A stretch of DNA of 61,657 nucleotides. Origin: a virus (Duplodnaviria; Caudoviricetes). The notes below the pieces were generated by a model. That model made no database searches. It had not been told where the DNA came from and saw nothing but the letters and a program-made list of their open reading frames with translations. The position numbers were made by a program, and so were the translations under genes. Of this stretch, positions 1-61,657 are shown one piece after another. The number at the start of each line of letters is the position of its first letter. Position 1 is the stretch's first letter. Where the stretch lies: the IMG/VR virus record IMGVR_UViG_3300009514_000025, positions 1 through 61,657 of that record. One strand, written 5' to 3'.

Positions 1-2215
1 AAGGCAACACAAACGAAACCTCTACATATGATCCATCTACAACAAAAGTATCTGTTGCATTTAAAAGTTCTAACTGTGGTATATTGTCTGGTATACCATC
101 GTCATTTATATCTGTTGGCAGAACTGACAACCTATTATCGTCTGGAATACCCGCATTTGGTAAATTCTGTGCTACTAATTCTTGACCTAAAATATTATAT
201 TTCTTATTAGAACTTAACATTCCTGTTTTATTACCATCCAGATTAGCACGAAGAACCAAAATATTGTCGTCATTTGAACTTAACGTACCAAAGTTTATTA
301 TGTTAGTAGTAGTATTACTATGTCTAAATTTAGTAGTCTCACTTTGGGCATTCATTCGTTTCGTTTTCCAACGAACTGTCCAACCAGACAATTTGCTTGC
401 AGAGAACTGTGCTTCAATACGAATCATGAAGATTGGATCAGTGATTGTTGTCCCATCAACTTCCCACGCTTCATCAATTATTGAATAGTATAAATCGACT
501 TGTGGGTTTGCTGATGTTGCTGCATTATCAAGCGCGGCGATTATTGAAGATGTTTCGGAAACAGTAAAAGTAGCAGCAATTCGTTCACCTAATATATTAT
601 AGAAATCAGAGCAGCTAAGTAATGGCTCAACAAAGTTGGCCAATACTTCATTTGAAAGAAGCGCACGATTTGATATCACGAGGCCACCCGTTTCCACAGC
701 ATCTTCAAGCCAATAAAGCGCAAGATCTTCACCAAATATCTTTACATCTTCATAATATTCTTTTGGATCGTGCCATGCAATATATTTGGAATCACCAGAA
801 AATGTTCTATTAACTGCTTGTAATTTCAAAATTGATGGATCTTGTAACATGAATGAATTATAATCGCGCCCATTAACCATTCTGTCTTGTGTATAGTAAA
901 CAGATGGTGCTACCCTACGAACATGTTCAATATCTTCTGATATTGATGCATTTTGTAAAGAATTAATTAAAGAAAACGTGAACGTTAACGTTTGTGTAGT
1001 ATTAGTCAAGTCAAGATATGTAAAGGATGCTGTTTGGTCTACCACAGCAGTTTTTTGTATAATGCTATTACTATTGGCAGATGTTCTATACCAAATATCA
1101 AATTCACCAGATGGAATATCAGAGAATTCACCATCACCAAAAATCAAACGAACTTGATCTTTATCAAGAGTTTCAATTTCATACTTCTGTCTATTCGTAT
1201 CTGAGTTGAATAATATGTTTTGTGCATTTGCCAAATCAACTTCTTCCCATTCGCCATATCTACCCGAACCATCATCTAAATGGGGCAATATCTGTGCAAA
1301 TGGGTTTACTTCAAGAATCACTCGCGTATCAGCATTGACGTTATTTAACCATACATCAGTTTCATTAATATTATTGATAGCAAGGTCATGGGTTTGATTT
1401 GGTGTTACACCATCAAATGATTGTTGTTGTAATTGTAATGTTCCTTGTTTCGTAAAACAGAAGAAACCTGTTGTATCAGAACCATCACCAAGACCGTCAT
1501 TGCCATATAATAATGACATTTTTGCGTTTCTTTCTGGACGTTTTTCAACTGGTGATGTTTCTGTTAATTTAACAGGCACCAATTCCATAGAAAACGATTC
1601 GCCTGCCGAAGTTGCCGAATAATTAAAAGTAGTAATACCATTACCTTTTAATGGCTGATTATTCCACGTATAAATTTCAAACAATACGTCTTCTATTTGT
1701 ACTCGTTCATTTGGTGCAATAGTACCGAAATCTTGTTCTAGTACACGATTCATAACAAGTAAAAATTGTTCTTTCCAGTCAGAATTATTTAAGTCATTCC
1801 ACACTATCTTAGTATTAGCTAGATTTCTTCCTGTTGAATCCACTACTTGTTCTGTAGTTTTTATGGATGTAATTTTTACTAGACCACGAGCTGCAATGTT
1901 TCTGGAAGCTTTATATGATATCAGTTTTGCCAATCTAAGGATAGATTCTTTACGCTCAGCAGTCGTAATAAAGTTTTCGTGTGCATTTAAATCAAGACGA
2001 TACGCTAAAATTTCACCAACATAGGCAAAAATTTCAAGGATTGCAATAAATTCACTTGATTCAATATAATCATTGAAGTCTTCTGGGAAATATAGTTTTA
2101 CATAGTCCAGCAGGCTTTCTTTGATAGTATTATAATCAAATGCGTTGAAGTTTACTCGTGTAAATACTTCATGCGCTCGTGTCCAAGCTTCTGCTCTTGA
2201 AATTTCGGTAGCCAT
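1..2215 (-). CDS. Baseplate wedge subunit, T4 gp6-like (runs off the window start)
   Basis: Not in the ORF track. My translation from ATG 2215: MATEISRAEAW...FDYNTIKESLLDYVKLYFPEDFNDYIESSEFIAILEIFAYVGEILAYRLDLNAHENFITTAERKESILRLAKLISYK, a typical gp6/baseplate-J N-terminus; lies directly downstream of the gp25-like gene. Confidence 0.85.
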   Translation of the reverse strand, partial: MATEISRAEAWTRAHEVFTRVNFNAFDYNTIKESLLDYVKLYFPEDFNDYIESSEFIAILEIFAYVGEILAYRLDLNAHENFITTAERKESILRLAKLISYKASRNIAARGLVKITSIKTTEQVVDSTGRNLANTKIVWNDLNNSDWKEQFLLVMNRVLEQDFGTIAPNERVQIEDVLFEIYTWNNQPLKGNGITTFNYSATSAGESFSMELVPVKLTETSPVEKRPERNAKMSLLYGNDGLGDGSDTTGFFCFTKQGTLQLQQQSFDGVTPNQTHDLAINNINETDVWLNNVNADTRVILEVNPFAQILPHLDDGSGRYGEWEEVDLANAQNILFNSDTNRQKYEIETLDKDQVRLIFGDGEFSDIPSGEFDIWYRTSANSNSIIQKTAVVDQTASFTYLDLTNTTQTLTFTFSLINSLQNASISEDIEHVRRVAPSVYYTQDRMVNGRDYNSFMLQDPSILKLQAVNRTFSGDSKYIAWHDPKEYYEDVKIFGEDLALYWLEDAVETGGLVISNRALLSNEVLANFVEPLLSCSDFYNILGERIAATFTVSETSSIIAALDNAATSANPQVDLYYSIIDEAWEVDGTTITDPIFMIRIEAQFSASKLSGWTVRWKTKRMNAQSETTKFRHSNTTTNIINFGTLSSNDDNILVLRANLDGNKTGMLSSNKKYNILGQELVAQNLPNAGIPDDNRLSVLPTDINDDGIPDNIPQLELLNATDTFVVDGSYVEVSFVLP

Positions 2216-2216
2216 T

Positions 2217-2597
2217 TTAATCCTCGAATTGAATATTTAATTCAAAATCATCTACGGTGTTTAATTCAACATAATACAATTCTGCACTCACATATACAGA
2301 ATTGGTATCAAAATTAGGAGTCACTGATAAACTAACAAGAGACACCCTTGGATCATAATCAAATATTGTAAGAAGTTCAGCGTATACTTCGTCTATTAGA
2401 TCGCCATCAAGTTGTTCAAATGCAAGTTCAGGTATACTGCTGCCAAAATCAGGCATCATTACTCTGGTACCACGCGTGGTGAAAATATGATTCAACAAGT
2501 CTATTTTCACCAATTCAATGTCCCTAATACTTAAAGACTTATTTCGTTGAAATTCAAAAGTTGAATATCCTTTATATAAATTTTTGCGTAGTGCCAT
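2217..2597 (-). CDS. Baseplate wedge protein, gp25-like
   Basis: DLLNHIFTTRGTRVMMPDFGS...YDPRV motif of the gp25/GPW family. Confidence 0.9.
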   Translation of the reverse strand: MALRKNLYKGYSTFEFQRNKSLSIRDIELVKIDLLNHIFTTRGTRVMMPDFGSSIPELAFEQLDGDLIDEVYAELLTIFDYDPRVSLVSLSVTPNFDTNSVYVSAELYYVELNTVDDFELNIQFED

Positions 2598-2620
2598 ATC
2601 AAAATCCTAACATTTTCTAA

Positions 2621-2627
2621 TATTTAT
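2621..2627 (-). promoter_or_regulatory. T4-type late promoter (ATAAATA)
   Basis: TATTTAT on + strand just upstream of the gp25-like start. Confidence 0.6.
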
Positions 2628-2645
2628 CTTATTGCGGCATATGAT

Positions 2646-4112
2646 TTATCGGTGCCATTTCGGGTTACGACCCAAATCGTCGCCACGTTCTTTATGACCT
2701 ATCAAGGCATCGTCATATGATAAGAATTCGCCCGAATCTTTGTGGGTATTATTTAAATCTAAATCAGTTACGCCAGGATCGGTCATCATTCTTGCCCATG
2801 GTTCATGTTCGGGGACACGACTTGTCCACCATGCATCAAGGGCGGCCGCATCATCGGCGGCCGGACCGTTAAGGTGAATTTCCGTTCCAGTTTCTACGAT
2901 ATTGCCACCAGCCTTTATATTGACATCCCCACTTGCTTGTAAATTTAAAACGCCATTGGCAGCTTTCGCGTGGAAGTTAGTTTCTGATTTTAAGCTTAAA
3001 TTACCACCATTCGCTCCCTTTGCGTGTACTCGAACTTCATCTTCCGATATTAGATGAATACCATTTTTAGCTTTTACACGGAATGTATCACCCGCCGTAA
3101 AATTGATGTCCTTTTCAGCATGAACTGAAATATTGCGTTCGCCGTAAATATCAATATTGCCCTTTTCATCAAGTTCAATCCAAGTCTTGCCTTGGGCAGT
3201 ACTGATGTATACGCGCTCATTCGTATCATCCATAATGACTTGATGACCATGGGTTGTACGAATGCGAATACGGCAATTTTCAGAAGAATCAGACATTGAT
3301 ACAGAATGGAATCCTGGCGTAGTCCACGAATATACTTGTGGATCATATGCAAATTCTGTAGCTCCAGATAATAATCCTTCTTGTACTCTACTTTTGGCAT
3401 ATCCATGTGTATGCACTATTTTAGTACCATCTGGTTCTGTAAATGCTTCTGCTTTATCATCAGATTGTGCAGTAAATATTATTTCATCGGTCTCAATATA
3501 TTCCGCATCAACACCAGCAACACCTTTATCTGCACCACGTGTTCTATATTCGTAATTTTTTCTTGGTTCGGGCGGCGGGTCAGTATTTACAATTTTTTGT
3601 TCTTGACTCTTCTTAAATACCAAGGTTTGGTTATCATATAAAGGTTGTATTTGATTTTCTGTTGATGAAAGTGGCCCTGATGGTTCATCTGTAAGAACAT
3701 CGTTTGTTTTATATGTATATCTACCATGTGGTAACGTATGTGGTAAAAATTGATCATGCATACAACCTAAATATACGCGAAAACGCGGATCGCCTTCAAT
3801 ACATGCAACTAATGCATATGTTCCTACTTTTGGAACATTGAACATACCATATGCAACTGGACCAAATGTTTTATCATTACCACGACCACGGGATGCTGAC
3901 CAAGTAGAACCAGCCAATGGTGATATTGGTGATGCCCATGGTATATCTTCTATGACGGTTTCTTCAAGGTCACCAAAAAATGGACATGCTACACGGGCAC
4001 GTCCCATTTGTTGCGGATCATTAGTATCAACAACTCTACCTAGTGTTAACTGATCAAAATTTCCGTCAACGTCTAATAATCTTCTTACATCATCAAATAT
4101 TGCCATTACCAA
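2646..4112 (-). CDS. Baseplate hub/spike protein, gp5/VgrG-like (no lysozyme domain evident)
   Basis: GRVVDTNDPQQMGRARV OB-fold start; IRIRTTHGHQVIMDDTNERVYI..GKTWIELDEKGNIDIY beta-helix region; IHLNGP and RVPEHEPW C-terminal motifs. Confidence 0.8.
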   Translation of the reverse strand: MVMAIFDDVRRLLDVDGNFDQLTLGRVVDTNDPQQMGRARVACPFFGDLEETVIEDIPWASPISPLAGSTWSASRGRGNDKTFGPVAYGMFNVPKVGTYALVACIEGDPRFRVYLGCMHDQFLPHTLPHGRYTYKTNDVLTDEPSGPLSSTENQIQPLYDNQTLVFKKSQEQKIVNTDPPPEPRKNYEYRTRGADKGVAGVDAEYIETDEIIFTAQSDDKAEAFTEPDGTKIVHTHGYAKSRVQEGLLSGATEFAYDPQVYSWTTPGFHSVSMSDSSENCRIRIRTTHGHQVIMDDTNERVYISTAQGKTWIELDEKGNIDIYGERNISVHAEKDINFTAGDTFRVKAKNGIHLISEDEVRVHAKGANGGNLSLKSETNFHAKAANGVLNLQASGDVNIKAGGNIVETGTEIHLNGPAADDAAALDAWWTSRVPEHEPWARMMTDPGVTDLDLNNTHKDSGEFLSYDDALIGHKERGDDLGRNPKWHR

Positions 4113-4121
4113 TTATACCTA

Positions 4122-6143
4122 TTATTCAGTTTTTTCTTGTTTTATTCTTTTCAACAATTCTTCATTCATCTGCTTCACTGTATTTTTATCACCATCAGCT
4201 AAATCAATTATGGTTTCTATTTCTTCAACAACTTCAGTGGTATAGTCCACCAATGATTGCCACCAACCTTTATCTTCTTCTTTTTTGTCATCTGTTTTCT
4301 TTTCAATTTTATCTGCTACAGGAAGACTCATCATATCCAATTCCTGTAAAAATTCACCATTGTCAAAAATTTGCTTTACAGCAAATAACGTATAATATCC
4401 AGTATACCAGAAGTCTTCATATTCTGTGTTAATATCATTTGCATCAACTGGCATTTTGATATTTACCTTCACAAGAGTGGGAGTTTGTAGCCATTTTGGA
4501 TTTATTGTCTTATCTTTTTTGGGTGGTTCATTTTGCATATCTTTTTTAGGTTCATTTTTTTCGCTATCATAAAGATTGGACGGTGTTATTTGCATCTCAT
4601 TCAACAACTGTGGATTTCCATAAATTGTCATTACGGCTTCAATATTTTCTAAGGCTGCATGACGATTTAATAATGCCTGAAATGATGCACTATCTACTGG
4701 ATTTTTTGCATTTCTTCCCATTGGTTGTTTAACTTTACTACCAAGAAATAAAGGCGTTTTAGATCTTCGTTTTTTGCCTTTAGATGCGACCGAAGGTTGT
4801 CCACCCACATGTGCCATTGGAGAAGTATTACCATCTTTAAAATTCTTTTGTGCTGGTAAGGAATCCGTCGTGGCGGCAACCTGAAAGAATGTCATTGCCA
4901 TTTCCATTTTGATATCAAAATTCTTAATATCAACATTTTTGCCAGTAAAAATATAATTAAATTCGATTGATTGTCCATCAGGTGGAACGTATTCTTCACC
5001 ATTAAAAACAGCATCATATGGCATAGTTGCCATTTCATACTTGTTAATAAAGTAATCTACATAACATCCATCATGCCTAGAATTTAAACCTGATACTATT
5101 TTGTAGATATACTTTTTACCATCTTCCGTACCTTTTCCATCTTTAATTACACCATTAGAAGATTGCATTATTTTTTTTATTATTTCTTCTACGCCTATAT
5201 CTTTACCAAAATTAAAAGAACCATCTTTCGTTTTATTTGCGGTTCGAACATGTTCATTATCAGCTGCTTTATACTTAGTAGCATCTTTGTAATCAGGCGC
5301 GAAAAATCTATACTTAACAGAACGATAGTTTGCATCAAAAAATCGTGCTGCTTTATCGACAGCTACTTTTGTTGATATTTTTTTGCCTTCCTTTTCTGCA
5401 GCGTCGTATAACGTTTTCGCAAATTCAGAAACAGCCTGTATTTTATATTTTTCATATGCTTTATTTACTTTGGTTCCTAGTTTGGTAAAGGTCTGGTCTA
5501 ACGAATCTCCCGAATCTATTTTAAAATTAAATCCGTTAAATATTTTTTGTGTATGTGGAAGTTTACCTAATCCATTTATAGCGCCAATAAACATCATTTT
5601 ATATTTTGCACCAGAACTATCAAAAATAGCACTAATATCATAATTGACGAATAATAGTGGTTTAATATTTGATAACATTTCTGTAGTACCATCTTCATTA
5701 TGGCCTACGAATATTGTCTTCAAAACAAACACTAATCCAACAGGGTCAGTATCCAATTCATCGCATACATCTGTTAACCTATTGAGGAAACTTGCACCAA
5801 GTGGTTCCATGATTTCAAGTTCACCTTCAAGGGACATAGACGTTGATTGTGGTATATTACCTTTTCCAACGTAATTCTCCATCGCGATGATATTTTCCCA
5901 TGTTGCACTTGTTATATAAAATCTTGCATCTGAGGTACCATCTATAAGCGTGATGTATTTGTTATTTTCGTTTTTTCCAATTACCCGGGCCGCATATCTG
6001 GTTTTATCGTGTGGATGTTGAAAAGTTGTTATTTCGCTTGTATTAACTAGTTCTTCTGCTGCTTGTGTGTTGTTACATACCATAAGTATATGGTGGTAAG
6101 CATATGATCTAAACTTCCCAAGAATGTTATGTGGTTTTGACAT
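4122..6143 (-). CDS. Putative baseplate hub protein (gp27-like)
   Basis: 673 aa between spike and LysM-like genes; C-terminal MTIYGNP...YTGYYTLFAVKQIFDNGEFLQEL resembles hub/VgrG-type folds. Confidence 0.5.
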   Translation of the reverse strand: MSKPHNILGKFRSYAYHHILMVCNNTQAAEELVNTSEITTFQHPHDKTRYAARVIGKNENNKYITLIDGTSDARFYITSATWENIIAMENYVGKGNIPQSTSMSLEGELEIMEPLGASFLNRLTDVCDELDTDPVGLVFVLKTIFVGHNEDGTTEMLSNIKPLLFVNYDISAIFDSSGAKYKMMFIGAINGLGKLPHTQKIFNGFNFKIDSGDSLDQTFTKLGTKVNKAYEKYKIQAVSEFAKTLYDAAEKEGKKISTKVAVDKAARFFDANYRSVKYRFFAPDYKDATKYKAADNEHVRTANKTKDGSFNFGKDIGVEEIIKKIMQSSNGVIKDGKGTEDGKKYIYKIVSGLNSRHDGCYVDYFINKYEMATMPYDAVFNGEEYVPPDGQSIEFNYIFTGKNVDIKNFDIKMEMAMTFFQVAATTDSLPAQKNFKDGNTSPMAHVGGQPSVASKGKKRRSKTPLFLGSKVKQPMGRNAKNPVDSASFQALLNRHAALENIEAVMTIYGNPQLLNEMQITPSNLYDSEKNEPKKDMQNEPPKKDKTINPKWLQTPTLVKVNIKMPVDANDINTEYEDFWYTGYYTLFAVKQIFDNGEFLQELDMMSLPVADKIEKKTDDKKEEDKGWWQSLVDYTTEVVEEIETIIDLADGDKNTVKQMNEELLKRIKQEKTE

Positions 6144-6161
6144 TGTTATCTCTTTATTATA

Positions 6162-6518
6162 TTATATGCGTTTTCCGCCTTCTGGCTTGGTTATTATATC
6201 TAACATTAACCGAGTGGATGTCGGAAGATAAATTACCGCACCTGCAACTAATTCGGTTTCAGGATCAACAATATTATTATATTGGAGCACTAACCACGCA
6301 TATACGGCCTTGCCATATGCGCGATGCGATATCAAATCTGGGCGACCAGCTTCATATTCTTGAACAGTAATGATAAAATCATTATCTTGTCGTTCTAGCT
6401 TTCGCTTCTCCCACCAACCAAGACGTTTATTATATATATCTATTAAGCCGCCCTGTACTTGTCGCGAATTACGATTATCGGTTGAATTTTTGTTAATATC
6501 ATCTATAGTGAAAGCCAT
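6162..6518 (-). CDS. Baseplate wedge protein, gp53/LysM-like
   Basis: GRPDLISHRAYGKAVYAWLVLQYNNIVDP motif. Confidence 0.75.
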   Translation of the reverse strand: MAFTIDDINKNSTDNRNSRQVQGGLIDIYNKRLGWWEKRKLERQDNDFIITVQEYEAGRPDLISHRAYGKAVYAWLVLQYNNIVDPETELVAGAVIYLPTSTRLMLDIITKPEGGKRI

Positions 6519-6520
6519 AA

Positions 6521-7243
6521 TTAAAATCCTTGTAATCTGCCTTGTTTATACGCATCCAAGCTAAAACCTTCGTATGCATTAGGTGAATGTGTTTCTATTA
6601 ATGCCATATCAATATTCATTATTATTGGCATTGGAACACCTGTTGACGTAGTGATATAATCTACATCGTTGGGATATGGTATTGTGAGCTGTTGGATAAC
6701 AACTGGCACGCGATTTATATGTTGCGCGATTTCCCATACATTTGTCATAGTATCATTCTTATTGTTTCTTTTCGAACTTTTTACTTTACTAGAATATGCA
6801 CTAAGATAAAGCACAGGTGGTGGTGCACCTAGTAATTCAGCGCCATAGAAAAAATCGTAGTCTTCTTGTGTTACAGCATCAGGATTAATAAAGCCCTTGG
6901 CACGAAGTTGACGTTCATTGCGTTGTTGATCATCTATCGTAGAGCTATTACCAAATCGTGGCATACACCACGATCTAAGTGTCCATAATTTTTTTAAATT
7001 GCGGTCTGCTTCTTGTATCGTTCTTGATAAGAGGCGAATATCCGATATTTGAAAATTGCGCGAAGATGTGTTTTTATACACTTGAATTTGACCCGGTGCA
7101 TGTAATGGATCTAAGGAAGCATAATTAACATTACGATTTTCAGATACTGTAGGGGAGGCGTCAAAACTAACCGTTCTGCCGCCTTTTGCTGCAGATGTTA
7201 GCTTTACCTTATACGGATTTTCTTGATTTTTCGTTTCTGCCAT
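6521..7243 (-). CDS. Putative baseplate/tail-tube initiator protein
   Basis: GAPPPVLYLSAY and VPVVIQQLTIPYPNDVDYI motifs typical of tube-fold baseplate proteins; late promoter at 7271-7277. Confidence 0.55.
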   Translation of the reverse strand: MAETKNQENPYKVKLTSAAKGGRTVSFDASPTVSENRNVNYASLDPLHAPGQIQVYKNTSSRNFQISDIRLLSRTIQEADRNLKKLWTLRSWCMPRFGNSSTIDDQQRNERQLRAKGFINPDAVTQEDYDFFYGAELLGAPPPVLYLSAYSSKVKSSKRNNKNDTMTNVWEIAQHINRVPVVIQQLTIPYPNDVDYITTSTGVPMPIIMNIDMALIETHSPNAYEGFSLDAYKQGRLQGF

Positions 7244-7282
7244 GTGCATACCCCTAATCTATATTACTGATATTTATCATGG

Positions 7283-7311
7283 TTGACACAGCTAAAAAAG
7301 TGATATATAAT
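7283..7311 (+). promoter_or_regulatory. Consensus sigma70 promoter for the gp55-gp47-gp46 operon
   Basis: TTGACA (7283-7288), 17 nt spacer, TATAAT (7306-7311). Confidence 0.85.
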
Positions 7312-7332
7312 AACTATTAATTGGAGATAAAA

Positions 7333-7851
7333 ATGGCAAAAGAAGAAGAATTAAAAGCGCCGGCCAAGAAAAAAGTCAACTATATACGAAACAAAGACTT
7401 GCTTGCTGAAGTAATAGCCTGTAAAGAACAGGGTAAAATGTCAAATAAGTTAGCCCGAATGCTTCAATTGCTGACCGCAAAATATGGGCGTTCTTCACAG
7501 TTTGGTGGATACACCTTTAACGAAGATATGCAAGCCTATGCAATGATGATGTTGTGTAAAACATGGGTTGGTTTTAACCCCGAAAGAAGCGATAATGCCT
7601 TTGCTTACTATACCCAAAGCATTAAAAATTCATTCAAACAGTTCTTAAACCGTGAAAAGGTTCAAAGAGTTGTGCGAGATGAACTATTAGTAGATAAGGG
7701 CTTAAACCCATCACATACGTATACAATTGAACATTCTGATGCAGACCATCATTATGTACATGATGAAGAAGATCATCAACAAGTCGTGCAGGATATGAAA
7801 GAAATAAATGAAAATGATAGTTCAGAAGAATTAATTATTTTTAACAAATAA
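7333..7851 (+). CDS. Late-transcription sigma factor, T4 gp55-like
   Basis: NYIRNKDLL...FGGYTFNEDMQAYAM...FNPERSDNAFAYYTQ; sits upstream of gp47/46 as in T4-like phages; GGAG RBS favours the MAKEEE start. Confidence 0.85.
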   Translation: MAKEEELKAPAKKKVNYIRNKDLLAEVIACKEQGKMSNKLARMLQLLTAKYGRSSQFGGYTFNEDMQAYAMMMLCKTWVGFNPERSDNAFAYYTQSIKNSFKQFLNREKVQRVVRDELLVDKGLNPSHTYTIEHSDADHHYVHDEEDHQQVVQDMKEINENDSSEELIIFNK

Positions 7852-7876
7852 CATAATAAAAATAGGAAATAATAAG

Positions 7877-8926
7877 ATGGGTGATACTAAACCCACGCTG
7901 AATAAGGGTGCATTCTTTACAGATTTGCACGTAGGCGCTAAATCTAATTCACAGCAACATAATGAAGATTGTGTCAATTATATTGATTGGTTCTGCGCAA
8001 ACGTAAAGGCAGATCCAACGATTGACTATATTTGTTTCGTGGGGGATTGGCATGAAGTCAGAAGTGCAATTAATGTATTTACTTTGAAGTATTCATATGA
8101 AATTGCTATAAAAATCAATGATTTAGGTCTTCCTGTATATTTTATCATAGGAAACCATGATTTATACCACAGAAATAATAGGGATATTTATTCAGTTATT
8201 CCGTTTCACGAATTTGAAAATTTCACCATTATTGACGAACCTACAGTAATTGACAACATTGCGGATGGTGTGTTAATGTGTCCATTCCTATTCCACGAAG
8301 AATATCCCAAGTTGGTGAAATATAACAAGATTCCATTTTGGGTAGGACATTTTGAATTTAAGGGTTTTGTGGTTACTGGTTATAATATCACCATGAAAAC
8401 TGGTCCAGATCACACGGATTTCAAAGGTCCAGAACATATTATATCTGGACATTTTCATAAACGGCAGACCAGTGGAAACGTAACCTATATAGGGAATGCT
8501 TTTCCAACCAATTTCAGTGATGCGGATGATATTGAACGTGGTATGATGGTTTTTGACCATAAAAAGAAAGATATGGTGTTTTTTGATTGGGCAGAATGTC
8601 CTAAGTATATTAAAAGCTCGCTTTCGGATATTGTGGCAGAAAATATCACATTATACCCTAATGCACGTGTTAGATGCATTGCCGATATTCCCATAACATA
8701 TGAGGAAAGTCTGGAATTGAAGAAAACATTTATAGAAAAATATAATCTTCGTGAATTTTCTATTGAAGAATCCAGTGAAATTAACGAAGCATTATCAGAA
8801 ACTGAAACAAATGTTGATGACAAAGACCTTGGTACTGTTGATGAAATGGTAGTTGAAATGTTGGGAGATATTGAATCTGATCACATTAATAATGAATTAC
8901 TTACAAAGATATACCAAAATTTATAA
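7877..8926 (+). CDS. Recombination nuclease gp47 (Mre11/SbcD-like)
   Basis: Metallophosphoesterase motifs TDLH, GDW, GNHD, GHFH. Confidence 0.92.
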   Translation: MGDTKPTLNKGAFFTDLHVGAKSNSQQHNEDCVNYIDWFCANVKADPTIDYICFVGDWHEVRSAINVFTLKYSYEIAIKINDLGLPVYFIIGNHDLYHRNNRDIYSVIPFHEFENFTIIDEPTVIDNIADGVLMCPFLFHEEYPKLVKYNKIPFWVGHFEFKGFVVTGYNITMKTGPDHTDFKGPEHIISGHFHKRQTSGNVTYIGNAFPTNFSDADDIERGMMVFDHKKKDMVFFDWAECPKYIKSSLSDIVAENITLYPNARVRCIADIPITYEESLELKKTFIEKYNLREFSIEESSEINEALSETETNVDDKDLGTVDEMVVEMLGDIESDHINNELLTKIYQNL

Positions 8927-8952
8927 CATAAAAAACAAAAAATAAAAATGTA

Positions 8953-11900
8953 ATGATTAGGTTTAAACAACTTTCAATTAAAAATTTTCTTTCATACGGT
9001 GAAGCACCAACAGTAATAGACCTTGATGATATTGGTACTACACTGATCGTAGGCGAAGATCTCGACAATACTGCAAGTGGTACTGGCGCTAATGGCGTTG
9101 GTAAAGCACAACCACTCCATTGTAAAATAAAAACTCCTACAGGTTGGACAACGATGGGTGATATTTCTATTGGTGATGTAGTTAGTACACCAGATGGAAA
9201 AACAGCGACCGTAAAAGGTGTATTTCCACAAGGTGTAGTAGAAACATACAAAATATATTTTGCCGATGGTAGAACTACAGAAGCTTGTGGTGAACACCTA
9301 TGGAAAGTTAACAGCCATAGATGGAGAAATGATAAAAAATCAAATGCTTCAAAAATTATCACAACGAAAGAATTGAAACAATGCGTCGATGAAGCAAACA
9401 TCAAAAATAAATCATGGTATAATTGTACCATTCCAATGGTCAATCATCCAGAAGTTCAAGATGTATCTTTGCCTATAGATCCTTATTTGTTAGGAGCTTT
9501 GATTGGCGATGGTACAATATGTTATAGGAATATTAGATTTACATCCAAGGATGATATCATTATTGATGCTGTTTCTAACATATTAAAGGAAGATTTTTCA
9601 CAGGAATTATCTCATGAGAAGGATTACAATTATTATGTTAGAAACACCATTAAAAGAGTTGGATATAATCCAGTGGCTGATATCTTAAATGAATTATCGT
9701 TACTTGGTACTAACTCTCATAATAAATTTATCCCAAAAATATATTTAGATCATGCGAGCAAAGATCAAAAAATTCGACTTTTACAAGGACTGATGGATAC
9801 TGACGGTACTGTAGGTAAAAATGGTGCTGTTACATTTTGTTCCACGAGTAAACAACTAATTGAAGACGTACAATATTTAATTCGTAGTATTGGTGGAAAA
9901 GCCAAGATATCATCAAGAATACCAACATACTCGGATGTTTTTGGTAATAAAATAAATGGAAAACTAGCATATAACCTTTTAATACAGTATGCTTCACCAA
10001 AAGATTTGTTTACTTTACCGCGCAAACAACAGAACATTAATGAAAATTATCAATATGCTAATGCAGGTCTACGTGTTTTACGTGTAGAAAAAATACAAGA
10101 CCAAGAAGCACAATGTATTATGATCGATCATCCAGATCGATTATATGTTACAGATGATTTTATAGTTACGCATAATACTGTGTGGATTAACGCACTTATA
10201 TTCGCATTATATGGTAAACCAATATCTAATATTTCTTTAGACAATCTTATTAATAATATTAATAAGAAAAATATGGAAGTCTCCGTTGAATTTGAAAAAG
10301 ATGGTGAAATTATAACAGTTTCCCGTGGTCGAAAAGTAACGGGTAAGGGCAATTTCGCTAAAATCTTTGTTCGTCCGATGGGTGTTGATTTGGATGAACA
10401 ACTTCATGATGAAACACCTGACAGTATTAAAAATATTACAGACTTCGTTGTCGAAAAACTTAGCATACCATATGAACTGTTTGTTCGTATCGTTGCATTT
10501 GCCGCAACACATACACCGTTTCTTGATTTGCCTGTTAGACATGCTTCACAGGCAAATCAGTCTGATATTATGGAAGAACTGTTTAGATTAACCCAATTAT
10601 CTGTTAAGGCCGAATCTCTTAAAATAGAAATAAGAGATACTAAGCAGAAGTTGGAAATTAAGATTAAACATAATGAACAACTTGAGAAAGAACACGAACG
10701 CCATAATAAATTGCTCGATACTGCGCAAGGCCGTGTTGATGAATGGGAAAAGGAACGCGAAGAAAACATTACAATCATAGAAAAGGAACTTACAAAATAT
10801 AAGGCTGTTCCTGTTAAAGAACAGGAAAAATTATATAAGCGTGTCGATGAGTTAAAGGTTATGCTTGTCAAAGAAAAAGAAAAACAGTCCGAAATTGAAT
10901 CAGTAGTAACAAAAATTAGTGCTGACTATACAATAGTAAAAGCAAATCTAAAGCGCGTTGAAGAAGAAAAAGAAAAGATTTTAACTTGGAAAGAAGAAAA
11001 TACCAAGAAGGTTGCTAGATATAAAGAAGAGGCGGATAGACTACCAAAAGCACATATACTTGATGAACAAACTACTTTACATCAAACATTAAAAGGTTTG
11101 ATGGAAGATTTAGAAACGCTTGTTACAAAAGAAAGCGAAATGAAGTCAACCATTAAGGACACTATTAAAGCTATAAACAAAGCCGAAAAGGAACTAGTTC
11201 ACCTTGAAGATGAAAAATGCCCATATTGCTTACAACAGTATGCGGATGCGACTAATAAGGTTGATGAATGTAGGGAAACCATAAAAATTAAACAACAGGA
11301 AGAAATTGATGGCACTATGCTTTTGGATGTTGTACAGAAAAATATAAAAAAGACGGAAAAAGATATAGAAGCAGTATCAAGTGATATTAAGTATTCAGTA
11401 GATCAAATAAAAGAATATGAACGCTTACGCGCAGATTATATTATAAAATTGGAAGAACTGCTTAATGAAGAATGTCCTCATGGTGATAAAACTTCCGTGG
11501 GTGATATGATTACTATAATTTCCAATCTGAAAAAGGAATCTGCAGCACTTAAAGAAAAACTTTCAGCAGAAGCAGAGGATTTAGTAGAAATAGATGAAGT
11601 GGTAGAAGCACTCTCTAAAGAGTTGGAAAATTGTGAAAATGCTATCGTTATTCCATCATTAAATGAATTATATGAAATCAAAAACAAGATTAAACAATGT
11701 AAAGATAAGGTTAAGGAATTAAACGGTGCGGCAAATCCATATCTTGAACCATTAAAAGAATTGGAAGATATTAAACTTGAACCAATTGATATGGATGCTA
11801 TTAATGAATTGAATAACCTAATAACACACCAAAATTATCTGGTTAAATTACTGACCAAAAAAGATAGTTTTATTAGAAAGACATTATTGAATAAGAACTT

Positions 11901-12315
11901 GGCATTCTTAAATCAGCGATTGAAGCATTACCTAACTGCATTGGGATTACCACATAAGGTTGAATTTACACACGAAATGACTGCGAACATATCACAGTTT
12001 GGTAGGGAACTTGATTTTGGTAACCTATCCAGTGGACAAAAAGCTCGCGTAAACCTTGGTTTGTCGTTCTCATTTAGAGATGTATTACAGAAATCACATG
12101 ACAGTATTAATGTCTGTATGCTTGATGAAGTATTAGATGTGGGACTTGATTCAGTCGGTGTACAAAATGCAGCAAGGATGTTGAAGCGCAAAGCACGAGA
12201 TGAAGACTTAGCGCTATACATCATTTCACATAGGGATGAAGTCAGCAACATCTTTGACAGAAAAATGATAGTACAAATGGAAAAGGGATTTAGTTCAGTG
12301 AAGGTAGAGAATTAA
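8953..12315 (+). CDS. Recombination ATPase gp46 (Rad50/SbcC-like) containing an intein
   Basis: Walker A GANGVGK|T split by an insertion; coiled coil with CPYC zinc hook; LSSGQ signature; MLDE Walker B; ISH. Confidence 0.93.
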   Translation: MIRFKQLSIKNFLSYGEAPTVIDLDDIGTTLIVGEDLDNTASGTGANGVGKAQPLHCKIKTPTGWTTMGDISIGDVVSTPDGKTATVKGVFPQGVVETYKIYFADGRTTEACGEHLWKVNSHRWRNDKKSNASKIITTKELKQCVDEANIKNKSWYNCTIPMVNHPEVQDVSLPIDPYLLGALIGDGTICYRNIRFTSKDDIIIDAVSNILKEDFSQELSHEKDYNYYVRNTIKRVGYNPVADILNELSLLGTNSHNKFIPKIYLDHASKDQKIRLLQGLMDTDGTVGKNGAVTFCSTSKQLIEDVQYLIRSIGGKAKISSRIPTYSDVFGNKINGKLAYNLLIQYASPKDLFTLPRKQQNINENYQYANAGLRVLRVEKIQDQEAQCIMIDHPDRLYVTDDFIVTHNTVWINALIFALYGKPISNISLDNLINNINKKNMEVSVEFEKDGEIITVSRGRKVTGKGNFAKIFVRPMGVDLDEQLHDETPDSIKNITDFVVEKLSIPYELFVRIVAFAATHTPFLDLPVRHASQANQSDIMEELFRLTQLSVKAESLKIEIRDTKQKLEIKIKHNEQLEKEHERHNKLLDTAQGRVDEWEKEREENITIIEKELTKYKAVPVKEQEKLYKRVDELKVMLVKEKEKQSEIESVVTKISADYTIVKANLKRVEEEKEKILTWKEENTKKVARYKEEADRLPKAHILDEQTTLHQTLKGLMEDLETLVTKESEMKSTIKDTIKAINKAEKELVHLEDEKCPYCLQQYADATNKVDECRETIKIKQQEEIDGTMLLDVVQKNIKKTEKDIEAVSSDIKYSVDQIKEYERLRADYIIKLEELLNEECPHGDKTSVGDMITIISNLKKESAALKEKLSAEAEDLVEIDEVVEALSKELENCENAIVIPSLNELYEIKNKIKQCKDKVKELNGAANPYLEPLKELEDIKLEPIDMDAINELNNLITHQNYLVKLLTKKDSFIRKTLLNKNLAFLNQRLKHYLTALGLPHKVEFTHEMTANISQFGRELDFGNLSSGQKARVNLGLSFSFRDVLQKSHDSINVCMLDEVLDVGLDSVGVQNAARMLKRKARDEDLALYIISHRDEVSNIFDRKMIVQMEKGFSSVKVEN
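9106..10176 (+). mobile_element. Class 3 intein (357 aa) with LAGLIDADG homing endonuclease
   Basis: Starts AQPLHCKIKTPTGW, ends IVTHN before +1 Thr; LLGALIGDG and LLQGLMDTDG motifs; W (EHLW), C (AQCI), T (VTHN) triad. Confidence 0.9.
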
Positions 12316-12461
12316 TGGAGGTGATATCTGACTTTACCTTTATGAGCATATCGCTAGTTAGCGATCCCATGGAAGGGATGGAAATAAGAACTTCAATGGA
12401 ATATGATGATGAAAATATCATAGATAAATATGATAAAGCAATGAAACTATTGGAGACATAG
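12315..12461 (+). CDS. 48-aa protein with C-terminal YDKAMKLL tag variant
   Basis: Below the ORF-track cutoff; ATG overlaps the gp46 stop (TAATG) and its TAG abuts the next ATG; MEVISDFTFMSISLVSDPMEGMEIRTSMEYDDENIIDKYDKAMKLLET. Confidence 0.6.
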   Translation: MEVISDFTFMSISLVSDPMEGMEIRTSMEYDDENIIDKYDKAMKLLET

Positions 12462-12809
12462 ATGAACGAACTAGATATTATAAATTACGCTAAAGTAGTA
12501 ATAAAGGATGTAATGACCAGCTTTTTATTTGAACCTGCTGATGAAGTAACCTTCGCATATATGAAGAAATCAATCATCAGTAAAATGGTTAATGACATTG
12601 ACACAGAACTTAATTTCCATGTTGAAGTCGATTTAGAAGATGGCAATCCACGGGTGGTAATGGAACTTTTCAACATTAACGATGAAGAAAGCACAAGGAT
12701 TATTGCACGATATGCAGATTGTCCTGTATTACCAAAAACTGAACAGATATCCGAAGTTAAAAAGGATGAAACCAGTATTGCATTTGAACGAGCAATGGAA
12801 ATTGTATAA
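12462..12809 (+). CDS. Tail-sheath C-terminal-like fragment with AFERAMEIV tag
   Basis: IINYAKVVIKDVMTSFLFEPADEVT aligns with sheath LIKYIKRQLRRNTLSFVFEPNDQLT. Confidence 0.7.
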   Translation: MNELDIINYAKVVIKDVMTSFLFEPADEVTFAYMKKSIISKMVNDIDTELNFHVEVDLEDGNPRVVMELFNINDEESTRIIARYADCPVLPKTEQISEVKKDETSIAFERAMEIV

Positions 12810-13105
12810 TGAATAAGACAATAGATGTTGAAATTTTAGATTTATCTTCACTTACACCAGATGATAATTTTGTACTTATTCGTGTTGACGTTGGGAAAAT
12901 GCCACCACAGCGAGTCCATGACTACGTTATAAAGGTCAAGGAACAATTTGAATTGTGTAAAAAATTAGAAAAAAAGAACATCCAATATTCTGTAATTGGG
13001 TGTCGATCAGATGGTAGACAAGCCGTTGAAGTATCAATTGAATATAAAGACGATGAGCCTGTTTCTACTACAACAGCATTTGATGAAGCAATGGAGATTG
13101 TATGA
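12809..13105 (+). CDS. Portal clip-like fragment with AFDEAMEIV tag
   Basis: DVGKMPPQRV is identical to the portal protein at 21587-21616. Confidence 0.75.
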   Translation: MNKTIDVEILDLSSLTPDDNFVLIRVDVGKMPPQRVHDYVIKVKEQFELCKKLEKKNIQYSVIGCRSDGRQAVEVSIEYKDDEPVSTTTAFDEAMEIV

Positions 13106-13434
13106 AATATTGGAAAGATACAGATATTGAACATATTGAATATGAAGAGGGTGGTTGTACATTACCACATAACAAGCCTGCATCTATTGCAACATCAGAT
13201 ACGATGCGCGTAGAAACGGAAATCATTCCAAATACAGCACAAGTACGTAAATACGTGAACTCATATACGTTTGAAATGGATGAAGGTATGTGTGTTGACG
13301 TTGAACGTAGAATTTGGCGAGGTAATAGCCCTATGCATCTTGAAGTTATTTTTGTTCCTTTATCAGCATTTGGATACGATAAAGAACCAAATAATCATGA
13401 TGTGGCATTTGATGATGCAATGAAAATCATATAA
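13102..13434 (+). CDS. Small protein with weak capsid-like segment and AFDDAMKII tag
   Basis: MRVETEIIPNTAQVRKYVNSYTFEM vs capsid MTMDVVSQSVEAGSRKLQAGWTIEA; ATGA overlap with previous gene. Confidence 0.55.
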   Translation: MKYWKDTDIEHIEYEEGGCTLPHNKPASIATSDTMRVETEIIPNTAQVRKYVNSYTFEMDEGMCVDVERRIWRGNSPMHLEVIFVPLSAFGYDKEPNNHDVAFDDAMKII

Positions 13435-13447
13435 TCTTAATATATTT

Positions 13448-13460
13448 TAAGTTATTGATT
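13448..13460 (-). promoter_or_regulatory. IHF-consensus site
   Basis: Reverse strand AATCAATAACTTA fits WATCAANNNNTTR; identical copy at 16566-16578. Confidence 0.45.
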
Positions 13461-13540
13461 TAGATAAGAAAAAAATAAGCTAAGGCTTCCTTGCAGACGG
13501 CATACTAAATACTACCGTTTATAAGGAAGAGTTAGCTATA

Positions 13541-14029
13541 ATGAAGATATTGGGTATAGACCAAAGTTACAATGCGAGTGGGATAATAGTTCTGGAAGGT
13601 GATAATATCCTTCATTCAGAATGTTTTAAATCCAACAAAGATTTTGACCGATTTGGACAAGCATATGAAATTGCTGTTCATATTGGAAATATTGTAGATA
13701 CTTACAAACCGGATATTGTTGCTATTGAAGGTCTTGCATTTGGGATGCGAGGGAACGTCACCCGTGACTTAGGTGGATTACAATTTGTAATTGTTGCACA
13801 TTTACAGGAAGTAAAAAAGCAACCAGTGGTGATAATCGCACCATTGACAGTAAAGAAATTTGCAACAGGTAGCGGCAAAGCTACAAAATCGGAAATGATT
13901 GAAAGATTACCTACATACGCACTTGATAATTTTTTAAAACTTGGTGTAAAAAAAACTACAGGCCTGGCAGATCTTTGTGATGCATTTAATATATGTAAAT
14001 GTGCCGAATATCAGAATCAGAACAATTGA
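13541..14029 (+). CDS. RuvC-like Holliday junction resolvase
   Basis: ILGIDQS, VAIEG, VKKFATGSGKATK, DLCDA motifs. Confidence 0.88.
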   Translation: MKILGIDQSYNASGIIVLEGDNILHSECFKSNKDFDRFGQAYEIAVHIGNIVDTYKPDIVAIEGLAFGMRGNVTRDLGGLQFVIVAHLQEVKKQPVVIIAPLTVKKFATGSGKATKSEMIERLPTYALDNFLKLGVKKTTGLADLCDAFNICKCAEYQNQNN

Positions 14030-14036
14030 TAAAATT

Positions 14037-14102
14037 ATGACAAAAAGAAAAACGACAGAAGAATTTATACAAGAAGCGATTAAATTGTATGGTTGTAAAT
14101 AA
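14037..14102 (+). pseudogene. Remnant of a zinc-ribbon-repeat homing endonuclease
   Basis: MTKRKTTEEFIQEAIKLYGCK* matches the start of the repeat unit (TEEFIKKAREVHG) of 38007..38945. Confidence 0.5.
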
Positions 14103-14104
14103 CA

Positions 14105-14311
14105 ATGACGACTTATACTTACAAATGTACAAATGAAAAGTGTGAGATACATGACATACTGCTTGAAGTTCAGCAAAGTATGCATGATGACCCACTTACA
14201 ACATGTCCTGATTGTAAACAGGAAACACTAACAAAAGTAATCACTGGTAGTGGAGGTTTCCGCATTGGTGGTCTTGGTGTTCATAAACCCACGGCACACT
14301 GGGGCGACTGA
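14105..14311 (+). CDS. FmdB-family zinc-ribbon protein
   Basis: YTYKCTNEKC...QSMHDDPLTTCPDC...KVITGSGGF. Confidence 0.8.
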   Translation: MTTYTYKCTNEKCEIHDILLEVQQSMHDDPLTTCPDCKQETLTKVITGSGGFRIGGLGVHKPTAHWGD

Positions 14312-14619
14312 TGAGTCGCTGGAGGAAAGATATTAAGAAACTTTCTTCCAGTAAAAATCCCCTCTCCTTTTGGAATTGGATACAGGTATTAAACTTTTTT
14401 GAAGAACATAAAAACGACCTTGATATTGGAGATTTAGAACTCATAGTTAAAAGGTCAGAAGAAAATAGATTATATGTAAATGAAGAGCATGGTTCAGGGA
14501 TAGAACAATGCGAAGTAAGACCAGATGTATATCTATATCTGGAACACCTTAAGGAAGAAAAACGTAGAAGTGACACACAAGTCCAAAATTCGGACAATCT
14601 TATTGCTTGTCACCAATAA
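14311..14619 (+). CDS. Hypothetical protein
   Basis: TGATG overlap with the upstream gene; no recognisable motif. Confidence 0.5.
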   Translation: MSRWRKDIKKLSSSKNPLSFWNWIQVLNFFEEHKNDLDIGDLELIVKRSEENRLYVNEEHGSGIEQCEVRPDVYLYLEHLKEEKRRSDTQVQNSDNLIACHQ

Positions 14620-14950
14620 GTCGGCGGAGCCAGCCCAACTTGAAGCGAAAGCTATTGAGGCTAGACTGTCGTTAGATGCTATGCATTAAACGGTAGAAGA
14701 CAAATACGCTACGGTATTCCAGTCATCCAACGTTATAGCAGTAGTCTGCTAGGGTGCGTGACCCCTTCGTATCCTTGGTTATTTTTTAACCTAAAGAGGA
14801 AGGGGGCAGTTTCTCTACAGTTCTTCAAATCTAGTTATATAGATAACCAATCAAGTGATAAAACGCAAGCGACAGCGCGGCGTTTTGTTGCTTGATTTCC
14901 GTCGCGCGAAGCGGGGCGGACATCCTGGGAACTCTTGCTTTCCCAAACTT
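14620..14950 (+). ncRNA. Candidate structured non-coding RNA or cis-element
   Basis: GC-richer intergenic stretch with at least five consecutive hairpins, including an 18-bp stem with three G-U pairs (14849-14897). Confidence 0.45.
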
Positions 14951-14969
14951 TTTGTGATAAACTTGTCAG

Positions 14970-16568
14970 ATGGATAATAAAAAAAATATACTCGACTTTT
15001 GGCCAACTCCCGAATTCACACCACGTGAAAATCAAACCAAAGCTTTAGAATGGCTTGAACAACAAGATGCTAAGTACATCATTCTTGAATTACCTGTTGG
15101 TTCAGGTAAATCAATTTTAGGTCTTAATCTATCAAAATACCTTGGCAATGGATTAGGTAGTTCTTTTGTATTAACACCACAACGTATTCTACAAGATCAA
15201 TATGAAAATGATTTTGAAAAATATGGAAAGAAATTTCTGGCTTCTTTACATGGAAAAGGAAATTACAAATGTAAAGGTAAAGGTACGTCTTGTAACATTG
15301 GTACATTAGTTAAACCACGGTGCGAAAATTGTCCTTTTGTAGATGCAAAAAAAGAAGCACAATCTTCATCTAATACAGTACTTAATTACAAGCTTGCGTT
15401 AACGTCTTTTACATACACAGAAGTTTTCAAAAAACGTAACTTAATGATCATGGATGAAGCCCATACTTTAGAACGGCATTTGGTTGACTTCGACTCAGTT
15501 GATATCACATACGCCAGATGTAAACGATATGACATAAATTTTAAGGTACAAACAAATATTGAATCTGCCGTTCAATGGGTAAAGGAGTCATACCTACCAA
15601 AAATAGAAGATACTTTAGGTGAAATGGAAGCCGATTATGAATATCTATATGAGAAGGCAGGTACAGATGTAACACGCACTGAACTCGCCAAATTAAAGGA
15701 AATAGATGAATTGGCAGATCACGTAGCTGACGTATTACAAATGACGGTACGTACTACAGATTATTTAAATGAACATTTCGTTTTAGTACATGACAAAACT
15801 ATGTTTCAGTTTAAACGTCTTCGTGGATCATATTCATTTAAGAAAATCCTTGAACCTATGGCTAATAGGTTTCTATTCATGTCTTCCACTATTTTGAATA
15901 AGACGTCGTTCTGTTATGATCTTGGTATTGATCCAGATGAAGCAGCATTTTTATCACTTGAATCAGATTTTCCTGTTGAGAACAGGCCAGTTTATTATAT
16001 GCCAGTTATGAAAATGAATGCTTCATGGAATAAACCAGAACAAGCTACTGATAGAAAAAACATGATCAAACGTATAATTGAATTATTAGATATTCATAAA
16101 AACGAATCTGGTATTTTACATACTGCGAATTATCAAGTGGCAATGTGGCTAGTTAAAGAACTCGCTGGTAATATTGAACAGGTTATCTACCACCATAATC
16201 CAGACGATGATGTTAATCGAAAAACTGCCATTTCCGGTTTTGTTGAAAGTAGTTCACCTACTATCCTCATTAGTCCATCGTGCACAGAAGGACTTGATCT
16301 TAAAGATGACTTGTCCAGATTTGCTATAATCGTGAAGACACCATTTGGTTATCTTGGTGACCAGTGGATTAAGCGCCGGATGGAAATGTCAAATGAATGG
16401 TATCGCCGCAGAGCTATGACTGATATTATTCAGGGTGGTGGTCGTATTGTCCGTTCCGCAGAAGATGAAGGTACAGTTTATATACTGGACGGTAGTTTCG
16501 GCTATTTGTACAGTCAATCCATGGGAATGATACCGCAGTGGTGGAAAGATTCTTTCCAAGTCGTGTAA
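14970..16568 (+). CDS. DinG/XPD-like superfamily 2 helicase
   Basis: PRENQ Q-motif, LPVGSGKS, Cys cluster, MDEAH, SSTI, EGLDL, QGGGRIVR. Confidence 0.85.
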   Translation: MDNKKNILDFWPTPEFTPRENQTKALEWLEQQDAKYIILELPVGSGKSILGLNLSKYLGNGLGSSFVLTPQRILQDQYENDFEKYGKKFLASLHGKGNYKCKGKGTSCNIGTLVKPRCENCPFVDAKKEAQSSSNTVLNYKLALTSFTYTEVFKKRNLMIMDEAHTLERHLVDFDSVDITYARCKRYDINFKVQTNIESAVQWVKESYLPKIEDTLGEMEADYEYLYEKAGTDVTRTELAKLKEIDELADHVADVLQMTVRTTDYLNEHFVLVHDKTMFQFKRLRGSYSFKKILEPMANRFLFMSSTILNKTSFCYDLGIDPDEAAFLSLESDFPVENRPVYYMPVMKMNASWNKPEQATDRKNMIKRIIELLDIHKNESGILHTANYQVAMWLVKELAGNIEQVIYHHNPDDDVNRKTAISGFVESSSPTILISPSCTEGLDLKDDLSRFAIIVKTPFGYLGDQWIKRRMEMSNEWYRRRAMTDIIQGGGRIVRSAEDEGTVYILDGSFGYLYSQSMGMIPQWWKDSFQVV

Positions 16569-16596
16569 GTTATTGATTTTATTTGTAATCTATTGC

Positions 16597-16625
16597 TTGA
16601 CTTTTATAACCTATTGTTATATACT
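16597..16625 (+). promoter_or_regulatory. sigma70 promoter
   Basis: TTGACT, 17 nt spacer, TATACT. Confidence 0.75.
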
Positions 16626-16657
16626 ATTTTTAAGTTAATTAATAAAGGAAAGACACT

Positions 16658-17068
16658 ATGTTGAATACGATTGGCAAAATTATACTTTACAGTTTCGTTG
16701 GTTATTTGCTTGTGGCGTTATTTGCTCCTTCTATGAGTTTTTGGGATGAACTAAGTTCCATATTCAGTTTCGTATTTTATGATTTTCCTCTGGTGATTGT
16801 AGGTAGTTCACTTTTAGAATGGGCAGAGACACTGGGTGAAGGCGCAAGTATAGCAGTTATGTTTTTGACATTTGCCTTAGTTATCATTTATTATGTAACA
16901 CTGTTTGTTATTATTGTTGTATTTGCAGGTGAACAGAAACCTACAAGTGCAATGTGGAAGAATGAACTTAATTGGGTATTGGGTCTTACTACTAATAAAG
17001 ATATCATCAAAGCAGAAGTTCAGGCTAATGAGATTGTAAATGCGTTAGAACAACGCAGTAAGCGATAA
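16658..17068 (+). CDS. Hypothetical membrane protein
   Basis: Two to three hydrophobic helices; AGGA RBS; own promoter and terminator. Confidence 0.7.
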   Translation: MLNTIGKIILYSFVGYLLVALFAPSMSFWDELSSIFSFVFYDFPLVIVGSSLLEWAETLGEGASIAVMFLTFALVIIYYVTLFVIIVVFAGEQKPTSAMWKNELNWVLGLTTNKDIIKAEVQANEIVNALEQRSKR

Positions 17069-17095
17069 AAAAGGGGGGCGATTGCCCCCCTTTTT
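17068..17095. terminator. Bidirectional intrinsic terminator
   Basis: AAAAA GGGGGGC GATT GCCCCCC TTTTT between convergent genes. Confidence 0.85.
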
Positions 17096-17114
17096 CACCT
17101 TATTATCATTAAAA

Positions 17115-17354
17115 TCAATAGACAGGATGTGGTGATTTGGATTCCTGTTCTAGTCTTTCTTTCAAAAAGTCTGCTACTAATTGACGTTCAGCGTAAGACA
17201 TGGTTAGCAAAATACTTTCATAGGACATCGCCCCTCGCATAAAGTAAGATAAATCAATAACATTTTTGATTATCCGCTTTGCTTCATCTTGTAGTGTTAA
17301 AAACATGTGCGTAATATCTTCCGTTGAACCTGATTTTAATGTTACATAAAAAAA
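17115..17354 (-). CDS. gp51-like hub/tail assembly chaperone, probable -1 frameshift extension of the upstream ORF
   Basis: IDLSYFMRGAMSYESILLTMSYAERQ...LKERLE; overlaps the end of the upstream ORF in the -1 frame at T TTT TTT. Confidence 0.6.
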   Translation of the reverse strand, partial: FFYVTLKSGSTEDITHMFLTLQDEAKRIIKNVIDLSYFMRGAMSYESILLTMSYAERQLVADFLKERLEQESKSPHPVY

Positions 17355-18214
17355 GACAATGGATTGATTGGTGCAGTTATTTTTACAACTTTGCCACAAT
17401 CCTTACACTTCGTTTTATAAACAAAATCTGGACCCCAATCACTTGTTTTTTCAATAGCTTCAGATAGATTACCAATCCAACCAGCTGGAATAGTTTGCAA
17501 CCATTCTCTTATCATATTTTTATCAACAATATCATCTACAGAACTAATCACACTCATGATAGTATCAATTATACTTTCTGTTTCTTCTTCTGGAGTAAAA
17601 TCGCCGTTCGGGTCAATATTCTGTAGCATTTTGATTACATCTTTAAAACGTGATGGATGCATTTTAACGGTCTGTCCATTATTAATCTTTGTCGTATAGA
17701 TGCTTCCAATGGTAGTAGGATCGATACGTTTTGTATTTTTAACAAAATGATTAATATCTATAGAGTATTCATGTGATTTTGCATCTTCACAATCGTGTGT
17801 ATAGACAATATTAAAAAAATCACCGAATGTTATTTTCCTTAGACATATCATAAGAAAGTCTATATCTTTAGCAAACAATTCTTTGGGTTTTATAATTTGT
17901 GGTATGCATCGTTTGAATATCTTTTCTACCGCTTCACCAGAGAATAATAAATCTGGTGTTTTTATTAACACCTCATCATATGCGGTCATTGGTTGAACAT
18001 GGACTTCGCCATCTATTACATCATCTGCCAATTCACCATTTTTATAAAAAAGCCCACCAGATGGTATTTTGAAAGTTGATCCTGGCATATGAACACGTGC
18101 CAATAGGGGATTTACCACTGTTGGCGTTTGAACTATTGTTTCGGCAACTGGAGCTGGTATAGCAGGCCAATCCCAATCTGCAGTCACATTTTGTTCATCT
18201 TTAATATTATCCAT
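17342..18214 (-). CDS. gp26-like baseplate hub assembly/tail chaperone
   Basis: NPLL...IPSGGLFY...VQPMTAYDEVLIKTPDLLFSGEA...DIDFLMICLRKITFG; C-terminal CKDC...NPLSFF. Confidence 0.75.
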   Translation of the reverse strand: MDNIKDEQNVTADWDWPAIPAPVAETIVQTPTVVNPLLARVHMPGSTFKIPSGGLFYKNGELADDVIDGEVHVQPMTAYDEVLIKTPDLLFSGEAVEKIFKRCIPQIIKPKELFAKDIDFLMICLRKITFGDFFNIVYTHDCEDAKSHEYSIDINHFVKNTKRIDPTTIGSIYTTKINNGQTVKMHPSRFKDVIKMLQNIDPNGDFTPEEETESIIDTIMSVISSVDDIVDKNMIREWLQTIPAGWIGNLSEAIEKTSDWGPDFVYKTKCKDCGKVVKITAPINPLSFFM

Positions 18215-18337
18215 GTATTTCTCCTATAATGTTATATTTCTATATTTATCAATAATATCATTGTATTTATTACTTGTTTTTGCATAGTACTCATAAGATA
18301 AATATAGGAATAGTTTGCATATATTTAGGTTATCATA

Positions 18338-20716
18338 ATGGCATTGACACCAGAACAAAATGAAATTCTTCAAGCATTAGCAGCAGCAGTCAAAGCATCG
18401 GCCGGCGGCGGATTGGGCGCTGGCGTCCGTGAACCCGTCGCCGGTGGACGCAGAGGTAGATCTACTGAAGAACGCGAAGCAGAAGCAGAAAAGAAAAGAT
18501 TTGAATCAGGACTTAAGGATTTAAGTAAAGCAGATAAAGCCATAAGAAATCTCAATAAGTCTTTTGATGATATGAAAGGCTCGTTCAGATATGCCAAAGA
18601 TCTTAAAACTCTTCCAGCTAACTTACGTAAAAGCATGGAAGAATCAAATATACAAGCCGTTCAGAAGATGGCTGCCACGGTTAATAGTTTGGAAGATGTA
18701 TTTAAGATTGAAGATCAGCTTGCTGCCAATCAAAGATTAATCAATACCCTTAACAAGTATAAAGATAAGACAGTAGCCACAGGCGAACAATTTGATGAAA
18801 TCGCTGAAGCTGCTAAAGAAGCAGGTGTTCCAATAAGCAGATTAATTGATCCAACGACAAAGACTGTTAAAAATTTCAGTAACCTACAAGAAGAAACAGA
18901 TGCGCTTGCGGACGCCATGGATGATGCGGCCAGAAAAACTACACGAATGACGAGGGCTGTTGCTGCCGCTACTGAAGCATATAACAAACACAAACAAGCA
19001 TTAAAAGATTCTTTTAATGCTTTCGTTGAAGAAAACCGAATTATGCGCGAACGCGCAGCCAATGATTCTAAGTACTCTGATGCTTTGATTGGTTTGGGTA
19101 TATCAATGAAAGATTGGACAAATATCCTTGCTGATAATCGTGCAACACAACAAGCGATGGCTACCGGTGGCAGAGATTTTACAGCGGAAATTAAATCTGG
19201 TGCTACGCAGATGCGCAAGTTTAGTTACGATAATGTTCAGGCAGCCAAAACAACTGCACAGATGATGAAAGGCATCTCTGGATTTGGTGTAAGTCAAAAA
19301 AATCTTGGTGGTGCGCTTGATGAACAAATAAAAATGTATAAAGAAAACTTTAGAGTTTTCGATATGACCGCTGAAGCATTTGCACAATATACTGAACAGT
19401 TGGTAGCAGATGCAGATATCCGTACAAATCTTACCTTAATGGCAGAAAAAGAACGAAAATCGTTCATTCTTAGTATACAGGCCCGCGAATCTGAACGATT
19501 GGAAATGGGTTATACTATGGAACAGGCACGTGAATTAACGAAAACTTTTGCTAAATTGGCAGGCGAAACACCCAAAGAAAGAATGAAAAAAGCAGCTAAG
19601 CAACGTGCAATGATGGGCGCGCTTGGGATGAGTGCGGAAGGTGCAGAATTGCAGCAATTGATGATGAACATTAATACGATGCAAGGTAAGGAACGCGCTG
19701 ATGCCCTAAAAAGAATTGAAGAAATTCAACGTGGTGCTGCTAATCAATTAGCAGAAAGAAAACGCGAAGGGCTTGCTGCTGAAATGTTCTTTAGTCAAAT
19801 AGCAGAAAAGACAGGATTTGCAGATACTGCTAAAAACCTTGAAACGCTTACTATGACAGGTAAGGTGCGCGACAAAGCCGCAGCAACCCGCGATATGGCA
19901 GACCGTGAAGTTCCTTATCTAATCAGTTCTGGTCTTGATCTTCTAGGTTACATAAACGCATTCCAAGCAACATCTATCGGTTTATTGGGTGGCATATTGA
20001 TTGCACTCACTAAAGGTAAGTTATTGACTACGATGGGAAATGCCCTTAAAAATCTTAGAGCAGATTTTGGTAAAAGTTTTGGTGGACCAAAAGGTGGCAT
20101 TGGTGCAAAAGCAGGTGGTATGACAGGCAAAATCGTTGGCAAAATAGCAGCACCAATTGCAGGATTAGTTGCAGGATGGTCAAAATATGAAGAAGTAAAA
20201 GAAAAGGCAGAATTAACTGCAAGACAAAAGGTGGTTCAAGTAGGTGCTACTGGTGTTGGTGGCATGGGTGGCGCAATGGGTGGCGCAATGGCAGGGGCTG
20301 CAATAGGCTCAGTAGTTCCGGTAGTTGGAACTTTATTAGGTGGACTTATTGGCGGCGCACTTGGCGCGTGGGGTGGGTCAGAAGTTGGTGAAATTGTTGG
20401 TGAAGGCGTTAGTGGTCTTATGGATTCCCCGGAAGCACAAGCCGCTGTAGGTAAAAAGGTAGCTAAAGCAGCAGAAGAAACACCAGCAGCAAATTATCAG
20501 ACTGAAGCAGCGCGTGCTATGTCCGAAGGTAGAGCACCAGAAATGACACCAGCAGAATGGCAAAATCAATTAATCACAACATTACGAGAACTTCAATCTT
20601 ACCTGAAAGTTGTCAATGAACAAAATATGGAACTAGCAAGAGTCGGCGGCAAACAAGCTAATGCTGTTATTGAAGGTATTCGTTTTAATTCGTTTAAAGG
20701 TGCAACAACTGCATAA
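18338..20716 (+). CDS. Putative tape measure protein
   Basis: 792 aa, Ala-rich helical; C-terminal glycine zipper GAMAGAAIGSVVPVVGTLLGGLIGGALG; ATAAATA at 18298. Confidence 0.7.
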   Translation: MALTPEQNEILQALAAAVKASAGGGLGAGVREPVAGGRRGRSTEEREAEAEKKRFESGLKDLSKADKAIRNLNKSFDDMKGSFRYAKDLKTLPANLRKSMEESNIQAVQKMAATVNSLEDVFKIEDQLAANQRLINTLNKYKDKTVATGEQFDEIAEAAKEAGVPISRLIDPTTKTVKNFSNLQEETDALADAMDDAARKTTRMTRAVAAATEAYNKHKQALKDSFNAFVEENRIMRERAANDSKYSDALIGLGISMKDWTNILADNRATQQAMATGGRDFTAEIKSGATQMRKFSYDNVQAAKTTAQMMKGISGFGVSQKNLGGALDEQIKMYKENFRVFDMTAEAFAQYTEQLVADADIRTNLTLMAEKERKSFILSIQARESERLEMGYTMEQARELTKTFAKLAGETPKERMKKAAKQRAMMGALGMSAEGAELQQLMMNINTMQGKERADALKRIEEIQRGAANQLAERKREGLAAEMFFSQIAEKTGFADTAKNLETLTMTGKVRDKAAATRDMADREVPYLISSGLDLLGYINAFQATSIGLLGGILIALTKGKLLTTMGNALKNLRADFGKSFGGPKGGIGAKAGGMTGKIVGKIAAPIAGLVAGWSKYEEVKEKAELTARQKVVQVGATGVGGMGGAMGGAMAGAAIGSVVPVVGTLLGGLIGGALGAWGGSEVGEIVGEGVSGLMDSPEAQAAVGKKVAKAAEETPAANYQTEAARAMSEGRAPEMTPAEWQNQLITTLRELQSYLKVVNEQNMELARVGGKQANAVIEGIRFNSFKGATTA

Positions 20717-20800
20717 AAAGACATACCGCATTGTTTACTGAAAAATGGCACTGATAAATATATCTAAAGCATTACAATTATACATTAAAAGAACTTACTT

Positions 20801-22435
20801 ATGACAGCAAAATGGACAGGATATTTTAAGGTTGTAACCCCACAACAGTCAACCACGAAAATGACAGACAGCCAAGAAATGGCTGATGCTGGCGCATATA
20901 ATAATTATACTTGGTATCAACGTTTAATTCAAGGCTCTGCTTCTCGTATGACACGTTATCGTGAATATGATTTAATGGATAATGATATTGAAGTTGCGCG
21001 AGCGCTCGATACAATCGCAGAAGAAATGACAGGAAATAATCCTAAAACAAAAGAACCATTAAAGCTTGATATCTTAACAGAAGACGAAGACAATGTTGAA
21101 AGTGTTGCAGTCTTAACCTTAAAGGCGGCGCTTCGACGTTGGGCACAGATGCATAAGTTTCCAAATCGCCTTTATGGTATCGCCCGTTTAACTATTAAAT
21201 ATGGTGATGTATTTTTTCGTAAAGGCAAAAAATTAAGTGATAAATGGGAATTTATACATCCAAAAAATGTTCTTGCTGCTGTAGTTGACCAGAATGATGC
21301 AACAAAAGTTATGGCATGGCAAATTAAAAAAGATATTGAAAAACCAAGAACAGGTGGTTATTCAATGCCTATTGGTGCAAAACAAGACTCTGCACACGAA
21401 AGCGAAATTATAGATGCGAATGAGATTATTCGTTTCTCTTTAAATGATGATATGGCAGATACACAGCCATTTGGTGAATCTGTTCTTCGCCCAGTTTATC
21501 GTTCACATAAACAAAAAGAACTGTTAGAAGATGCGGTTATCATTTATCGTGTACAGCGTGCACCAGAACGCCGCGTATTTTATATTGATGTTGGTAAGAT
21601 GCCTCCACAACGTGTAAAACAATATTTGGAAGGTATTAAGAACGAAATCAAACAAAAGAAAATTCCAACTATGAATGGTGGTCAAAATGAAGTTGACTCC
21701 GTTTATAATCCACATTCAATGAACGAAGACTTCTTCTTCGCATCGCGTCCAGATGGTCGCGGTTCCCGTGTTGAAACATTACCAGGTGGTCAAGGTCTTG
21801 GTGAATTATCAGATCTCGAATACTTTCAACGTAAAGTATGGCGTGGTTTGAAAGTTCCTGTTTCTTATATGATTGAACAACAGGAAGGTGGACAGATTTG
21901 GAATGATGGTAAAGTAGGCATTGCTTATATTCAAGAATTGCGTTTCTCCTTATATGTTGAAAGATTACAAGGTTATATTGAAGAAGTATTAGACGAAGAA
22001 TTTAAATCATTTTTACGTAAGACGAATATTCGTATTGATGAATCAATGTATCGTATTATGCTTCCAGAGCCTTCTAATTTTGGCAAGTACCGTCAACTTG
22101 AATTGGATAGTCAGTTACTCAGCGCATATACAACACCAGATGGTATTGGTTATATGTCTAAACGCTATGCAATGAAACGCTACTTGCAGATGTCAGATGA
22201 AGAAATCGTTACTAATGAACGTCTTAAACGCGAAGAATTGGGTCTTGATCCAGATGGTGATGATCCTAAAGACCTTCAACAAATTTATGGTGCTGCTGAA
22301 GAAGGTGCCCTCGGCGGCGGTGGTGCCCTTGGCGGCGGATTTGGCGGCGCAGAACTAGGTATGGGTGGCGCAGCTGCCCCAGAAGGTGGGATTGGTGCCG
22401 AAGCACCAGCCGGCGGAGAAGCGCCTCCAGCGTAA
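20801..22435 (+). CDS. Portal protein, gp20-like
   Basis: LLEDAVIIYRVQRAPERRVFYIDVGKMP, EDFFF, VETLPGG, LKVPVS motifs. Confidence 0.95.
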   Translation: MTAKWTGYFKVVTPQQSTTKMTDSQEMADAGAYNNYTWYQRLIQGSASRMTRYREYDLMDNDIEVARALDTIAEEMTGNNPKTKEPLKLDILTEDEDNVESVAVLTLKAALRRWAQMHKFPNRLYGIARLTIKYGDVFFRKGKKLSDKWEFIHPKNVLAAVVDQNDATKVMAWQIKKDIEKPRTGGYSMPIGAKQDSAHESEIIDANEIIRFSLNDDMADTQPFGESVLRPVYRSHKQKELLEDAVIIYRVQRAPERRVFYIDVGKMPPQRVKQYLEGIKNEIKQKKIPTMNGGQNEVDSVYNPHSMNEDFFFASRPDGRGSRVETLPGGQGLGELSDLEYFQRKVWRGLKVPVSYMIEQQEGGQIWNDGKVGIAYIQELRFSLYVERLQGYIEEVLDEEFKSFLRKTNIRIDESMYRIMLPEPSNFGKYRQLELDSQLLSAYTTPDGIGYMSKRYAMKRYLQMSDEEIVTNERLKREELGLDPDGDDPKDLQQIYGAAEEGALGGGGALGGGFGGAELGMGGAAAPEGGIGAEAPAGGEAPPA

Positions 22436-22481
22436 AAGTTTACATAAATATAATAGATCTTATAAATAAAAGGAGATAGTA

Positions 22482-22649
22482 ATGTCAGATAAAGAAGCAC
22501 TTAATAAAATGCTTGACAACTTAATTAATAATAAGGGTGAACAGGCAGAAGTTCATTTTCATGATTATTTACAAGGCAAGATGCAAGAAGTAATTCATGG
22601 TGATGAAGAAATAGTCGAAGAACCCGCCACTACAAACGACGAGGATTAA
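22482..22649 (+). CDS. Small prohead core protein (55 aa)
   Basis: Below track cutoff; TATAAATA at 22461 and AGGAG RBS; MSDKEALNKMLDNLINNKGEQAEVHFHDYLQGKMQEVIHG... Confidence 0.7.
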   Translation: MSDKEALNKMLDNLINNKGEQAEVHFHDYLQGKMQEVIHGDEEIVEEPATTNDED

Positions 22650-22653
22650 AAGA

Positions 22654-23097
22654 ATGGCTAGGGGTGATAAAAAGGAATTAACAGCAACGGAAATAAAGAA
22701 ACGGGCTATCCACAAGATGCTTGAATCTTTAATTACTGGTGATTCAGAAGAAGCTGGTAAGCAACTTCATGAATACCTGCAAATGAAAACGCGCGAATTG
22801 ATTGTTGGTGAAACTTCTGATGAAGAAGCGGTAGAAGAACAATCTAAAGAAGCAGCATTTGCCAATTCCGGTTCAGTCATGGATGATAATGTCAAAGGTG
22901 ATGTTAAATTTGAAAATGGCGGTAAGAAAACTCTTAAGAAGCATGGTAATGCTCCTAAAGAACTTGATGATGATAAAGTCGATAAGACTAAATTTAAGTC
23001 AGGTGGTAAACAGCCAGCTAAGGTTCTTGAGCCAACACCTAAACCTGAAAAGTTTGATGATGGTCGTAATAAAGATTTAGGTACAACCAAATCTTAA
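22654..23097 (+). CDS. Putative prohead core protein
   Basis: Between portal and protease; charged; N-terminal helix paralogous to the 55-aa ORF. Confidence 0.6.
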   Translation: MARGDKKELTATEIKKRAIHKMLESLITGDSEEAGKQLHEYLQMKTRELIVGETSDEEAVEEQSKEAAFANSGSVMDDNVKGDVKFENGGKKTLKKHGNAPKELDDDKVDKTKFKSGGKQPAKVLEPTPKPEKFDDGRNKDLGTTKS

Positions 23098-23113
23098 TTA
23101 AAAGGAATTAGTT

Positions 23114-23335
23114 ATGAGACTTGAAGAACTATTCGAAAAAGCTAAACCATCAGAAGGACTTACCAAAGAAGAAAAAGGCAAAATCGTTAAAAAAGCAAAA
23201 GCCGGTGAAGATATTGGTAAGAAAGGCAAAGGTTTTGAAAAAGTAAAAGCAGCTGCCAAGAAAGGGGGCGCAAAAGATCCAGAAGCTGTAGCAGCCGCGC
23301 AAATGTGGAAGCAGGAAGCAGCCAAAAAAGGCTAA
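23114..23335 (+). CDS. Small Lys-rich putative internal head protein
   Basis: MRLEELFE leader then K/A/G-rich body; AAGGA RBS. Confidence 0.6.
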   Translation: MRLEELFEKAKPSEGLTKEEKGKIVKKAKAGEDIGKKGKGFEKVKAAAKKGGAKDPEAVAAAQMWKQEAAKKG

Positions 23336-23344
23336 GGAAAGACT

Positions 23345-23983
23345 ATGAATAACCAATTACTATTTGAAGAATTATCGCCATCACAAGCTGGCTTGATTAA
23401 AGAATCATCCCCTGATGGTCAGAATACATGGCTTAATGGTATTTTTATGCAAGGTGGTGTAAAGAACCGCAATGGTCGTCTTTATCCTATGAATGAAATC
23501 CAAGCAGCAGTAACTTCTGCGCAGCAACGGATTAAGGAATCAAATGGTATTTTTGGTGAACTTGATCATCCACAAACATTGACAATTAACCTCGACAGAA
23601 TTTCACATGTTATTACTGAATTAAAAGTTGAAGGCAATAATGCAGTTGGTAAGGCAAAATTACTCAATACCCCTATGGGTAATATTGCTAAGGAACTTGC
23701 TAATTCTGGTGTTGCACTAGGTGTATCCTCGCGCGGTGCAGGACAGGTTAACGAAAGTGGTGGTGTGCAAGGATTTAATTTTGTTACTGTCGATATTGTT
23801 GCACAACCTTCCGCGCCCAATGCGTACCCAAATACGGTGATTGAATCATTAGATATGGCCAAGAATGGTCACAACATCCTTGAACTTTCGGAAGCGGTAA
23901 GACATGATCCAGCTGCACAAAGATATTTCAAAAAAGAAATTGAAAAGTGGATAAACACAGGATTATTTGCTAAACGCAAATAA
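23345..23983 (+). CDS. Prohead protease, gp21-like
   Basis: GIFMQ..KNRNGRLYP, GELDHP, GVSSRGAG, DIVAQPSAPNAY. Confidence 0.95.
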   Translation: MNNQLLFEELSPSQAGLIKESSPDGQNTWLNGIFMQGGVKNRNGRLYPMNEIQAAVTSAQQRIKESNGIFGELDHPQTLTINLDRISHVITELKVEGNNAVGKAKLLNTPMGNIAKELANSGVALGVSSRGAGQVNESGGVQGFNFVTVDIVAQPSAPNAYPNTVIESLDMAKNGHNILELSEAVRHDPAAQRYFKKEIEKWINTGLFAKRK

Positions 23984-24044
23984 AAATTTAAAAAAGTTCA
24001 AATAATCTACATTTTTTAATATACTTTAAGTATATGAAAATACT

Positions 24045-24081
24045 AAGGATTTTGTCTTACACAAGACAAAATCCTTTTTTT
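24045..24081 (+). terminator. Intrinsic terminator, 14-bp perfect stem
   Basis: AAGGATTTTGTCTT ACAC AAGACAAAATCCTT followed by a T run. Confidence 0.7.
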
Positions 24082-24166
24082 GTGATGCACTTAATAAATA
24101 TTTAACATAGAAAAATAAGTAACTATTTGAATTACAAAATAGTTTTAATTTTTAGGAGAAAAAACA

Positions 24167-25144
24167 ATGGAAGAACTGCTGCAAAAACTATTGGAAGCAG
24201 AAGTGCTATCTGAGGATACTAAAAAAGAATTAGAAGGTGCTTTCCAAAAGAAATTGGACGAAGCGATTACTGCTGCCAAAGATGATGCCGCAGCAGATGT
24301 TCGCGCTGAACTTACTGAACAGTGGGTTACGGAACGCGATCAGCTTGTAGAAGCTGTCGATACCAAGGTTACAGAATTCCTTGCGAAGGAAGTCGAAGAA
24401 CTTAAAGAAGACATTGAGCGTTTTCGCGATCTTGAAGCTGAATATGCTGAAAAGTTGGTTGAATCTAAAGCTGCTATGTCTGATGAGTTAAAAGATGATT
24501 TGATGGAACTCGTAGAAAAAGTTGATGCATTCTTGGAAATCCGCCTTAGTGCTGAAATCGAAGAATTGCGCGAAGATCTTGAAAATGTTCGTAAGAATGA
24601 TTTTGGTCGTCGTGTATTTGAAGCATTTGCTGAAGAATTTACAATTAATTATGCTGATGAAGATTCAGCAGAAAATACATTGCGTGAAACAACTGAACGT
24701 CTTAAAGACGTTGAAGAAGCACTTCAAGAATCTGAAACTAAGCGTCAGGAAATTGAACGTACTATTGCAATGGAAACAGTTTTATCACCTCTTGCTGGTC
24801 GCCAGCGTGAAGTGATGGAAGCAATCCTCCGAAATGTTGACACGGAACATTTGGAAGAAGGCTATAAGACCTTTATTGGTCGCGTAATCCGTGAAACAGA
24901 TAGCTCAGAGAAGGAAGATTCAGTACTAGCTGAGAGTGATGATAATGATGACGATGATGACAAGGACGACAAAGATTCTAAGAAGAAGTCTAAGAAATGT
25001 AAAGATAAAGACGACGACAAGGAAGAAAAAGTCGAAGAAGGTCGTAAAGTCACTGGCGATACCGAAGAAATGGTAATGGAAACAGCTGATCCTGCAAACG
25101 CAGCGCGGCTTGCATATTTTCGTAAACTCGCAGGCATTGAATAA
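24167..25144 (+). CDS. Prohead scaffold, gp22-like
   Basis: Acidic coiled coil, FGRRVFEAFAEEF, ends RKLAGIE; between protease and capsid; ATAAATA at 24094. Confidence 0.88.
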   Translation: MEELLQKLLEAEVLSEDTKKELEGAFQKKLDEAITAAKDDAAADVRAELTEQWVTERDQLVEAVDTKVTEFLAKEVEELKEDIERFRDLEAEYAEKLVESKAAMSDELKDDLMELVEKVDAFLEIRLSAEIEELREDLENVRKNDFGRRVFEAFAEEFTINYADEDSAENTLRETTERLKDVEEALQESETKRQEIERTIAMETVLSPLAGRQREVMEAILRNVDTEHLEEGYKTFIGRVIRETDSSEKEDSVLAESDDNDDDDDKDDKDSKKKSKKCKDKDDDKEEKVEEGRKVTGDTEEMVMETADPANAARLAYFRKLAGIE

Positions 25145-25172
25145 TCTAACTTACTTCTAGGAGAAAACAAAA

Positions 25173-26648
25173 ATGAATGAATTATTCGAAAATTGGTCAG
25201 AAACGAAAGCAGCATTGCTTGAAGGTCTTTCCGCACAAAAACAAAAGGTTGTAGCACCTTTGCTGGAAAATCAGAAAGATCATTTGATCGCTGAATCCGC
25301 CGCAGCAGGTTCTACACAAGCACATGACATCGCTGGATTTCGTAAAATCTTAATTCCAATGATTCGTCGTATTATTCCAGGCACAATTGCTACTGAGCTT
25401 GTTGGTGTTCAGCCAATGACTGGTCCGGTTGGTCTTGTTTACACTTTGCGTTATCGTTACGCAGAAGCTGTAACTGCTACTTCACATGCTAACCCATTTG
25501 GCTTTACTGGTGCAATTAGTGTTGATGATGAAGTATTCGGTAACAGTTCACCAATCCGTCAGTGGTACTCTGGTGCTGCTGGTGATGGTACTGCTTCACC
25601 TAACACACTTCCAACAAATCAAATCCCAGGTGCTGGTGCAATTGATAACTCATATTCAATGGGTTCTGGTTCACCTGCAACAGGCGCACCAGGAATTGAT
25701 GCAGCATCTGCAAATGGTATGGCATGGCCTTCAAGCCTTGGCGCGTCTGCAGGTAACACTGGTTATGTTGATGGCCTTGGTCAGACAGTGGCTGGTTCAG
25801 TTTGGGGTGGTTCTGGTAGCTACATCGAAGGTTCTGGTGGTCGTAAGATGACTATGGACGTTGTTAGTCAGTCTGTTGAAGCTGGTAGCCGTAAGTTACA
25901 AGCTGGCTGGACTATTGAAGCTATGCAGGATCTTAATGCACAACATGGTCTTGATCTTGAATCTGAAATGACACAGGCATTGTCTGCTGAAATCGTTCAG
26001 GAAATCGACCAAGAAATCATCACTGATCTTCTTGCCCTTGCTGGCACAGTTGATACATTTGATGGTTCTGCTGCGGGTGCCTATGGTACTGGCGGTAATT
26101 ATACACCTGCTTATGTTGGTGATCGTCTTGCTAACCTTGGGGTTGTTATCAATCGCGTAGCAAACGAAATCGCACGTAAGACACGTCGTGGTGCTGGTAA
26201 CTTCATCGTTGTTTCACCATTGATTGTTTCTGTTCTTCAGTCTGCTGCTAAGTCTGTCTTTGCACCTGCTGTTGATGGTTCATTCAAGGGCCCAAACAAC
26301 ACAATGTTGGTTGGTACGCTTAACGGCACAATCAAGGTTTATAGCTATCTTTGGAACCAAGCTGGTTCTGGTATTGACATGGGCGGCGTCGCTTCCCCTA
26401 GCAATGCTGACGATACTATTCTCGTTGGTTATAAAGGTGGTAATGGAGAAACTGATACCGGTTACTTCTATTGCCCATACATTCCATTGATGTCTTCTGG
26501 TGTTGTTGTTAACCCAACAACGTTCCAACCAGTTGTTAGTTTGATGACTCGCTACGGCAAGTCCGTCTTCACTAACACGCAAACATCTTTGGGTAACAGT
26601 GCTGATTACTACGGTAAGATCACGGTTGCAAACCTTGACCTTGCTTAA
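25173..26648 (+). CDS. Major capsid protein, gp23-like
   Basis: GVQPMTGPVGLVYTLRYRY, SRKLQAGWTIEAMQDL, EIDQEII, TRRGAGNF, GYFYCPYIPL, TRYG. Confidence 0.96.
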   Translation: MNELFENWSETKAALLEGLSAQKQKVVAPLLENQKDHLIAESAAAGSTQAHDIAGFRKILIPMIRRIIPGTIATELVGVQPMTGPVGLVYTLRYRYAEAVTATSHANPFGFTGAISVDDEVFGNSSPIRQWYSGAAGDGTASPNTLPTNQIPGAGAIDNSYSMGSGSPATGAPGIDAASANGMAWPSSLGASAGNTGYVDGLGQTVAGSVWGGSGSYIEGSGGRKMTMDVVSQSVEAGSRKLQAGWTIEAMQDLNAQHGLDLESEMTQALSAEIVQEIDQEIITDLLALAGTVDTFDGSAAGAYGTGGNYTPAYVGDRLANLGVVINRVANEIARKTRRGAGNFIVVSPLIVSVLQSAAKSVFAPAVDGSFKGPNNTMLVGTLNGTIKVYSYLWNQAGSGIDMGGVASPSNADDTILVGYKGGNGETDTGYFYCPYIPLMSSGVVVNPTTFQPVVSLMTRYGKSVFTNTQTSLGNSADYYGKITVANLDLA

Positions 26649-26659
26649 TTAGCAAACTA

Positions 26660-26675
26660 GTTACATGGATGTAAC
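26660..26675 (+). promoter_or_regulatory. CsrA/RsmA-type GGA hairpin in capsid 3' UTR
   Basis: GTTAC ATGGAT GTAAC fits (A/U)CANGGANG(U/A). Confidence 0.55.
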
Positions 26676-26677
26676 AG

Positions 26678-26703
26678 AAAAGCCCTCTTCGGAGGGCTTT
26701 TTT
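26678..26703 (+). terminator. Intrinsic terminator after the capsid gene
   Basis: AAAAGCCCTC TTCG GAGGGCTTTTTT. Confidence 0.92.
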
Positions 26704-26793
26704 ATTGGACATAAATAATAGAAATTAAGATAACATAACGTTCACAAATATAAATAATAATGACAATTAAAAAACAATAGATGGATTTTTGCA

Positions 26794-27132
26794 ATGCGAA
26801 CCAATCTTACCTTTAAGGAATATCTTGAATCGAAAGAAAAGCTAAGAGAAGCTATTAAAGTTACTCCTAAACAAACGGTGGAATACACAGTTTATAAGTA
26901 TTGTAAACTTGTCGTCGGCGAATCGAAAGATGAAAAAGAACAAGTAAATTTAAAACCAAATCAAAAAATTATTGTAGAATGGCTCTATAATGATATTGAT
27001 AATCCCACCCCCTTAAATATTACCTTTGAAGGCGTTTGTCCTGATATAGATTCCCTTGAATATAATAGTTATTGGCAGCCACAAAAACTACAAAAATGGC
27101 TATTAAAAAATACCCGCGAAGAAAGATCTTAA
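26794..27132 (+). CDS. Hypothetical late protein
   Basis: TATAAATA at 26749; TFKEYLE leader. Confidence 0.65.
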   Translation: MRTNLTFKEYLESKEKLREAIKVTPKQTVEYTVYKYCKLVVGESKDEKEQVNLKPNQKIIVEWLYNDIDNPTPLNITFEGVCPDIDSLEYNSYWQPQKLQKWLLKNTREERS

Positions 27133-27183
27133 TTTTTAACACTTAATACATAAATATAAGAAAGCCATACACGGGGATTGAAC

Positions 27184-27369
27184 ATGATTACTTTTAGAGA
27201 ATTTTTACTTAAGGAAGCCACTGGTGTAACAGATTATAATCCACCAAGTCAAGGCGGAACACGCTCTGAACTTTTGGCAAAATTTGCTAAATCAAAAGAT
27301 CCCAAAGATGCAGAACTCGCTAGAAAATCTGGCGCTACCCAAGAAGAACTTAAAAAAGCATCCAAATAA
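27184..27369 (+). CDS. Small hypothetical late protein (possible internal head protein)
   Basis: ATAAATA at 27150; MITFREFLLKE leader. Confidence 0.55.
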   Translation: MITFREFLLKEATGVTDYNPPSQGGTRSELLAKFAKSKDPKDAELARKSGATQEELKKASK

Positions 27370-27436
27370 CATCAACAAATCCCATTCCCACCTGCCAATA
27401 GTATAAATACTTTGTAGCATACTACAGGAGTGTTAT

Positions 27437-30400
27437 ATGTCCGTATTCGATTCTATTGGTGATTCTGCAAACAGTCTAAGAACAGAAGGCCAAGAAATAA
27501 AATTAGCTTTTAAGCAAGGCGTTCCAGCAACTGGTCAAGGTACTATTGAGTGGAATATACCAATTCCCGCCCATGGCTGTGCCTCCGGTGAAACGGGCGT
27601 ATATGCTGGCATTGTGCTTCTTCTTAGCACTGAACCATTAGATGTTTCAAATATTCCACAAGATGGAACAGTATATGTTGGTGATCCAACAGCAGATTTT
27701 GATTTAAGTACAGCAGATCGAATTGGAAATGCAATTGTTGTTGGAGCAATATATGAATGTGAAGAAAAGAATCGTGGCGAAGATTTAACAACTTCTTTAG
27801 TTATTAACGATTTACGGCCAGGCGTTTCGTATTATGTTGGTGGTTATGCTACAGATTGTCAATATCGCTATCATTCAGATGGCATTCGAGCATATTCAGA
27901 TTTTTATGGTGAAAAGGATGGAACAAGCATTCCATCCGCCCAAGTAGTTAATCTTGGCGTTGCTCAGGCCGGCGTTTTACCAACAGATGGAACCGGTCTT
28001 ATTCCTGGTGTTGATTATGAATTCGACTTAATTGTAGATAATTCGTTCCCTACAGGGTATGATTATACTACCATACAAATTACTGTTGCTGGTATTAATG
28101 CTGGTACTTATCAGGATTTATTAGATTCTATTAATACACGAATAAAATTATACGATAATCCTCCACAATCACCAATACCTCCACATACAAATGATTTTTA
28201 TTGGAATGCAACGGAAGAACAGCTTTATCAATATGATGGCGCAGCATATAATGCAATAGAAACCATGAATGAACCTACCGATCCTGCTAATATAGCGATG
28301 GGTACATATTGGTATGATACAACAAATAAAATTTTAAATCGTAATAATATTCCAAATCCAACAGGTTGGAATATTATTAATCATCTTGAAAGCGAATCAG
28401 ATCCTGCTAATCCTGCATGTACATTATATTGGTATGATAATATTGTTGCACGTAAATGGGATGGTTCCACCTGGTGTGATCAAACAACAGCATTTTCATT
28501 AACTGATCCAAGTGTTTGTCCAACCGTCGAATGCGGGACATATTGGTATGATGAAAACACATCAGCATTATTTGGTTGGGATGATATAAACGAAAGATGG
28601 CAAGAAAGAACTGCTATATATTGGCCGCAGGCTCCAGATCAATTATCGGATGGAACATATTGGTTCGATGATACAAACAATAACCTGTTCCGCCGATCCG
28701 CATCTACATGGGTAGATATTACCATTACATCAAAAGTTCAAGAAACTGAACCTACGACAGCGGCTAATGGTTTGGTATGGTATAAGCCTTCCACAGAAGA
28801 ATTAAAAGTATATTCTACTGGTTCACCAATTGGATGGATTAATACTGATGTATTGGTGTGGAATGAAGATCCAACAAATACTACATCATGTGACTTATGG
28901 TGGAATTCAACTAATGATGAATTAAGAACATGGGATATTGTTAATAATGAATGGGATCTAGTTGTTAGATTTGTTATTTCAACATTAGATCCTACACAAC
29001 CATCACCATTGGCAGTTGATACACTTTGGTATGAACCTACTGCTGCAACGTTAAAACGTTGGGATGGTGGCGATTGGGTTGATGTAGAACATGTAGAAAA
29101 AATTACAGATCCGACACAAATCAGTGTTGGTGAAGCATGGTATAATCCAGTAGCAGATGAATGGAAAATTTGGAATACACCAACAGCAGGCTGGAATGAT
29201 ATAAATCCAATTGATTCGGATGTTGATCCTAATAGTATTCCAAACGGAACTTATTGGTTTGACACAACTAATGTTGCATTATATGTTCGTAATGGTGTTG
29301 TTTGGTCTTCAGTAACATTTTCTACTGTTCCATTTGTTCCTGCAAGAAATAGTTTATGGTATGATACTTTAAATAAAATATTAAAAGAATGGAATGGTAC
29401 TACATGGGTTACATCTACACCTATAGCTGTTGCCTATTTTAATTCATCTGGTGGTATAACTTTTGAAACTATACAAAAAGGTAGTGATACTGCGATATTA
29501 ATTCCAGCACCACCAGGTTCTTCTTCGGAACCATCTATTGTTGGCACTGGTTTTGCTGACTTTACAGAATTTGACATTAATCCTGTAACTGGATATACAT
29601 ATGAACGTGGCACCATCGGAAGAGTTTATCCAGCAAGATATATCAATGATAACGATTTCTTATGGAGTAGTTTGTCGCCTGCTCCAGGAAAACTTGCAAT
29701 ACCAGATGCGGGCAATGATGGCAAGTCTGGACTTCCTTCATATGCTGAACTTGGCGTTGGCGATGATGGAACACCAGATGAACGTCGTGAATTAATGGAC
29801 AGTATTCGTGCACAGCTTGGTTATCCTGTTGTTGATGTTGAATTAACAAATTATCAATTAGATACTGCTATTCAAGGCGCACTTGAATCATTTAGAAAGC
29901 GTGCAGGTTCAGCGTATCGTAGAGGATTCTATTTCTTAGACATAGAACCAGGAAAACAACAGTACTTAATGACAAATAAGGTAATGGGATATAATAAAAT
30001 TGTTTCTATTACAGCAGCATATCGTTTTACGTCTGCGTTTTTATCATCAGCGCATGGTTCTGGTGTTTATGGTCAAGTAGTATTACAGCACTTATATAAC
30101 ATGGGCACATTTGATTTAACAAGTTTTCATTTAGTATCACAATACATTGAACAACTTGAACATTTATTTTCAACAAGATTGGGACATACGTTCCATGAAC
30201 ATAATCGTGTTCTTACATTTTTTAATTCATTTACACGAAATGAGCGTGTTTTATTAGACTGTATGATCGAAAGAACAGAACAAGATTTACTTAAAGATCG
30301 TTTTATCAAAACATGGATTGAACGTTATGCATTATCAGAAGCAATGATGATGCTTTCACATATTCGTGGTAAATTTGCTTCATTGCCAGGCGCGGGAGGC

Positions 30401-30535
30401 GGCATATCATTAAATGCAGGCGAATTAATTGCAACTGCACAATCTTATCGTGAAGAATTATTAAATCAGATCGATGAATTTATTGTTGACACACCAGAAG
30501 ACGTGGGTCAATATTCAACATTTATTTTAGGTTAA
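27437..30535 (+). CDS. Neck protein gp13-like with a large N-terminal Trp-repeat extension
   Basis: C-terminal LGYPVVDVELTNYQLD...IRGKFASLPGAGGGISLN; about ten W(Y/F/W)(D/N) repeats upstream; TATAAATA at 27402. Confidence 0.8.
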   Translation: MSVFDSIGDSANSLRTEGQEIKLAFKQGVPATGQGTIEWNIPIPAHGCASGETGVYAGIVLLLSTEPLDVSNIPQDGTVYVGDPTADFDLSTADRIGNAIVVGAIYECEEKNRGEDLTTSLVINDLRPGVSYYVGGYATDCQYRYHSDGIRAYSDFYGEKDGTSIPSAQVVNLGVAQAGVLPTDGTGLIPGVDYEFDLIVDNSFPTGYDYTTIQITVAGINAGTYQDLLDSINTRIKLYDNPPQSPIPPHTNDFYWNATEEQLYQYDGAAYNAIETMNEPTDPANIAMGTYWYDTTNKILNRNNIPNPTGWNIINHLESESDPANPACTLYWYDNIVARKWDGSTWCDQTTAFSLTDPSVCPTVECGTYWYDENTSALFGWDDINERWQERTAIYWPQAPDQLSDGTYWFDDTNNNLFRRSASTWVDITITSKVQETEPTTAANGLVWYKPSTEELKVYSTGSPIGWINTDVLVWNEDPTNTTSCDLWWNSTNDELRTWDIVNNEWDLVVRFVISTLDPTQPSPLAVDTLWYEPTAATLKRWDGGDWVDVEHVEKITDPTQISVGEAWYNPVADEWKIWNTPTAGWNDINPIDSDVDPNSIPNGTYWFDTTNVALYVRNGVVWSSVTFSTVPFVPARNSLWYDTLNKILKEWNGTTWVTSTPIAVAYFNSSGGITFETIQKGSDTAILIPAPPGSSSEPSIVGTGFADFTEFDINPVTGYTYERGTIGRVYPARYINDNDFLWSSLSPAPGKLAIPDAGNDGKSGLPSYAELGVGDDGTPDERRELMDSIRAQLGYPVVDVELTNYQLDTAIQGALESFRKRAGSAYRRGFYFLDIEPGKQQYLMTNKVMGYNKIVSITAAYRFTSAFLSSAHGSGVYGQVVLQHLYNMGTFDLTSFHLVSQYIEQLEHLFSTRLGHTFHEHNRVLTFFNSFTRNERVLLDCMIERTEQDLLKDRFIKTWIERYALSEAMMMLSHIRGKFASLPGAGGGISLNAGELIATAQSYREELLNQIDEFIVDTPEDVGQYSTFILG

Positions 30536-30545
30536 GGAGAAAACC

Positions 30546-31037
30546 ATGTCAAAATATTTGGACAAAGTTATAGAAGAAATGGGGGACTATGGTGACATGG
30601 GACATCCTACAGGAGAAACATCCATGGGAATGGGCAGTGCATCATCAATGGGTATCATGGGCGGTTGTAATGGTGGACAAAAGAAAATCAAAGCATATAA
30701 GTTGCGCGATCTTCTTCAACAAAGAACTCGTGCAGAAGAAGAAGAAGATTTGAGTGACATTGATAATGAAGAAAATGGTATGGATGATGAAGCCAATAGC
30801 AATGACATAGAAGAATTGAAACAATTCTTTATGGATAATCCAGAACCTGCCGATGAAGAAATTGCTGCATATGCAGAAGAGCACGGCATGGATTTAGAAG
30901 AAATGCGTCTTGCCGTTTATGAATTAATTCAATCATTGTTGGGTGATGAAGAACAACCAGACGATGAAATGGACATGGATATGGACATGGACAGGGACTT
31001 TGATGAAACGGGCATGGATACCGAAGAGAAATTTTAA
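30546..31037 (+). CDS. Acidic hypothetical protein
   Basis: AAGGAG RBS; D/E/M-rich; coupled to the next gene. Confidence 0.65.
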   Translation: MSKYLDKVIEEMGDYGDMGHPTGETSMGMGSASSMGIMGGCNGGQKKIKAYKLRDLLQQRTRAEEEEDLSDIDNEENGMDDEANSNDIEELKQFFMDNPEPADEEIAAYAEEHGMDLEEMRLAVYELIQSLLGDEEQPDDEMDMDMDMDRDFDETGMDTEEKF

Positions 31038-32752
31038 TGGCTTGTAATGATTACGCCGATACTTCCTGTAGTGGAACAGTTGGTCCAGATTACGAACTGA
31101 ACCCAGATGGTACAATTAAAACTGATACCTCTGGACAGCCGTGCGTATCAACTCCAAATGGAAGAAGACTTCAACCAAATCAAACTAATGATTTTAGATG
31201 TAGACCATTTCAATTAGAACTTGGTAACGCTAATCAATATGTTGATCGTGTGGTTAACGAAGCGTTGAATATTGGTGGTGCAACATTAAATGTTTACAAA
31301 TTATTAGGTGTACATGAACAAGGAAAACTTGTAGATTGTACAGGAAGAGGGGAGGCAGTATCAAATGGTGACTTACCAAATTTTCCAGCAGCGAATGCAT
31401 TCGATATGTATGTTACAGAATGGCGTTCCATTCAGCGTGGTAGTGGTGTCCTTGCTTCTGCTTACATTGGTTACGATTTTGGCAACATCAAAACAAACGA
31501 TGACTCTCGTCGTGCTTATGGGATTGATACAAGCATTTATAAGCATGTTACAACAATTGCAATTAAACAAAGTTCTCAACAGTCAAGGCGTGTAACAAGA
31601 GCAAGAATCGAACGTTCAAACGATGGTATAAAATGGTATGGTGTTAGTGTTGTATTATTACCAGATGATGATTGTTTGAACACCGTTCAATTTAAACATT
31701 CTGTTCCATCGCGCTATTGGAGAATACGCCCATTAGATTTTAATGGCCTCGCCGATAATAATGTTTGGGCAATTCCTGCAATTCAAATGTTTCATAACTA
31801 TGAAGCTACTGATGAATATAATATTCAAGATAAAGTTTTGCTTGAAAATAGAGATCGTGGTTATGCAACAGATGAAATTCCAATAAAAGGATATTATGAT
31901 TTAACGGATAACCTAAGTGAACTTACTGCTTTTGGGTTAGAAATTCCATCTATGACGATATATATAACTGTTAGTTTTTCAGCATGTGTTGCTGCCCTTG
32001 GCCGTCCACTTGTCGTGGGTGATATTATGGAAATTCCAAGCGAAGCACAATATTCAGCTGAGATGAAAAGAATTTTAAAATGGATGGAAGTTACAGATAT
32101 ATCTTGGGCAACGGAAGGTTATACACCAGGATGGCAGCCAACGCTGCTTCGTATCGTAGCACAACCTGCGTTTGTTTCACAAGAAACTCAAGACATATTT
32201 GGTGATCTTGGTGAAACATTACCAGATGGTATTGGCACAGTTTCTGGTGAAGATGGACAAGATCCTGTATATCAAGACTATTTTGATGTTAGTCAAACGA
32301 TTGAAGCAGAAGCCCGAGATGCTGTTCCAGAACGCGGTGCAGAAGGTTCAAGTACTATTAGGGCATGGGAAAAATCGGAAGTTGAAGCCGCCGCCGATCA
32401 AGGTGTACCAAATCTTCAAAAGATTGGATTATATCCAAACGGTTTATATGTTGAAGATGCAATGCCACCAAACAATGCACCATTTACAGAAGGCGATGAA
32501 TATCCTGAGAATCCAACACATGGTGATTATCATAGGTTGACATATTCTGGGCTGGCGGAAGATATTCCTGCAAGATTGTTCCGATATTCTACATCAAAAG
32601 GACGTTGGATATATTTGGAAACAGATTTGCGTGATTTATATAATCCTGCTAAGCCAACATTAAAAGAATTTATAATAAGCCCGAATGCTGTTCCAAATAG
32701 TGAAATTACTAGAAATAGGGAAACTATAGATGACGATTGTGAGGAATCTTAA
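31037..32752 (+). CDS. Neck/head-closure protein gp14-like with a discoidin-like insert
   Basis: VYKLLG...IQDKVLLENRDRGY...LGRPLVVGDIMEIP; insert ERSNDGIKW...SRYWRIRP is F5/8-like. Confidence 0.7.
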   Translation: MACNDYADTSCSGTVGPDYELNPDGTIKTDTSGQPCVSTPNGRRLQPNQTNDFRCRPFQLELGNANQYVDRVVNEALNIGGATLNVYKLLGVHEQGKLVDCTGRGEAVSNGDLPNFPAANAFDMYVTEWRSIQRGSGVLASAYIGYDFGNIKTNDDSRRAYGIDTSIYKHVTTIAIKQSSQQSRRVTRARIERSNDGIKWYGVSVVLLPDDDCLNTVQFKHSVPSRYWRIRPLDFNGLADNNVWAIPAIQMFHNYEATDEYNIQDKVLLENRDRGYATDEIPIKGYYDLTDNLSELTAFGLEIPSMTIYITVSFSACVAALGRPLVVGDIMEIPSEAQYSAEMKRILKWMEVTDISWATEGYTPGWQPTLLRIVAQPAFVSQETQDIFGDLGETLPDGIGTVSGEDGQDPVYQDYFDVSQTIEAEARDAVPERGAEGSSTIRAWEKSEVEAAADQGVPNLQKIGLYPNGLYVEDAMPPNNAPFTEGDEYPENPTHGDYHRLTYSGLAEDIPARLFRYSTSKGRWIYLETDLRDLYNPAKPTLKEFIISPNAVPNSEITRNRETIDDDCEES

Positions 32753-33528
32753 TGGCTACGTCAGTATTAGAGAATTATCATTACAACGCGCAATTACGTA
32801 AATATATTGTACAATTTGCGGCAATCTTTGCAGGTATACAAGTAGAAGTAGGAAAGCGCGATAATGTGGAACCACATTTAATTCATGTGCCTATTAAGAA
32901 TGCAAGCATGGATCGTGTTGTTGGGCATATAAAAAGCGAGAATACACAAAATAAGCCAATTAGATTACCAATTATGTCATTTCAATTGGTAAATGTAGAT
33001 CAGGCACCAGAATTACGAAAAGGTGTTGGCGCAAAGCGCAGAAGCTCACACATGCCTACTGGTGGCATGTTCCCTGATGATATTACAGTAGTAGAACAAC
33101 GTCAACCTATTCCATACCGGGCAGTTTTTGAATTGGCTATATGGGCAAGCAATCAAGATCAACATTACCAGATTATGGAACAAATATTTACACTTTTTGA
33201 TCCAATTTTACAGATTCAAATATCTGATGATATTTTTGATTGGACTAAACTTACATCAGTAGAATTAACCGATATCCGATTTGATGAAACGCTTCCAATG
33301 GGAAGTGAACGAAGAATTATTCAAAGTAGACTAGGTTTCACAGTACCTATATATTTGTCAATTCCGTCGAAAGTTCATAATAAATATGTTAAAGATATTT
33401 ATCTTAGAATTGGGGCGGTTGGAACCGATGTTGAATCTTCATATGACATTATAGCTGATCTTGATTCTCAAGGGGAAACCTATGAAAAGGTATTTTCCCT
33501 TGATGATATAGATATAACCGAAAATTAA
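32752..33528 (+). CDS. Tail sheath stabiliser/terminator, gp15-like
   Basis: YNAQLRKYIVQFAAIF, RLPIMS, PIPY, QIMEQIFTLFDP. Confidence 0.85.
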   Translation: MATSVLENYHYNAQLRKYIVQFAAIFAGIQVEVGKRDNVEPHLIHVPIKNASMDRVVGHIKSENTQNKPIRLPIMSFQLVNVDQAPELRKGVGAKRRSSHMPTGGMFPDDITVVEQRQPIPYRAVFELAIWASNQDQHYQIMEQIFTLFDPILQIQISDDIFDWTKLTSVELTDIRFDETLPMGSERRIIQSRLGFTVPIYLSIPSKVHNKYVKDIYLRIGAVGTDVESSYDIIADLDSQGETYEKVFSLDDIDITEN

Positions 33529-33621
33529 CCAGTTTTGGTGTTTTTTGGGTACGTCTTTATAAATAGTATTAGCCACGTAATGTTAGTGGAAGAAATAATG
33601 TTTAGTTAAGGAGAACCCGAT

Positions 33622-35370
33622 ATGGCAACTTTGGTAAGTCCAGGAGTAAGCGTAACAGTAACAGATGAAAGCTTTTTCATCCCTGTATCCGCACCTACAG
33701 TTCCTTTGTTTTTTATTGCGACTGCCGATGAAAAACTACGACCAGATGGCGTGACGCCAGCGGAAGGTACGTATGAATATAATGTCGTTCGCACTGTTAC
33801 ATCTTTGAATCAAAGTACCCAATTATATGGTGTTCCTAGATTCCTTGAAGATCCTGCAACAGGTGCTGCACATCATGGTGATGCACGAAATGAATATGGA
33901 TTATTTGCAGTAAATCAATTTTTAGGCATAGGCAATCGTGCTTATGTTGTTCGTACAAATGTTAACTTAAATGATGAACTTTCTGATATTCGCACCATGT
34001 GGGATGCGAAAATGCTTGAATCTAAAGTAGTCCTTGAAAACTTGATCCAGGATTTTATGAATGAAAAGGATGCAATCGCAGGCGATCTTCCCGGTACGAC
34101 AACGACTGTAACCGCTTCCGAATTACAAGATCTTACAAGAACAGCGACAGAAGATTTATTTGACTCTTATTCTTTTAGTAATGTAGATACAGATTTCTTT
34201 GGTTCGGTTGGATCTGCTTCTGGTCTTAATGTATATGCAAGCGGATATGATATGCCAGCTACTGACACATATGATGGTTACGACTATATATCGGGCAACT
34301 TAAGTTCATATTCATATCCTGGTGGTGCTACAATAGCAGGCGAATTTACTCCGCAAGAAGGTGGTGATTTCTTAATTGCTACTGCCGATGATATGAAATT
34401 TACAGTTGAATTTTTAAATCAAACAAGCCTTGGTGCTAACGACGCAGCTCGTCGTGTTGCTATTGCAACAGCTTTCCAAGCATCAATTAATAGTAACACA
34501 GATATTCGTTCTGAAAATTTTGACTATAACTTAATTCTTTGCCCAGGTTGGCCTGAAGTTGCTGATGAACTTCTAACGCTTGTTGCAGATATGCAGGATG
34601 AAGCATTAGTTATCTCAGATACACCAATGAATTTAAATCCAGATGGAATCACCAACCCAAGTACTGGTTGGGCTGCATCAACAGATCGTCAACGTTCTAC
34701 GCATATTGCGTATTATTATCCATCTGCGCTTGCTTCAAATCTTGATGGTAAGAATGTAGTAGTTGCAGCATCCGGTGTTGCGCTTCGCACATACACTTAT
34801 AGTGATAATGTATCGTTCTTGTGGTTTGCACCCGCTGGTATTCGTCGTGGTCTTATTACAGGCATAACTAATCTTGGATATGTTTCAGGCGAGCTTGGCA
34901 CACCAACAACATTTGTTCCAGTGGCTTTGAATCTTGGTCAACGTGATGCGATGTATCAATATGCTGCATCTGGAGACATTAACCCATTGGTATTCTTCCC
35001 GGGTAATGGTTTCCTTGTTTGGGGTCAGAAGACATCTGCACCAGCAGCAAGTGCACTGGATCGTGTTAATGTTTCACGACTTATTAAATATATTAAACGT
35101 CAGTTACGTAGAAATACTTTAAGCTTCGTATTCGAACCAAACGATCAATTAACCCGCGATAACTTGAAAGCTGTTATAGATGGTTTCCTTGGAGATTTAA
35201 TTGTCAAGCGCGGGTTGTATGACTTTGCTACTGTCTGTGATGAAAGTAACAATACACCGGATAGAATTGATAGAAATGAAATGTATGTTGATATTGCTTT
35301 GAAACCTGTTAAGGCAGCTGAATTCATTTACATTCCAATTCGCATAGTCGCAACTGGTGCGGAAATTTAA
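33622..35370 (+). CDS. Tail sheath protein, gp18-like
   Basis: LVSPGVSV, WFAPAGIRRG, WGQKT, DRVNVSRL, FEPND, CDESNNTP; TATAAATA at 33558. Confidence 0.95.
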   Translation: MATLVSPGVSVTVTDESFFIPVSAPTVPLFFIATADEKLRPDGVTPAEGTYEYNVVRTVTSLNQSTQLYGVPRFLEDPATGAAHHGDARNEYGLFAVNQFLGIGNRAYVVRTNVNLNDELSDIRTMWDAKMLESKVVLENLIQDFMNEKDAIAGDLPGTTTTVTASELQDLTRTATEDLFDSYSFSNVDTDFFGSVGSASGLNVYASGYDMPATDTYDGYDYISGNLSSYSYPGGATIAGEFTPQEGGDFLIATADDMKFTVEFLNQTSLGANDAARRVAIATAFQASINSNTDIRSENFDYNLILCPGWPEVADELLTLVADMQDEALVISDTPMNLNPDGITNPSTGWAASTDRQRSTHIAYYYPSALASNLDGKNVVVAASGVALRTYTYSDNVSFLWFAPAGIRRGLITGITNLGYVSGELGTPTTFVPVALNLGQRDAMYQYAASGDINPLVFFPGNGFLVWGQKTSAPAASALDRVNVSRLIKYIKRQLRRNTLSFVFEPNDQLTRDNLKAVIDGFLGDLIVKRGLYDFATVCDESNNTPDRIDRNEMYVDIALKPVKAAEFIYIPIRIVATGAEI

Positions 35371-35426
35371 TATAATTAAAAACTTTATGTAAATACGTAA
35401 AGAACACATAGAGAAGGGAAAATAAA

Positions 35427-36017
35427 ATGGCAACAATTAATGATCAAGGTATCCCTGGAGTAGGAACGGGTATCCTCCATCCAAAACAGAAGAACCGTTG
35501 GAGAATAAGATTCGCCAATCTTGGTGGTGGTGCCGATGCACAACCACTTATGTTACAGGCGGTAACTGTTACTCGACCAGTGTTATCCTTTGAAGAAGTT
35601 CAATTGGATCGTTATAATTCCCGTGCTTGGGTCGCTGGTAAATATACATTTGAGCCTATAACGCTTAGTTTCGAAGATGACGTTTCTGGGTCCGCAACGC
35701 GGGTTATTCAGGAACAGTTACAGAAACAACAATGGTTAATCGGTGCAGAAGGACAGTGGCTCGCTGCAGCCGGCGAAGGTTCACTTTACAAATTCGTCAC
35801 ATATCTCGATATGTTAGATGGTAATGATCAACCGATAGAAGTATGGACGGTAGAAGGTTGCTGGTTCCAACAAGTAGATTATACTGACTTGGATTATGCC
35901 GCATCTGATGTAGTCTTAATAACTACTACAATTCGTTATGATCATGCACGTCAGACTGTTGGTGGTTACACACAAGGTAATGGTGTAGCAACTGGTGGTG
36001 CTGGTACGATAGGCTAA
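35427..36017 (+). CDS. Tail tube protein, gp19-like
   Basis: Follows sheath; HPKQKNRWRI, AGKYTFEPITL, GCWFQQVDYTDLDY. Confidence 0.9.
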   Translation: MATINDQGIPGVGTGILHPKQKNRWRIRFANLGGGADAQPLMLQAVTVTRPVLSFEEVQLDRYNSRAWVAGKYTFEPITLSFEDDVSGSATRVIQEQLQKQQWLIGAEGQWLAAAGEGSLYKFVTYLDMLDGNDQPIEVWTVEGCWFQQVDYTDLDYAASDVVLITTTIRYDHARQTVGGYTQGNGVATGGAGTIG

Positions 36018-36027
36018 TATCATAAGA

Positions 36028-36058
36028 TATCATGGACGATAATTTCACAGGGATGTGA
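36028..36058 (+). promoter_or_regulatory. Two CsrA/RsmA-type GGA hairpins in tube 3' UTR
   Basis: TATC ATGGAC GATA and TCAC AGGGAT GTGA. Confidence 0.55.
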
Positions 36059-36066
36059 TTATATTT

Positions 36067-36092
36067 GGGGGACAGAAATGTCCCCCTTTTTT
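36067..36092 (+). terminator. Intrinsic terminator after the tube gene
   Basis: GGGGGACA GAAA TGTCCCCC TTTTTT. Confidence 0.9.
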
Positions 36093-36135
36093 GTCCGCCC
36101 ATCCATATAAATATACAATATAGTAGGAGTTTTAT

Positions 36136-37503
36136 ATGGCACAAGATCCAAGAAGATTCACAGTTAAACATTGTGGCGCAGCACAAAATACGAAGGCCGC
36201 CGATGATACGAAAAGGAAAGATTTTTTCGATGGGCTTGGCAAAATCGGCGATATTGAAGTATTAAATAGATTTGGCGGCGGCAAAATTACCGCAGGTCTT
36301 CGTACCCTTGCGAAAACTTCTAATTCAATTAGAACAGGTGAAACCGATTCCGCTGTAATTCCTAATGATGTTGGTTATGTTCTTGGTGAAGTTGGAATAG
36401 ATCCTAATGCAGCACAGAAAGCAGGCCAATTTAATCCTGGTGTATTGAATAGAGGAATTGGACAGGCGGAATCAATACTTAACAGTGTTAAAGGTGGTAG
36501 TTTTTCACTTAATGATATTCCAAACGTAGTGAGCGATCTTCAAAACTTAGGATCATTAATAGATGGAATTTATACAGACAGATCTGGACAAAGCAGTACA
36601 AGAGAATTTGACGTTTGTGGTGCATCACCGTATGCTATTGATCTTTTTCAATTTGCACCAAAATATAAATTTTTATTTATTGTTCAGATTAATTTAAAAA
36701 ATACATATCAAAGTCTATCAAAAACAGCCGAAAAGTTAGCATTTGTTGTTAAAACAAGTACACGTCCAAATATTAATATAGATCATGAAGAAATTAATAT
36801 GTATAATTTTTGGACACGTGTTCCAAAGCGTGTAGCATATGAACCAATAACTATGCGATTTTATGATGATAATAAAGGTCTTGCACATCAATTTTATACA
36901 TCATATTTAAGAGCTATTAGTCCAATTAGTAGATTGGGTGGCCAACAAAGCGGTTATATGAGTATTGACTGGCTTCAAGCTAATAGTATGAAACCCAATA
37001 GTAAGGATGCGTTAAGTTCTGCTTCCTTAAGTGCACTAGTAGGAAATAATACTTCTCTTATTGATGAAATTAAACTTTTTCAAATTTATGACTATGGTAG
37101 AAAAATGACCGCATATCATTTTCATCATCCGAAGCTTCTTACGATGAATCTTGACGATTTGGATATGGCAGAATCTGGTACGGGTAGTGAAATAGAATTC
37201 CAATTTGCATATGATGCATTACACATAACACCAGCACTTTCTATAATAGGAAACCCAATCGGTCTTACTGGTTTAACAGGTGAAGCATTTGCAACCTATC
37301 CAATTAAGCCAAACCTTGGGCCTGCACCCGAAGAAGCATTTCCAGAAGATGCAGAAGATGAGGATGATTCACCTGATGCGGATGGAGATAATGTTTTCCA
37401 GAATGTAACTGGCGCAATTTCTAGTGGTATTTCATCTGTAACGGGATTAGTAAGTAGTGCATTTGATAAGGTTGCAGACTTTGGTGGCTCTCTCTTTCAA
37501 TAA
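36136..37503 (+). CDS. Tube-fold baseplate-tail junction protein (gp54/gp48-like)
   Basis: PKYKFLF...RPNI...YEPITMRFYDD...LDDLDM...FAYD tube-like domain; TATAAATA at 36106. Confidence 0.65.
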   Translation: MAQDPRRFTVKHCGAAQNTKAADDTKRKDFFDGLGKIGDIEVLNRFGGGKITAGLRTLAKTSNSIRTGETDSAVIPNDVGYVLGEVGIDPNAAQKAGQFNPGVLNRGIGQAESILNSVKGGSFSLNDIPNVVSDLQNLGSLIDGIYTDRSGQSSTREFDVCGASPYAIDLFQFAPKYKFLFIVQINLKNTYQSLSKTAEKLAFVVKTSTRPNINIDHEEINMYNFWTRVPKRVAYEPITMRFYDDNKGLAHQFYTSYLRAISPISRLGGQQSGYMSIDWLQANSMKPNSKDALSSASLSALVGNNTSLIDEIKLFQIYDYGRKMTAYHFHHPKLLTMNLDDLDMAESGTGSEIEFQFAYDALHITPALSIIGNPIGLTGLTGEAFATYPIKPNLGPAPEEAFPEDAEDEDDSPDADGDNVFQNVTGAISSGISSVTGLVSSAFDKVADFGGSLFQ

Positions 37504-37518
37504 TTAATGGATAGGTAA

Positions 37519-37965
37519 ATGGCAAGGAAGGGCATAAAGAAAGGATTATTCAGACCAAGACATCCAGAAAAATATATGGGCGATTTAAATAATATTATCT
37601 ATCGTTCCTCATGGGAACAATCTTTTATGAATTTTCTTGATAATAATCCCAATATAATACAATGGGGTTCCGAAATTATTGCAATCCCTTACCGCAAGCC
37701 TACCACTGGAAGAATTCACAAATATTATCCAGATTTTTGGATCAAATATAAGAACAAAAATGGTAATATCATTCAAGAAGTTATTGAAGTTAAACCAGAA
37801 AAAGAAACCCATCAACCAACGACTGTTGGTAAAACTAAAAAGACCCAATTATACGAAGCCATTACGTGGTCAATTAATACATCAAAATGGAAGTCCGCCA
37901 AGCTTTTCTGTGATAAATATGGGATGGTGTTTAGGATTTTAACTGAAAAACAAATATTCCGTTAA
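37519..37965 (+). CDS. Head completion nuclease, gp4-like (TnsA-like)
   Basis: PEKYMGD..IIYRSSWE, YYPDF, IEVKP, KWKSA, ILTE. Confidence 0.92.
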   Translation: MARKGIKKGLFRPRHPEKYMGDLNNIIYRSSWEQSFMNFLDNNPNIIQWGSEIIAIPYRKPTTGRIHKYYPDFWIKYKNKNGNIIQEVIEVKPEKETHQPTTVGKTKKTQLYEAITWSINTSKWKSAKLFCDKYGMVFRILTEKQIFR

Positions 37966-38006
37966 CAGAAATAGGGACGTTTAAATGATTATTAATAGAT
38001 ACTATT

Positions 38007-38945
38007 ATGGATATAAAAACTAAAGAATTTATTAAAAAATCTAAAAAATATCATGGGGAACGTTATGATTATTCTGAAACAATATACGTTCATTCCATGC
38101 AAAAATTAAAAATTCGTTGTACTATACACGGAATATTTGAACTTACACCTAATAATCATTTATCGGGAAGGCAAGGCTGTCAAAAATGTTCTGGTAAATA
38201 CAAACCCAATACAGAAGAATTTATTAAAAAAGCCAGAGAAGTTCACGGTAGTAAATATGAATATGTCCATACAAAATACGGTAAAAATAATCGTACTAAG
38301 GTTATAGTGGGATGTTCCACACATGGTGAATTTCAAATAACTCCTGCTAACCATATTAGTGGTAAAGAAGGATGTCCTGAATGTGCTAAGAAGAAATATG
38401 GTGCATATCATAAAAAGAATACAACACAATTTATAAAAGAATCCAAAATAATTCATGCAGGTAAATATGATTATTCTTTGGTAGAATATACAGGAACGCA
38501 CGATAAAGTTAAGATTATATGTAATATACATGGAACATTTAACCAACGCCCATCATCACATTTACGCGGCGTGGGTTGCCCCAAATGTTCACATATTGAT
38601 TATTGTGGTGGATATGGTAAGAAGCGATTTATAAATCATCCAGAAATTAAAAATAATCCTGCTATATTATATTTAATATATGTAACAGATGAAACTGAAA
38701 ATTTTTTAAAAATAGGAATTACAGAGAAAGATCTTAATACGAGATTTATTAAAAATAATAAGTTGCCTTATACTTTTACTACAAAAATAATAATCGAAGG
38801 AAAATTATACGAATTGTATGAGCTTGAACAAAGAATTAAACATAAATATAAAAAATATAAGTATATTCCAAATAAGAAATTTAATGGATATACGGAATGT
38901 TTTGCTACTAAATGCGCAGACATGTTGTGTGAGGAATTAAAATGA
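38007..38945 (+). CDS. Free-standing putative homing endonuclease (three zinc-ribbon repeats plus GIY-YIG-like domain)
   Basis: Three EFI..HG..Y.Y..C..HG.F..P..H..GC..C repeats; C-terminal LYLI..FLKIGIT..E..GYTECF; very AT-rich. Confidence 0.7.
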   Translation: MDIKTKEFIKKSKKYHGERYDYSETIYVHSMQKLKIRCTIHGIFELTPNNHLSGRQGCQKCSGKYKPNTEEFIKKAREVHGSKYEYVHTKYGKNNRTKVIVGCSTHGEFQITPANHISGKEGCPECAKKKYGAYHKKNTTQFIKESKIIHAGKYDYSLVEYTGTHDKVKIICNIHGTFNQRPSSHLRGVGCPKCSHIDYCGGYGKKRFINHPEIKNNPAILYLIYVTDETENFLKIGITEKDLNTRFIKNNKLPYTFTTKIIIEGKLYELYELEQRIKHKYKKYKYIPNKKFNGYTECFATKCADMLCEELK

Positions 38946-39385
38946 GCACTGAAACGAAAGAAATAGAAGTAGCAATTGAACATCCATTAGAAGAGATATT
39001 CGATGTGGAAGCAGGTACGACTCTTATGCCTCGTACCGAAAAAACTACTGAACTGGTAGCATCAGAAGAGTACGATAACAAAGACAAAGAAATCGAAAAC
39101 CAGTTTCAAGAAGTTTATGATGCTGCACTTTCTGCGTTTGAAGATCAAGTTGCTGAAGCAGAAGTTATTGAGGGGAAGTATAAAGCCCGTAACATGGAAG
39201 TTGGTGTTCAATTATTGAATACTGCCTTGGCAGCAGCAAAAGAAAAATCTGGCTTAAAACAACACAAAGATAAAACAGCTATTGCTAAAGGTAAGCTAGG
39301 AGTAAAAACGACCAACAATACGTTGATTATTGCTGATCGTAATGACATCTTAAGAACAATGATGGGTAATAAAAAAGAAGATTAA
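38942..39385 (+). CDS. Terminase small subunit, gp16-like
   Basis: Helical 147 aa, ARNMEVG.QLL..AL, C-terminal NNTLIIADRNDIL; upstream of the large subunit. Confidence 0.7.
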   Translation: MSTETKEIEVAIEHPLEEIFDVEAGTTLMPRTEKTTELVASEEYDNKDKEIENQFQEVYDAALSAFEDQVAEAEVIEGKYKARNMEVGVQLLNTALAAAKEKSGLKQHKDKTAIAKGKLGVKTTNNTLIIADRNDILRTMMGNKKED

Positions 39386-40692
39386 TCCAATATTTCCATT
39401 GCCACTTCAAAAGCATCAGTAACATTTTCCATCAAATCTACTTCTTTTGTTTCTTCTTTCTTAATTTTTAATTTATTTAACTTTGGTAAATTATCAAATG
39501 TTATTTCAACATAATAATCGCACGGTTCTTTTGTGATTGTAGTTAATGAACCATCTTTTGTAGTGTCTACTTCTTGTTTTTGATTGACATATTTACCATA
39601 ACGACTCATAAATTTAATAACAGGCGCAAATGTATTAGGGTCAATAATAACGCCCGTAGTCATCAATGGGATATATGGTGCATAGAAGTATCCTGCATCT
39701 ATTTCACCATTTCCGCCTTTATAACCAACTATGGCTTTATCTTGCTTAAGACCATAGTCACAGTATATTTTGATCATATCATTCCACGTTCCAAGATATT
39801 TAACATAACCATAATCTTTATCCGTTTCTGATGTTTTTACGAATTTTTTACTATTTTTTAAAATTTCAGCAATTGTTTCGGAAACGATTGCAAAATTGCC
39901 TGCACCTCTTCGGGTTCTTTGTGCAATTCTATTTGCGGCACGATTAATAAGAAATTCGATAGTTTGAATTACATCGTTTGTAATACACATATCATCAGCC
40001 AAATTTTTTGACATATCAAAAGTTTCTTTATGAGCGACAGCACAGATATCATTTCTGATTTCTTCATATATTTCTTGTGCAATTTCATTGCCATAATCTC
40101 TGTCATCTGGAATACCAGTTCCAGATATGTCTTGTTGGGCGACAATCTCCATATTAAGTTTTAATTTTCTACTACTTGCTTCTAATGCAGCTGAATTAAT
40201 TTCAAGGCTTAGTCTTGTTTCTTGATCTTCACCAATTGTATTAACTTTTTCCGTTTTATATTGTAACAAATAAATTAACCCAACTGGACCAGTCATTGGT
40301 TGAATACCAACAAAATGTTTAGCAACTTGTTGATCTATCATGCGTTCTGCAAGAGATTTAAGTATATGATCTTGTGAAATTGTATGTATTGAACTATTGT
40401 TGTGAGCATTGACACTACTGATATGATTTTTCATATTTTCCATCAATGATTGTTTAACCTTATCTACGGATTCAATAGTTGGTGATTCTTTTGTTAAATC
40501 AGCAACGGATAAGACTGTTTCTTCTTCTGAAGATGTGAATCCCGTTTCAGGTACGATATCTTCTAATTCTTTAATGAGTTCACTAAATGTAAACGATTTT
40601 TTTGTCTTTGTCACAATTGAATTTTTATCTTTAGCGCGCAAATCAGCAGCCGGATCTTCCAGCATCATTTTTTTCATTTTTTCGATATCCAT
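39382..40692 (-). CDS. Major capsid protein paralog with AFEVAMEILD C-terminal tag
   Basis: VGIQPMTGPVGLIY, SSRKLK, ANRIAQRTRRGAGNF, VGYKGGNGEIDAGYFYAPYIPL, MSRYGK. Confidence 0.85.
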   Translation of the reverse strand: MDIEKMKKMMLEDPAADLRAKDKNSIVTKTKKSFTFSELIKELEDIVPETGFTSSEEETVLSVADLTKESPTIESVDKVKQSLMENMKNHISSVNAHNNSSIHTISQDHILKSLAERMIDQQVAKHFVGIQPMTGPVGLIYLLQYKTEKVNTIGEDQETRLSLEINSAALEASSRKLKLNMEIVAQQDISGTGIPDDRDYGNEIAQEIYEEIRNDICAVAHKETFDMSKNLADDMCITNDVIQTIEFLINRAANRIAQRTRRGAGNFAIVSETIAEILKNSKKFVKTSETDKDYGYVKYLGTWNDMIKIYCDYGLKQDKAIVGYKGGNGEIDAGYFYAPYIPLMTTGVIIDPNTFAPVIKFMSRYGKYVNQKQEVDTTKDGSLTTITKEPCDYYVEITFDNLPKLNKLKIKKEETKEVDLMENVTDAFEVAMEILD

Positions 40693-40816
40693 GAACTCAT
40701 CCTCTTTTCTTTGTATTTACTATTGAAAAAATTCTACATGCAATAGATTGGTAACCTAAAGATTTGGTATAGTAAATAAAGATATGGAAATAGGATAATA
40801 ATTAAGGAAGATTGTA

Positions 40817-42373
40817 ATGGCGCGCGCAAAGAATAATAACCTAAAGAAACCTGGACAGGAACTTGAATATACACATGAACAGGTGATGGAATTGAAGCGC
40901 TGTGCAGAAGATCCAATCTATTTTATAAAAAAATATGTACAGATTCAACATCCAACAAGAGGCGCTATACCATTTGACCTTTATTCTTATCAGGAAAAAA
41001 TGATAAGGGCATATCAAGATAACCGTTATACGGTTGTTCTTTCTGCACGCCAAACAGGTAAATCTGTTACATCCGCTGCATATCTTCTTTGGTATGCAAT
41101 GTTTCATTTTGATAAAACTATTTTGATTGCATCTAATAAAAACGCAAATGCAATGGAAATGATTCTGCGTATTAGATTCGCGTATGAAAATCTTCCTTTC
41201 TGGTTGAAACCTGGCGTTAAAGACGATGGTTGGAATAAGCACGAAATTGGTTTTGATAATGGTTCTCGTATTGTGTCAACTGCAACATCAGAAGATTCTG
41301 GTCGTGGTATGGCTATTTCACTTTTATTCCTTGATGAATTTGCATTCGTAAAACATGCTATTCAAGATGAATTTTGGACATCTATTGCACCTACATTATC
41401 AACGGGTGGTTCATGTATAATGACATCCACTCCAAATGGTGATATGAACATATACGCACAAGTTTGGCGTGGTTCACAAATGGGTACAAATGGATTTTAT
41501 CCTATACATGTTAAGTGGGATGAGCCACCAGATCGTGATAGCAAATTTAAAGAAGCGGAAATTGGAAGAATCGGTGAAAGACGCTGGCAACAAGAATATG
41601 AATGTGTATTTTTATCATCCGATTCGCTGTTGATCGATTCTTTATTCTTAACAAATATTTCATCAACAATTGAAAAGATCGTTCCTAAGCTTACAGTAAA
41701 TGATGTTGTTTTATTTGAAGATATAAAACCGATGACAACCTATTTGCTTGGAGTTGATCCTGCAACCGGCAATGGTGAAGATTTTAGTGTTATAAGTATA
41801 TATGAATTTCCATCAATGGTTCAAGTTGGCGAATATCGTTCTAATACTATGTCAACAAATGATTTATATGGTGTTATGAAAAATATTCTAAAACACATGG
41901 AATCGAAAGGTGCCATGGTATATTTCTCAATAGAAAATAATGGTGTTGGTCAGGGACTGATCGCATTATATGAAGCAGATGAAGATCCTTTGAACACGGT
42001 TGAATTTATTTCCGAAGATGGTAGAAATAAATTAGGATTTACCACGACTGCTCGTAGTAAAATGCGTGCATGTGTTAACCTGAAGGAAATGCTTGAGAAA
42101 TCTAATATGCATATTCGTTCCAAAATTCTTTTATCTGAATTGAAATCTTATGTTCGACATCGTGGCGCATATGCAGCGCAACCAGGTGCCACAGATGATT
42201 GTATTGCTGCAACACTTATTGTACTTAGACTGGTAGAAGAAATTGCATCATATGAACAAGCTGCTTTTGATAAGCTATATTCTGGTGACTATGATGAATG
42301 GGACTCGTCAGAGTGGGATGGTTATGAAGAAGGTTACGATGATAACGATGAAGGAATGCCAATTTTATTTTAA
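40817..42373 (+). CDS. Terminase large subunit, gp17-like
   Basis: ARQTGKS Walker A, LFLDEFAF Walker B, TSTPNG, GVDPATG, DDCI. Confidence 0.95.
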   Translation: MARAKNNNLKKPGQELEYTHEQVMELKRCAEDPIYFIKKYVQIQHPTRGAIPFDLYSYQEKMIRAYQDNRYTVVLSARQTGKSVTSAAYLLWYAMFHFDKTILIASNKNANAMEMILRIRFAYENLPFWLKPGVKDDGWNKHEIGFDNGSRIVSTATSEDSGRGMAISLLFLDEFAFVKHAIQDEFWTSIAPTLSTGGSCIMTSTPNGDMNIYAQVWRGSQMGTNGFYPIHVKWDEPPDRDSKFKEAEIGRIGERRWQQEYECVFLSSDSLLIDSLFLTNISSTIEKIVPKLTVNDVVLFEDIKPMTTYLLGVDPATGNGEDFSVISIYEFPSMVQVGEYRSNTMSTNDLYGVMKNILKHMESKGAMVYFSIENNGVGQGLIALYEADEDPLNTVEFISEDGRNKLGFTTTARSKMRACVNLKEMLEKSNMHIRSKILLSELKSYVRHRGAYAAQPGATDDCIAATLIVLRLVEEIASYEQAAFDKLYSGDYDEWDSSEWDGYEEGYDDNDEGMPILF

Positions 42374-43003
42374 TTACCTATAATATTGTTTAATAATATC
42401 AGTGCTTCCACCAATATCAATTATAACTGGTTTATTATTATATACGCCCCAATTGGCAACCCGGCCAAAATCTCCTGCGGCGATATCGTAATTGCCAACT
42501 AGATCTACAAAACTGTTTATAGTTTCGTTAGTTTCATATGCTTCTTGAAACTTTTCATCCTCTTCATCGTACCTTCTTTTGCCGGTCATGTGATTTGATA
42601 ATCGTATTAATTCTTTTGGTGTTAAACCATTAAACAGTTTTTTGAATATTGTTGGAGTCATCTTTTCTGCTTTTTCTGTATGAATCCATGTTGGTTGATC
42701 GTGTTCTTCATCATAGTCTATTATTGGAATGGTTATTCCAAGACCAGTAACATAATAATCATTTAAGACTTGTGCTTCATATTCATTCTGAGCCATGCCC
42801 TTGGTATTTTTGGCGATTTTTAATATAGTGGGCCTACCTTCGTATGGGATTTCGAATGCTATCCTTGAAGAACCCGCCCCCATTTTGGCAGCTCGCTGCT
42901 TAGCGTATTCAACCCGCTGTTTAAATGAAACAGTAGGTTTATATACAGATTTGTCCCATTCGGCTGGTAGTGGAACTTCTAATAATAATTCTTTTACTTT
43001 CAT
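42374..43003 (-). CDS. Protein-kinase-like protein
   Basis: GAGSSRIAF Gly-loop, ILKIA Lys, QNEYE, DFGRVANWG catalytic-loop-like segment, PVIIDIG; likely start MKVKELLLE just after ATAAATA at 43012-43018. Confidence 0.6.
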   Translation of the reverse strand: MKVKELLLEVPLPAEWDKSVYKPTVSFKQRVEYAKQRAAKMGAGSSRIAFEIPYEGRPTILKIAKNTKGMAQNEYEAQVLNDYYVTGLGITIPIIDYDEEHDQPTWIHTEKAEKMTPTIFKKLFNGLTPKELIRLSNHMTGKRRYDEEDEKFQEAYETNETINSFVDLVGNYDIAAGDFGRVANWGVYNNKPVIIDIGGSTDIIKQYYR

Positions 43004-43020
43004 GATTATGTTATTTATTA

Positions 43021-43049
43021 TTGACATTATTAAATAGGACTGTTAAACT
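43021..43049 (+). promoter_or_regulatory. sigma70 promoter with extended -10
   Basis: TTGACA, 17 nt spacer, TGt-TAAACT. Confidence 0.7.
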
Positions 43050-43076
43050 ATGGAAATTATTATTTTGGATAAAGAA

Positions 43077-44243
43077 ATGAAAGACTTAAAAACCCTATTC
43101 GTTCAATGGTATTTCAACGAATTTATGGATATTGATCCGTTACATGTTGAAATGTCTAACTTTAGTGAAGATTCCCCATGGCATAGGGAACGAACTATTG
43201 CTGTCCATACCAATATGGTAGTTGGAGAGTTTCTGACGCGTGCAGGGTCTAAAAATGCCGAAAATGAATGGTCTACTAATGATCTATATGGGGCTTTCGC
43301 CTGCGCGTTTCACGATGTTGGAAAACCCGCCGCCCGCACGGAAGTATATAAGCCAGAACGTGGCACATACTACCGTTATGGTGGTCATGAGTTGATTTCT
43401 GCCCGTTTGTGGGAAGATTGGGCTGTTCGTAACTGGAAGTTCTTGGAAGAAGAATTTGATATGACTCCTCATGGAATTTATTCTGTGGGATGGTTAATCG
43501 AAAACCATCTTCCTTGGGATGTAAAGAAGCCAGAAAAGCGCCACCAGCTTGCCTTGGGCGCGAAACACACTGTGCATGATCCTGAGCGTTTTATCAATGT
43601 AGTGAAGGCCGACACATGGGGTCGTATTTCTGATGATGCTACTGAAAAGCGTGGCAAGGTTAACGCTTGGTGTGATGAGTTTCTTCGTTTTTTCAAGGAA
43701 GTTAAGGAAGAATACAAGACACGATATGTGAACCCAGATGCACCTATCATGTATATGCCAATTGCTGCTTCTGGTTCAGGAAAGTCCACACTTTTGAATA
43801 GTGAAAGCATGGACTGTGTATTGGATCGTAATAATATTGATGGTGAACTTTTGCACTTTTCATTGGATAAGCTACGTCATGATTGGTATGATCCTGATGA
43901 TTATCGAAATGCGTTTGCTCTTGCTTGTGAAGACAAGGAATTCAAGAACAAGGCCAATAAGGTATTTGCTGACATGGTGAAAACTGGTCAGTCTATTTAC
44001 CTTGATAATATCAATATTTCTAAGAAGCGACGTGCTGAATATATTCGGCAGGGACATAAGTATGGATATGTTGTATATGCTATCTTGTTACCTGTTGAAT
44101 TACAGACAGTGCTTGATAGACAAGATACGCGTTCTGATAAGTTTGTCCCATTGGATGCGGTAAAGCAGCATTACATGAGTCTTAGCTTGCCGTCATTGGG
44201 CGAAGTTGATCGTATTATCATATACAGTGGTAATCTACCTTAA
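43077..44243 (+). CDS. HD-domain plus P-loop kinase (AAA_33/PNK-like) fusion
   Basis: PWHRE..VHT, FHDVGKP, GHELIS; ASGSGKST, DKLR, LDNIN. Confidence 0.8.
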   Translation: MKDLKTLFVQWYFNEFMDIDPLHVEMSNFSEDSPWHRERTIAVHTNMVVGEFLTRAGSKNAENEWSTNDLYGAFACAFHDVGKPAARTEVYKPERGTYYRYGGHELISARLWEDWAVRNWKFLEEEFDMTPHGIYSVGWLIENHLPWDVKKPEKRHQLALGAKHTVHDPERFINVVKADTWGRISDDATEKRGKVNAWCDEFLRFFKEVKEEYKTRYVNPDAPIMYMPIAASGSGKSTLLNSESMDCVLDRNNIDGELLHFSLDKLRHDWYDPDDYRNAFALACEDKEFKNKANKVFADMVKTGQSIYLDNINISKKRRAEYIRQGHKYGYVVYAILLPVELQTVLDRQDTRSDKFVPLDAVKQHYMSLSLPSLGEVDRIIIYSGNLP

Positions 44244-44268
44244 AAATCCCCGCTTCGGCGGGGATTTT
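44243..44268 (+). terminator. Intrinsic terminator
   Basis: AAAATCCCCGC TTCG GCGGGGATTTT. Confidence 0.85.
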
Positions 44269-44289
44269 CCATGCACGATAAATAGATAC

Positions 44290-44859
44290 ATGGATGAAAA
44301 ATATCAAATTATTCGCGGAAAACGGGTTCTGAATCAGTTAGATGATTTTGAATTGTTTGAGCAATCTACTTATAATGATTTAGAACGAAATGTTCTGAAC
44401 TTTATACCCATTTCAACGAAGCGGCAGCACGCTGTTGATCCTGTTAGAATCAATAGCATTGAATTATTGCCGTTTCTTGGTACCAAAAATCTTAATGTAA
44501 AAACACTCGCAAATAGTGATGGTACTAATTATAGTCCTAAGATTATTTTCAATAATGTCGAGTTCGAGGACGAAGATTCGCCAGATAATATAACTTTCAA
44601 AGCTAAAAATGGAAATGAATATCATGTTAAAGCACTTGATTTAAATCAAAATACGCTTCGTGTTCGCTGTGATTGTCTTGATTTTTATTGGCGGTTTGCT
44701 GCATTTAATGCAAAGGATAAAAGTTTAATTGGTGCTCCACCTAAGCCTTATCAAAGAATTTCAAATCGTGGCCCGGCGAACCCTCAAAAAGTTCCTGGTG
44801 TGTGTAAACATCTTATCGCTGCCGTGAAAGCATTAAAACATTCTGGTATAGTACGTTAG
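44290..44859 (+). CDS. SWIM zinc-finger-like late protein
   Basis: VRCDCLDFYW...GVCKHL; ATAAATA at 44278 favours the MDEKY start. Confidence 0.65.
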   Translation: MDEKYQIIRGKRVLNQLDDFELFEQSTYNDLERNVLNFIPISTKRQHAVDPVRINSIELLPFLGTKNLNVKTLANSDGTNYSPKIIFNNVEFEDEDSPDNITFKAKNGNEYHVKALDLNQNTLRVRCDCLDFYWRFAAFNAKDKSLIGAPPKPYQRISNRGPANPQKVPGVCKHLIAAVKALKHSGIVR

Positions 44860-46046
44860 TGAATAGTCACGTCTTTCTTTTTGAAAGGCTTAGTTGTCAC
44901 AGTTCTTTTCTCTTCGTTAGCACTATTAGATTCTTTAAGAACATTTTTGATATTTTGTTCTTTTGATTCGTCAACTTCTACAAACTTCTTATCTTTAGTA
45001 ATTTTCTTAATAGCGCCAGCTTCTTTTAGTTCTGCTTTTTTATATGGTTCGTGTTTTTTGGACGGCGCGACTTTTTCCTTGATAATATCTTTTATCTTAT
45101 CATCATTAGACTTTTCTACTACAGTTGATTCTTTCTTACCACCTAAGCCAGTTACTGCATGAAGAATTTTTTCTGCTACACTCTTTGCATCTGAATTTTC
45201 GTCTGGTTTTTTATCAATACTTTCCATAGCGACTTTCTTCTTAGTTTCGCTTTCAGGTTTTTCTTCTTTTTTATTTTCAGTATCTTTTTTGCTTTCTTTA
45301 TCAGACTTGGCTGTTTCTTTAACTTTTTTGGTTTCTTTAGTTTCAATTTTTTTCTCGTCTTCTTTAGATTCAACAGAGTTTTCGTCTGTAGCCTTGGGGG
45401 CTACGATTGTAGGCTTTTCGGCTACAGTTTTAGTTTCTTCTTTTTTAGGTTCCGTAGGTTTTACTTTTTTCTCTTCTTTTGCTTTTTTGAAGATGCCTAG
45501 AATTTCGTCATCCAACTTATCGTCGGTTTTTCTTTCAGGTTTTGGAATATCTGTCAAAGTCTTGAACAGTTCTTTACCATCTTTAACTTTAAGTGGCTGC
45601 ATTATAAACTTACGATTAGGTTTAACAACTGGAATTTCTTGTGTCTTAACTTCTTCGTCTTTTAGTGGTTCTTTACTGACCTTGGATGATTTAATAATAT
45701 CATCAAGTTTTGGTTTGCCAGGTGATAATGTAACATTTTCTGGTTTTGACGCATAAACTTCATGCGTTCCAACAACATTCACAGAACCGCGCAATGGTTC
45801 AAAGTAGTATCCATCAACAATTATATCAATATGGAAAGGATAGGCTGTAGTATCAAGCATAGATAATGCAGGAATTTCAACAGACCATTTTCTTTCGCTT
45901 TGTTTTTTAGAATCAAATCCAAGTTCCATTCCGCTGGCTTCGATTATAAATCGTACAGTCATGTCGTTGGTATCAATGCCTTGAACATCCACATCAAATT
46001 CCAATACGTTGTCTTTTTTGTTTGATATTGTTACTAAATTATCCAT
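44856..46046 (-). CDS. Hypothetical protein: beta-rich N-domain plus K/E-rich disordered tail
   Basis: Late promoter at 46068-46074; GGGGA RBS. Confidence 0.65.
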   Translation of the reverse strand: MDNLVTISNKKDNVLEFDVDVQGIDTNDMTVRFIIEASGMELGFDSKKQSERKWSVEIPALSMLDTTAYPFHIDIIVDGYYFEPLRGSVNVVGTHEVYASKPENVTLSPGKPKLDDIIKSSKVSKEPLKDEEVKTQEIPVVKPNRKFIMQPLKVKDGKELFKTLTDIPKPERKTDDKLDDEILGIFKKAKEEKKVKPTEPKKEETKTVAEKPTIVAPKATDENSVESKEDEKKIETKETKKVKETAKSDKESKKDTENKKEEKPESETKKKVAMESIDKKPDENSDAKSVAEKILHAVTGLGGKKESTVVEKSNDDKIKDIIKEKVAPSKKHEPYKKAELKEAGAIKKITKDKKFVEVDESKEQNIKNVLKESNSANEEKRTVTTKPFKKKDVTIH

Positions 46047-46075
46047 TTAAAATCCCCAAATATCTTGTATTTATG

Positions 46076-46525
46076 TTATTTCTTTCTTTTCAGATTATAG
46101 ATAGAAACTTTAATATTATGCAGGACTCTACGTATTTTATTCACGCTAATACGAATTTTTTCTCTTGTTACATTTAATACATTTACTACCGCCACAATTG
46201 TATTTGCGCGTTGTATTGGTACTAAGTATATTTTTTCCATGTGGAAAGTTCCAAAATCCACTTTAATGATGACCTGTTTCTTGGTTTTATATATTTTTGT
46301 AGGATCGTAGACATCTTGAACGGGTTGGAAAAAGTTTGAAACATCATCAAATTTGTTCCAGGCCGCGCCAGGATATGGTCCGCCACCACCGCCTACTGGT
46401 GGTACTACTGGTGGTGGAACCGGCACGCAATATAAAGAGAAATGTGTAGTAATTAATCCTTCGCACGCTTTAAATCCAACACCAAGCCCACCTGTAATAA
46501 TTTTGGTTGTAACTATTCCTGCCAT
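46076..46525 (-). CDS. Hypothetical (virion-associated?) protein
   Basis: AAGGTG RBS; Pro/Gly linker. Confidence 0.6.
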   Translation of the reverse strand: MAGIVTTKIITGGLGVGFKACEGLITTHFSLYCVPVPPPVVPPVGGGGGPYPGAAWNKFDDVSNFFQPVQDVYDPTKIYKTKKQVIIKVDFGTFHMEKIYLVPIQRANTIVAVVNVLNVTREKIRISVNKIRRVLHNIKVSIYNLKRKK

Positions 46526-46533
46526 ATATCACC

Positions 46534-47220
46534 TTATGGTGAACCAGTACATGTTGGTTTTCCATCAGTTGCAGCTGTTGGTTTACGTTCACAGACAGAA
46601 TCTGTACTTAATGTGCCATATTGATCGAATAAGTGGAATACACGTAATACGGTTGTACAGTCATCATCATATACCGTTAACGTTTTAGCAATGTCATCAA
46701 TTTTGGTTCTATTTGTATCAAATTTCAATATTAGGTCAACAACATCTTTTACAGCATCTATGTCAAGAAATAGCTGTGTGGTATCCGCCTTAATCTGATT
46801 TAACGCTAAACCAGTTGAACCAATGCCTAAGTGTTCGGTTCGGTCTTCATCCCAAACACCATCTATGATTGTTTCTTCAAACGGATTGATTTCTGCGCTT
46901 TGATAGCGATCTGTATTTGGTAAAGAGGAACCACCATCAGAACGTACCAAATATTTTTTCATTGGATCATAACCTATTGTATCTGTAAATAAAAAGGTAT
47001 AAAATCCATCTTTTCCCAATGGAGAACCACCATCGTCGATTTCTGACATGATTCCATCTGTAGACTGTCCACTTCCCCCCGGCGCACCAACTATTAATGT
47101 TTGAACAGCACCATTGACTTCCCATATTCTTACCTTGGGATATCCTGGTGTGACTGTAGCAATATCTGTAGCAGGCAACCCATTATTGGCAAAAATACTA
47201 TTAATTTCAATTTGTGCCAT
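46534..47220 (-). CDS. Putative virion protein
   Basis: TATAAATA at 47253-47260 on the minus strand; GGAG RBS before MAQIE; ends in TGSP. Confidence 0.6.
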   Translation of the reverse strand: MAQIEINSIFANNGLPATDIATVTPGYPKVRIWEVNGAVQTLIVGAPGGSGQSTDGIMSEIDDGGSPLGKDGFYTFLFTDTIGYDPMKKYLVRSDGGSSLPNTDRYQSAEINPFEETIIDGVWDEDRTEHLGIGSTGLALNQIKADTTQLFLDIDAVKDVVDLILKFDTNRTKIDDIAKTLTVYDDDCTTVLRVFHLFDQYGTLSTDSVCERKPTAATDGKPTCTGSP

Positions 47221-47323
47221 TCGGCTATTCTCCATTTATTACGTATATCATCTATTTATAAAAATAAATACAGAAACATCGCACCCATAAATATAAGAAA
47301 CACACTTGCAGGAATACGAAATC

Positions 47324-47563
47324 ATGGAAAATTTTTCATTAATCAAGAAATTAGACGAGCAAAAGGATGCAGAACCGTCCCCATTAGCCGAAGGCATTCC
47401 ATATCAGCAATACGAATTGGAGGTAGATGGGAAAGTTCAAGTAGTTAATATTCCTATAAAAGAAATAGACGCGTTTGAAAATACAATAGTAGAAACGAAA
47501 GAACCTCTAACCCGCAAAATATTGAAACGAATTCTTAGAGAACATCGCGGCGTTAGAGGCTAA
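47324..47563 (+). CDS. Hypothetical late protein
   Basis: ATAAATA at 47264 and 47288. Confidence 0.55.
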   Translation: MENFSLIKKLDEQKDAEPSPLAEGIPYQQYELEVDGKVQVVNIPIKEIDAFENTIVETKEPLTRKILKRILREHRGVRG

Positions 47564-47578
47564 TAATAGGGATAACAG

Positions 47579-48067
47579 ATGGCATTTGTTCTAACCAGAC
47601 CAATTTCTGGCGGCGGCGCGGGAATCTCTGGCATGACCACAACAAACATTAATGGTCAGCCGATGATAACATTGGAAGATATTACTCGCAGTAATAAGAT
47701 TCTTTCGGTAGCGGAAAATCCTGTTTCATTTGCAGAAAACGTATTATTACATAATGATTGGATTCAGATTGGAACCGCAAGCGATGCAAATACTGCTTTT
47801 GTTGCTGACTTCGATGGGACAATTGTTGCCGCTACTGGAATATGTGAAAATGTTAGAAATCATGATAAAAATATAAATCTCTACATTAATAGTACAGATC
47901 AGGGAGCGATAGGTTCATTTACTGGTTCGACTCTTGACACATTTATAAATACAATATTGAATATAGACTTTAACCAAGGCGACATGATTAGATTGCGCGC
48001 CGTAGATGGAATCACTGGAAAAATTGAAGACAGTGTTATCAAACTTACTATCAAATGGAGAGGATAA
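47579..48067 (+). CDS. Virion protein, stand-alone KWRG domain
   Basis: Paralogous to the C-termini of 48068..50989 and 51525..57365. Confidence 0.7.
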   Translation: MAFVLTRPISGGGAGISGMTTTNINGQPMITLEDITRSNKILSVAENPVSFAENVLLHNDWIQIGTASDANTAFVADFDGTIVAATGICENVRNHDKNINLYINSTDQGAIGSFTGSTLDTFINTILNIDFNQGDMIRLRAVDGITGKIEDSVIKLTIKWRG

Positions 48068-50989
48068 ATGAGCTTATTAATTAGAAATAAATTGGGTGGT
48101 AGTCCACCTGCGGCAGTCCCTATTGATGATTTGGGATTTGAGGTTGTATCGGGTACCGATTATAATCTATTAAATGAAGAGGCAGCAGATGTTCAATCGT
48201 CTGCGCAAACTGGTGGTGACTTAAATACCGCAATACTTGCAGGCGATATTGTTGTACTTAGTCCAAAGGATGGAACAACAGAACTTTCAGCAGCTAATAG
48301 TATAGCTGTCTTAAAACTTCACAATGATCCTAATTGGGGTATCAATGGAGCAAATCTTACTGATCTTGATGATGTTGATTTAACAGGTTCACCATTACCC
48401 GCAACCGGTGATGTTCTTCAACTTGATGGTTCTGGAAATTGGATAAATGTCCAACCAACTACGGTTGCTGGAAGCATTAATTTTGGCGATCTTGCTGATA
48501 TTAATCCTGATACCGGTTCACCATATCGACCTATCACTTCCTTTTATATTTTAGAAGGTGATGGTTCTGGTAGTTTAAATGTTGTAGATGGTACTACAGA
48601 TACTTCACTCTTTATTCCATGGATTGAAGACACGGCAGGCGCAGCAGTAGCTGGCGGTGTACAAACTGATCTTACTTTAACGTATAACGCGTCCACTAAT
48701 AAAATTGATGCGTCTGTTGATGACAGCTATCTTCGTAATGATGGTGATACATTAGATTCGGGAACATTAAACATTGCATCTGGTGCTTCAATTGTTGTTG
48801 CTACTGGTGCAAGCATTTCTTGGGCTGATGCGCCAACCAATGGTAATCATCTTGCTAATAAAACATATGTTGATAGTGTTGCTTCTGGTCTTGATACAAA
48901 AGAATCCTGTGATCTTGCTACGACGCCTGCAACGGGTTCTCCGCAAACTGGTTTTGGTAATATCCCAGGTTATGGATTTTCTGGTTCACCAGCAACTGGT
49001 ACATTTACTGGCGTAAATGTTTTCGATATTGATGGTGATTTATCACCTCCTAGTGTTGGATATCGTATTCTTGTTAAAGATCAGGATGATCCAAAAGAAA
49101 ATGGTATTTACGAGGTTACTGTTGTTGGTGGTTCACCACTTGGTTCAAGTTGTACTTTAGTACGTGCAGATGATTTTGATGGAGTGCCACCTGCTGAAGT
49201 TTCTGCTGGTTCATTTACATTTATTGAGCATGGCGTTAGTAATGCAGGCACTGGCTGGGTTGTAACTGGCACTGGTGATTTGACTGTTGATACGGATGAT
49301 ATCAATTGGTCACAATTCTCTGGTGCAGGCACATATACGACTGGTGATGGTTTAGGGTTAACAGGTACAGAATTCTATTTAGATATTAATAATCTGAATA
49401 CGATTGCTGTTGTTGGCGCGGATGAAATTGCTTTCAATGATCAAACCAACGATACAACTAAAAAACGTACATTCACAAGTCTTATTTCAGATTTAGGACT
49501 TTATACTTCTAGTAATTTAACAGCTTCTGATGGTGTGGTAATCACTGGTGGTGATATTCAATTAGATATTACTAATCTTCCATCTTCAACACCTTCATTA
49601 TCAGCTGAAATGGTATTTGATACTGGTGGTACTGGTATACACAATAAAGCAACCGTACAATCTTTCTTCAATCAAGCGAATGTTGTTTATAATATCACAG
49701 CAAATGGTATTCTTACCAGAACAGCAGATGATACATATGCATCACGCACAATAGTAAAATCTACTACAGCTAGTGAAGAAGGTATCATAGTAACTAATGG
49801 TAATGGTGTTTCTGCTAATCCATCTATTGGTATTGATATTGAAGGTACTACTGCTTCTGCCTCTGATCTAGCATCAACCGATGAGTTCCTTGGTTTTAAT
49901 GGCACAAATAACCGTGCATTTACTGGTCAGCAAATTGCTGATGGTGTTTCAGCTATATTGGGTGGTCTTGGTAATGCATATACAACGATTCAAGGCGACT
50001 CTGGTTCAGCATCTGCAGGTAGTTCAAGTGCTACAATATCATTCATTGGCGCAGCCAATGGTGGTATTCTTACTGTTGCTACTGATTCTGCACCAGACAC
50101 TGTAACCTTTGCACTTGATCTCCATGATTTAGCTGCAGGTAGTGGAACTGTTGATCTTACAGATGTGCTTGCAGTTGCAGAAGGTGGTTCACCACTTGGA
50201 TCAACTGTTCAATACACTTTCCAAGATGTTATTACCGATTTAAATATTGTAAGTGGTGTTAATGGTACACCTGGTATTGTTATCGGTGATGGTGCTGGTA
50301 ATTATACAACTAATACAATTGCCGTAAATGGTGTTGGTAATAGAGATGGTCTTATTGTAGTAAATGGTGATATGACAGGTTCACCATATGATAGTACTAT
50401 TACATTTGGTTTGGATATTAACAATAATGCAACAGCAGGTGAAGATTTAGCAGCCGCCGATAAGATTATTGCTTATAATGGCTCCCAAGCCGCTAACCAT
50501 GCATTTACAGGACAAGAAGTTGCAGATGGTGTTTCAACAATGTTGGGACTTGGCGGTATTACCGTTACTACAATTAATGGTCAAGAAGTTCTTACACTTG
50601 TTGATACAACACGTTCTAACAAAGTTCTTTCTGTTGGCGATACTTCTGTCACGTGGTCAGAAAACAAAGTTGGTAACAATGATTGGTTACAAATCGGTGG
50701 TGCAGTTGATGCTCTTAGCGGTTATCTTGTTCCATTGAACGCAACGATTGTTAAAGTTACTGCACATACGGCAGATAATAAAGGAAACACAAAACCAATC
50801 AACTTGTATATTGATGGTTCACTCAATAGTACTATTGGCACATTTAATGGCCCATCAGGCGAAGATGATTTCAGAGATGTAACATTGAATATTGATGTTA
50901 ACCAAGATCAAAAACTACGTTTACGTGGTGGTACTGGTGGTAATATTGAAGATACGGTGGTTACAATTTGGTTGAAATGGAGAGGATAA
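48068..50989 (+). CDS. Fibre/decoration protein
   Basis: ANKTYVDS, RILVKDQ..ENGIY motifs typical of phage fibres; C-terminal KWRG domain. Confidence 0.75.
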   Translation: MSLLIRNKLGGSPPAAVPIDDLGFEVVSGTDYNLLNEEAADVQSSAQTGGDLNTAILAGDIVVLSPKDGTTELSAANSIAVLKLHNDPNWGINGANLTDLDDVDLTGSPLPATGDVLQLDGSGNWINVQPTTVAGSINFGDLADINPDTGSPYRPITSFYILEGDGSGSLNVVDGTTDTSLFIPWIEDTAGAAVAGGVQTDLTLTYNASTNKIDASVDDSYLRNDGDTLDSGTLNIASGASIVVATGASISWADAPTNGNHLANKTYVDSVASGLDTKESCDLATTPATGSPQTGFGNIPGYGFSGSPATGTFTGVNVFDIDGDLSPPSVGYRILVKDQDDPKENGIYEVTVVGGSPLGSSCTLVRADDFDGVPPAEVSAGSFTFIEHGVSNAGTGWVVTGTGDLTVDTDDINWSQFSGAGTYTTGDGLGLTGTEFYLDINNLNTIAVVGADEIAFNDQTNDTTKKRTFTSLISDLGLYTSSNLTASDGVVITGGDIQLDITNLPSSTPSLSAEMVFDTGGTGIHNKATVQSFFNQANVVYNITANGILTRTADDTYASRTIVKSTTASEEGIIVTNGNGVSANPSIGIDIEGTTASASDLASTDEFLGFNGTNNRAFTGQQIADGVSAILGGLGNAYTTIQGDSGSASAGSSSATISFIGAANGGILTVATDSAPDTVTFALDLHDLAAGSGTVDLTDVLAVAEGGSPLGSTVQYTFQDVITDLNIVSGVNGTPGIVIGDGAGNYTTNTIAVNGVGNRDGLIVVNGDMTGSPYDSTITFGLDINNNATAGEDLAAADKIIAYNGSQAANHAFTGQEVADGVSTMLGLGGITVTTINGQEVLTLVDTTRSNKVLSVGDTSVTWSENKVGNNDWLQIGGAVDALSGYLVPLNATIVKVTAHTADNKGNTKPINLYIDGSLNSTIGTFNGPSGEDDFRDVTLNIDVNQDQKLRLRGGTGGNIEDTVVTIWLKWRG

Positions 50990-50992
50990 TAA

Positions 50993-51505
50993 ATGAGTTT
51001 TACAATTCGTAATCTTACAGCTGGAACAATTGCGATTGATGATCTTGGCTTATCACTTGCTGCGTATGAGGATTATGATTTAACTCAAGATGATGCAAGA
51101 GATATTGCACAAAGTACAGACTTAATTGCTGCAATTAATGCAGATAATGTTCTTGTTGTAGATCCTATAAGTACAGGTTCACCAGTTACATTATTATCAA
51201 AAGCAAATAGTTTAATTTGTGTAAGTGTCGCCAATAATCCACATTTTAGGATTATTGGCGGCGAGCTTGCACATTTAGATGATGTTAAAGATACACTACC
51301 TACAGATGGTTATGTTCTTACTTTTGACGCAGGAGCTAGTAAATGGGAACCGGCGGCGGCCGCGGCCGGCGCGGGTGGTATAACACAATTTCCATTTTAC
51401 CGTGCTAATGGTGTATTAGATCCTATACCAGTAACTTACATCGCAACGTTTCCATTCTATAGGGCAGACGGCACACTAGATCTTATACCAATAGATGCAT
51501 CATAA
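50993..51505 (+). CDS. Virion accessory protein
   Basis: Shares the IRN..IDDLG N-domain and the LDDV repeat; C-terminal FPFYRA(N/D)G.LD duplication. Confidence 0.65.
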   Translation: MSFTIRNLTAGTIAIDDLGLSLAAYEDYDLTQDDARDIAQSTDLIAAINADNVLVVDPISTGSPVTLLSKANSLICVSVANNPHFRIIGGELAHLDDVKDTLPTDGYVLTFDAGASKWEPAAAAAGAGGITQFPFYRANGVLDPIPVTYIATFPFYRADGTLDLIPIDAS

Positions 51506-51524
51506 TAAAATGAGATATTAAATA

Positions 51525-54500
51525 ATGGCAGATAAATTACCAATTAAGGCAAAGTGGTCAGGTGGATCGCCAGATGATGTTATTGCTTTACAAGAATTTC
51601 AATCGACTGATACTATAGCCCTTAATTATCTCTCTGGCGGTGCATCGCCTTCTGAAGGCCATGTACTTACTTGGGGCGGTAGCCCATTGGGATGGATTAC
51701 AGCTGCCCCAGATCTTGGCGCTAATAACTTAGATGACTTATTAGATGTTTTCATTACAGGAGCAGGTTCACCAGAAGTACCAGCAGACAATGAAGTTCTT
51801 GCTTATGATAGTAGTTCTGGTAATTGGATTAATCAAACCGCATCCGAAGCTGGGTTATCTATAGTAGGCCACACACATACCTTAAATGAACTTAGTAATG
51901 TATATGTATCTGCTGGTTCACCAGAAATAACAATAGGTTATGTGCTTACTTATGGTGGTAGTCCTTTGGGTTGGTATGCAATTGCGCCCGCTGTCGGAAT
52001 AGATGCGTTAGATGATTTAACAAACGTTACCATTGCATCTGTTACATCAGGCGAAATTTTAGTATATCAGGGATCACCAGCCGAATGGCAAAATAATACA
52101 TTGGCAGAAGCAGGCATTAGTGCTATAGGCCATACACACGCAATGGTTGATATCACAGATTCAACGTGGATTAGTGATATTACAAGTGAAAATCTTGAAG
52201 ATTTAAACAACGTTTCATTAACAGGTTCACCACAACCAGTATCAGGTGATTTATTAAGATGGAACGGTTCAACGTGGATCAATTATCCAGATAGTAATTT
52301 TTCATCATCTGGTCATAATCATACTAAATCTGATATTACAGATTTTACCGAAAGCGATTATGTTCATACTACCGGCACTGAAACTGTTGGTGGTAATAAA
52401 ACATTTAGTAATGATATTATAATTTCGGGTGATCTTACTGTTAATGGTACTACAACTACCATTAATACAACTACACTTGAAATCGGCGATAACATTTATC
52501 TTCTCAATGCAGACATGGATGATGGTAGTCCAATTCCTGCACCTACACAAGATGCTGGTTTTGAAGTCGAGCGTGGTATAGTTGATAATGTGTCTTGGCT
52601 TTGGGATGAAACTGTCGATACGTTTAGACCTAAATTAGGAACAGGTGAAGCATATTTAGGATATGTATTAGATCCTACTAATGATAACCATATTGGTGAT
52701 CGTGGGTATAACGATTTAAGATATTCTAATATAAGTCATGCACACGCAATAAATGAGTTAAGTGATGCTACTATAACTTCACTTACAGCAGGCGAAGTAT
52801 TAATTTCTGCGGGTTCACCACTTGGTTGGATTAACCAAACATTAGCTGAAGCAGGCATCTCATCTGATTCACATACACACATTATAAATGATTTAACAGA
52901 TATAACTATTGCATCTGTTACATCTGGTGAAATTCTTGTCTATCAAGGTTCTCCAGCCGAATGGCAGAACAATACATTAGCAGAAGCAGGTATTAGTGCT
53001 GTTGGTCATACACATGTTATGGTTGATATTACAGATTCAACATGGATCAGTGATATTACAAATGAACCAATTGCCGACCTTAGTGATGTGACAATTAATG
53101 CTGTCGGGTCAGGCGAAGTCCTTGTTTATCAGGGTTCACCAGCCGAATGGCAAAATAACACATTAGCAGAAGCGGGAATTTCTGCGATTGGTCATACGCA
53201 TGTCATGGTTGATATTACTGATTCAACTTGGATTAGTGATATTACAGCAGAACCTATTGCCGATCTTAGTGATGTTACTGTTGCTTCTCTTGGTGCAGGT
53301 GAAATATTAGTTGCTGTCGGATCACCGCTTACATGGATTAATCAAACATTAGCAGAAGCAGGTATTGCATCTGATTCACATACACATATAGTTAATGATT
53401 TAACAGATGTAACTATTGCATCTGTCGGGTCAGGCGAAGTCCTTGTTTATCAGGGTTCACCAGCCGAATGGCAAAATAACACATTAGCAGAAGCGGGAAT
53501 TTCTGCAACAGGCCACACACATGTGATGGTAGACATTACTGATAGTACTTGGATTAGTGATATAACAGCAGAATCATTGGATGATCTTAGTGATGTTTAT
53601 ACGCCAGCCCCACAAGTAGGTGAATTGCTTACTTACGGTGGTAGTCCGTTGGGTTGGTATGCGGCCGCACCCGCTGGTGGAGTAGATGCATTAGATGATT
53701 TAACCGATGTAGTAATTACAGGTTCGGTAGGTTCACCATTAACTCCCGCTGATAATGAGTTGCTTGCTTTTGATATTGGTTCAGGTAATTGGATTAATCA
53801 AACAGCAGCACAAGCAGGGTTATCTGTAACTGGTCATACACATGTTATGGTTGATATTACTGATAGTACTTGGATTAGTGATATTACAGGAGAACCTATT
53901 GGTGATCTTAACGACGTTACAGTTACATCACTTACATCAGGTGAAGTATTACTTTCCAGTGGTTCACCACTTGGATGGATAAATGCAACGCTCGCAGAAG
54001 CAGGCATATCTGCAACTGGCCATACCCATGTTATGGTTGATATTACAGATTCTACATGGATTAGTGATATAACAGCCGAAAATATTGAAGACTTAAACAA
54101 TGTTTCATTAACAGGTTCCCCAGCGCCAGTATCTGGGGATTTATTAAGATGGAACGGTTCAACATGGACAAACTATCCAGATAGTAATTTCTCATCGTCT
54201 GGTCATACACATGTCAAGGCGAATATTACAGACTTCACTGAATCTGACTATGTTCACACGACGGGTGTTGAAACTGTTGGTGGTAATAAAACCTTTAGTA
54301 ATAATATAATTATCTCTGGTGACTTAACAGTTAACGGTACAACGACTTCTATTAATACTACCACACTTGAAATAGAAGATAATATTTATCTTCTTAATTC
54401 AGGAATGGTAGGAAGTCCTCTTGTTGCTCCTACACAAGACGCTGGCTTCGAAGTCGCCCGTGGTACAGCTACAAACGTATCATGGTTGTGGGATGAAACT

Positions 54501-57365
54501 TTTGATGTATTTAGACCTAAAATTGGTGCAGCAGAAGCGCACTTAGGATATGTACTTGATCCAACCAATGATAACCATGTCGGTGATCGTGGATATAATG
54601 ATCTTAGATATTCTTCTATTAGTCACGTACACGCCGTGGATGATTTATCCGACGCAACAATTACTTCACTTGGTACTGGTGAAATATTACTTTCAAGTGG
54701 TTCACCACTTGGATGGATAAATGCAACACTTGCAGAAGCAGGCATTGCATCTGATTCTCATACACACATATTAAATGATTTAACTGATGTAGTTATTACG
54801 CAAGGTTCACCTCTTGTTGATAATGACGTTCTTGCTTTTGACACTACATCGGGTAATTGGATTAACCAAACAGCAGCACAAGCTGGTTTGTCTGTAACAG
54901 GTCATACGCATGTTATGGTTGATGTTACCGACAGTACTTGGATTAGTGATATCACCGCTGAACCAATCGCGGATTTATCTGACGTTACAGTAACTTCACT
55001 TACAGCAGGTGAAATATTGGTTGCTGTTGGTTCACCGCTTACATGGATTAACCAAACATTAGCAGAAGCGGGAATTTCTGCAACAGGACACTCGCATACT
55101 AAATCTGATATTACAGATTTTACTGAATCTGATTATGTTCATATTACTGGTACTGAAACAGTATCAGGCGCGAAATCATTTACTGCAAGTACAACAAAAA
55201 TAGGTGGAACAACAGCTTCATCAGAAGTTCTTTCTGTTCAAACCACATCAGCAGATACTTGGTTAGAAATGTTAAACAATGGAGGTACTGGTAAAGGTGC
55301 TTTCTTTGGTTTAACAACCAATGATTTTCAAATATGGAACTATCAAGCAGGTAGCATTTCTTTTTATACAGATACGAGCGATTCATCTGGTACTGTAAGA
55401 TTTGTTTTAACAAATGATGGAAATTATATTTTCAGTAATCTTACCAGTAGTGGAATGGGCATTGCTACAATAGATGGATCGGGATATCTTGGAAGAGATG
55501 CAGATTTAGAATTACTTTCTGATGTTACTGTAACTTCTCTTGGTATTGGCGAGATATTACTTTCCAGTGGTTCACCGCTTGGATGGATCAATGCTACATT
55601 AGCAGAAGCAGGCATTTCCGCAACCGGACACTCGCATACAAAATCTGACATTACAGATTTTACTGAATCTGACTATGTTCATACTACCGGCGTTGAAACT
55701 ATTGGTGGTAATAAGACCTTTAGTAATAATGTTATAGTTAGTGGTGATCTTACTGTTAATGGTACTACAACTACCATTAATACAACTACACTTGAAATCG
55801 GCGATAACATTTACTTATTAAACGCAGATATGGATGATGGAAGTCCTATTCCTGTACCAACACAAGATGCTGGTTTTGAAGTTGAACGCGGCGTAGTCGA
55901 TAATACATCGTGGCTTTGGGATGAAACATTAGATGTATTCAGACCTAAATTAGGAACAGGTGAAGCATATTTGGGATATGTTCTTGACCCTACTAACGAC
56001 AATCACGTTGGTGATCGCGGGTATAATGATTTAAGATATTCTAATATAAGCCATTTACATGCAGTAGATGATTTATCTGATGCTACTATAACTTCACTTA
56101 CAACTGGCGAAATTTTATTTTCAAGCGGCTCGCCGGTTGGATGGACAAATGCAACATTAGCTGAAGCGGGCATCGCGTCTGATTCACATACACATCTAAT
56201 AAATGATTTAACGGATGTTATTGTATCTTCTGTTACATCAGGTGAAATTTTAGTATATCAAGGTTCTCCTGCGGAATGGCAAAATAATACATTAGCAGAG
56301 GCTGGAATATCAGCAGTTGGTCATACTCATGTTATGGTTGATATTGCCGATTCTACATGGATCAGTGATATAACAAATGAACCTATTAGTGATCTTAATG
56401 ATGTTACAATCACTTCACTTGCTGCCGGTGAAATATTAGTTGCTGTTGGTTCCCCACTTACATGGATTAACCAAACGTTAACAGAAGCAGGCATAGCATC
56501 TTCTTCACATACACACGTATTAAGTGATCTTACTGATGTATATACAACAGGCTCGCCCGCGCCACAACCTGGAGATGTTCTTACTTACGGCGGCAGTCCA
56601 GTTGGTTGGTATGCATTAACAACTGCTGGCGGCGTGGATTCATTAGATGATTTAACAGATGTAACTATTACTGGAACTGGTTCACCTGAAGTACCTGCAG
56701 ATAATGAAGTATTAGCATATGATAGTGGATCTAGTGAATGGATTAATCAAACACCAAAAGAAGCTGGCTTAGTTGCAGGACCTACATCTTCAACAGATAA
56801 TGCAGTCGTTCGTTGGGATGGTACAAATGGTGCATTAGTTCAAGATAGTGGTGTAATGATTGATGATAGCGATAACGTTGTTATTCCTGGTAGCATAAAG
56901 ATTAGTAATGCTGCCTCCCCTATTATTTCTGGTGTAATGACTATTGAAGATATTAATGGTCAACCAATGATGTGCATGGAAGATACAACACGCGCCAACA
57001 AAAAATTAACAATAGAAACGGTGAATATAGCGTGGTCTGAATCAACATTAACCAATTTTGACTGGATGCAAGTTGGAGCAGCGATTGATGCAGATTCAAG
57101 TTATATTATGCCATTTGATGGAACAATAGTTAAGGCAACCGGACATTGTGAAAATGCTTTGGGTAACACGAAGGATATTAGATTGTATGTTAATACAACA
57201 TTAAATGGCACAGCAATGGGAACGCTTACTGGTGGCGCAAACGCAACATTTAATACAACATTAAACATTGATTTCAGTGCGGGTGATCGTATACGCCTCC
57301 GTGCATGGACGGGTGGCACAATTCGAGATACTATTGTCACCTTATGGATTAAATGGAGAGCATAA
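51525..57365 (+). CDS. Very long repetitive fibre protein (1946 aa)
   Basis: Many DLxDVT..GE.L..GSP..W.N.TLAEAGI..HxH repeats; three GDLTVNGTTT.INTTTL modules; KWRA end domain. Confidence 0.85.
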   Translation: MADKLPIKAKWSGGSPDDVIALQEFQSTDTIALNYLSGGASPSEGHVLTWGGSPLGWITAAPDLGANNLDDLLDVFITGAGSPEVPADNEVLAYDSSSGNWINQTASEAGLSIVGHTHTLNELSNVYVSAGSPEITIGYVLTYGGSPLGWYAIAPAVGIDALDDLTNVTIASVTSGEILVYQGSPAEWQNNTLAEAGISAIGHTHAMVDITDSTWISDITSENLEDLNNVSLTGSPQPVSGDLLRWNGSTWINYPDSNFSSSGHNHTKSDITDFTESDYVHTTGTETVGGNKTFSNDIIISGDLTVNGTTTTINTTTLEIGDNIYLLNADMDDGSPIPAPTQDAGFEVERGIVDNVSWLWDETVDTFRPKLGTGEAYLGYVLDPTNDNHIGDRGYNDLRYSNISHAHAINELSDATITSLTAGEVLISAGSPLGWINQTLAEAGISSDSHTHIINDLTDITIASVTSGEILVYQGSPAEWQNNTLAEAGISAVGHTHVMVDITDSTWISDITNEPIADLSDVTINAVGSGEVLVYQGSPAEWQNNTLAEAGISAIGHTHVMVDITDSTWISDITAEPIADLSDVTVASLGAGEILVAVGSPLTWINQTLAEAGIASDSHTHIVNDLTDVTIASVGSGEVLVYQGSPAEWQNNTLAEAGISATGHTHVMVDITDSTWISDITAESLDDLSDVYTPAPQVGELLTYGGSPLGWYAAAPAGGVDALDDLTDVVITGSVGSPLTPADNELLAFDIGSGNWINQTAAQAGLSVTGHTHVMVDITDSTWISDITGEPIGDLNDVTVTSLTSGEVLLSSGSPLGWINATLAEAGISATGHTHVMVDITDSTWISDITAENIEDLNNVSLTGSPAPVSGDLLRWNGSTWTNYPDSNFSSSGHTHVKANITDFTESDYVHTTGVETVGGNKTFSNNIIISGDLTVNGTTTSINTTTLEIEDNIYLLNSGMVGSPLVAPTQDAGFEVARGTATNVSWLWDETFDVFRPKIGAAEAHLGYVLDPTNDNHVGDRGYNDLRYSSISHVHAVDDLSDATITSLGTGEILLSSGSPLGWINATLAEAGIASDSHTHILNDLTDVVITQGSPLVDNDVLAFDTTSGNWINQTAAQAGLSVTGHTHVMVDVTDSTWISDITAEPIADLSDVTVTSLTAGEILVAVGSPLTWINQTLAEAGISATGHSHTKSDITDFTESDYVHITGTETVSGAKSFTASTTKIGGTTASSEVLSVQTTSADTWLEMLNNGGTGKGAFFGLTTNDFQIWNYQAGSISFYTDTSDSSGTVRFVLTNDGNYIFSNLTSSGMGIATIDGSGYLGRDADLELLSDVTVTSLGIGEILLSSGSPLGWINATLAEAGISATGHSHTKSDITDFTESDYVHTTGVETIGGNKTFSNNVIVSGDLTVNGTTTTINTTTLEIGDNIYLLNADMDDGSPIPVPTQDAGFEVERGVVDNTSWLWDETLDVFRPKLGTGEAYLGYVLDPTNDNHVGDRGYNDLRYSNISHLHAVDDLSDATITSLTTGEILFSSGSPVGWTNATLAEAGIASDSHTHLINDLTDVIVSSVTSGEILVYQGSPAEWQNNTLAEAGISAVGHTHVMVDIADSTWISDITNEPISDLNDVTITSLAAGEILVAVGSPLTWINQTLTEAGIASSSHTHVLSDLTDVYTTGSPAPQPGDVLTYGGSPVGWYALTTAGGVDSLDDLTDVTITGTGSPEVPADNEVLAYDSGSSEWINQTPKEAGLVAGPTSSTDNAVVRWDGTNGALVQDSGVMIDDSDNVVIPGSIKISNAASPIISGVMTIEDINGQPMMCMEDTTRANKKLTIETVNIAWSESTLTNFDWMQVGAAIDADSSYIMPFDGTIVKATGHCENALGNTKDIRLYVNTTLNGTAMGTLTGGANATFNTTLNIDFSAGDRIRLRAWTGGTIRDTIVTLWIKWRA
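53101..53506 (+). repeat. 85-bp exact direct repeat inside the fibre gene
   Basis: 53101-53185 equals 53422-53506. Confidence 0.8.
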
Positions 57366-57368
57366 TAG

Positions 57369-58679
57369 ATGTCACAGTATTTAAGAAATTTAACAGATTC
57401 ACCTGTATATAATGTAGAACTTACCGATCTTGGTATTACGGTTGAGGTTGGCGTTGACTATGATACGTCTGAAATAGATTCGGGCGATTTAGGTAATAGC
57501 ATTGATTTAGTAACTGCTATTCAAGCTGGTGAAGTTGCTTTTTTGAACGATGAAACTTCGCCATGGGTTCCATTATCTTCTCAAGAAAGCCAAGCTATTA
57601 TTAATGCATCTAATAATGCTGCTACTAATATTTTAGGAACAGAAAACTTCTTTCCAAAATGGGCAGATGATTGTCCTTGTACGCTCACAGAATCGAACAT
57701 GTATCAAGATCCTTCTACAGGATATATTGGTGTTAATTTACAAGGAAGTCCATTAACACCGGCGACAGATTTTGATATTAATGGTTCATTACAATTAACA
57801 GGTTCAAGTTCTGGTTATACAAGATTTGATGTCCCTGCCAGTGGCGATAATGTTATCTATACATTACCAAGTAATGATGGTGATTCAAGTCAGGTACTTC
57901 AAACAGACGGGTCTGGAACACTTACTTGGGTTGATCAAACGGTAGGTACAAGTGTTCTTAACGATTTAGATGATGTAACAACTTCTTCACCAACATCTGG
58001 TGAAGTTCTTGTATATCAAGGTTCGCCTGCTGAATGGCAAAACAACACACTTGCGGAAGCAGGCATTAGTGCTGTTGGACACTCGCACTCACTTGGTGAT
58101 TTATCAGATGTTAACGTTACTGCATCAGGCTCGCCATTGCCAACAGATGGACAAGTATTAACATATGATACAACAAATGGATGGCAACCAGAAAACCCAT
58201 ATGGTGCTGGTTGCGGTATGGTTATTCAGCGTCTTCATGGATCTGTTGCTGAAAAATCTGGTACATCAGAAATTCCATATGATGACACTACACCACTTGT
58301 TACAGAAGGTACAGAAGTATGGTCACGAGCCATAACACCAGTAAATACGGCAAATGATATAGAATTAACATGTTCTTTAACACTCGATGCTTATGTTTCG
58401 GGCGGTATGGGTGGCGGGGATATGGAAGTTGTTGTTACTTTCTTTAGAGATTCAACCTGCATTGGTGCAATGGCACAATTTATAAGTAGTTACGACGAAC
58501 AACAAGTCCATATTTCATTAACTGATTCACCATCTACTACTTCAAGTATAACGTATTCTTGTAGAATTGGCAGATTGGGTTCAGAAGGAACATGGTATGT
58601 TAATAGACTTAGCTCAAGTAAATTTAATGGGATGTTAGCCAAACAAGGTTACATCTTGAAGGAGATAGATAATGCCTAA
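57369..58679 (+). CDS. Fibre-associated protein
   Basis: Shared N-domain, VLQTDGSGTLTW, shared C-terminal domain ending GYILKEI. Confidence 0.7.
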   Translation: MSQYLRNLTDSPVYNVELTDLGITVEVGVDYDTSEIDSGDLGNSIDLVTAIQAGEVAFLNDETSPWVPLSSQESQAIINASNNAATNILGTENFFPKWADDCPCTLTESNMYQDPSTGYIGVNLQGSPLTPATDFDINGSLQLTGSSSGYTRFDVPASGDNVIYTLPSNDGDSSQVLQTDGSGTLTWVDQTVGTSVLNDLDDVTTSSPTSGEVLVYQGSPAEWQNNTLAEAGISAVGHSHSLGDLSDVNVTASGSPLPTDGQVLTYDTTNGWQPENPYGAGCGMVIQRLHGSVAEKSGTSEIPYDDTTPLVTEGTEVWSRAITPVNTANDIELTCSLTLDAYVSGGMGGGDMEVVVTFFRDSTCIGAMAQFISSYDEQQVHISLTDSPSTTSSITYSCRIGRLGSEGTWYVNRLSSSKFNGMLAKQGYILKEIDNA

Positions 58680-59451
58680 TTATATGAATTTGATGGGTGA
58701 GCATTATCCAGAAATAGAATGCTACTGTGATGGCGATCCTACTGTTTATGGAAACATTACATTTGTCGGCTCGCCAACAATTTCACAGGGTACGTTAGAT
58801 GCATTGACTGAATCCCCACGACTTTACCAGATTGAAGCACCGTTGGGTTCTCCGCTTCCAGCAGATGATACATTGTTGCAATATGAAGAAACCGATAATA
58901 CTTGGCACTATAAAACAGCAGCCGATGCAAGCGTTTCTGTTATCGGTCATCCACATACTGAATCTGACATTACAGATTTACAACCAAGTAAAGTGATTCA
59001 GCATATGGATGGTGCTATATCAAAAACATCTGGCACAATTGAAATTGCTGGCGGTGATGTAACGCCACCCATAACAGAAGGTGTTGAACTTTGGTCGCAG
59101 GCGATAACACCCACAGATGCTGCAAACACGGTAGAGATAACAACAAATATGATCCTTTCTGCATATGCAAATGCCGGTCATGGTTATGGTGCACTTGACG
59201 TTGCTGTTACATTTTATAGAGATTCAACATGTATTCTTGTCTTGCCACATAGTTTACAGAGTGCAGAAGCGCATCATTGTGGTAGTACCTTTATTGATAC
59301 CCCGGCAACCACATCTAGTGTAACATATTCATGTAGGGTAGGAAGAACATCTGGAGAAGGCGCTTGGTATGTTAATGGTCTTTATTTAAAGGAATTTCAG
59401 GGCTTGATTGCTAACCAAGGTTATACGGTAAAGGAGATAAGAAATGCCTAA
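58672..59451 (+). CDS. Fibre-associated protein (MPNY family)
   Basis: MPNY N-domain; C-domain paralogous to its neighbours. Confidence 0.7.
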   Translation: MPNYMNLMGEHYPEIECYCDGDPTVYGNITFVGSPTISQGTLDALTESPRLYQIEAPLGSPLPADDTLLQYEETDNTWHYKTAADASVSVIGHPHTESDITDLQPSKVIQHMDGAISKTSGTIEIAGGDVTPPITEGVELWSQAITPTDAANTVEITTNMILSAYANAGHGYGALDVAVTFYRDSTCILVLPHSLQSAEAHHCGSTFIDTPATTSSVTYSCRVGRTSGEGAWYVNGLYLKEFQGLIANQGYTVKEIRNA

Positions 59452-61264
59452 TTACGTAAATATATTGGCAGAATATTACCCTGACATACCATATTATTGT
59501 GTTGGTGATCCCACCGTTTATGGTAATATCGTATTTCTCGGGTCACCAATAATTTCTCAAGGTACATTAGATGCTTTAACAATATCACCACTTGTTTATC
59601 CAGTTGAAGTTGCAGCCGATACGCTTACCAATCTTGATATACTACAATATAATAGTAGTAATAATCATTGGGAAAATAAATCGCTTGCAGAAGCTGGTAT
59701 ATCGGCTACGGGACATTCACACAATAAATCTGATATTTCTGATTTTACTGAATCTGACTATGTTCATACGACTGGTGTTGAAACTATTGGTGGAAATAAA
59801 ACATTCAGTAATAATGTCACTATTACTGGTGATTTGTCTGTTGATGGTACTACAACAAGCATCAATACTACTACTCTTGAAATAGGCGACAATATTTATT
59901 TATTAAATGCAGATATGGATGATGGAAGTCCTATTCCTTCCCCTACACAAGACGCTGGTTTTGAAGTTGAACGGGGCACAGCCACAAATGTTTCATGGTT
60001 GTGGGATGAAACATTAGATACATTTAGACCCAAATTGGGCGCTGGCGAGGCTGCTTTAGGATACATTCTTGATCCTACAGATGCTAATGGAGTTGGTGAT
60101 CGTGGTTATAATGATTTACGATATGCACCACTTAGTCATACACATGTTATGGTTGATATTACTGATAGTACTTGGATTAGTGATATTACGGGAGAGTTAT
60201 TAAGTGATCTCAATGATACAACAATTTCATCAATCGGTGCCAACGAAATTCTTAAATGGAATGGCTCTGCATGGATTAATAACACACTCGCCGAAGCAGG
60301 TATTTCTGCAACAGGTCATACGCATGTTATGGCTAACATTACAGATAGTACTTGGATTAGTGATATTACAAGTGAGAACTTAGAAGACCTTAGTAACATA
60401 ACAATTACATCACTAGGTACAGACGAACTATTATTTACACAAGATGGTTCTACATGGATTAATCAAACATTAGCAGAAGCAGGTATTTCTGCAACAGGCC
60501 ATACGCATGTTATGGCTAACATTACAGATAGTACCTGGATTAGTGATATAACAGGTGAAGACTTGACCGATCTTAATGATGTTACAATTACATCACTAGG
60601 TACAGACGAACTATTATTTACACAAGATGGTTCTACATGGATTAATCAAACATTAGCAGAAGCAGGTATTGCAACATCTGGACATACTCATGCGCTTAAT
60701 GATCTTACTGATGTAACTATTGGTTCACCAACACCAACTACAGATGATATTCTAACGTTTAATGGTAGTACATGGCAAGCCGCTCCGATTGATAGCAGCG
60801 CCATGGGACACTATAAACAGTTAGTCTATGGTGCAATTAGTAAATCTTCAGGTACATCTTCAATACCAGACGATGACACAATTCCAACATCATCGGAAGG
60901 TTATGAAATTTGGTCAGATACTATAACACCAGGTTCAACAGATGCTGTAATTAAAATTGGATTTTCTATTACCATTGACACATATGTCAGTGGTGGAATG
61001 GGTGGCGGTGATATGGATGTTGCAGTTACAGTATTTAGAGATTCAACATGTATTGGTGCAATGTCACAATATATAGATAGTTATAACCAAGAACAGATGT
61101 CAATTAATATTGTTGATGCACCAAGCACGACATCATCTATAACATATTCAGCACGCATTGGACGTTTAACTTCTTCTGGTACGTGGTATGTTAACAGATT
61201 ACAATCAGAAAAACTTGGTGGTATGCTTGAAAAGCAAGGCTATACTATTGAAGAGATTGACTAA
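59444..61264 (+). CDS. Fibre protein (MPNY family)
   Basis: MPNY N-domain, same repeats as the 1946-aa protein, shared C-domain. Confidence 0.75.
   Translation: MPNYVNILAEYYPDIPYYCVGDPTVYGNIVFLGSPIISQGTLDALTISPLVYPVEVAADTLTNLDILQYNSSNNHWENKSLAEAGISATGHSHNKSDISDFTESDYVHTTGVETIGGNKTFSNNVTITGDLSVDGTTTSINTTTLEIGDNIYLLNADMDDGSPIPSPTQDAGFEVERGTATNVSWLWDETLDTFRPKLGAGEAALGYILDPTDANGVGDRGYNDLRYAPLSHTHVMVDITDSTWISDITGELLSDLNDTTISSIGANEILKWNGSAWINNTLAEAGISATGHTHVMANITDSTWISDITSENLEDLSNITITSLGTDELLFTQDGSTWINQTLAEAGISATGHTHVMANITDSTWISDITGEDLTDLNDVTITSLGTDELLFTQDGSTWINQTLAEAGIATSGHTHALNDLTDVTIGSPTPTTDDILTFNGSTWQAAPIDSSAMGHYKQLVYGAISKSSGTSSIPDDDTIPTSSEGYEIWSDTITPGSTDAVIKIGFSITIDTYVSGGMGGGDMDVAVTVFRDSTCIGAMSQYIDSYNQEQMSINIVDAPSTTSSITYSARIGRLTSSGTWYVNRLQSEKLGGMLEKQGYTIEEID
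60401..60670 (+). repeat. 183-bp-period tandem repeat with an 87-bp exact core
   Basis: 60401-60487 equals 60584-60670. Confidence 0.8.
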
Positions 61265-61275
61265 GGAAAATAATT

Positions 61276-61657
61276 ATGCCTAATTATATTGACATTATCG
61301 GAACATACTTTCCTTCTATGGATGCATATTCCACCGGAGATCCAACTGACTATAATACTATAGTTTTTAATGGTTCACCAATACTTTCACAAAGTACATT
61401 GGATGCTTATGCTACACAACTTGAAACTGAAGCACCAGTAGTAAATGGTGATCATCTTATTATTGTAGAAGATAATCCAGGTGATGGGGAAATTTTGTCA
61501 TATGATTTTACAAGTAAAAAATTTGCACATAATACATTAGCAGAAGCGGGAATTTCTACAACAGGACACACACATACAGAATCTGATATTACAGATTTAC
61601 AGTCATATCTACTTGATATTACATCTGAACCATTAAGTGATCTTAGTGATGTAACTA
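61276..61657 (+). CDS. Fibre-associated protein (MPNY family), truncated by the window end
   Basis: MPNYIDIIGTYFPSMDAYSTGDPTDYNTIVFNGSPILSQSTLDA...TLAEAGIS..HTH. Confidence 0.75.
   Translation, partial: MPNYIDIIGTYFPSMDAYSTGDPTDYNTIVFNGSPILSQSTLDAYATQLETEAPVVNGDHLIIVEDNPGDGEILSYDFTSKKFAHNTLAEAGISTTGHTHTESDITDLQSYLLDITSEPLSDLSDVT

Follow-up and report, generated by a model that had tools for sequence, protein, structure and literature searches.

Results

Organization of the cassette behind gp46

The window, that is, the whole 61,657-nucleotide stretch of viral DNA that was analyzed, contains one string of genes in which gp55, gp47 and gp46 are followed by a cassette of small open reading frames (ORFs). 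A promoter-like site was found at the head of this string (7283-7311, + strand); it agreed with the sigma-70 consensus at 12 of 12 hexamer positions with a 17-nt spacer, as the initial annotation had stated, and presumably functions as a promoter. The Rad50-like gene gp46 (8953-12315, + strand) carries a 357-aa intein-like insertion, and translation of the cassette is coupled to the gp46 stop codon. The cassette itself comprises wA (48 aa, 12315-12461), wB (115 aa, 12462-12809), wC (98 aa, 12809-13105) and wD (110 aa, 13102-13434), all on the + strand, and a 106-nt spacer lies 3' of wD. As evident from these coordinates, the cassette was correctly placed directly behind gp46, with TAATG, TAG-ATG, TAATG and ATGA at the successive junctions. 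We also observed GGA or GGAG 7-9 nt ahead of the wC and wD starts.

The cassette had been described as four coupled small genes. The junctions agreed with that description, but the number of genes was reduced to three, since wA and wB are one split gene. The two share one frame and are separated by an in-frame TAG at 12459-12461, and wA matched residues 27-50 of a fused 308-aa ortholog in a relative (G001). Depending on the relative, the two parts were fused, split or overlapping. The wA ORF is an N-terminal remnant of the longer gene, with a tag-like peptide at its end (12429-12458).

A tag shared at the C-terminus of unrelated proteins

The ORFs were found to share a motif at the C-terminal position, F-[DE]-x-A-M-x-[ILV]-[ILV], hereafter the tag, which forms a helix in the models of wB (12780-12806) and wD (13405-13431) and lies at 13076-13102 in wC. 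The four C-terminal endings quoted in the initial annotation matched the translations exactly. A six-frame translation of the window gave five hits to the regular expression proposed there, and all five ended 0-2 residues before a stop codon; these belonged to the four cassette ORFs and to a gp23 paralog at 39382-40692 (- strand). In a complete relative of 363,531 bp (G002), 13 tagged proteins were identified. With a looser motif, 13 of 15 matches in frames of at least 40 aa ended no more than 6 residues before the stop codon, compared with 0 of 6 C-terminal matches for a reversed-motif control, and the motif was thus C-terminal rather than internal in both genomes.

Upon comparison of 20 tagged proteins, F or Y, A and M were near-invariant, and 17 of the 20 tags ended 0-1 residues before the stop codon; the distances seen were 0, 1, 2 or 6, and the last residues varied. 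The same proteins contained a mean of 4.4 acidic residues per 20 residues before the tag versus a background of 2.6, in agreement with the acidic linker noted previously. When these 20 residues were inspected by eye in the 20 proteins, no conserved protease-type cleavage motif was apparent.

The bodies ahead of the tag had been called unrelated to each other, and this description held. After removal of the last 16 residues, the wB, wC and wD bodies matched one another with HHalign probabilities of only 0.2-0.8%, and their N-termini were unrelated. The folds were also unlike, with an α/β model for wB, an all-β model for wD and an HK97-type gp23 family assignment for the paralog. The tag also closed genes that have no coupled downstream gene, namely wD, the gp23 paralog and nine scattered genes of the complete relative.

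The initial annotation further asked whether tags are enriched in fragments of structural proteins, and the answer was mixed. In a database of 1084 six-frame ORFs from the complete relative, four ORFs other than the genes themselves matched portal, sheath, major capsid protein (MCP), large terminase (TerL) or protease at E < 0.01, and two of these four were tagged. In contrast, nine of the 13 tagged proteins in that genome matched none of the identified virion proteins, portal, sheath and MCP included, with BLAST at E <= 1. This result indicated that the tag is a general module and not specific to structural fragments, and that virion mimicry is only part of the picture.

wC carries a copy of the portal clip tip

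The real portal protein is encoded at 20801-22435 (+ strand; PHROG portal, E 5e-98), and its clip tip, residues 263-272 (21587-21616), is copied in wC. In a search of the window's own ORFs, residues 26-57 of wC (12884-12979) aligned with portal residues 262-292 at 47% identity and an E-value of 1e-4. The HHalign probability was 90.6%, and removing the tag left it at 86.8% (E 4.3e-6 over 33 columns, portal residues 261-293), so that the portal resemblance reported earlier was substantiated. No Pfam hit was obtained for wC, and only portal residues 261-293 were matched, not the full wing-stem-clip-crown architecture. Judged by their sequences, wC and the portal parts of the chimeras described below are fragments, not portals.

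The decapeptide common to wC and the portal protein aligned with T4 gp20 residues 288-297, and residues 26-57 of wC include the positions equivalent to gp20 N291, M292, R295 and K296. According to PMC4493910, these four residues contact gp17, and a gp20 peptide spanning residues 288-311 binds the terminase gp17 and inhibits packaging in vitro. By analogy with these T4 data, TerL (40817-42373, + strand) is the predicted natural partner of the clip tip and may hence also be the partner of wC. Almost all codons of the decapeptide differ between wC and the portal gene by synonymous changes, which argues that the clip-tip copy is old and was selected at the protein level. Five of the ten residues were kept in the ortholog of the complete relative, where TerL is 87% identical to that of the window; this retention is looser than a tight TerL binder would lead one to expect.

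wB resembles the sheath C-terminal/gp25 domain in its predicted fold

The AF2 model of wB (pLDDT 73.8) revealed a body of two helices and three strands followed by a disordered linker (residues 90-101). The best Foldseek matches were the T4 gp25 entries 5iv5 and 5iw9, and the top five matches were all gp25-type chains with probabilities of 0.98-0.99, although their E-values were 0.02-0.14. In the VIA comparison, a chain of the phiKZ neck entry 9xps, which we assume to be the sheath, scored highest through its C-terminal residues (Z-score 9.8). The Z-scores against gp25 were 8.1-8.2 over 86 aligned residues, and those against the sheath C-terminal domains 3lml and 5li2 were 7.7-7.8. Overall, sheath and gp25 chains gave Z-scores of 7.6-9.8, and unrelated enzymes also reached 8-9.4; the predicted fold is a common α/β arrangement that unrelated enzymes match equally well.

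The initial annotation had compared wB with the sheath C-domain. FLFEPAD in wB indeed aligned with FVFEPND in the sheath, but the resemblance was weak by sequence, with BLAST E-values of 0.03 and 0.34 and HHalign probabilities of 3.6-3.8%, and wB matched neither a Pfam nor a PHROG family. The part of the claim that stood was carried by the predicted fold and by the tagged sheath C-domains of relatives. The real tail sheath is encoded at 33622-35370 (+ strand), and it is the C-terminal domain of this protein, residues 477-582, that recurs in those tagged proteins. The model, with weak sequence support, suggests that the wB body folds like the sheath C-terminal/gp25 handshake domain. A genuine baseplate gp25 is present at 2217-2597 (- strand; PF04965 E 3.1e-8, over the family cut-off; 77-79% identical to the copies in relatives), and wB would therefore be an extra gp25-like protein and not a baseplate substitute.

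wD and the tagged gp23 paralog

The AF2 model of wD (pLDDT 86) was all-β and matched no known fold in structure searches. Among ten sequences of the wD family, which are 41-70% identical, the F, A, M and I of the tag were invariant and among the best-conserved positions. The weak capsid resemblance proposed for wD was recovered by no sequence or profile search. Neither BLAST nor HHalign supported wD as a capsid fragment, also with the tag removed, and this assignment was rejected.

A gp23-family paralog of 436 aa (39382-40692, - strand; Pfam Gp23 E 2.5e-55) is extended at its C-terminus by about 35 aa, with the tag (39385-39414) closing the extension. This tag was absent from the list in the initial annotation. 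The paralog matched T4 gp23 with a phmmer E-value of 2.3e-18 and was closer to T4 gp23 than to T4 gp24. The tag was present on all ten of its nearest representatives (six found by regular expression and four by eye), absent from the next 22 listed and kept down to about 39% identity. A gp24-type vertex protein would be expected to sit at the five-fold vertices and to be conserved along with the MCP; the paralog was 42-48% identical between relatives versus 88% for MCP. The real MCP of the window (25173-26648, + strand) is untagged, and chimeric proteins in relatives contain segments of it. A third gp23-family ORF, also untagged, was found in the complete relative.

Chimeras, divergence and promoter motifs in relatives

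Clear copies of virion proteins were found in a 435-aa tagged chimera of the complete relative, which matched sheath residues 505-610 (E 2e-21), MCP residues 412-447 (E 8e-5) and portal residues 329-412 (E 9e-19). The corresponding Pfam E-values were 1.6e-9 for Phage_sheath_1C, 6.3e-12 for Portal_T4 and 0.011 for Gp23, and the portal match covered the clip/stem, with only positions 218-308 of the 433 in the Portal_T4 profile. In other relatives, a 379-aa protein (L003) matched portal (E 1.5e-20) and MCP (E 0.013), and a 145-aa tagged protein (L006) matched sheath (BLAST E 4e-8). The body-plus-tag architecture proposed for the cassette therefore held and proved wider than one cassette, extending to the whole genome of the complete relative, to the gp23 paralog and to multi-fragment chimeras.

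The tagged genes were 38-48% identical between relatives, compared with 65-91% for core genes and 83-88% for portal, MCP, sheath and TerL. The cassette order was ABCD in the window and ABDC in the complete relative, and the cassette ORFs were open in all relatives.

Promoter motifs were compared using the octamer TATAAATA, which we take from T4 to be the late-promoter consensus. The complete relative has 56 such octamers in its whole genome; no coding-strand copy was found within 600 nt of any of the ten tagged loci, and a single opposite-strand copy was located about 270 nt past the 3' terminus of the tagged gene at 124.7 kb. A near-late-promoter motif was found 22 nt upstream of the tagged gp23 paralog and is mirrored in front of TerL. 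It is from these promoter motifs that we infer the timing of the cassette, which would be made before the late proteins.

Discussion

A tag held strictly at the C-terminus is joined to unrelated bodies; several of these bodies originate from portal, sheath or MCP, and the tagged genes diverge fast. The binding of terminase or sheath, a single partner of the tag, the timing and the biological purpose, as set out below, are inferred, and the single hub is our assumption. The proteins may act in counter-defense, assembly control or capsid targeting, and the decoy, protease-adaptor and dominant-negative roles suggested in the initial annotation are candidate functions. The reading that we prefer, which we regard as about evenly balanced between right and wrong, is that these proteins are modular interface mimics joined to a putative docking peptide and act as conflict or regulatory adaptors of an uncultured clade of T4-superfamily jumbo phages.

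In the proposed protein plan, a variable body is followed by a flexible, rather acidic linker and then by a two-turn amphipathic helix within about two residues of the C-terminus, which would serve as the docking peptide for one putative common partner. Several bodies would be old, diverged copies of surfaces through which virion and packaging proteins bind their partners. The copied surfaces would include the portal clip tip, where terminase docks (wC), the sheath C-terminal/gp25 handshake (wB, clearer in relatives), segments of the capsid protein and, with the paralog, a whole gp23-family protein. The bodies may bind whatever normally recognizes these surfaces, candidate targets being the large terminase and sheath subunits of the phage itself or of a rival, or host sensors of conserved virion proteins, and the tag would link the bound target to the common partner. 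The cassette would be made from the gp55-gp47-gp46 operon ahead of the late proteins.

Conserved virion surfaces are sensed by bacterial pattern-recognition receptors, such as Avs-type STAND proteins and similar systems. A more specific version of the adaptor reading, which we hold to be doubtful, is counter-immunity by self-mimicry, in which early diverged copies of portal, sheath, capsid and possibly other virion surfaces capture such sensors and the docking tag delivers them to a neutralizing partner. This partner could be a protease, a scaffold that sequesters the sensor or a capsid-like platform formed by the tagged gp23 paralog. The remaining tagged bodies might bind further host factors, and the proteins would then be a family of plug-in adaptors, much as viral adaptors use a shared motif to hijack one ubiquitin ligase.

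A serious, if on balance unlikely, alternative is that the tag is a capsid (prohead) targeting peptide, that the small proteins and the gp23 paralog are loaded into the head and ejected with the DNA, and that the bodies are injected effectors. The combination of a short conserved peptide, hypervariable bodies, several copies and shuffling is the pattern of T4 internal-protein loci, and the order of body, disordered linker and C-terminal peptide is that of encapsulin cargo. The one widely conserved tagged protein is a member of the capsid-protein family and lies behind a near-late-promoter motif that it has in common with TerL; by these sequence features, it may be a late capsid component, which would favor this alternative. 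However, the cassette belongs to the gp55-gp47-gp46 operon, which is headed by a sigma-70 consensus promoter, late octamers are absent from its vicinity, and the inspected linkers lack a conserved protease-type cleavage motif between body and tag. The tag is also at the opposite protein end from the T4 signal, and the portal clip and the sheath domain lie outside the head in T4, so that it is not obvious what copies of them would do within a capsid.

As a special case of the hub idea, the tag might be a C-terminal degron or an unfoldase-tethering tail recognized by host Clp or Lon or by a phage ClpP-like enzyme, which we judge improbable. The layout resembles bacterial adaptor tails and C-terminal degrons, and the complete relative encodes a ClpP-family ORF (PF00574 E 5.5e-13) about 8 kb from the chimera gene. 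Against this, neither an AAA_2 unfoldase nor a ClpX zinc finger scoring above the family cut-off was found in that genome, the distance from tag to carboxylate varies, as do the last residues, and a degron on a conserved capsid-family protein would demand a special explanation. Already weak, and the least probable, is the proposal that the genes lack a common function and are partial-duplication debris whose 3' end was kept as a recombination linker or as a ribosome-binding stretch for the coupled next gene: the tag-coding ends do overlap or abut the next start in the cassette, with GGA or GGAG ahead of wC and wD, and the genes diverge quickly and change order, but uncoupled genes end in the tag too, the ORFs are open in all relatives with F, A, M and I of the tag invariant in the wD family, the clip-tip copy was kept through synonymous change, and the gp23 paralog retains its tag to about 39% identity.

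Returning to modular interface mimics with a docking peptide, this reading, if true, would provide the first natural case of virus-encoded mimics of the virus's own assembly interfaces, all carried on one docking peptide. It would open the regulation or protection of terminase, sheath and capsid proteins by giant phages to direct study, could explain escape from immune sensors of conserved virion folds and would offer a portable tag-and-bait design for protein targeting in phage-infected cells. Should the tag instead target proteins to the capsid, an uncultured jumbo-phage clade would have yielded a new type of C-terminal packaging signal along with a new group of ejected proteins. The tag is a simple sequence marker for finding more such accessory genes in metagenomes.

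Comparison with known systems

No published equivalent was found in our literature search for what would be a modular system of uncultured giant T4-like phages; several known systems share parts of its design. The T4 internal proteins carry an N-terminal capsid-targeting sequence that is cut off by the prohead protease. They are similar in that a short conserved peptide sits on unrelated, fast-evolving small proteins in plastic regions, and the peptide-coding stretch is a possible shuffling point. In contrast, the peptide described here lies 0-6 residues from the C-terminus with no evident cleavage motif, the operon is of an early type, and several bodies copy virion surfaces. In encapsulin cargo, a flexible linker joins the body to a short C-terminal peptide, and this peptide docks on an HK97-fold shell protein. 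The layout is the same, and the tagged set here includes a gp23-family (HK97-type) protein; however, the consensus is a different one, no encapsulin operon is present, and the tag is carried by the shell-family protein itself.

Adaptors of the SspB type combine a target-binding body and a long disordered linker with a very short C-terminal peptide that tethers them to an unfoldase. The similarity is one of layout only, through which many cargos could share one hub, whereas no relation in sequence or fold (no Pfam hit) and no unfoldase in the complete relative was found. The wB model superposes on T4 gp25, which, like TssE, initiates sheath polymerization (5iw9, 5iv5), but wB lies outside the baseplate module, diverges fast and is tagged, and the genuine gp25 is located elsewhere in the window.

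Two packaging inhibitors are also comparable. Gpi of the PLE satellite is a small mobile-element protein that binds the large terminase and blocks packaging (bioRxiv 10.1101/2024.04.22.590561); it differs in being satellite-encoded and directed against the helper phage, and the abstract of that preprint reports neither portal mimicry nor a shared tag family. A parallel to wC is the T4 gp20 peptide 288-311 of PMC4493910, since residues 26-57 of wC align with exactly that stretch; there the peptide is a laboratory reagent, whereas here it is encoded by the phage within a small tagged protein.

Organization of the cassette and its genomic setting

The cassette consists of the small ORFs wA (12315-12461, + strand, 48 aa), wB (12462-12809, +, 115 aa), wC (12809-13105, +, 98 aa) and wD (13102-13434, +, 110 aa). 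It follows gp46 (8953-12315, +) with no gap before wA and precedes a RuvC-like resolvase gene (13541-14029). Further upstream lie gp55 (7321-7851) and gp47 (7877-8926), and a sigma-70 promoter-like site matching the consensus at 12 of 12 positions was found ahead of gp55, gp47 and gp46 at 7283-7311 (+), as the initial annotation had reported. The junctions described there (TAATG, TAG-ATG, TAATG and ATGA) and the quoted C-terminal endings of wA-wD were also recovered. Its count of four genes requires qualification: four ORFs are present, but wA and wB share a single reading frame that is interrupted by an in-frame TAG at 12459-12461. In G001, a 100-kb relative, their counterpart is one 308-aa protein with approximately 125 extra residues in its middle, and the counterpart of the tag-like end of wA in this fused form is a tag-like stretch within the protein. 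In G002, a complete relative, the wA and wB ORFs overlap out of frame. A prohead-protease origin for the middle of the 308-aa protein reached an E-value of only 0.04 and was treated as unproven.

The window, which comprises 61.6 kb with 37% G+C, covers part of the genome of a T4-superfamily phage and contains the portal, prohead protease, scaffold-like, major capsid protein (MCP), sheath, tube, terminase and gp25 genes. Family searches with wA-wD against Pfam and PHROGs returned nothing over threshold, and the body of wA (the protein before the linker and tag) had no significant match among all window proteins. Searches of a cultured-phage collection by blastn and by tblastn with wC gave no match, and a tagged gp23 paralog described below reached at most 29.5-32% identity there, never past residue 400; no close cultured relative was thus found in this collection. 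A related-locus search with wC by itself found none, while word-index homolog searches gave seven relatives for wD, one for wC and two for wB.

We also observed several unusual ORFs elsewhere in the window. Residues 52-408 of gp46 (9106-10176) form a 357-aa insertion directly behind the Walker-A lysine; this insertion is missing in the 763/764-aa orthologs, contains a LAGLIDADG_3 domain and has HN as its last residues, with T as the next residue. It probably represents an intein that includes a homing endonuclease. An HNH/treble-clef endonuclease ORF (38007-38945) lies between the head-completion and small terminase genes and is only 40-41% identical to its best G001 and G002 matches; it is therefore likely to be a mobile homing gene. 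A 1946-aa ORF (51525-57365) contains repeated ISDITAE-like units, evident as recurrent weak self-BLAST matches. Finally, the 196-aa tube gene is adjoined by an ORF of 455 aa (36136-37503) that contains a tail-tube-like domain and shows 54-71% identity, compared with 88-89% for the tube gene.

Position and sequence of the C-terminal tag

A six-frame search of the whole window with the expression proposed in the initial annotation gave five matches, each 0-2 residues before a stop codon. The fifth match was the end of a 436-aa gp23-family protein (39382-40692, - strand; Pfam Gp23, E 2.5e-55), which is distinct from the real MCP (25173-26648). Upon searching IMG/VR with a degenerate DNA pattern for the tag plus a stop, two stretches were retrieved, one of which came from G002 (363,531 bp, 100% complete by CheckV). 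In G002, 13 of the 15 matches to a looser motif ended 6 or fewer residues before a stop in frames of at least 40 aa; the remaining two, located 3 and 7 residues past a stop, were noise. The reversed motif, used as a control, matched six times and never near a stop. With the looser motif, five of eight matches were genuine in the window and two of three in G001. The tag is genuine and confined to the C-terminus.

In the 20 genuine cases, position 0 was occupied by F in 16 and by Y in four, position +3 was A in 18, and positions +6 and +7 were I, L or V; the M at +4 was set by the search expression itself. The tag ended 0 residues before the stop in 11 cases, 1 in six, 2 in two and 6 in one. The proposed acidic linker was borne out by a mean of 4.4 acidic residues in the 20 before the tag against a background of 2.6 per 20, and the models of wB and wD show the tag as a short helix after a low-confidence linker. 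A sliding-clamp motif was considered as the identity of the tag and dropped; gp55 proteins of this clade have another C-terminal ending, and an expression for the gp55-type ending matched only gp55 and one other ORF in G002.

Comparison of the bodies with each other and with virion proteins

Once the last 16 residues were cut, the wB, wC and wD profiles aligned with one another at an HHalign probability of 0.2-0.8%, in agreement with the claim that the bodies are unrelated. An apparent wD-wC likeness of 74% fell to 0.8% without the tags, which identifies the tag as the source of the match. The wB model contained two helices and a three-stranded sheet (pLDDT 73.8, thin alignment of five sequences), the wD model was all-beta (pLDDT 86, thin alignment of ten sequences), and the gp23 paralog had a capsid-protein fold. 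Since these proteins differ in fold and profile, the tag is a module common to non-homologous proteins.

The claimed likeness between wC and the portal was upheld. Residues 26-57 of wC matched residues 262-292 of the portal of the window (BLAST E 1e-4) and also the G002 portal (E 3.4e-4), and without the tag the HHalign comparison with the portal reached an E-value of 4.3e-6 over 33 columns. As evident from a phmmer alignment of the portal with T4 gp20, the decapeptide common to wC and the portal corresponds to gp20 residues 288-297. Nearly all decapeptide codons differ synonymously between wC and the portal gene, which shows the copy to be old and retained by protein-level selection; only five of the ten residues (G, M, P, P, R) are left in the G002 ortholog of wC. 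According to a study on gp20 (PMC4493910), its clip domain (residues 279-358) lies outside the capsid and is the attachment site of gp17; the clip-tip residues N291, M292, R295 and K296 touch gp17, mutants lose packaging, and a 24-residue peptide (288-311) binds gp17 and inhibits packaging. Because wC aligns to this gp17-contacting stretch, it bears the terminase-docking tip of the portal, and we infer that it would bind the large terminase, TerL (40817-42373). A predicted complex of TerL and wC, modeled without controls, scored 0.00, which speaks neither for nor against binding.

The likeness of wB to the sheath C-domain stood only in part: the sequence similarity was weak (E 0.03 and 0.34; HHalign 3.6-3.8%), located where the C-terminal domain of the sheath begins, whereas the predicted fold resembled the gp25/sheath type. 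The top Foldseek ranks were taken by gp25-type chains (probability 0.98-0.99, E 0.02-0.14), including T4 gp25, a sheath-polymerisation initiator according to the title of its structure entry. With VIA-align, a chain in a phiKZ neck entry, which we took to be the sheath, matched through its C-terminal part at Z 9.8, gp25 at 8.2 and two sheath C-domains at 7.7-7.8. Because unrelated enzymes reached Z 8-9.4 against wB as well, the fold by itself is not decisive. A separate, genuine gp25 is encoded in the window (2217-2597, - strand, 77-79% conserved), so that wB would be a gp25-like protein in addition to it. The weak capsid likeness suggested for wD found no support in sequence, profile or fold searches. 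Its best Foldseek probability was 0.51 with every E-value at least 0.1, and its best Z-score against 48,161 chains was 3.7; comparisons of wD with MCP, gp15-like protein and portal left its assignment as a fragment of any of them unsupported.

Cassette variants and chimeras in related phages

RuvC-anchored searches yielded 9 and later 44 related loci (L numbers). The gp46-RuvC interval contained two tagged ORFs in G001 (those of L001 were identical) and four in G002, ordered A-B-D-C compared with A-B-C-D in the window. L006 had three ORFs, one of them tagged, while L003, L004 and L005 each had one ORF of 329-379 aa with a variant ending. The interval was empty in L007 and L009/L058 and held one untagged 105-aa ORF in L054. 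A tag scan of the 37 more distant loci (L054-L090) gave no credible case and one probable chance match.

Several of these proteins matched virion proteins strongly. The tagged L006 protein resembled sheath residues 532-594 (E 4e-8), and the L003 protein resembled portal residues 286-375 (E 1.5e-20; Portal_T4 confirmed by Pfam, E 9.5e-16) and MCP (E 0.013), with L004 being alike. In particular, a 435-aa tagged protein of G002 was a chimera that joins the complete sheath C-domain (E 2e-21) to a segment of MCP (E 8e-5) and to the clip/stem of the portal (E 9e-19), with independent agreement from Pfam. An ESM Atlas search with this chimera gave only leads, all below 0.9, one being a cluster of 231-aa viral proteins with a sheath C-domain annotation. 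In these relatives, virion-protein mimicry is unmistakable.

In G002, four ORFs gave a match at E < 0.01 to portal, sheath, MCP, TerL or the protease, the genes themselves excluded, and two of these four were tagged. For 9 of 13 tagged proteins, BLAST gave no match (E <=1) to any identified virion protein, with portal, sheath and MCP included. The latter include Cys-rich paralogs, one DUF6794 protein and two other paralogs.

Other ORFs of G002 are recorded here for their own sake. A 304-aa diverged copy of the TerL ATPase domain (324103-325017, + strand, in L040; 43% identity) lies just upstream of the real TerL, is untagged and has no counterpart in the window. A third gp23-family ORF (24225-25121, - strand, in L025; 298 aa, Pfam Gp23 E 9e-11) lacks the tag and is a candidate for the true vertex protein. 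A ClpP-family protease ORF (232537-232836, - strand, L043) occurs although this jumbo phage also encodes a gp21-type prohead protease.

Divergence and timing of expression

Between the window and G001/G002, the portal, MCP, protease, sheath, tube and TerL were 83-91% identical and gp46 and RuvC 68-73%, compared with 38-43% for wB, 44% for wC, 39-47% for wD and 42-48% for the gp23 paralog. The tag on this paralog is old: its ten best representatives from a 1.8-billion-protein library all end in the tag or a close variant (six by the search expression, four by eye), the next 22 among the matches listed lack it, and the expression matches 9 of 150 in the whole list.

Promoters were scanned with the consensus of the T4-type late octamer. 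In the window, such octamers lie ahead of + strand ORFs, the sheath gene and the tube-like ORF at 36136 among them, and none lies near the cassette. None of 10 tagged loci in G002 has a late octamer on its coding strand at a distance of up to 600 nt; one octamer falls in this range, near the gene at 124.7 kb, and it is on the opposite strand past the 3' end. The spacer between the divergent gp23 paralog and TerL genes (40693-40816) contains TAGTAAATA 22 nt upstream of the paralog and 46 nt upstream of TerL, facing apart. This may be a variant late promoter, in which case the gp23 paralog may be a late gene.

Discussion

We give about an even chance to the reading that the tagged proteins are modular adaptors. 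The tag would be a docking helix for one common partner and the bodies would bind targets, some of them by imitating the terminase dock, the handshake domain of the sheath and elements of the capsid. Production of the tagged proteins would precede that of the late proteins, and their role would lie in conflict or regulation.

The tag might instead be a C-terminal capsid-targeting signal, which we regard as doubtful but the best of the alternatives. A degron or unfoldase tether, which would be a special case of docking to a hub, is unlikely; neither an AAA_2 unfoldase nor a ClpX zinc finger was found in G002. Functionless debris with a conserved linker is very improbable.

Regarding the adaptor reading, no equivalent system was found in the main text of openly accessible full-text literature, nor is one described in the available parts of two preprints. 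The nearest analogues are encapsulin cargo peptides, adaptor tails of the SspB type and the T4 internal proteins, which carry a targeting sequence. The packaging-blocking T4 portal peptide (PMC4493910) and Gpi, a satellite TerL inhibitor (bioRxiv 10.1101/2024.04.22.590561), are also near analogues. The tagged proteins differ from each of these analogues in pairing self-interface mimicry with a shared tag.

Follow-up and report, generated by a model that had tools for sequence, protein, structure and literature searches.

A stand-alone derivative of the portal clip tip in a T4-type phage, a possible decoy for portal-sensing immunity

We describe a phage protein of 98 residues that is encoded by a gene of its own (12809-13105, plus strand, from the list of open reading frames) and is a stand-alone derivative of the clip of a T4-type portal. 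It comes from a large uncultured T4-like phage, in a viral record of 61,657 bases, estimated to be 18% complete, the whole of which was analysed and is referred to below as the window. The protein looks like a molecular mimic of the docking tip of the portal, and the reading that we favour, with a probability of about 0.4, is that it is an early clip mimic that would serve as a soluble decoy for a host immune receptor sensing the portal.

The T4-type core genes of the window encode a gp55-like sigma factor, a gp47/gp46-like nuclease, a RuvC-like resolvase and a helicase, together with baseplate and hub proteins, the portal, the prohead protease, the major capsid protein, the sheath, the tube, and the small and large terminase subunits. 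Among cultured phages the nearest portals are those of the jumbo phages Xoo-sp13 and XacN1 (52% identity), followed by those of RAS14/CM1, RsoM2USA and PA5oct. The small gene is one of four consecutive plus-strand small ORFs that overlap or abut one another and occupy 12315-13434, just behind the gp46-like gene: a first one of 48 residues (12315-12461), a second of 115 residues (12462-12809), the gene described here, whose ATG overlaps the stop of its predecessor, and a last one of 110 residues (13102-13434).

Derivation from the portal clip

Residues 27-36 of the small protein (12887-12916, plus strand, in frame; GACGTTGGGAAAATGCCACCACAGCGAGTC) read DVGKMPPQRV, which is also the sequence of residues 263-272 of the portal (21587-21616, plus strand; GATGTTGGTAAGATGCCTCCACAACGTGTA), that is, of the tip of its clip. 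The portal is a gp20 homologue of 544 residues (20801-22435, plus strand) recognised by Pfam PF07230 (E 8.7e-93) and phrog_213 (E 4.9e-98). Translation of both sites confirmed what an earlier, sequence-only reading of this DNA had reported, namely that all 10 amino acids are identical and 7 of the 10 codons differ; the 7 nucleotide differences between GACGTTGGGAAAATGCCACCACAGCGAGTC and GATGTTGGTAAGATGCCTCCACAACGTGTA all fall at third codon positions. The same reading had described the synonymous divergence as near-saturated, and the count bears this out: independent draws with the codon usage of the window are expected to give 4.7 ± 1.45 differing codons against the 7 observed, and hence no signal remains at the nucleotide level and the synonymous sites are randomised. 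This rules out a recent copy, and recent gene conversion from the portal is likewise rejected, with 7 of the 9 variable codons differing. The rarer codons (GAC, GGG, CAG, CGA and GTC) are those of the copy in the small gene. By our own arithmetic, with typical residue frequencies and the roughly 20,000 residues coded by the window, an exact match of ten residues would arise by chance with a probability of about 1e-9. The similarity also extends past the decapeptide: BLASTP aligns the small protein with the portal at 13/26 identities (E 2e-6), and in a six-frame search of the whole record with the small protein the portal was the only other match (E 1.5e-4). The element that aligns, residues 24-48 (12878-12952, plus strand) against portal residues 260-284, consists of a strand, the GKMPP loop and a helix.

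The closest relative of the small protein (P0004) is 75% identical and lies on a 1.2-kb contig, and the second (L033:2730-3026), at 44% identity, lies in G010, a 363.5-kb record estimated to be complete. An exhaustive profile search returned 44 proteins at E <= 0.001, of which 37 small ones (80-212 residues) were kept and 7 of 857-4,652 residues were left out; in the two of these giants that were inspected (P0005 and P0040) the matches were to repeats, at 5-10 bits each, with a strand-turn-strand pattern. The family conservation counts given below refer to an alignment of 40 rows, the consensus of which is V.I.VDVGKMPP.R...YL, with M1, G29, M31 and L53 as the only nearly invariant columns. A single-protein search with the small protein gave no further loci in viral contigs, P0023 and P0024 as queries likewise added none, and the only match in a metagenome scan was the record of the relative already known. 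Nor did tblastn against 50,697 records of cultured phages yield any match at E <= 0.01, and a search of the ESM Atlas gave no usable match.

When the 40 small proteins were compared by hhalign with 32 portals, the two profiles aligned with a probability of 95.9 (E 5.6e-9) over 25 columns, which pair residues 24-48 of the former with residues 260-284 of the latter. With a profile built without the window's own protein the portals rank directly after the family members, and a search with the family profile recovers the portal gene from 7 of the 10 viral records of relatives (E 8e-8 to 1.4e-6) and from 4 of 5 cultured jumbo phages. Conversely, an HMM of the 32 portals has its best match at the clip for 37 of the 40 small proteins, with E <= 0.01 for 24/40, and gives the window's own member 13.8 bits. 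Certain longer members retain more of the portal and align with it over about 95-110 residues. For instance, P0023 aligns with portal residues 259-355 (BLASTP E 1e-11) and reaches 21.7 bits on PF07230, while P0019 aligns with the portal in two blocks and scores 25.4 bits, over the Pfam Portal_T4 cut-off of 22.9; the window's protein has no PF07230 match even at E <= 10, and its ORF was assigned to no PHROG or Pfam family. The long members also have a family-specific LCxxL...IxY block that is not present in portals. Given the profile matches, the additional portal blocks of the long members and the LCxxL...IxY block, the family is one lineage that descended from a partial copy of the portal, with the version in the window having lost the distal part. 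The earlier view of the segment as old and portal-derived is thus upheld by the randomised synonymous sites, by the hhalign comparison and by the match of the long members to portal residues 259-355. The typical portal architecture, with wing, stem, clip and crown in about 500 residues, is not found here: only residues 24-48 of the 98 align, and hence the protein is a portal-derived fragment and no portal.

The portal of the window matches the solved T4-type portals 3ja7, 6uzc and 9lu6 with E values of about 3e-34, and in this alignment its residues D263-V272 fall on D288-A297 of T4 gp20 (DTGNMPARKA in the aligned chain). As set out in PMC4493910, the gp20 clip domain comprises residues 279-358, is exposed outside the capsid, and is the attachment site for gp17, the packaging ATPase of the terminase, and later for the neck protein gp13 and the tail. 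According to the same source, the clip-tip residues N291, M292, R295 and K296 probably contact gp17, alanine substitutions at these positions abolish packaging, and M292I is cold-sensitive for packaging initiation. Two reviews agree: PMC10893049, with reference to Lin et al. 1999, assigns the interaction with terminase to D279-A316 of gp20, and PMC9958956 has the clip also binding gp13. The residues of the small protein equivalent to T4 N291, M292, R295 and K296 are K30, M31, Q34 and R35. Hence, where the sequence-only reading had placed the T4 equivalent of the decapeptide in a clip region that contacts assembly partners, the alignment taken with PMC4493910 sharpens this to the very tip that contacts gp17.

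An AlphaFold2 model of the small protein, made with the 40-row alignment, has a pLDDT of 73.3, with residues 24-48 forming a block at 88-90. Its predicted elements are strands at 5-11 and 20-27, a loop at 28-32 that corresponds to the GKMPP tip, helices at 33-46 and 48-55 and a strand at 59-65, after which the remainder is of low confidence. Of the model, only the local strand-loop-helix arrangement agrees with the clip tip in the portal. A Foldseek search of the PDB with this model gave no match at E <= 0.001, and VIA-align 2 against 48,161 chains gave a best Z of 6.0 (OsmC-like folds), with generic alpha/beta matches only and no portal listed.

Conservation, distribution and expression context

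Across the 40 small proteins the tip residues are kept to differing degrees: the glycine in 36, the methionine in 37, the first proline in 31, the second in 30 and the arginine in 24, while the lysine is kept in 24/40, with an arginine in its place in 5 more. The position of the glutamine is free, and a tyrosine three residues after the decapeptide is kept in 33/40. The tip core (G, K, M, P, P and R) is the best conserved part of the family, although its apparent conservation is inflated because the family was collected with a profile containing the motif; G29 and M31 are two of the only four nearly invariant columns. Two members that are only 30-40% identical overall, P0018 and P0046, keep 10/10 and 9/10 of the portal peptide respectively. 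The decapeptide of the closest relative, P0004, is DIGKMPAIHA (5/10 matching) and that of the G010 orthologue is NIGAMPPKRA (again 5/10), with the portal of G010 itself unchanged at DVGKMPPQRV. The mean identity to the decapeptide among the 39 other family members is 5.9/10. The portal tip, in contrast, is almost invariant in the clade, being exact in 33/40 portals found by pattern. Ten other family members that were looked up lie on contigs of 1.1-12.6 kb with no portal aboard.

Between the window and G010, the single orthologue with DNA, the small gene has a dN of 0.51 and a dS of about 1.5, a ratio of about 0.33 that is only rough since dS is saturated; for the portal genes the corresponding dN is 0.067 and dS about 1.1. 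This indicates that the small protein is under purifying selection, far weaker than that acting on the portal. The sequence-only reading had proposed selection to keep the peptide matching the portal, and this proposal survives in part. The near-invariance of G29 and M31 and the purifying selection speak against debris, and the tip core is indeed kept across the family; the peptide is not 'kept identical', with the exact identity lost in P0004 and G010, the nearest orthologues.

The small gene is present in the window and in the complete relative G010. It was not found in G001 (estimated 90% complete) or G003 (100%), nor did six more partial records or the five cultured jumbo phages contain it. 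This patchy occurrence among relatives marks it as an accessory gene.

The genes from 7321 to 13434 are all on the plus strand and closely packed, and the small ORFs from 12315 onwards overlap or abut. Upstream of this stretch, on the same strand and ahead of gp55, then gp47, gp46 and the array with the small gene, a consensus scan found a promoter-like site of the sigma-70 type (7283-7311, plus strand) with TTGACA, a 17-base spacer and TATAAT, matching at 12/12 positions. The motif TATAAATA, which we take to be the T4 late-promoter consensus, has 7 occurrences in the window. Every one of them falls within 22461-47951, where the structural genes lie, and there is none between 7000 and 15000. 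Early expression of the small gene is therefore likely, on the basis of consensus matches only.

The C-terminal tag and mosaic proteins

The small protein ends in AFDEAMEIV (residues 90-98; 13076-13102, plus strand), a tail that a motif search relates to those of its neighbours. The general form, [FY][DE]xAMx[IV][ILV], is strictly C-terminal and is common to the neighbouring small ORFs and to a paralogue of the major capsid protein. In a scan of 8,024 ORFs of at least 30 residues (654,608 residues in all) from the window and 65 related loci, the strict motif [AK][FY][DE]xAMx[ILVM][ILVM] had 15 occurrences, 15/15 of them ending 0-2 residues from the C-terminus; the window's small protein also conforms to the form [FY][DEN]xAMx[ILVM][ILVM] within 0-3 residues of its C-terminus. 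The carriers in the window include the four tandem small ORFs, where the 48-residue ORF has the tag-like tail KYDKAMKLLET, the 115-residue ORF AFERAMEIV and the 110-residue ORF AFDDAMKII; in relatives they are syntenic small ORFs with unrelated bodies. The capsid paralogue is a gp24-like protein of 436 residues (39382-40692, minus strand; phrog_138 E 2.3e-52, Pfam Gp23 E 2.5e-55) whose C-terminal extension ends in the tag DAFEVAMEILD, and its orthologue in G010 keeps DAFESAMKILD. Within the family of small clip proteins, 23/40 have the strict tag and most others a degenerate form of it.

We obtained a similar picture for G010, where the tag motif occurs 12 times in 3,238 ORFs, always 0-2 residues from the C-terminus and never internally. 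One of the 11 distinct tagged proteins of this genome is a mosaic of 435 residues. Its residues 188-289 correspond to the final 106 residues of the tail sheath encoded in the window (E 6e-24), its residues 286-330 to a conserved peptide of the capsid protein (E 2e-7) and its residues 336-432 to residues 307-390 of the window's portal (E 1e-20), after which the tag follows. The portal part runs from the distal clip strand through the channel loop into the beginning of the stem helix alpha7. Judged by these alignments, tagged proteins that display conserved pieces of virion proteins do exist in the clade.

The neighbours of the small gene were compared with virion proteins in the same way. The N-terminus of the 115-residue ORF resembles the C-terminal region of the tail sheath by BLASTP (E 0.024) and by hhalign (E 0.004, probability 8%), and a profile of this ORF, run against 5 genomes, failed to pick up the sheath; that the ORF copies the C-terminus of the sheath is thus a weak lead. 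The 110-residue ORF has an orthologue in G010 (L033:2401-2730, 46% identity). Its candidate resemblance to gp15 was rejected, with a BLASTP E of 2.5, no gp15-like gene found by its profile in 5 genomes and hhalign aligning another region at a probability of 3%; by these three methods it has no supported similarity to any virion protein. Two ideas about the tag itself also gained no support. An origin as a copy of a portal helix is not supported, the BLAST and Pfam alignments reaching only residues before the tag and the portal HMM not aligning it. As for a role as a clamp-binding tail, an idea that comes from T4 biology, the C-terminus of the window's gp55 bears no resemblance to the tag.

Possible functions and comparison with known systems

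The small protein keeps the strand, the GKMPP loop and the helix that form the outermost tip of the portal. Its gene probably lies in an early operon behind gp55, gp47 and gp46, and in that case its synthesis would precede that of the real portal. We propose that it exposes the tip, competes with the portal and occupies the site of any protein that recognises the tip. The most likely target is a host immune receptor sensing the portal, for which the protein would be a trigger decoy and would belong to a group of proteins with the C-terminal tag, each presenting conserved parts of virion proteins. The analysis shows the portal origin, the conservation of the tip throughout the family, the strictly C-terminal position of the shared tag and the tagged mosaic of G010; we infer the early expression, the exposure of the tip, its binding and the identity of the target.

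Several observations together led us to rank a host portal sensor first among the possible targets, namely that the gene is accessory, evolves fast and lies in an early context, together with the mosaic of G010, the known sensing of portals and the precedent of DSAD1. An accessory and fast-evolving gene (dN 0.51 against 0.067 for the portal) is what is expected of counter-defence genes. Portals are sensed by Avs4, Avs11, SpbK and RAZR, and the Avs sensors bind monomers at conserved interfaces; these sensors are thereby candidate targets of a portal decoy. Moreover, the small protein copies the clip tip, and portals are known triggers. Certain points count against the decoy. The Avs sensors use extended, shape-complementary interfaces, which an element of 25 residues may not satisfy, and we did not find stated in the literature on the known sensors which part of the portal they contact. 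That the nearest orthologues have drifted to 5/10 with the portal unchanged is odd for a mimic that copies it exactly. We also count against it the profile containing the motif, the fold searches that returned no portal, and the promoter evidence from consensus matches only.

The best surviving alternative, unlikely in our estimate, is that the free tip binds a partner from the phage itself. The candidate partners of the clip tip are the gp13-like neck protein (27437-30535) and the large terminase subunit, which is encoded at 40817-42373 on the plus strand and matches PHROG families for this subunit with a best E of 7.2e-88. The small protein would then be a regulator of, or competitor in, packaging or head completion; it might slow or adjust packaging by the phage itself, or it might disturb the packaging machinery of related phages or satellites that infect the same cell. 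T4 supplies its best residue-level rationale: the equivalents of K30, M31, Q34 and R35 were modelled as contacting gp17, and their mutation abolishes packaging (PMC4493910), with the D279-A316 region cited for interaction with terminase (PMC10893049) and the clip binding gp13 as well (PMC9958956). The terminase is 87% identical within the clade, and therefore one constraint could hold the tips of portal and small protein alike. Predictions of the complex of the large terminase with the small protein (alignments of 40 each) scored 0.00 in two runs, which counts neither for nor against binding. On the other side, the gene is missing in close relatives with an identical portal tip and is thus not a core assembly factor. 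Its operon is also probably an early one, whereas the genes for terminase and neck are among those with late promoters; a mimic matching the phage's own portal would inhibit the phage's own packaging; and the sheath and capsid pieces of the G010 mosaic are left unexplained.

A little less probable again is a wider version of the decoy, in which the small protein would be one module of a counter-defence set, made up of early genes that display pieces of the portal clip, the capsid and the sheath and share a common tag. Shown singly or joined in the mosaic, these pieces might bait receptors for the core phage proteome. Through the tag, a receptor once caught, or else the bait, might be passed on to a partner common to the whole set. 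Such a partner could be a protease, a sequestering factor or the capsid, the last for delivery into the next cell.

More doubtful is the possibility that the scaffold was reused without mimicry, the fold being kept for stability and the function residing in the tag or in the second half with its LCxxL...IxY block. It is consistent with the generic two-layer alpha/beta nature of the AlphaFold2 model, with its best matches to OsmC-like folds (Z 6.0), and with the change of half of the tip residues in the nearest orthologues, as well as with conserved features of the family that are absent from portals, such as L53 and C50. It sits poorly with the most conserved columns being in the tip (G29, M31 and the P-P-x-R pattern), with the retention of 10/10 and 9/10 of the portal peptide by two members only 30-40% identical overall, and with the further portal blocks kept by long members.

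It is quite improbable, in our judgement, that the tagged fragments are assembly holdases that transiently cap the oligomerisation interfaces of newly made portal, sheath and capsid proteins against premature polymerisation, the tag then serving for release or removal of the fragment. The mosaic of G010 would fit such a role, in that it copies the sheath's C-terminal domain, the conserved capsid peptide and the clip with the channel loop, all of which are expected to be regions in subunit contacts. A general assembly factor, on the other hand, would hardly be scattered so unevenly over close relatives or, as is probable here, be expressed early. Lastly, a chance match or the decaying debris of a portal duplication, for which the missing exact decapeptide in the nearest orthologues might be cited, is already refuted by the BLASTP and hhalign E values (2e-6 and 5.6e-9), by an ORF intact in about 40 sequence clusters, by a dN/dS below 1 and by nearly invariant tip columns; the earlier statement that the segment is not debris accordingly holds, with some 37 further small metagenome homologues and a dN/dS of about 0.33 (rough, from one orthologue with saturated dS).

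Bacteria sense most of the core phage proteome, the portal included, as stated in PMC13581612. If the decoy reading is true, the small protein would offer a testable answer to how phages whose core proteins cannot change escape such sensing, and the concatenate of sheath, capsid and portal pieces in G010 would be part of the same answer. If the target is instead the terminase or the neck, the family would amount to natural competitive inhibitors of DNA packaging. In a literature search over article texts, mostly from outside subscription journals, we found neither stand-alone clip proteins nor the C-terminal tag described.

Among known systems, the T4-type gp20 clip (PF07230; 3JA7, 6UZC, 9LU6) shares with the small protein its strand, its helix and the G-[KN]-M-P loop between them. 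In the long members of the family the resemblance to gp20 also takes in the distal clip strand, the channel loop and the beginning of helix alpha7. Unlike gp20, the small protein is encoded by a separate gene for 98 residues and is without wing, stem or crown; it also differs from the gp20 clip by an N-terminal strand of its own, by a second helix and strand that are specific to the family, and by the C-terminal tag. Avs4, Avs11, SpbK and RAZR are host proteins that recognise portals and are not relatives of the small protein. The closest functional parallel that we draw is with DSAD1 of SPbeta-like phages, which according to PMC10973363 is a mimic of the tail tube that occupies the trigger pocket of DSR2. 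The small protein likewise resembles a virion protein that triggers a sensor, and a DSAD1-like mode of action is our working model. The binding of DSAD1 was shown structurally, whereas the small protein is a predicted mimic known from its sequence; what it copies, at the level of sequence, is part of the portal of the very phage that encodes it.

A C-terminal tag on proteins with unrelated bodies

We found that several small proteins with otherwise unrelated bodies share a short tag, [FY][DEN]xAMx[IV][ILV], that is strictly C-terminal: across all ORFs of at least 30 aa from the window and 65 related loci, every one of the 15 occurrences of the strict motif lies at a C-terminus. In the window it is present at 13076-13102, 12315-13434 and 39385-39414, and among loci from related viral records it is seen in L004, L005, L013, L018, L032, L033, L054 and L061. 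The small genes bearing the tag form tandem arrays, with the portal gene 5-10 kb downstream.

The order of the tagged genes in the window (12462-13434) is unlike that in L033 (2036-3026), a locus of the complete relative G010: the mini-gene, which encodes the portal clip derivative, is the third of four in the former but the last of three in the latter. As gene order differs between the two phages, the tagged array is rearranging. The tagged ORF at 12462-12809 (plus strand) has an N-terminal FLFEPxD region that is kept in the L033 and L004 relatives and bears a weak resemblance to residues 489-524 of the sheath, at E 0.024 by BLASTP and at E 0.004 with a probability of 8% by hhalign. In L004 and L005 this FLFEPxD module belongs to a fusion in which another 190 residues precede it.

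The decapeptide of the mini-gene (12887-12916) is encoded with rare codons: within their synonymous sets, GAC makes up 16%, GGG 3%, CGA 10% and GTC 8%. The identical ten residues of the portal (21587-21616) are mostly encoded by the commonest codons, and this contrast would fit either lower expression or a different history.

Other genes of the window

The 1,120-aa gp46-like SbcC/Rad50 protein (8953-12315, plus strand) contains an insert at about residues 44-433 with PHROG matches to terminase, primase and helicase-loader families, and its SbcC similarity picks up again at 412; this match pattern suggests that the insert is an intein. An HNH/endonuclease gene (38007-38945, plus strand; phrog_681, phrog_559), flanked by the head-closure and small terminase genes, probably encodes a homing endonuclease. 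Extensive protein repeats, both internal and between genes, mark 51525-61656 (plus strand), where a 1,946-aa protein and the tail-fibre-like genes after it have many heptapeptides in common, such as the TLAEAGISATGH and DFTESDYVHTTG blocks.

Tagged relatives of virion proteins

A gene on the opposite strand (39382-40692, minus), with the small terminase gene on one side and the large terminase gene on the other, encodes a major capsid protein paralogue of 436 aa. Its C-terminal extension of about 35 residues ends in the same tag, which the G010 orthologue (L079) also retains, and the protein may be the true vertex protein.

[quoted passage not shown] The half of the clip that is absent from the mini-protein is present in this mosaic.

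What the first reader, a model, noticed from the sequence alone, without database searches (positions are those of the whole stretch)
39382..40692. Inverted major-capsid paralog between the terminase genes carries the same C-terminal tag
Seen: a second gp23-like gene lies on the opposite strand between terS and terL. It lacks the ~120-aa Gly/Ala/Ser-rich insertion of the true capsid, has a long charged N-terminal extension and ends ...VDLMENVTDAFEVAMEILD. That is the tag found on the 12.3-13.4 kb cassette 26 kb away; the true capsid protein has no such tail. Known: T4 has a vertex paralog (gp24), the conventional explanation. Inference: the shared tag links it to the mimic set as a near-full-fold capsid decoy or assembly modulator.
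Basis: partly seen in the sequence, partly recalled or inferred. Interest (0 to 1): 0.8.

Follow-up and report, generated by a model that had tools for sequence, protein, structure and literature searches.

The report
Tagged capsid look-alike in jumbo phage
A large uncultured phage keeps a second, stripped-down copy of its head-shell protein that ends in the same short peptide tag as several small copies of other virion parts, which points to one shared but still unknown binding partner.

Summary
ORF 39382-40692(-) is a 436-aa Gp23-family protein between terS and terL. It lacks the 129-aa E-loop insertion of the true capsid protein and ends in ...DAFEVAMEILD. The motif [FY]-[DEN]-x-A-M-x-[ILV]-[ILV] ends five ORFs in the window, where chance predicts about 0.04. 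It ends 12 ORFs in a complete 363-kb relative, and none in the cultured relatives XacN1 and Xoo-sp13.

The gene's position is conserved in 4 of 4 related contigs. It evolves fast: 48% identity to the relative, against 86% for the capsid protein.

Other tagged proteins really are pieces of virion proteins. One is a free-standing portal clip domain. Another is a conserved sheath-portal chimera whose 6 relatives all carry the tag.

Orthology with T4 gp24 is neither shown nor rejected (AU p 0.49 and 0.55), but gp24 keeps the insertion and has no tail.

Best reading (0.42): an accessory capsid-fold look-alike that takes or competes for a capsid-protein position, its tag docking to a partner shared by the family. 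No function was tested and the partner is unknown. Earlier notes of this scan report similar tagged look-alike sets in other T4-like phages.

The parts
39382..40692 (-). Tagged gp23-family paralog, 436 aa (whole CDS with stop)
   Evidence: Pfam PF07068 E 2.5e-55; 36% identical to the capsid protein; AF2 model pLDDT 77.7 with a confident core, best Foldseek matches T4 gp23 and gp24
40462..40692 (-). N-terminal extension, residues 1-77; charged, low-confidence helices; begins MDIEKMKKMMLEDPAA
   Evidence: The start motif is shared by several orthologues. The extension varies in length, being 11 aa in G001.
39481..40461 (-). HK97-fold core, residues 78-404. The E-loop hairpin (strands 137-150 and 158-171) has no insertion domain at its tip.
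   Evidence: T4 carries its insertion domain in the E-loop (PMC11664910 passage)
39424..39480 (-). Charged linker, residues 405-423 (LNKLKIKKEETKEVDLMEN); its later part is modelled as disordered
   Evidence: AF2 gives pLDDT <50 for residues 414-422; the tail is 44% charged; linker length varies among orthologues
39385..39423 (-). C-terminal tag, residues 424-436 (VTDAFEVAMEILD), predicted helix
   Evidence: Helix 424-435; F428, A431 and M432 invariant in 15 aligned sequences; 16 of 16 orthologues keep the motif
12315..12461 (+). 48-aa tagged ORF (ends YDKAMKLLET); its start overlaps the stop of the gp46-like gene
   Evidence: fused to the next ORF in relatives L093 and L128
12462..12809 (+). 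115-aa tagged ORF; weak likeness to the start of the sheath C-terminal domain
   Evidence: 30% identity over 46 aa to sheath residues 482-526; hhalign probability 21%, E 0.001; orthologues in 5 other contigs
12809..13105 (+). 98-aa tagged ORF: free-standing copy of the portal clip (tip and helix)
   Evidence: 47% identity over 32 aa to portal residues 262-292; hhalign probability 85%, E 5.7e-6; equals T4 gp20 residues ~287-317, inside the clip 279-358
13102..13434 (+). 110-aa tagged ORF, all-beta body, no known fold match; the best-conserved cassette member
   Evidence: 8-sequence alignment; AF2 pLDDT 84.8; Foldseek best E 0.2, VIA best Z 3.9
25173..26648 (+). True major capsid protein, 491 aa, untagged; the model for the paralog
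   Evidence: phrog_138 at 5.3e-97; 62% identical to the XacN1 capsid protein
20801..22435 (+). Portal protein; its clip region 262-361 is the source of the copied pieces
   Evidence: phrog_213 at 4.9e-98
38942..39385 (+). Small terminase subunit; convergent with the paralog and overlapping it by 4 nt
   Evidence: phrog_445 at 3.9e-8; 82% identical to G001
40817..42373 (+). Large terminase subunit, divergent from the paralog
   Evidence: Pfam Terminase_6N and PHROGs; 87% identical to G001
40693..40816 (.). 124-bp divergent intergenic region. ATAGTAAATA lies 22-31 nt upstream of the paralog start (40714-40723, - strand) and 39-48 nt upstream of terL (40769-40778, + strand).
   Evidence: This is only a likeness to the (T/G)ATAAATA motif seen upstream of many structural genes. 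It is not a tested promoter.

Best explanation
The gene encodes an accessory capsid-fold protein. It has a complete HK97-type gp23 core whose external E-loop insertion domain has been lost. Its C-terminus carries a flexible charged linker of about 20-35 aa, ending in a short amphipathic helix with consensus [FY]-[DEN]-x-A-M-[EK]-[ILV]-[ILV].

That helix is a docking tag. It defines a family of fast-evolving accessory proteins in one clade of uncultured jumbo myophages related to XacN1. Several family members are free-standing copies of assembly interfaces of the phage's own virion proteins.

The most likely mode of action is competitive occupancy. The paralog takes, or competes for, a position or interface normally used by the major capsid protein. 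T4 gp24 and the satellite protein Ccm do this at pentamers. The tag, displayed outside the fold, ties the paralog to a partner shared with the other tagged proteins.

Shown: gene, fold, loss of the insertion, conservation and synteny, tag conservation and enrichment, and the virion-piece nature of some tag bearers. Inferred: that the tag is a docking peptide, that all tags share one partner, and that the paralog acts on the phage's own head assembly or packaging line. The partner and the location of the protein are unknown.
For: Fold and gene:
- Pfam Gp23 at 2.5e-55.
- The AF2 core is confident. The gap lies at the tip of the E-loop hairpin, the linker is disordered, and residues 424-435 form a free helix.
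- The best structural matches are T4 gp23 and gp24.

Distinct conserved lineage:
- 16 orthologues at E 1e-143 to 7e-58, with the next gp23 relatives at 2.6e-47.
- The clade has 100/99 support.
- The gene sits between terS and terL in 4 of 4 related contigs.

Tag:
- 16 of 16 orthologues keep it, and F428, A431 and M432 are invariant.
- Codons differ at synonymous sites in 17 instances.
- Counts at a stop: window 5 and G001 12, against a shuffle mean of 0.57; XacN1 0 and Xoo-sp13 0.

The family contains real virion pieces:
- A portal-clip copy.
- G001's 435-aa protein combines the sheath C-domain (Pfam 1.6e-9) with a portal clip region (hhalign probability 98.8%, E 4.3e-17). It has 6 relatives and 6 of 6 are tagged.
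- A 78-aa tagged ORF in L092 scores above the Pfam Portal_T4 cut-off.
- Cassette homologues occur in 8 further metagenome contigs.

Accessory and fast-evolving:
- The paralog is 48% and the cassette 37-46% identical between window and G001. The median of 47 pairs is 71%; the capsid protein is 86%, portal 90% and TerL 87%.
- XacN1 has no second gp23 gene.

Same interval in relatives: G001, L003 and L004 hold an ORF of about 282-304 aa between terL and the paralog. The G001 copy (304 aa) is a TerL ATPase-domain copy that has lost the Walker A lysine and the Walker B glutamate (those residues are invariant in 35 TerLs).

Tandem-fused double paralogs (702 and 717 aa) fit poorly with a five-fold ring.

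Precedent: Ccm, a capsid-protein homologue, occupies pentamers and redirects assembly (PMC8569155, abstract and passages).
Against: - No experiment or expression data exists for this gene.
- No partner for the tag was found. The single complex job gave no verdict and is not evidence either way.
- A plain structural vertex role remains compatible with the fold, the conservation, the position in the structural gene block and the faster rate.
- A tree joining the tagged clade with T4 gp24 is not rejected (p-AU 0.486).
- Several tagged proteins are not recognisable copies of any virion protein, so the tag does not by itself mean 'mimic'.
- Xoo-sp13 has an insertion-less paralog beside terS without the tag. 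The capsid-like protein can therefore exist without the tag system.
- The fused forms could be cut apart by the prohead protease.
Confidence: 0.42

Rival explanations
1. Ordinary vertex (penton) protein, the functional counterpart of T4 gp24. It forms pentamers at the 11 non-portal vertices. The tail is a lineage-specific addition that recruits something to vertices or helps incorporation.
For: It is a gp23 paralog with an intact fold. It is conserved, single-copy and syntenic within the structural and packaging block. T4 gp24 also evolves faster than gp23, judging from the long gp24 branch. The AU test does not reject a clade of gp24 with the tagged paralogs (p 0.486). In the HK97 fold the C-terminus points outward near the symmetry axis (PMC11664910 passage), so a penton would display five tags.
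Against: gp24 keeps the insertion (99 aa against 13 aa) and has no C-terminal tail (5 aa against 32 aa). XacN1, whose capsid protein is 62% identical, has no second gp23 gene. Relatives carry tandem-fused double paralogs. The tail is shared with small non-capsid proteins. gp23 and gp24 as sisters fits equally well (p 0.553).
Confidence: 0.25
2. Soluble immune decoy. The tagged look-alikes (capsid fold, portal clip, sheath domain) soak up or blunt host sensors that recognise conserved virion proteins. The tag adds a common inhibitory or recruiting contact.
For: The copied proteins are the conserved late proteins. A catalytically dead TerL ATPase-domain copy sits in the same interval in relatives. 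The proteins diverge fast. The small tagged genes are scattered and variable in G001. From recall, not from a call: Avs sensors recognise TerL and portal, and CapRel and Lit recognise capsid proteins.
Against: No sensor, host or defence context is known. Binding a sensor usually activates it. No likeness to any known anti-defence family was found; PADLOC and anti-defence libraries were not searched. The search for Avs4 with the portal clip found no paper.
Confidence: 0.13
3. Prohead-targeting tag. The C-terminal helix works like the T4 capsid targeting sequence or an encapsulin cargo peptide, loading the paralog and the small tagged proteins into the prohead as internal or ejected proteins.
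For: The tagged proteins are diverse and fast-evolving, often in tandem, and share only a terminal peptide. This is how T4 internal proteins are described (PMC3012670 section 6; PMC7411985 introduction). Family 1 encapsulin cargo uses C-terminal peptides of about 10 aa (PMC11664910 passage). A C-terminal propeptide is proposed to target the SPN3US protease into the prohead (PMC7411985 section 3.5). The T4 gp21 C-terminus (...LAEAMKKAL) vaguely resembles the tag.
Against: The phage's own protease, scaffold and portal do not carry the tag. 0 of 150 prohead-protease representatives end in it. The T4 signal is N-terminal and is cleaved; no shared N-terminal motif exists here. The P1-like position before the hydrophobic pair is not conserved (E, K, N, G, A or M). 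If the paralog sits in the shell, its C-terminus would face outward.
Confidence: 0.12
4. Degradation or turnover tag. The tail marks a set of proteins for timed removal by a host or phage protease.
For: It is a C-terminal, short, partly hydrophobic peptide on otherwise unrelated proteins.
Against: The tag may be followed by 0-2 variable, often charged residues, unlike C-terminal degrons that need the free end (recalled). It is predicted helical and acidic. No protease link was found.
Confidence: 0.05
5. Decaying duplicate with no function of its own.
For: G001 also holds a degenerate untagged 298-aa Gp23-family ORF.
Against: The reading frame is intact in 16 orthologues, with 57 invariant columns including the gp23 core motifs and the tag. 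Synteny is conserved.
Confidence: 0.03

Closest known systems
T4 gp24 head vertex protein (PDB 1YUE)
   Same: A paralog of the gp23 major capsid protein with the HK97 fold. It is a structural match (Foldseek E 6e-14) and evolves faster than gp23.
   Different: gp24 keeps the E-loop insertion (99 aa against 13 aa) and has no C-terminal extension. It lies just after gene 23, not between terS and terL. Orthology is unresolved. gp24 shares no tag with other proteins.
SaPIbov5 Ccm (capsid-protein homologue of a phage satellite)
   Same: A second HK97-fold protein that takes capsid-protein positions (pentamers) and so changes how the shell assembles (PMC8569155, abstract and passages).
   Different: Ccm is encoded by a satellite and acts against the helper phage. 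This gene is part of the phage's own conserved gene order. No tag family is described for Ccm in the passages read.
T4 internal proteins with the capsid targeting sequence
   Same: A set of diverse, rapidly changing small proteins that share only a short terminal peptide (PMC3012670 section 6; PMC7411985 introduction).
   Different: The T4 signal is N-terminal and is removed by gp21. Here the peptide is C-terminal and also sits on a capsid-fold protein and on copies of portal and sheath parts. No virion data exist.
Encapsulin family 1 cargo-loading peptides
   Same: C-terminal peptides of about 10 aa on unrelated proteins, used with an HK97-fold shell (PMC11664910 passage).
   Different: There the shell protein itself has no tag. 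Here the HK97-fold protein carries it. No sequence likeness was tested.
C-terminal clamp-binding tails of T4 gp43, gp33 and gp55
   Same: A short acidic-hydrophobic C-terminal docking tail shared by unrelated proteins (recalled).
   Different: This clade has its own tails of that type on the expected proteins. The G001 DNA polymerase ends ...SLLTDSLLDF and the window's gp55 ends ...SEELIIFNK. Neither is the tag.
Xoo-sp13 gp243 (hypothetical protein QDJ96429.1)
   Same: An insertion-less gp23 paralog encoded right next to terS and terL in a cultured relative.
   Different: It is on the same strand, very divergent (33% identity), has no tag, and has no other cultured homologue.

Membership tests
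Gp23 / HK97-fold major capsid protein family (PF07068) | Profile match above the curated cut-off | tested here: met
   188.8 bits against a cut-off of 24.4, E 2.5e-55
Gp23 / HK97-fold major capsid protein family (PF07068) | HK97 fold (E-loop, P-domain, A-domain) | tested here: met
   AF2 pLDDT 77.7 with a confident core; Foldseek matches T4 gp23 chains at E 5e-15 and other HK97 capsids
Gp23 / HK97-fold major capsid protein family (PF07068) | Being the major shell subunit | tested here: not met
   A separate, far better conserved capsid-protein gene lies in the head module (25173-26648)
T4 gp24-type vertex protein | Common descent with T4 gp24 | tested here: inconclusive
   Deep nodes are unsupported. 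The AU test gives p 0.486 for tagged clade plus gp24, and p 0.553 for gp23 plus gp24 as sisters.
T4 gp24-type vertex protein | Keeps the gp23-type insertion domain in the E-loop | tested here: not met
   13 aa against 99 aa in gp24 and 118 aa in gp23
T4 gp24-type vertex protein | Forms pentamers at 11 vertices of the virion | not testable with these tools
   No cultured member. The length limit of the complex tool excludes a pentamer.
T4 capsid-targeting-sequence proteins (IPI-III, Alt) | N-terminal 10-20-aa signal removed by the prohead protease | tested here: not met
   The shared peptide is C-terminal. The paralog's N-terminal motif occurs in no other ORF of the window or G001.
T4 capsid-targeting-sequence proteins (IPI-III, Alt) | Packaged in the head | not testable with these tools
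   No virion data exist for this clade
Sliding-clamp-binding C-terminal tails | Carried by the DNA polymerase and the late sigma factor | tested here: not met
   The polymerase and gp55 end in L-L/I-x-F tails, not in the tag
Ccm-like capsid-redirecting homologues | Encoded by a satellite or pirate element | tested here: not met
   Same position in 4 of 4 related phage contigs, with flanking genes 82-87% identical
Ccm-like capsid-redirecting homologues | Occupies pentamer positions and alters shell geometry | not testable with these tools
   Needs co-expression and cryo-EM
Encapsulin-type C-terminal cargo peptides | Short C-terminal peptide on unrelated proteins | tested here: met
   5 ORFs in the window and 12 in G001, with bodies mostly unrelated to each other
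Encapsulin-type C-terminal cargo peptides | Peptide binds the inner face of the HK97-fold shell | not tested

The most novel reading that the evidence does not exclude
The tag defines a previously undescribed phage system. It is a set of free-standing copies of the phage's own assembly interfaces: the capsid fold without its external domain, the portal clip that docks the terminase, the sheath C-domain and, nearby, a dead terminase ATPase domain. One short C-terminal docking helix wires them to a single hub. The system would either blind host sensors that recognise these conserved virion proteins, or hold assembly and packaging partners together or apart in time. Earlier notes of this scan on other T4-like phages suggest such tagged look-alike sets may be widespread.
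Probability: 0.22. Interest if true: 0.9.

Novelty: new variant of a known kind. Interest (0 to 1): 0.7.

Why it matters
Second copies of capsid proteins are usually filed as vertex proteins and forgotten. Here a 9-residue C-terminal motif, kept in every orthologue, joins such a copy to a family that includes a stand-alone portal clip domain and a conserved sheath-portal chimera. That gives a concrete, testable handle: one peptide and one unknown receptor. It bears on a question that is otherwise hard to approach, namely why large phages keep partial copies of their own virion proteins. If the receptor is a host sensor, this would be a new class of anti-defence. If it is a phage assembly factor, it would be a new layer of control of head assembly or DNA packaging in jumbo phages. 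If the protein is simply the penton, the tag would still be an unusual externally displayed docking site on a capsid.

Tried and rejected
- Complex prediction of TerL (35-row alignment) with the portal-clip copy 12809-13105: no verdict (score 0.00, controls not run). No conclusion is drawn.
- Public sequencing runs for 38900-42400: none was listed and no RNA holder was listed.
- Protein-pattern scan of IMG/VR with the single paralog sequence: 11 stretches, none confirmed. The alignment-based scan gave 4 loci.
- DNA pattern for the tag in IMG/VR: only G001.
- Metagenome pattern scan: 99 stretches matched and 80 loci were returned. 21 of the 80 have an in-frame tagged ORF. I took 16 of those 21 to BLAST, and 8 of the 16 hold homologues of the window or G001 tagged proteins. 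The rest are probably chance or unrelated.
- Clamp-binding-tail idea: rejected, because the polymerase and gp55 carry a different tail. The gp45 Pfam search found nothing anywhere, controls included, so it is uninformative.
- Tag derived from the start of portal helix alpha-8 (suggested by a BLAST extension): not supported, since the profile alignment stops at portal residue 361.
- Tag equal to the prohead protease's own tail: 0 of 150 protease representatives end in the motif, and the window's protease, scaffold, 147-aa core-position ORF and portal do not either.
- ORF 13102-13434 as a copy of a virion protein: no BLAST match in the window or G001. hhalign against the portal gave probability 0.1%. 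The Atlas gave nothing usable. Foldseek's best E was 0.2 and VIA's best Z was 3.9.
- Sheath likeness of 12462-12809: only weak.
- Phylogeny to decide gp24 orthology: inconclusive. The quick tree put gp23 and gp24 together, the careful tree did not, and both constrained trees are accepted.
- Literature: searches and the passages read found no description of a tagged gp23 paralog or of stand-alone portal-clip genes. I did not look for a paper on Xoo-sp13. Supplementary tables, for example the XacN1 virion proteome, could not be seen.
- One script call returned no answer and was rerun in reduced form.
Full report
**What is there**

The window is an 18%-complete fragment (CheckV estimate shown) of a T4-core jumbo myophage. 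Gene order runs: baseplate genes, gp55, gp47 and gp46; a small-ORF cassette; RuvC-like resolvase and helicase; portal, protease, scaffold and capsid protein; neck, sheath and tube; gp4; an HNH endonuclease; terS; the finding; terL.

The closest cultured phages are Xanthomonas phage XacN1 (capsid protein 62%, TerL 53% identical), Xoo-sp13, Stenotrophomonas phages CM1 and RAS14, and Ralstonia phage RsoM2USA.

ORF 39382-40692(-) is a 436-aa Gp23-family protein (Pfam 2.5e-55), 36% identical to the capsid protein.
- the opposite strand, between terS and terL;
- a missing 129-aa insertion rich in Gly, Ala and Ser;
- a charged 77-aa N-terminal extension;
- the tail ...DAFEVAMEILD, with no such tail on the capsid protein.

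**Structure**

An AF2 model from a 34-sequence alignment has pLDDT 77.7.
- Residues 78-410 form a confident HK97 fold.
- The long hairpin 137-150/158-171 is the E-loop, and the missing insertion falls at its tip. T4 carries its external insertion domain at that spot (PMC11664910 passage).
- Residues 1-77 are low-confidence helices.
- Residues 414-422 are disordered.
- Residues 424-435 form a separate helix, which is the tag.

Foldseek ranks T4 gp23 (7VRT, 8GMO) and gp24 (1YUE) first, at E 5e-15 to 6e-14. It does not separate them.

**The gene is a conserved lineage of its own**

A database search gave 16 proteins at E 1e-143 to 7e-58. Ordinary gp23 proteins begin at 2.6e-47. In the careful tree these 16 form one clade with 100/99 support, with the two tandem-fused proteins entered as halves.

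In all 4 related IMG/VR contigs the gene sits between terS and terL on the opposite strand. One of these contigs is a 363,531-bp record called complete, referred to here as G001.

Between window and G001 the paralog is 48% identical. TerS is 82%, TerL 87%, the capsid protein 86% and the portal 90%. The median of 47 pairs is 71% and the 10th percentile is 45%; a few of the 47 are overlapping antisense ORFs.

The N-terminal extension varies: 77 aa here and 11 aa in G001. Two relatives carry a 702- or 717-aa fusion of two divergent paralog copies, with the tag only at the far end.

XacN1 has no second gp23 gene. Xoo-sp13 has a very divergent, untagged, insertion-less paralog (gene 243) directly upstream of terS. 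That paralog has no other cultured homologue.

**The tag**

- All 16 orthologues end in F-x-x-[AS]-M-x-x-[ILV] plus 0-1 residues. F428, A431 and M432 are invariant in the 15-sequence alignment. The IMG/VR locus L001 has a Met-to-Leu variant, FCDALKLLD.
- In the window the motif ends five ORFs: the paralog and four translationally coupled ORFs at 12315-13434.
- Counted as the motif followed within 0-2 residues by a stop in any frame, the totals are: window 5; G001 12, against a mean of 0.57 and maximum of 2 in 30 shuffles; XacN1 0; Xoo-sp13 0.
- Across 17 instances the codons differ at synonymous sites while the residues stay. Selection therefore acts on the peptide, not on an RNA or DNA signal.
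- The tag is not the clamp-binding tail. The G001 DNA polymerase ends ...SLLTDSLLDF and the window's gp55 ends ...SEELIIFNK.
- It is not the tail of the head proteins. The window's protease, scaffold, portal and the 147-aa ORF lack it, and 0 of 150 diverse prohead proteases end in it.

**What the other tagged proteins are**

- ORF 12809-13105 (98 aa) matches portal residues 262-292 (VDVGKMPPQRV... against IDVGKMPPQRV...; 47% over 32 aa). The profile comparison gives probability 85%, E 5.7e-6. By alignment to T4 gp20 this is about residues 287-317, inside the clip domain 279-358. The tip residues of that domain (N291, M292, R295, K296) are modelled to contact the packaging ATPase (PMC4493910, sections 6 and 8).
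- G001 encodes a tagged 435-aa protein. It contains a sheath C-terminal domain (Pfam 1.6e-9; 41% identical to its own sheath over 106 aa), a short capsid-like stretch (Pfam E 0.011, weak), and the portal clip region (hhalign probability 98.8%, E 4.3e-17 over portal 262-361).
- That protein has six relatives in the database. 6 of 6 end in ...FDD[AS]ME[LV]x[KE], and 4 carry both precomputed Pfam domains.
- A tagged 78-aa ORF in metagenome contig L092 scores above the Pfam Portal_T4 cut-off.
- Homologues of the cassette proteins, with tags, occur in 8 further metagenome contigs.
- Not everything fits. ORF 12462-12809 resembles the sheath domain only weakly (probability 21%).
- ORF 13102-13434 folds confidently (pLDDT 84.8) into an all-beta body with no match.
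- Other G001 tag bearers are small Cys-rich proteins or carry DUF6794.
- In passing: G001, L003 and L004 hold an ORF of about 282-304 aa between terL and the paralog. The G001 copy (304 aa) was compared with TerL. It is 42% identical to the TerL ATPase domain, but the Walker A lysine and Walker B glutamate are replaced. Both residues are invariant in 35 TerLs. It has no tag.

**Relation to gp24**

The quick tree joined T4 gp23 and gp24. The careful tree did not, and its deep nodes have no support. Constraining gp23 and gp24 together (p-AU 0.553), or gp24 with the tagged clade (p-AU 0.486), is equally acceptable. Phylogeny therefore cannot say whether this is a gp24 orthologue.

Anatomy differs. 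gp24 has 99 aa where the paralog has 13, and 5 aa after the core where the paralog has 32.

**How it most likely works**

Shown:
- a conserved, selected, insertion-less capsid-fold protein;
- a conserved helical tag on a flexible tail;
- membership in a tag-defined, fast-evolving family that includes true copies of the portal clip and the sheath C-domain.

Inferred:
- the tag docks to one common partner;
- the paralog acts by occupying or competing for a capsid-protein position or interface.

The C-terminus of the HK97 fold points to the shell exterior near the symmetry axis (PMC11664910 passage). A paralog built into a capsomer would therefore display its tags outside. This fits a vertex-like or Ccm-like occupant with an external docking site. 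It fits poorly with an inward-facing core-targeting signal.

Ccm of SaPIbov5 shows that a capsid homologue at pentamers can redirect assembly (PMC8569155).

I put 0.42 on this competitive-occupancy reading. The rivals are a plain gp24-type penton (0.25), a soluble immune decoy (0.13), a prohead-loading tag (0.12), a degron (0.05) and a decaying duplicate (0.03).

The one complex prediction allowed (TerL with the clip copy) gave no verdict and carries no weight.

**Novelty**

In the searches made and the passages read, I found no description of a tagged gp23 paralog, of stand-alone portal clip genes, or of this motif. Supplements could not be read.

Three earlier notes of this scan, on other genomes, report comparable sets of small virion-protein look-alikes with shared terminal tags in T4-like phages. 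Those are unchecked AI notes and are used as leads only. They suggest the phenomenon is wider than this clade.

I class the finding as a new variant of a known kind: a capsid paralog, with a family-defining docking tag. The bolder reading, a dedicated system of tagged interface copies, remains open.

Noticed in passing
L002:9136-10050(-) (= G001), also L003:1759-2637(-) and L004:3188-4036(-): An ORF of about 282-304 aa lies between terL and the gp23 paralog in three relatives. The G001 copy (304 aa) is 42% identical to the TerL ATPase domain (E 5e-68). Its Walker A lysine (RQTGKS to RQTGIT) and Walker B glutamate (LDEF to LDCF) are replaced, and it has no nuclease domain and no tag. The ORF is absent from the window and from L001. 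The L003 and L004 copies were not compared with TerL.
   Followed up: partly
G001:223295-224602(-) (L026:3295-4602): A tagged 435-aa chimera of a sheath C-terminal domain and the portal clip region, with a short capsid-like stretch. Six database relatives all carry the tag. The window fragment does not reach the corresponding region.
   Followed up: yes
P0007 (702 aa), P0009 (717 aa; L003:2667-4820): Tandem fusions of two divergent insertion-less gp23 paralogs in one reading frame, with the tag only at the C-terminal end. The two halves fall in different sub-branches of the tagged clade.
   Followed up: partly
G001:24225-25121(-) (L016:4225-5121): A third, degenerate Gp23-family ORF (298 aa, Pfam 9.2e-11). 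It has lost the TRRGAGNF motif and has no tag.
   Followed up: partly
window 38007-38945 (+): An HNH-type endonuclease gene sits between gp4 and terS. G001 has none at this position; its best match there is 39% identical and lies 118 kb away. It is probably a mobile insertion.
   Followed up: no
window 8953-12315 (+): The gp46/SbcC-like ORF is 1120 aa, against 763 aa in G001. The extra N-terminal ~400 aa match PHROGs labelled terminase, primase or helicase-loader ATPases. This may be an inserted element or a fusion.
   Followed up: no
window 36136-37503 (+): A 455-aa tail-tube paralog lies directly after the 196-aa tube gene, and both match phrog_4542. It is conserved in G001 at 71% identity.
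   Followed up: no
window 47579-57365 and 57369-61264 (+): Two further sets of shared C-terminal endings on neighbouring large ORFs. Three ORFs end ...(L/I)KWR(G/A). Three end ...GTWYVN(R/G)L...QGY(T/I)(I/V/L)(K/E)EI(D/R)(N)(A). These are probably tail-fibre modules with common C-terminal domains.
   Followed up: no
L034:7449-8087 (T4 gene 21): The T4 prohead protease ends ...AYMALAEAMKKAL, which loosely resembles the tag. The window's own protease ends differently, and 0 of 150 protease representatives carry the tag.
   Followed up: partly
window 7321-7851; G001:259945-262587: The late sigma factor gp55 (...SEELIIFNK) and the DNA polymerase (...SLLTDSLLDF) end in tails like the clamp-binding tails recalled for T4.
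   Followed up: partly
P0140, P0167, P0184, P0195, P0202, P0216: Several TerL relatives are 850-885 aa long and carry a LAGLIDADG domain (PF14528). This suggests inteins or homing-endonuclease insertions in terL within this clade.
   Followed up: no

What the first reader, a model, noticed from the sequence alone, without database searches (positions are those of the whole stretch)
46534..61657. About 50 Gly-Ser-Pro motifs across unrelated virion proteins: possible modification sequon
Seen: by hand count, GSP occurs about 29 times in the 1946-aa fibre and 8 times in the 973-aa protein. It occurs 1-3 times in each of 46534 (which ends TGSP), 50993, 57369, 58672, 59444 and 61276, and also in the capsid insertion (GSGSPATG) and neck (TGSPIG). 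Contexts are non-homologous (DDGSPIP, YQGSPAE, DTGSPYR, FVGSPTI) and codons vary (ggt tca cca, ggt agt cca, gga tcg cca, ggc tcg ccc), so repeat expansion alone does not explain it. Some repeat copies lack it (LKWNGSAW, FTQDGSTW), so it looks like an optional loop insert. I did not notice it in the replication proteins. Inference: a recognition tag for O-glycosylation or proline-directed phosphorylation that coats the virion surface, or a docking motif for a decoration protein.
Basis: partly seen in the sequence, partly recalled or inferred. Interest (0 to 1): 0.8.

Follow-up and report, generated by a model that had tools for sequence, protein, structure and literature searches.

The report
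Gly-Ser-Pro tag on phage tail fibres
The tail-fibre proteins of this uncultured giant phage carry the exact three-residue motif Gly-Ser-Pro about 28 times more often than chance, mostly as small loop insertions that close relatives lack, which looks like an undescribed recognition tag, probably a site of chemical modification, though nothing that reads it has been found.

Summary
There are 51 GSP in the window. Forty-nine lie in the nine ORFs from 46534 on (4,912 aa; 1.7 expected). Two lie in the other 14,533 aa. GSP is the commonest tripeptide of the fibre module. Collapsing repeats still leaves 21 distinct contexts.

The motif is exact: GTP 1, GAP 1, SSP 1. It is selected at protein level, not inserted as DNA.

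In orthologues of the 973-aa protein, our GSPs are 3-4-residue loop insertions or substitutions. Only two close relatives share them. GSP-rich orthologues form two separate clades.

Whole related genomes are either rich (89 observed, 15.9 expected) or at chance (14 observed, 15.0 expected). A poor genome is nested among rich ones.

The proteins are not unrelated: they are modular trimeric-type fibres. The motif does not coat the virion: sheath, tube, portal and baseplate have none here.

No glycosyltransferase or protein kinase was found in the window, which is about 18% of the genome. Candidate writers in a complete relative remain unproven, and one, the PrkA operon, also occurs in a GSP-poor phage.

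My best reading is a recognition or modification tag (0.45). The main rival is a structural turn. This scan noted the same motif earlier in four other genomes.

The parts
46534..47235 (-). 233-aa protein of unknown function, conserved upstream of the fibre block; 2 GSP (residue 70; residues 231-233 are the C-terminus)
   Evidence: orthologues in rich and poor relatives; no Pfam/PHROG family
48068..50989 (+). 973-aa fibre-like protein with a C1q/TNF-like C-terminal head; 8 GSP at residues 11, 107, 150, 290, 306, 355, 707, 771, all in predicted coil
   Evidence: the sites are insertions or substitutions shared only with P0002 and P0003
50993..51505 (+). 170-aa protein with weak tail-fibre PHROG matches; 1 GSP (residue 62)
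51525..57365 (+). 1946-aa fibre built of units of about 45 aa (L.DL.DV...G[DE].L...W.N.TLAEAGI..GH.H); 29 GSP in loop 1, loop 2, the ...DDGSPIPAPTQDAGFEVERG element and the N-terminus; the C-terminal roughly 150 aa are like those of the 973-aa protein
   Evidence: (BppL_N); the region holds 29 H.H motifs
57369..58679 (+). 436-aa fibre protein with two of the same repeat units; 3 GSP
58672..59451 (+). 259-aa protein; 2 GSP; its N-terminus (..GDPT.Y..I.F.GSP..SQ.TLDA) is paralogous to those of 59444 and 61276
59444..61264 (+). 606-aa fibre protein; 3 GSP; it also holds repeat units without GSP (LKWNGSAW, FTQDGSTW)
61276..61656 (+). ORF open at the window end (127 aa seen); 1 GSP in the paralogous N-terminus
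25668..25676 (+). single GSP in the major capsid protein (residue 166 of 25173-26648), inside a 4-residue insertion unique to this phage
   Evidence: G002-G006 have a gap there
28820..28828 (+). single GSP in the neck protein (residue 462 of 27437-30535), context ELKVYSTGSPIGWIN like loop 2 of the fibre unit; shared with G002 only

Best explanation
Gly-Ser-Pro, usually preceded by a small residue and followed by Leu, Ala, Ile or Val, is a short linear motif. This phage lineage has repeatedly written it into exposed loops of its tail-fibre proteins. In its closest relatives the motif also sits in sheath, baseplate and neck proteins, and it is then kept.

The most likely reason is that a trans-acting factor reads the tag. 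That factor is most plausibly an enzyme acting on the serine, by O-glycosylation, phosphorylation or another serine chemistry. The outer tail would then carry a lineage-specific chemical coat.

Shown: the enrichment, the exactness, the loop position, the gain by insertion, the lineage restriction with at least two changes of state, and selection at protein level.

Inferred: that something reads the motif, and that the serine is modified.
For: 1. Enrichment and exactness.
- 49 GSP in 4,912 aa against 1.7 expected.
- GTP 1, GAP 1, SSP 1, TSP 1, ASP 2.
- Ser-Pro 60 against Thr-Pro 15, although Thr is the commoner residue.
- 21 contexts remain after collapsing repeats.

2. The motif acts at protein level.
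- The word GGTTCACC occurs 25 times in frame and never out of frame on coding strands.
- TCA before Pro is a genome-wide habit: 21 of 42 Ser-Pro pairs outside GSP use it.
- A rich relative uses mixed codons.

3. Gain by insertion.
- In the 32-row alignment of 973-aa orthologues, our eight GSP triplets are matched by GSP in 3, 2, 3, 2, 2, 8, 3 and 5 rows, our own included.
- Orthologues at 60-65% identity have a gap there, as at site 707 (28 of 32 rows), or other residues, GNP at site 771.
- 7 of the 8 sites persist in P0003 at 63% identity while the flanks differ.

4. Lineage trait.
- Among the 73 homologues, 9 have 6-16 GSP and 64 have 0-4.
- On a tree of 53, the rich ones form two starred clades (99*, 100*). 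At least 2 changes are needed, and 0 of 500 label shuffles do as well.
- Among the 120 listed homologues of the 606-aa fibre, query included, 95 have none and 7 have 3 or more.
- Among 105 further representatives, 70 have none and two have 20 and 48.

5. Whole genomes.
- The complete relative G002 has 89 GSP against 15.9 expected.
- G003 has 14 against 15.0, G005 14 against 12.3, G006 9 against 12.3, G007 14 against 13.2, and G004 23 against 7.1.
- The poor G003 is nested between rich genomes on a five-protein core tree (95*).

6. Surface position.
- All 8 sites of the 973-aa model are coil (p about 0.001).
- G002's sheath, 80% identical to ours, has a 27-residue insertion with three GSP in its variable middle region.
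- Our capsid GSP is a 4-residue insertion unique to this phage.

7. Turnover like that of a sequon. Six rich orthologues of the second clade hold 34 GSP sites between them (a 35th lies only in two poor rows). 15 are private to one sequence and most are small insertions.

8. Background. 80 unrelated IMG/VR fibre loci reach at most 1.45 GSP per 1000 aa, against 10 here.
Against: - No writer or reader was found. The window has no glycosyltransferase or protein kinase among the 39 of 52 ORFs scanned. It has no PF01973 or PF04055 match in six frames. It is only about 18% of a genome.
- The complete GSP-rich relative G002 has no GT2 (PF00535) and no prolyl-hydroxylase-type PF13640 match.
- The one candidate that tracks the trait inside the clade is the PrkA-DUF444-SpoVR operon. 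It is also present in Ralstonia phage RsoM2USA, whose 100-kb structural region is at chance (6 against 7.8 expected). It is also present in the huge phage LR745206, where a 40-kb fibre stretch shows 7 against 2.3.
- Only one other IMG/VR locus holds a close homologue of G002's radical-SAM gene. It is not flanked by GSP-rich proteins (2 against 0.94).
- The hydrophobic residue after Pro (37 of 48) and the recurrent GSP-x-G-W would also suit a packed structural turn.
- The structure model is weak (pLDDT 65, pTM 0.31, modelled as a monomer although the protein is probably a trimer).
- No mass-spectrometric data exist.
Confidence: 0.45

Rival explanations
1. GSP is a purely structural turn. Gly gives freedom and Ser-Pro makes a rigid capped turn. 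Some fibre lineages would favour it for stability or protease resistance, and nothing reads or modifies it.
For: - All 8 sites in the model are coil, two of them hairpin turns between strands.
- The frequent GSP-L/V/I-G-W and the hydrophobic residue after Pro (37 of 48) look like packing.
- Poor orthologues use a conserved G-N-P turn at one of the same places.
- Cyanophage S-B68 fibres use GAP and GTP in their own repeats (12 and 7).
- No writer was found.
Against: - A turn should tolerate Thr, Asp, Asn or Ala in place of Ser. Here GTP 1, GAP 1, GDP 3 and GNP 0 stand against GSP 49.
- The trait is all-or-none between sister genomes with the same fold: 89 against 15.9 in one and 14 against 15.0 in the other.
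- It spreads at once into unrelated folds: fibres, sheath, baseplate, neck and capsid.
- Most sites are added residues, not replacements of an existing turn.
Confidence: 0.3
2. GSP loops are docking sites for a non-enzymatic partner. This could be a decoration or assembly protein of the phage, or a host surface ligand that the fibres touch.
For: It has the same exactness, loop position and lineage restriction as the tag reading. The motif is concentrated on the receptor-facing fibres.
Against: - Three residues are very little for a protein-protein interface.
- The sites have no shared spacing or flanks.
- No gene present in all rich sequences and absent from the poor ones emerged, other than the PrkA operon, small ORFs and one GSP-bearing protein.
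Confidence: 0.12
3. The signal is a by-product of repeat expansion, or of a DNA-level process that pastes the oligonucleotide GGTTCACCA.
For: 29 of 49 sites lie in one repetitive fibre. 18 fall in one context cluster. GGTTCACCA makes up 19 of 49 sites.
Against: - 21 contexts remain after collapsing.
- 20 GSP lie in the 2,966 aa outside the fibre.
- Non-repetitive orthologous blocks of G002 and G004 have GSP as their top tripeptide: 40 against 1.67 and 18 against 2.06.
- The 9-mer's codons follow codon usage and a Ser-Pro codon-pair habit.
- The 8-mer never occurs out of frame.
- The sites are older than a 63%-identity split.
Confidence: 0.03

Closest known systems
Virion O-glycosylation of mycobacteriophages (Freeman et al. 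2023; seen here only as cited and summarised in a passage of PMC12619734)
   Same: Phage structural proteins would carry a covalent surface modification made in the cytoplasm during assembly, as a lineage-specific trait.
   Different: By that passage, glycans sit at the C-termini of the capsid and tail-tube subunits. Here an exact internal tripeptide is scattered over loops, mainly of fibres. No glycosyltransferase was found in the window, and no chemistry is known.
Maf-type (PF01973) O-glycosylation of flagellins with CMP-activated ulosonic acids (recalled; also named in scan note e1-5919668)
   Same: Cytoplasmic Ser/Thr O-glycosylation of surface-exposed parts of a polymerising structural protein. 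The complete GSP-rich relative G002 has a PF01973 match over the cut-off, a CTP_transf_3 cytidylyltransferase and a DAHP_synth_1 (KdsA-like) gene. The GSP-poor G003 has no PF01973 or CTP_transf_3 match, and no BLAST homologue of the gene behind the DAHP_synth_1 hit.
   Different: Flagellin glycosylation has no strict sequon (recalled). Co-occurrence rests on one rich and one poor complete genome. None of the 15 further relative contigs searched has PF01973, but all are fragments.
Sequon gain and loss in glycan shields of enveloped viruses (recalled)
   Same: A short exact motif is gained and lost quickly in exposed loops. Many sites are private to one sequence: 15 of the 34 GSP sites of six rich orthologues.
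   Different: The motif, the chemistry and the cellular machinery differ. Here modification itself is unproven.
Anaerobic sulfatase-maturating radical-SAM enzymes (AslB/anSME), which act on (C/S)-x-(P/A)-x-R (motif recalled; 'AslB' is JGI's name for homologues P0308 and P0309)
   Same: A radical-SAM enzyme family that acts on a serine next to a proline. G002 carries three tandem radical-SAM genes with Cys-rich C-termini between GSP-bearing proteins, and G003 lacks them.
   Different: The sulfatase motif itself is absent from the fibre module (0 matches), and in GSP the Pro is at +1, not +2. The single other IMG/VR homologue locus is not next to GSP-rich genes.
BclA of the Bacillus anthracis exosporium (fold match; its glycosylated collagen-like stalk is recalled)
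   Same: A trimeric surface fibre ending in a C1q/TNF-like head. Foldseek matches of the 973-aa model's C-terminus include BclA, C1q-like proteins and phage 7-7-1 tail fibres.
   Different: BclA's stalk is tandem Gly-x-y collagen. Here GSP triplets are isolated: 0 GSPG..G and 3 G..GSP.

Membership tests
Phage virion O-glycosylation system (mycobacteriophage type) | Phage-encoded glycosyltransferase(s) with the structural genes | tested here: not met
   No glycosyltransferase family among 29 window ORFs scanned with Pfam or 19 scanned with PHROGs. 13 small ORFs were not scanned. The window is about 18% of the genome. G002 has no PF00535 match.
Phage virion O-glycosylation system (mycobacteriophage type) | Glycans shown on virion proteins by mass spectrometry | not testable with these tools
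   The phage is uncultured and no proteomic data were available.
Maf/PF01973 flagellin-type glycosylation | A PF01973 transferase together with CMP-sugar synthesis genes in the same genome | tested here: inconclusive
   None in the window. In G002 there is one match over the cut-off (36 bits against 34.6) and one weak match, plus CTP_transf_3 (E 3.5e-47) and DAHP_synth_1. PF01973 and CTP_transf_3 are absent from G003, G001, G005 and G006. PF01973 is also absent from 15 further fragments.
Proline-directed Ser/Thr phosphorylation | Both Ser-Pro and Thr-Pro used as sites | tested here: not met
   SP 60 against TP 15 and GSP 49 against GTP 1, with 461 Ser and 578 Thr in the region.
Proline-directed Ser/Thr phosphorylation | A protein kinase encoded by or available to the phage | tested here: inconclusive
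   The window has only an AAA_33 P-loop kinase-like domain (43050-44243; 25.6 bits, below the 27-bit cut-off). This protein also occurs in poor relatives. The PrkA-type operon is present in G002, G001 and G004 and is cleanly missing at the syntenic site of G003. The PrkA-positive phage RsoM2USA is nevertheless GSP-poor.
Sulfatase-type formylglycine motif (anSME/AslB substrates) | (C/S)-x-(P/A)-x-R around the target residue | tested here: not met
   0 matches in the nine fibre-module proteins. GSP.R occurs once.
Collagen-like Gly-x-y repeat | Tandem Gly-x-y triplets | tested here: not met
   GSPG..G 0, G..GSP 3, and G..G..G.. 4 in 4,912 aa.
Trimeric phage fibre with a C1q/TNF-like head (structural class of the carriers) | C-terminal jelly-roll head similar to C1q/TNF/BclA | tested here: met
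   46 Foldseek matches at E 0.001 or better, covering about 130-145 columns. They include C1q-like proteins, BclA, PRD1 P5 and phage 7-7-1 fibres. The pLDDT of that part is about 85-93.

The most novel reading that the evidence does not exclude
A group of uncultured giant phages runs a dedicated virion-tagging system. An enzyme, still to be identified, recognises the exact tripeptide Gly-Ser-Pro and modifies its serine on fibres, sheath and baseplate. Candidates seen in a complete relative are a PrkA-type serine kinase operon, a Maf-like transferase with CMP-sugar genes, and three radical-SAM enzymes. Phage lineages that own the enzyme accumulate GSP loops by insertion, at least twice independently, much as enveloped viruses accumulate glycan sequons. 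This would be the first defined sequon for phage particle modification.
Probability: 0.35. Interest if true: 0.85.

Novelty: new variant of a known kind. Interest (0 to 1): 0.72.

Why it matters
If the tag is read by an enzyme, it would be the first short, exact sequon known for modification of phage particles. It would also be directly testable. The motif predicts which residues to examine by mass spectrometry. The rich and poor sister genomes (G002 and G003) predict where to look for the writer.

A chemical coat on fibres and sheath would bear on three things: host recognition, resistance to proteases or to host defences that bind virions, and the engineering of phage surfaces.

Even if it proves purely structural, it would still be unusual. 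An exact tripeptide would have spread by insertion into many unrelated folds within one lineage, more than once, which is an uncommon mode of protein evolution.

Tried and rejected
1. DNA-level oligonucleotide insertion. Rejected on codon and frame statistics.

2. Repeat expansion alone. Rejected.

3. Close relatives by DNA in GenBank phages. None found. By protein, the cultured relatives (XacN1 group) share the capsid at 50-62% identity but have no full-length orthologue of the 973-aa protein.

4. IMG/VR scan with the 973-aa family gave only distant central-domain matches. These served as background.

5. The whole records behind the metagenome loci L104, L085 and L120 could not be searched because they are not held. 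The second rich clade is therefore known from 42 kb only.

6. Writer hunt.
- GT2 and P4H-type families are absent from G002.
- G002's radical-SAM family has one other IMG/VR locus, without GSP-rich neighbours.
- The PrkA operon tracks the trait within the clade. It fails in RsoM2USA and is at most weak in LR745206.
- A PrkA scan of IMG/VR returned only four loci because the search patterns chosen were poor. The one new contig is not held.

7. P0224 (48 GSP) found no relative in IMG/VR.

8. No solved structure covers the repeat unit. Only the BppL_N-like segment matches lactococcal phage baseplate proteins.

9. Literature searches found no description of a GSP motif on phage particles: 'tail fiber + glycosylation + jumbo phage', 'bacteriophage + virion + O-glycosylation + tail fiber + mass spectrometry', and 'Gly-Ser-Pro + glycosylation'. 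Supplementary files were not consulted.

10. Not run: a complex (trimer) prediction, a second structure job and read mapping.

Full report
**What the window is.** The 61,657-base window is the whole record held for this virus. CheckV puts its completeness at about 18%. It encodes a T4-like contractile-tail module:
- portal, major capsid protein, a second Gp23-like protein, large terminase, sheath, tube and neck;
- gp25-like and gp5-like baseplate parts;
- an SbcCD-like nuclease, a helicase and homing-endonuclease-like genes.

The capsid protein is 50-62% identical to those of Xanthomonas phages XacN1 and Xoo-sp13, Stenotrophomonas phages CM1 and RAS14, and Ralstonia phage RsoM2USA. This is therefore a fragment of an uncultured jumbo myovirus of that group. 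No GenBank phage matches the fibre region at DNA level.

**Checking the observation.**
- I fixed a set of 52 non-overlapping ORFs. GSP occurs 51 times: 49 in the nine ORFs from 46534 to the window end (4,912 aa) and 2 in the other 43 ORFs (14,533 aa).
- The region's own amino-acid composition predicts 1.73 GSP. A first-order Markov model predicts 11.3.
- GSP is the commonest tripeptide of the region; the next has 27.
- 49 of 60 Ser-Pro pairs follow Gly, and 49 of 62 G-x-P are GSP. GTP, GAP, SSP and TSP occur once each.
- Thr-Pro occurs 15 times although Thr outnumbers Ser, 578 to 461.
- The residue after Pro is Leu, Ala, Ile or Val in 37 of 48 cases.

**Repeats.** The 1946-aa fibre is built of units of about 45 residues: L.DL.DV.[IV]...(loop 1)...G[DE].L....(loop 2)W.N.TLAEAGI...GH.H. 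Some units are followed by VMVDITDSTWISDIT.
- GSP sits in loop 1 (TGSP..P..G), in loop 2 (.GSP..W) or in both.
- It also sits in a recurring ...DDGSPIPAPTQDAGFEVERG element, near the N-termini of the two large proteins, and in three paralogous N-termini (58672, 59444, 61276).
- Clustering the 49 sites by flank identity of 40% or more leaves 21 contexts. 20 GSP lie outside the repetitive fibre, in 2,966 aa.
- Repeat expansion inflates the count but does not create the signal.

The carriers are not unrelated. They share these units. The 973-aa protein and the fibre also share a C-terminal domain that Foldseek places with C1q/TNF-like trimeric heads, among them C1q-like proteins, BclA, PRD1 P5 and phage 7-7-1 fibres. 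The 29 H.H motifs recall the metal-binding HxH motifs of T4 fibre proteins; that is recalled, not tested.

**DNA or protein?**
- GGTTCACCA encodes 19 of the 49 sites.
- The 8-mer GGTTCACC occurs 25 times in frame and never out of frame on coding strands.
- Outside GSP, Ser before Pro is TCA in 21 of 42 cases and TCT in 1 of 42. The codon choice is therefore a genome-wide codon-pair habit.
- A GSP-rich relative uses mixed codons.
- The sites are shared with an orthologue at 63% protein identity, far beyond synonymous saturation.
- The constraint therefore acts on the protein.

**Homologous units elsewhere lack GSP.**
- In the fibres of Synechococcus phage S-B68 and Xanthomonas phage Rb1, the same unit has N-G-[ST]-x-W in loop 2.
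- A regular expression found 237 such units in the 105 further representatives of an exhaustive profile search plus our 606-aa fibre protein. Fifteen have GSP in loop 2, and these lie in only 5 proteins.

**Orthologues of the 973-aa protein.** A search returned 73 homologues.
- In a 32-row alignment, the eight GSP triplets of our protein are matched by GSP in only 3, 2, 3, 2, 2, 8, 3 and 5 rows, our own included.
- The sharers are mainly P0002 (84% identical) and P0003 (63%).
- Orthologues at 60-65% identity have a 3-4-residue gap, for example EG----VNTV against EGGSPLGSTV. At other sites they have different residues, such as GNP, GDI or GTG.
- GSP counts per homologue are bimodal. Nine have 6-16 and the other 64 have 0-4.
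- On a maximum-likelihood tree of 53 sequences (quick search, LG+G4), the rich ones form two separate starred clades, each nested among poor ones. At least two changes are needed, and 0 of 500 label shuffles do as well.
- The six rich sequences of the second clade hold 34 GSP sites between them. A 35th site lies only in two poor rows of that alignment. 15 are private to one sequence, 9 are shared by two, 6 by three, 1 by four and 3 by five. Most are small insertions relative to poor orthologues.
- This is fast gain and loss of an exact motif.

**Other fibre families show the same split.**
- Of the 120 listed homologues of the 606-aa fibre protein, query included, 95 have no GSP, 16 have one, 2 have two and 7 have three or more. 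Three of the rich ones come from one 12-kb contig.
- Of 105 further representatives related to the fibre, 70 have none and 21 have one. A few are extreme, with 20 in 1,130 aa and 48 in 2,911 aa.

**Background.**
- 80 unrelated IMG/VR fibre loci hold 130 GSP in 358,596 aa of ORFs against 97 expected. The maximum is 1.45 per 1000 aa, against 10 per 1000 here.
- Of 41 metagenome loci with orthologues, only the two from one 147,644-bp contig are rich. Their proteins carry 14, 6, 5, 2 and 2 GSP.

**Whole genomes.** A capsid-based scan of IMG/VR gave close relatives, which I fetched.

| Record | Size and completeness | Capsid identity to ours | GSP observed | GSP expected |
|---|---|---|---|---|
| G002 | 363,531 bp, 100% | 86% | 89 | 15.9 |
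| G003 | 291,658 bp, 90% | 78% | 14 | 15.0 |
| G004 | 116,802 bp, 34% | 78% | 23 | 7.1 |
| G005 | 229,507 bp, 65% | 65% | 14 | 12.3 |
| G006 | 190,391 bp, 54% | 66% | 9 | 12.3 |
| G007 | 183,069 bp, 52% | 66% | 14 | 13.2 |

Sizes and completeness are.
- The simple expectation is accurate for ordinary relatives. The trait is close to all-or-none.
- In orthologous, non-repetitive structural blocks, GSP is the top tripeptide in G002 (40 against 1.67) and in G004 (18 against 2.06). No tripeptide stands out in G003.
- In G002 the motif is also in the sheath (4), a baseplate protein (3) and the neck (2).
- G002's sheath is 80% identical to ours. It carries a 27-residue insertion with three GSP (DGSPVGSPIVYVDGSPL) in its variable middle region, where ours has a gap.
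- G001 is a 61.5-kb fragment syntenic with G002. It has fibres with 20, 20 and 9 GSP, while 62 of its 67 ORFs have none.
- A tree of five concatenated core proteins gives (((window, G002) 100*, G003) 95*, G004) 100*. The poor G003 sits between rich genomes, and the labels need two changes.
- Our capsid GSP is a 4-residue insertion unique to this phage. The neck GSP is shared with G002 only.

**Structure.** AlphaFold2 of the 973-aa protein with the 32-row alignment gave a modest monomer model (pLDDT 65.1, pTM 0.31). All eight GSP lie in windows of three coil residues. The background fraction of such windows is 0.42, so p is about 0.001. Sites 355 and 707 are turns between two strands. The model cannot show solvent exposure in the trimer.

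**Who reads it?**
- Nothing in the window qualifies. 29 ORFs were scanned by Pfam and 19 by PHROGs, 39 of 52 in all. Six-frame searches for PF01973 and PF04055 were both empty.
- In G002, 157 of the 161 ORFs of 140 aa or more without a G003 homologue were scanned; four that span the ends of fetched stretches were left out. They include the following families:
  - three tandem radical-SAM genes with Cys-rich C-termini. They lie at 213-216.6 kb, directly between GSP-bearing proteins. JGI names two of their homologues as the sulfatase-maturation enzyme AslB;
  - a PF01973 (Maf/MptE-like) match over the cut-off and a weaker one;
  - a CTP_transf_3 cytidylyltransferase and a DAHP_synth_1 gene;
  - sulfotransferases with an APS kinase;
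  - a PrkA-DUF444-SpoVR operon.
- G002 has no GT2 and no PF13640 match.
- I listed G002 ORFs absent from all four poor genomes but present in at least one other rich sequence. Of the genes with a family assignment in my scans, only the PrkA operon is on that list. The rest are small ORFs, window-shared ORFs and GSP-bearing proteins. The operon is in G002, G001 and G004. It is cleanly missing at the syntenic site of G003, where the flanking genes lie 1.8 kb apart instead of 4.9 kb.
- Against it: RsoM2USA has PrkA and SpoVR (passages and Table 2 of PMC8504454; tblastn). Its 100-kb structural region nevertheless has 6 GSP against 7.8 expected. The PrkA-positive huge phage LR745206 has 7 against 2.3 in a 40-kb fibre stretch.
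- The only other IMG/VR member of G002's radical-SAM family is not flanked by GSP-rich genes.
- The writer therefore remains unidentified. These genes are leads, not findings.

**Comparison with what is known.**
- The sulfatase motif is absent from the fibre module, collagen-like tandem triplets are absent, and Thr-Pro is not enriched.
- The nearest described phenomena are mycobacteriophage virion glycosylation (known to me here only through a passage in PMC12619734), Maf-type flagellin glycosylation, and sequon turnover in viral glycan shields. The last two are recalled.
- Three full-text searches found no description of a GSP motif on phage particles.
- This scan's notebook holds four earlier AI notes of the same motif in other genomes. 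By sequence, none is related to this window. Those notes are unchecked leads. Here I confirmed the loop-insertion pattern independently. I tested the transferase idea only in part.

**Verdict.**
- The best-supported reading is a lineage-specific recognition tag in exposed loops, probably a modification site on the serine (0.45).
- A purely structural turn motif is the main rival (0.30).
- A docking motif comes next (0.12).
- A repeat or DNA by-product is unlikely (0.03).

Noticed in passing
window 51525-57365 and 57369-61264: The nine fibre-module proteins hold 29 H.H motifs (HTH alone 20 times against 0.22 expected). Most close a repeat unit (..AGI...GHTH). This recalls the metal-coordinating HxH motifs of T4 fibre proteins (recalled) and suggests metal-stapled trimeric repeats.
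   Followed up: partly
window 48068-50989 (residues ~830-973) and 51525-57365 (C-terminal ~150 aa): Both large proteins end in the same domain (..TTRANK.L...W.KWR). In the model it folds like C1q/TNF/BclA trimeric heads. These are probably two alternative receptor-binding tips.
   Followed up: partly
window 37519-37965 and 38007-38945: Two endonuclease-like genes sit inside the tail module, between the tube-related gene and the second Gp23-like gene. One is TnsA-like (N-terminal endonuclease domain). The other has DUF4379 and DUF723 matches and a sub-threshold T5orf172 match. A 39%-identical copy of the second lies next to the fibres of G001, so it looks mobile.
   Followed up: partly
window 39382-40692 (-): A second Gp23-family protein (436 aa) lies on the opposite strand to the capsid gene. 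It is probably the vertex (gp24-like) protein.
   Followed up: no
whole window, coding strands: There is a strong codon-pair habit. Ser before Pro outside GSP is TCA in 21 of 42 cases and TCT in 1 of 42, although TCT is the commonest Ser codon otherwise (0.29).
   Followed up: partly
G002 (IMG/VR relative) 213044-216648, loci L219/L243: Three tandem radical-SAM genes (402, 400 and 407 aa; CxxxCxxC plus Cys-rich C-termini) lie between GSP-bearing proteins. JGI names two homologues AslB-like. The genes are absent from G003, G004 and G001.
   Followed up: partly
G002 243918-248744; G001 21278-26101; G004 104220-109232: A PrkA (YeaG)-DUF444 (YeaH)-SpoVR (YcgB) operon sits in the phage genomes, 69-89% identical between them. 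It is precisely missing at the syntenic site of G003. It is also present in RsoM2USA and in three roughly 640-kb uncultured phages.
   Followed up: partly
G002, first 165 kb (members of alignment A4): The Pfam scan of G002-specific ORFs hit Cas5fv_helical (E 1e-61) and Cas_Csy4 (E 2e-49). A type I-F-like CRISPR-Cas module seems to be encoded by this relative. A chaperonin (Cpn60), NadA and RF-1 domain genes were also hit.
   Followed up: no
L001 (Synechococcus phage S-B68 fibre): The fibre of this cyanophage uses its own recurrent G-x-P motifs inside repeats (GAP 12, GTP 7, GSP 1). G-x-P loops may be a wider fibre theme, with lineage-specific middle residues.
   Followed up: no
G002 266165-266944 (259 aa): This small protein has 7 GSP. 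It has orthologues in G004 and G001 and is cleanly absent at the syntenic site of G003. No Pfam family matched.
   Followed up: partly
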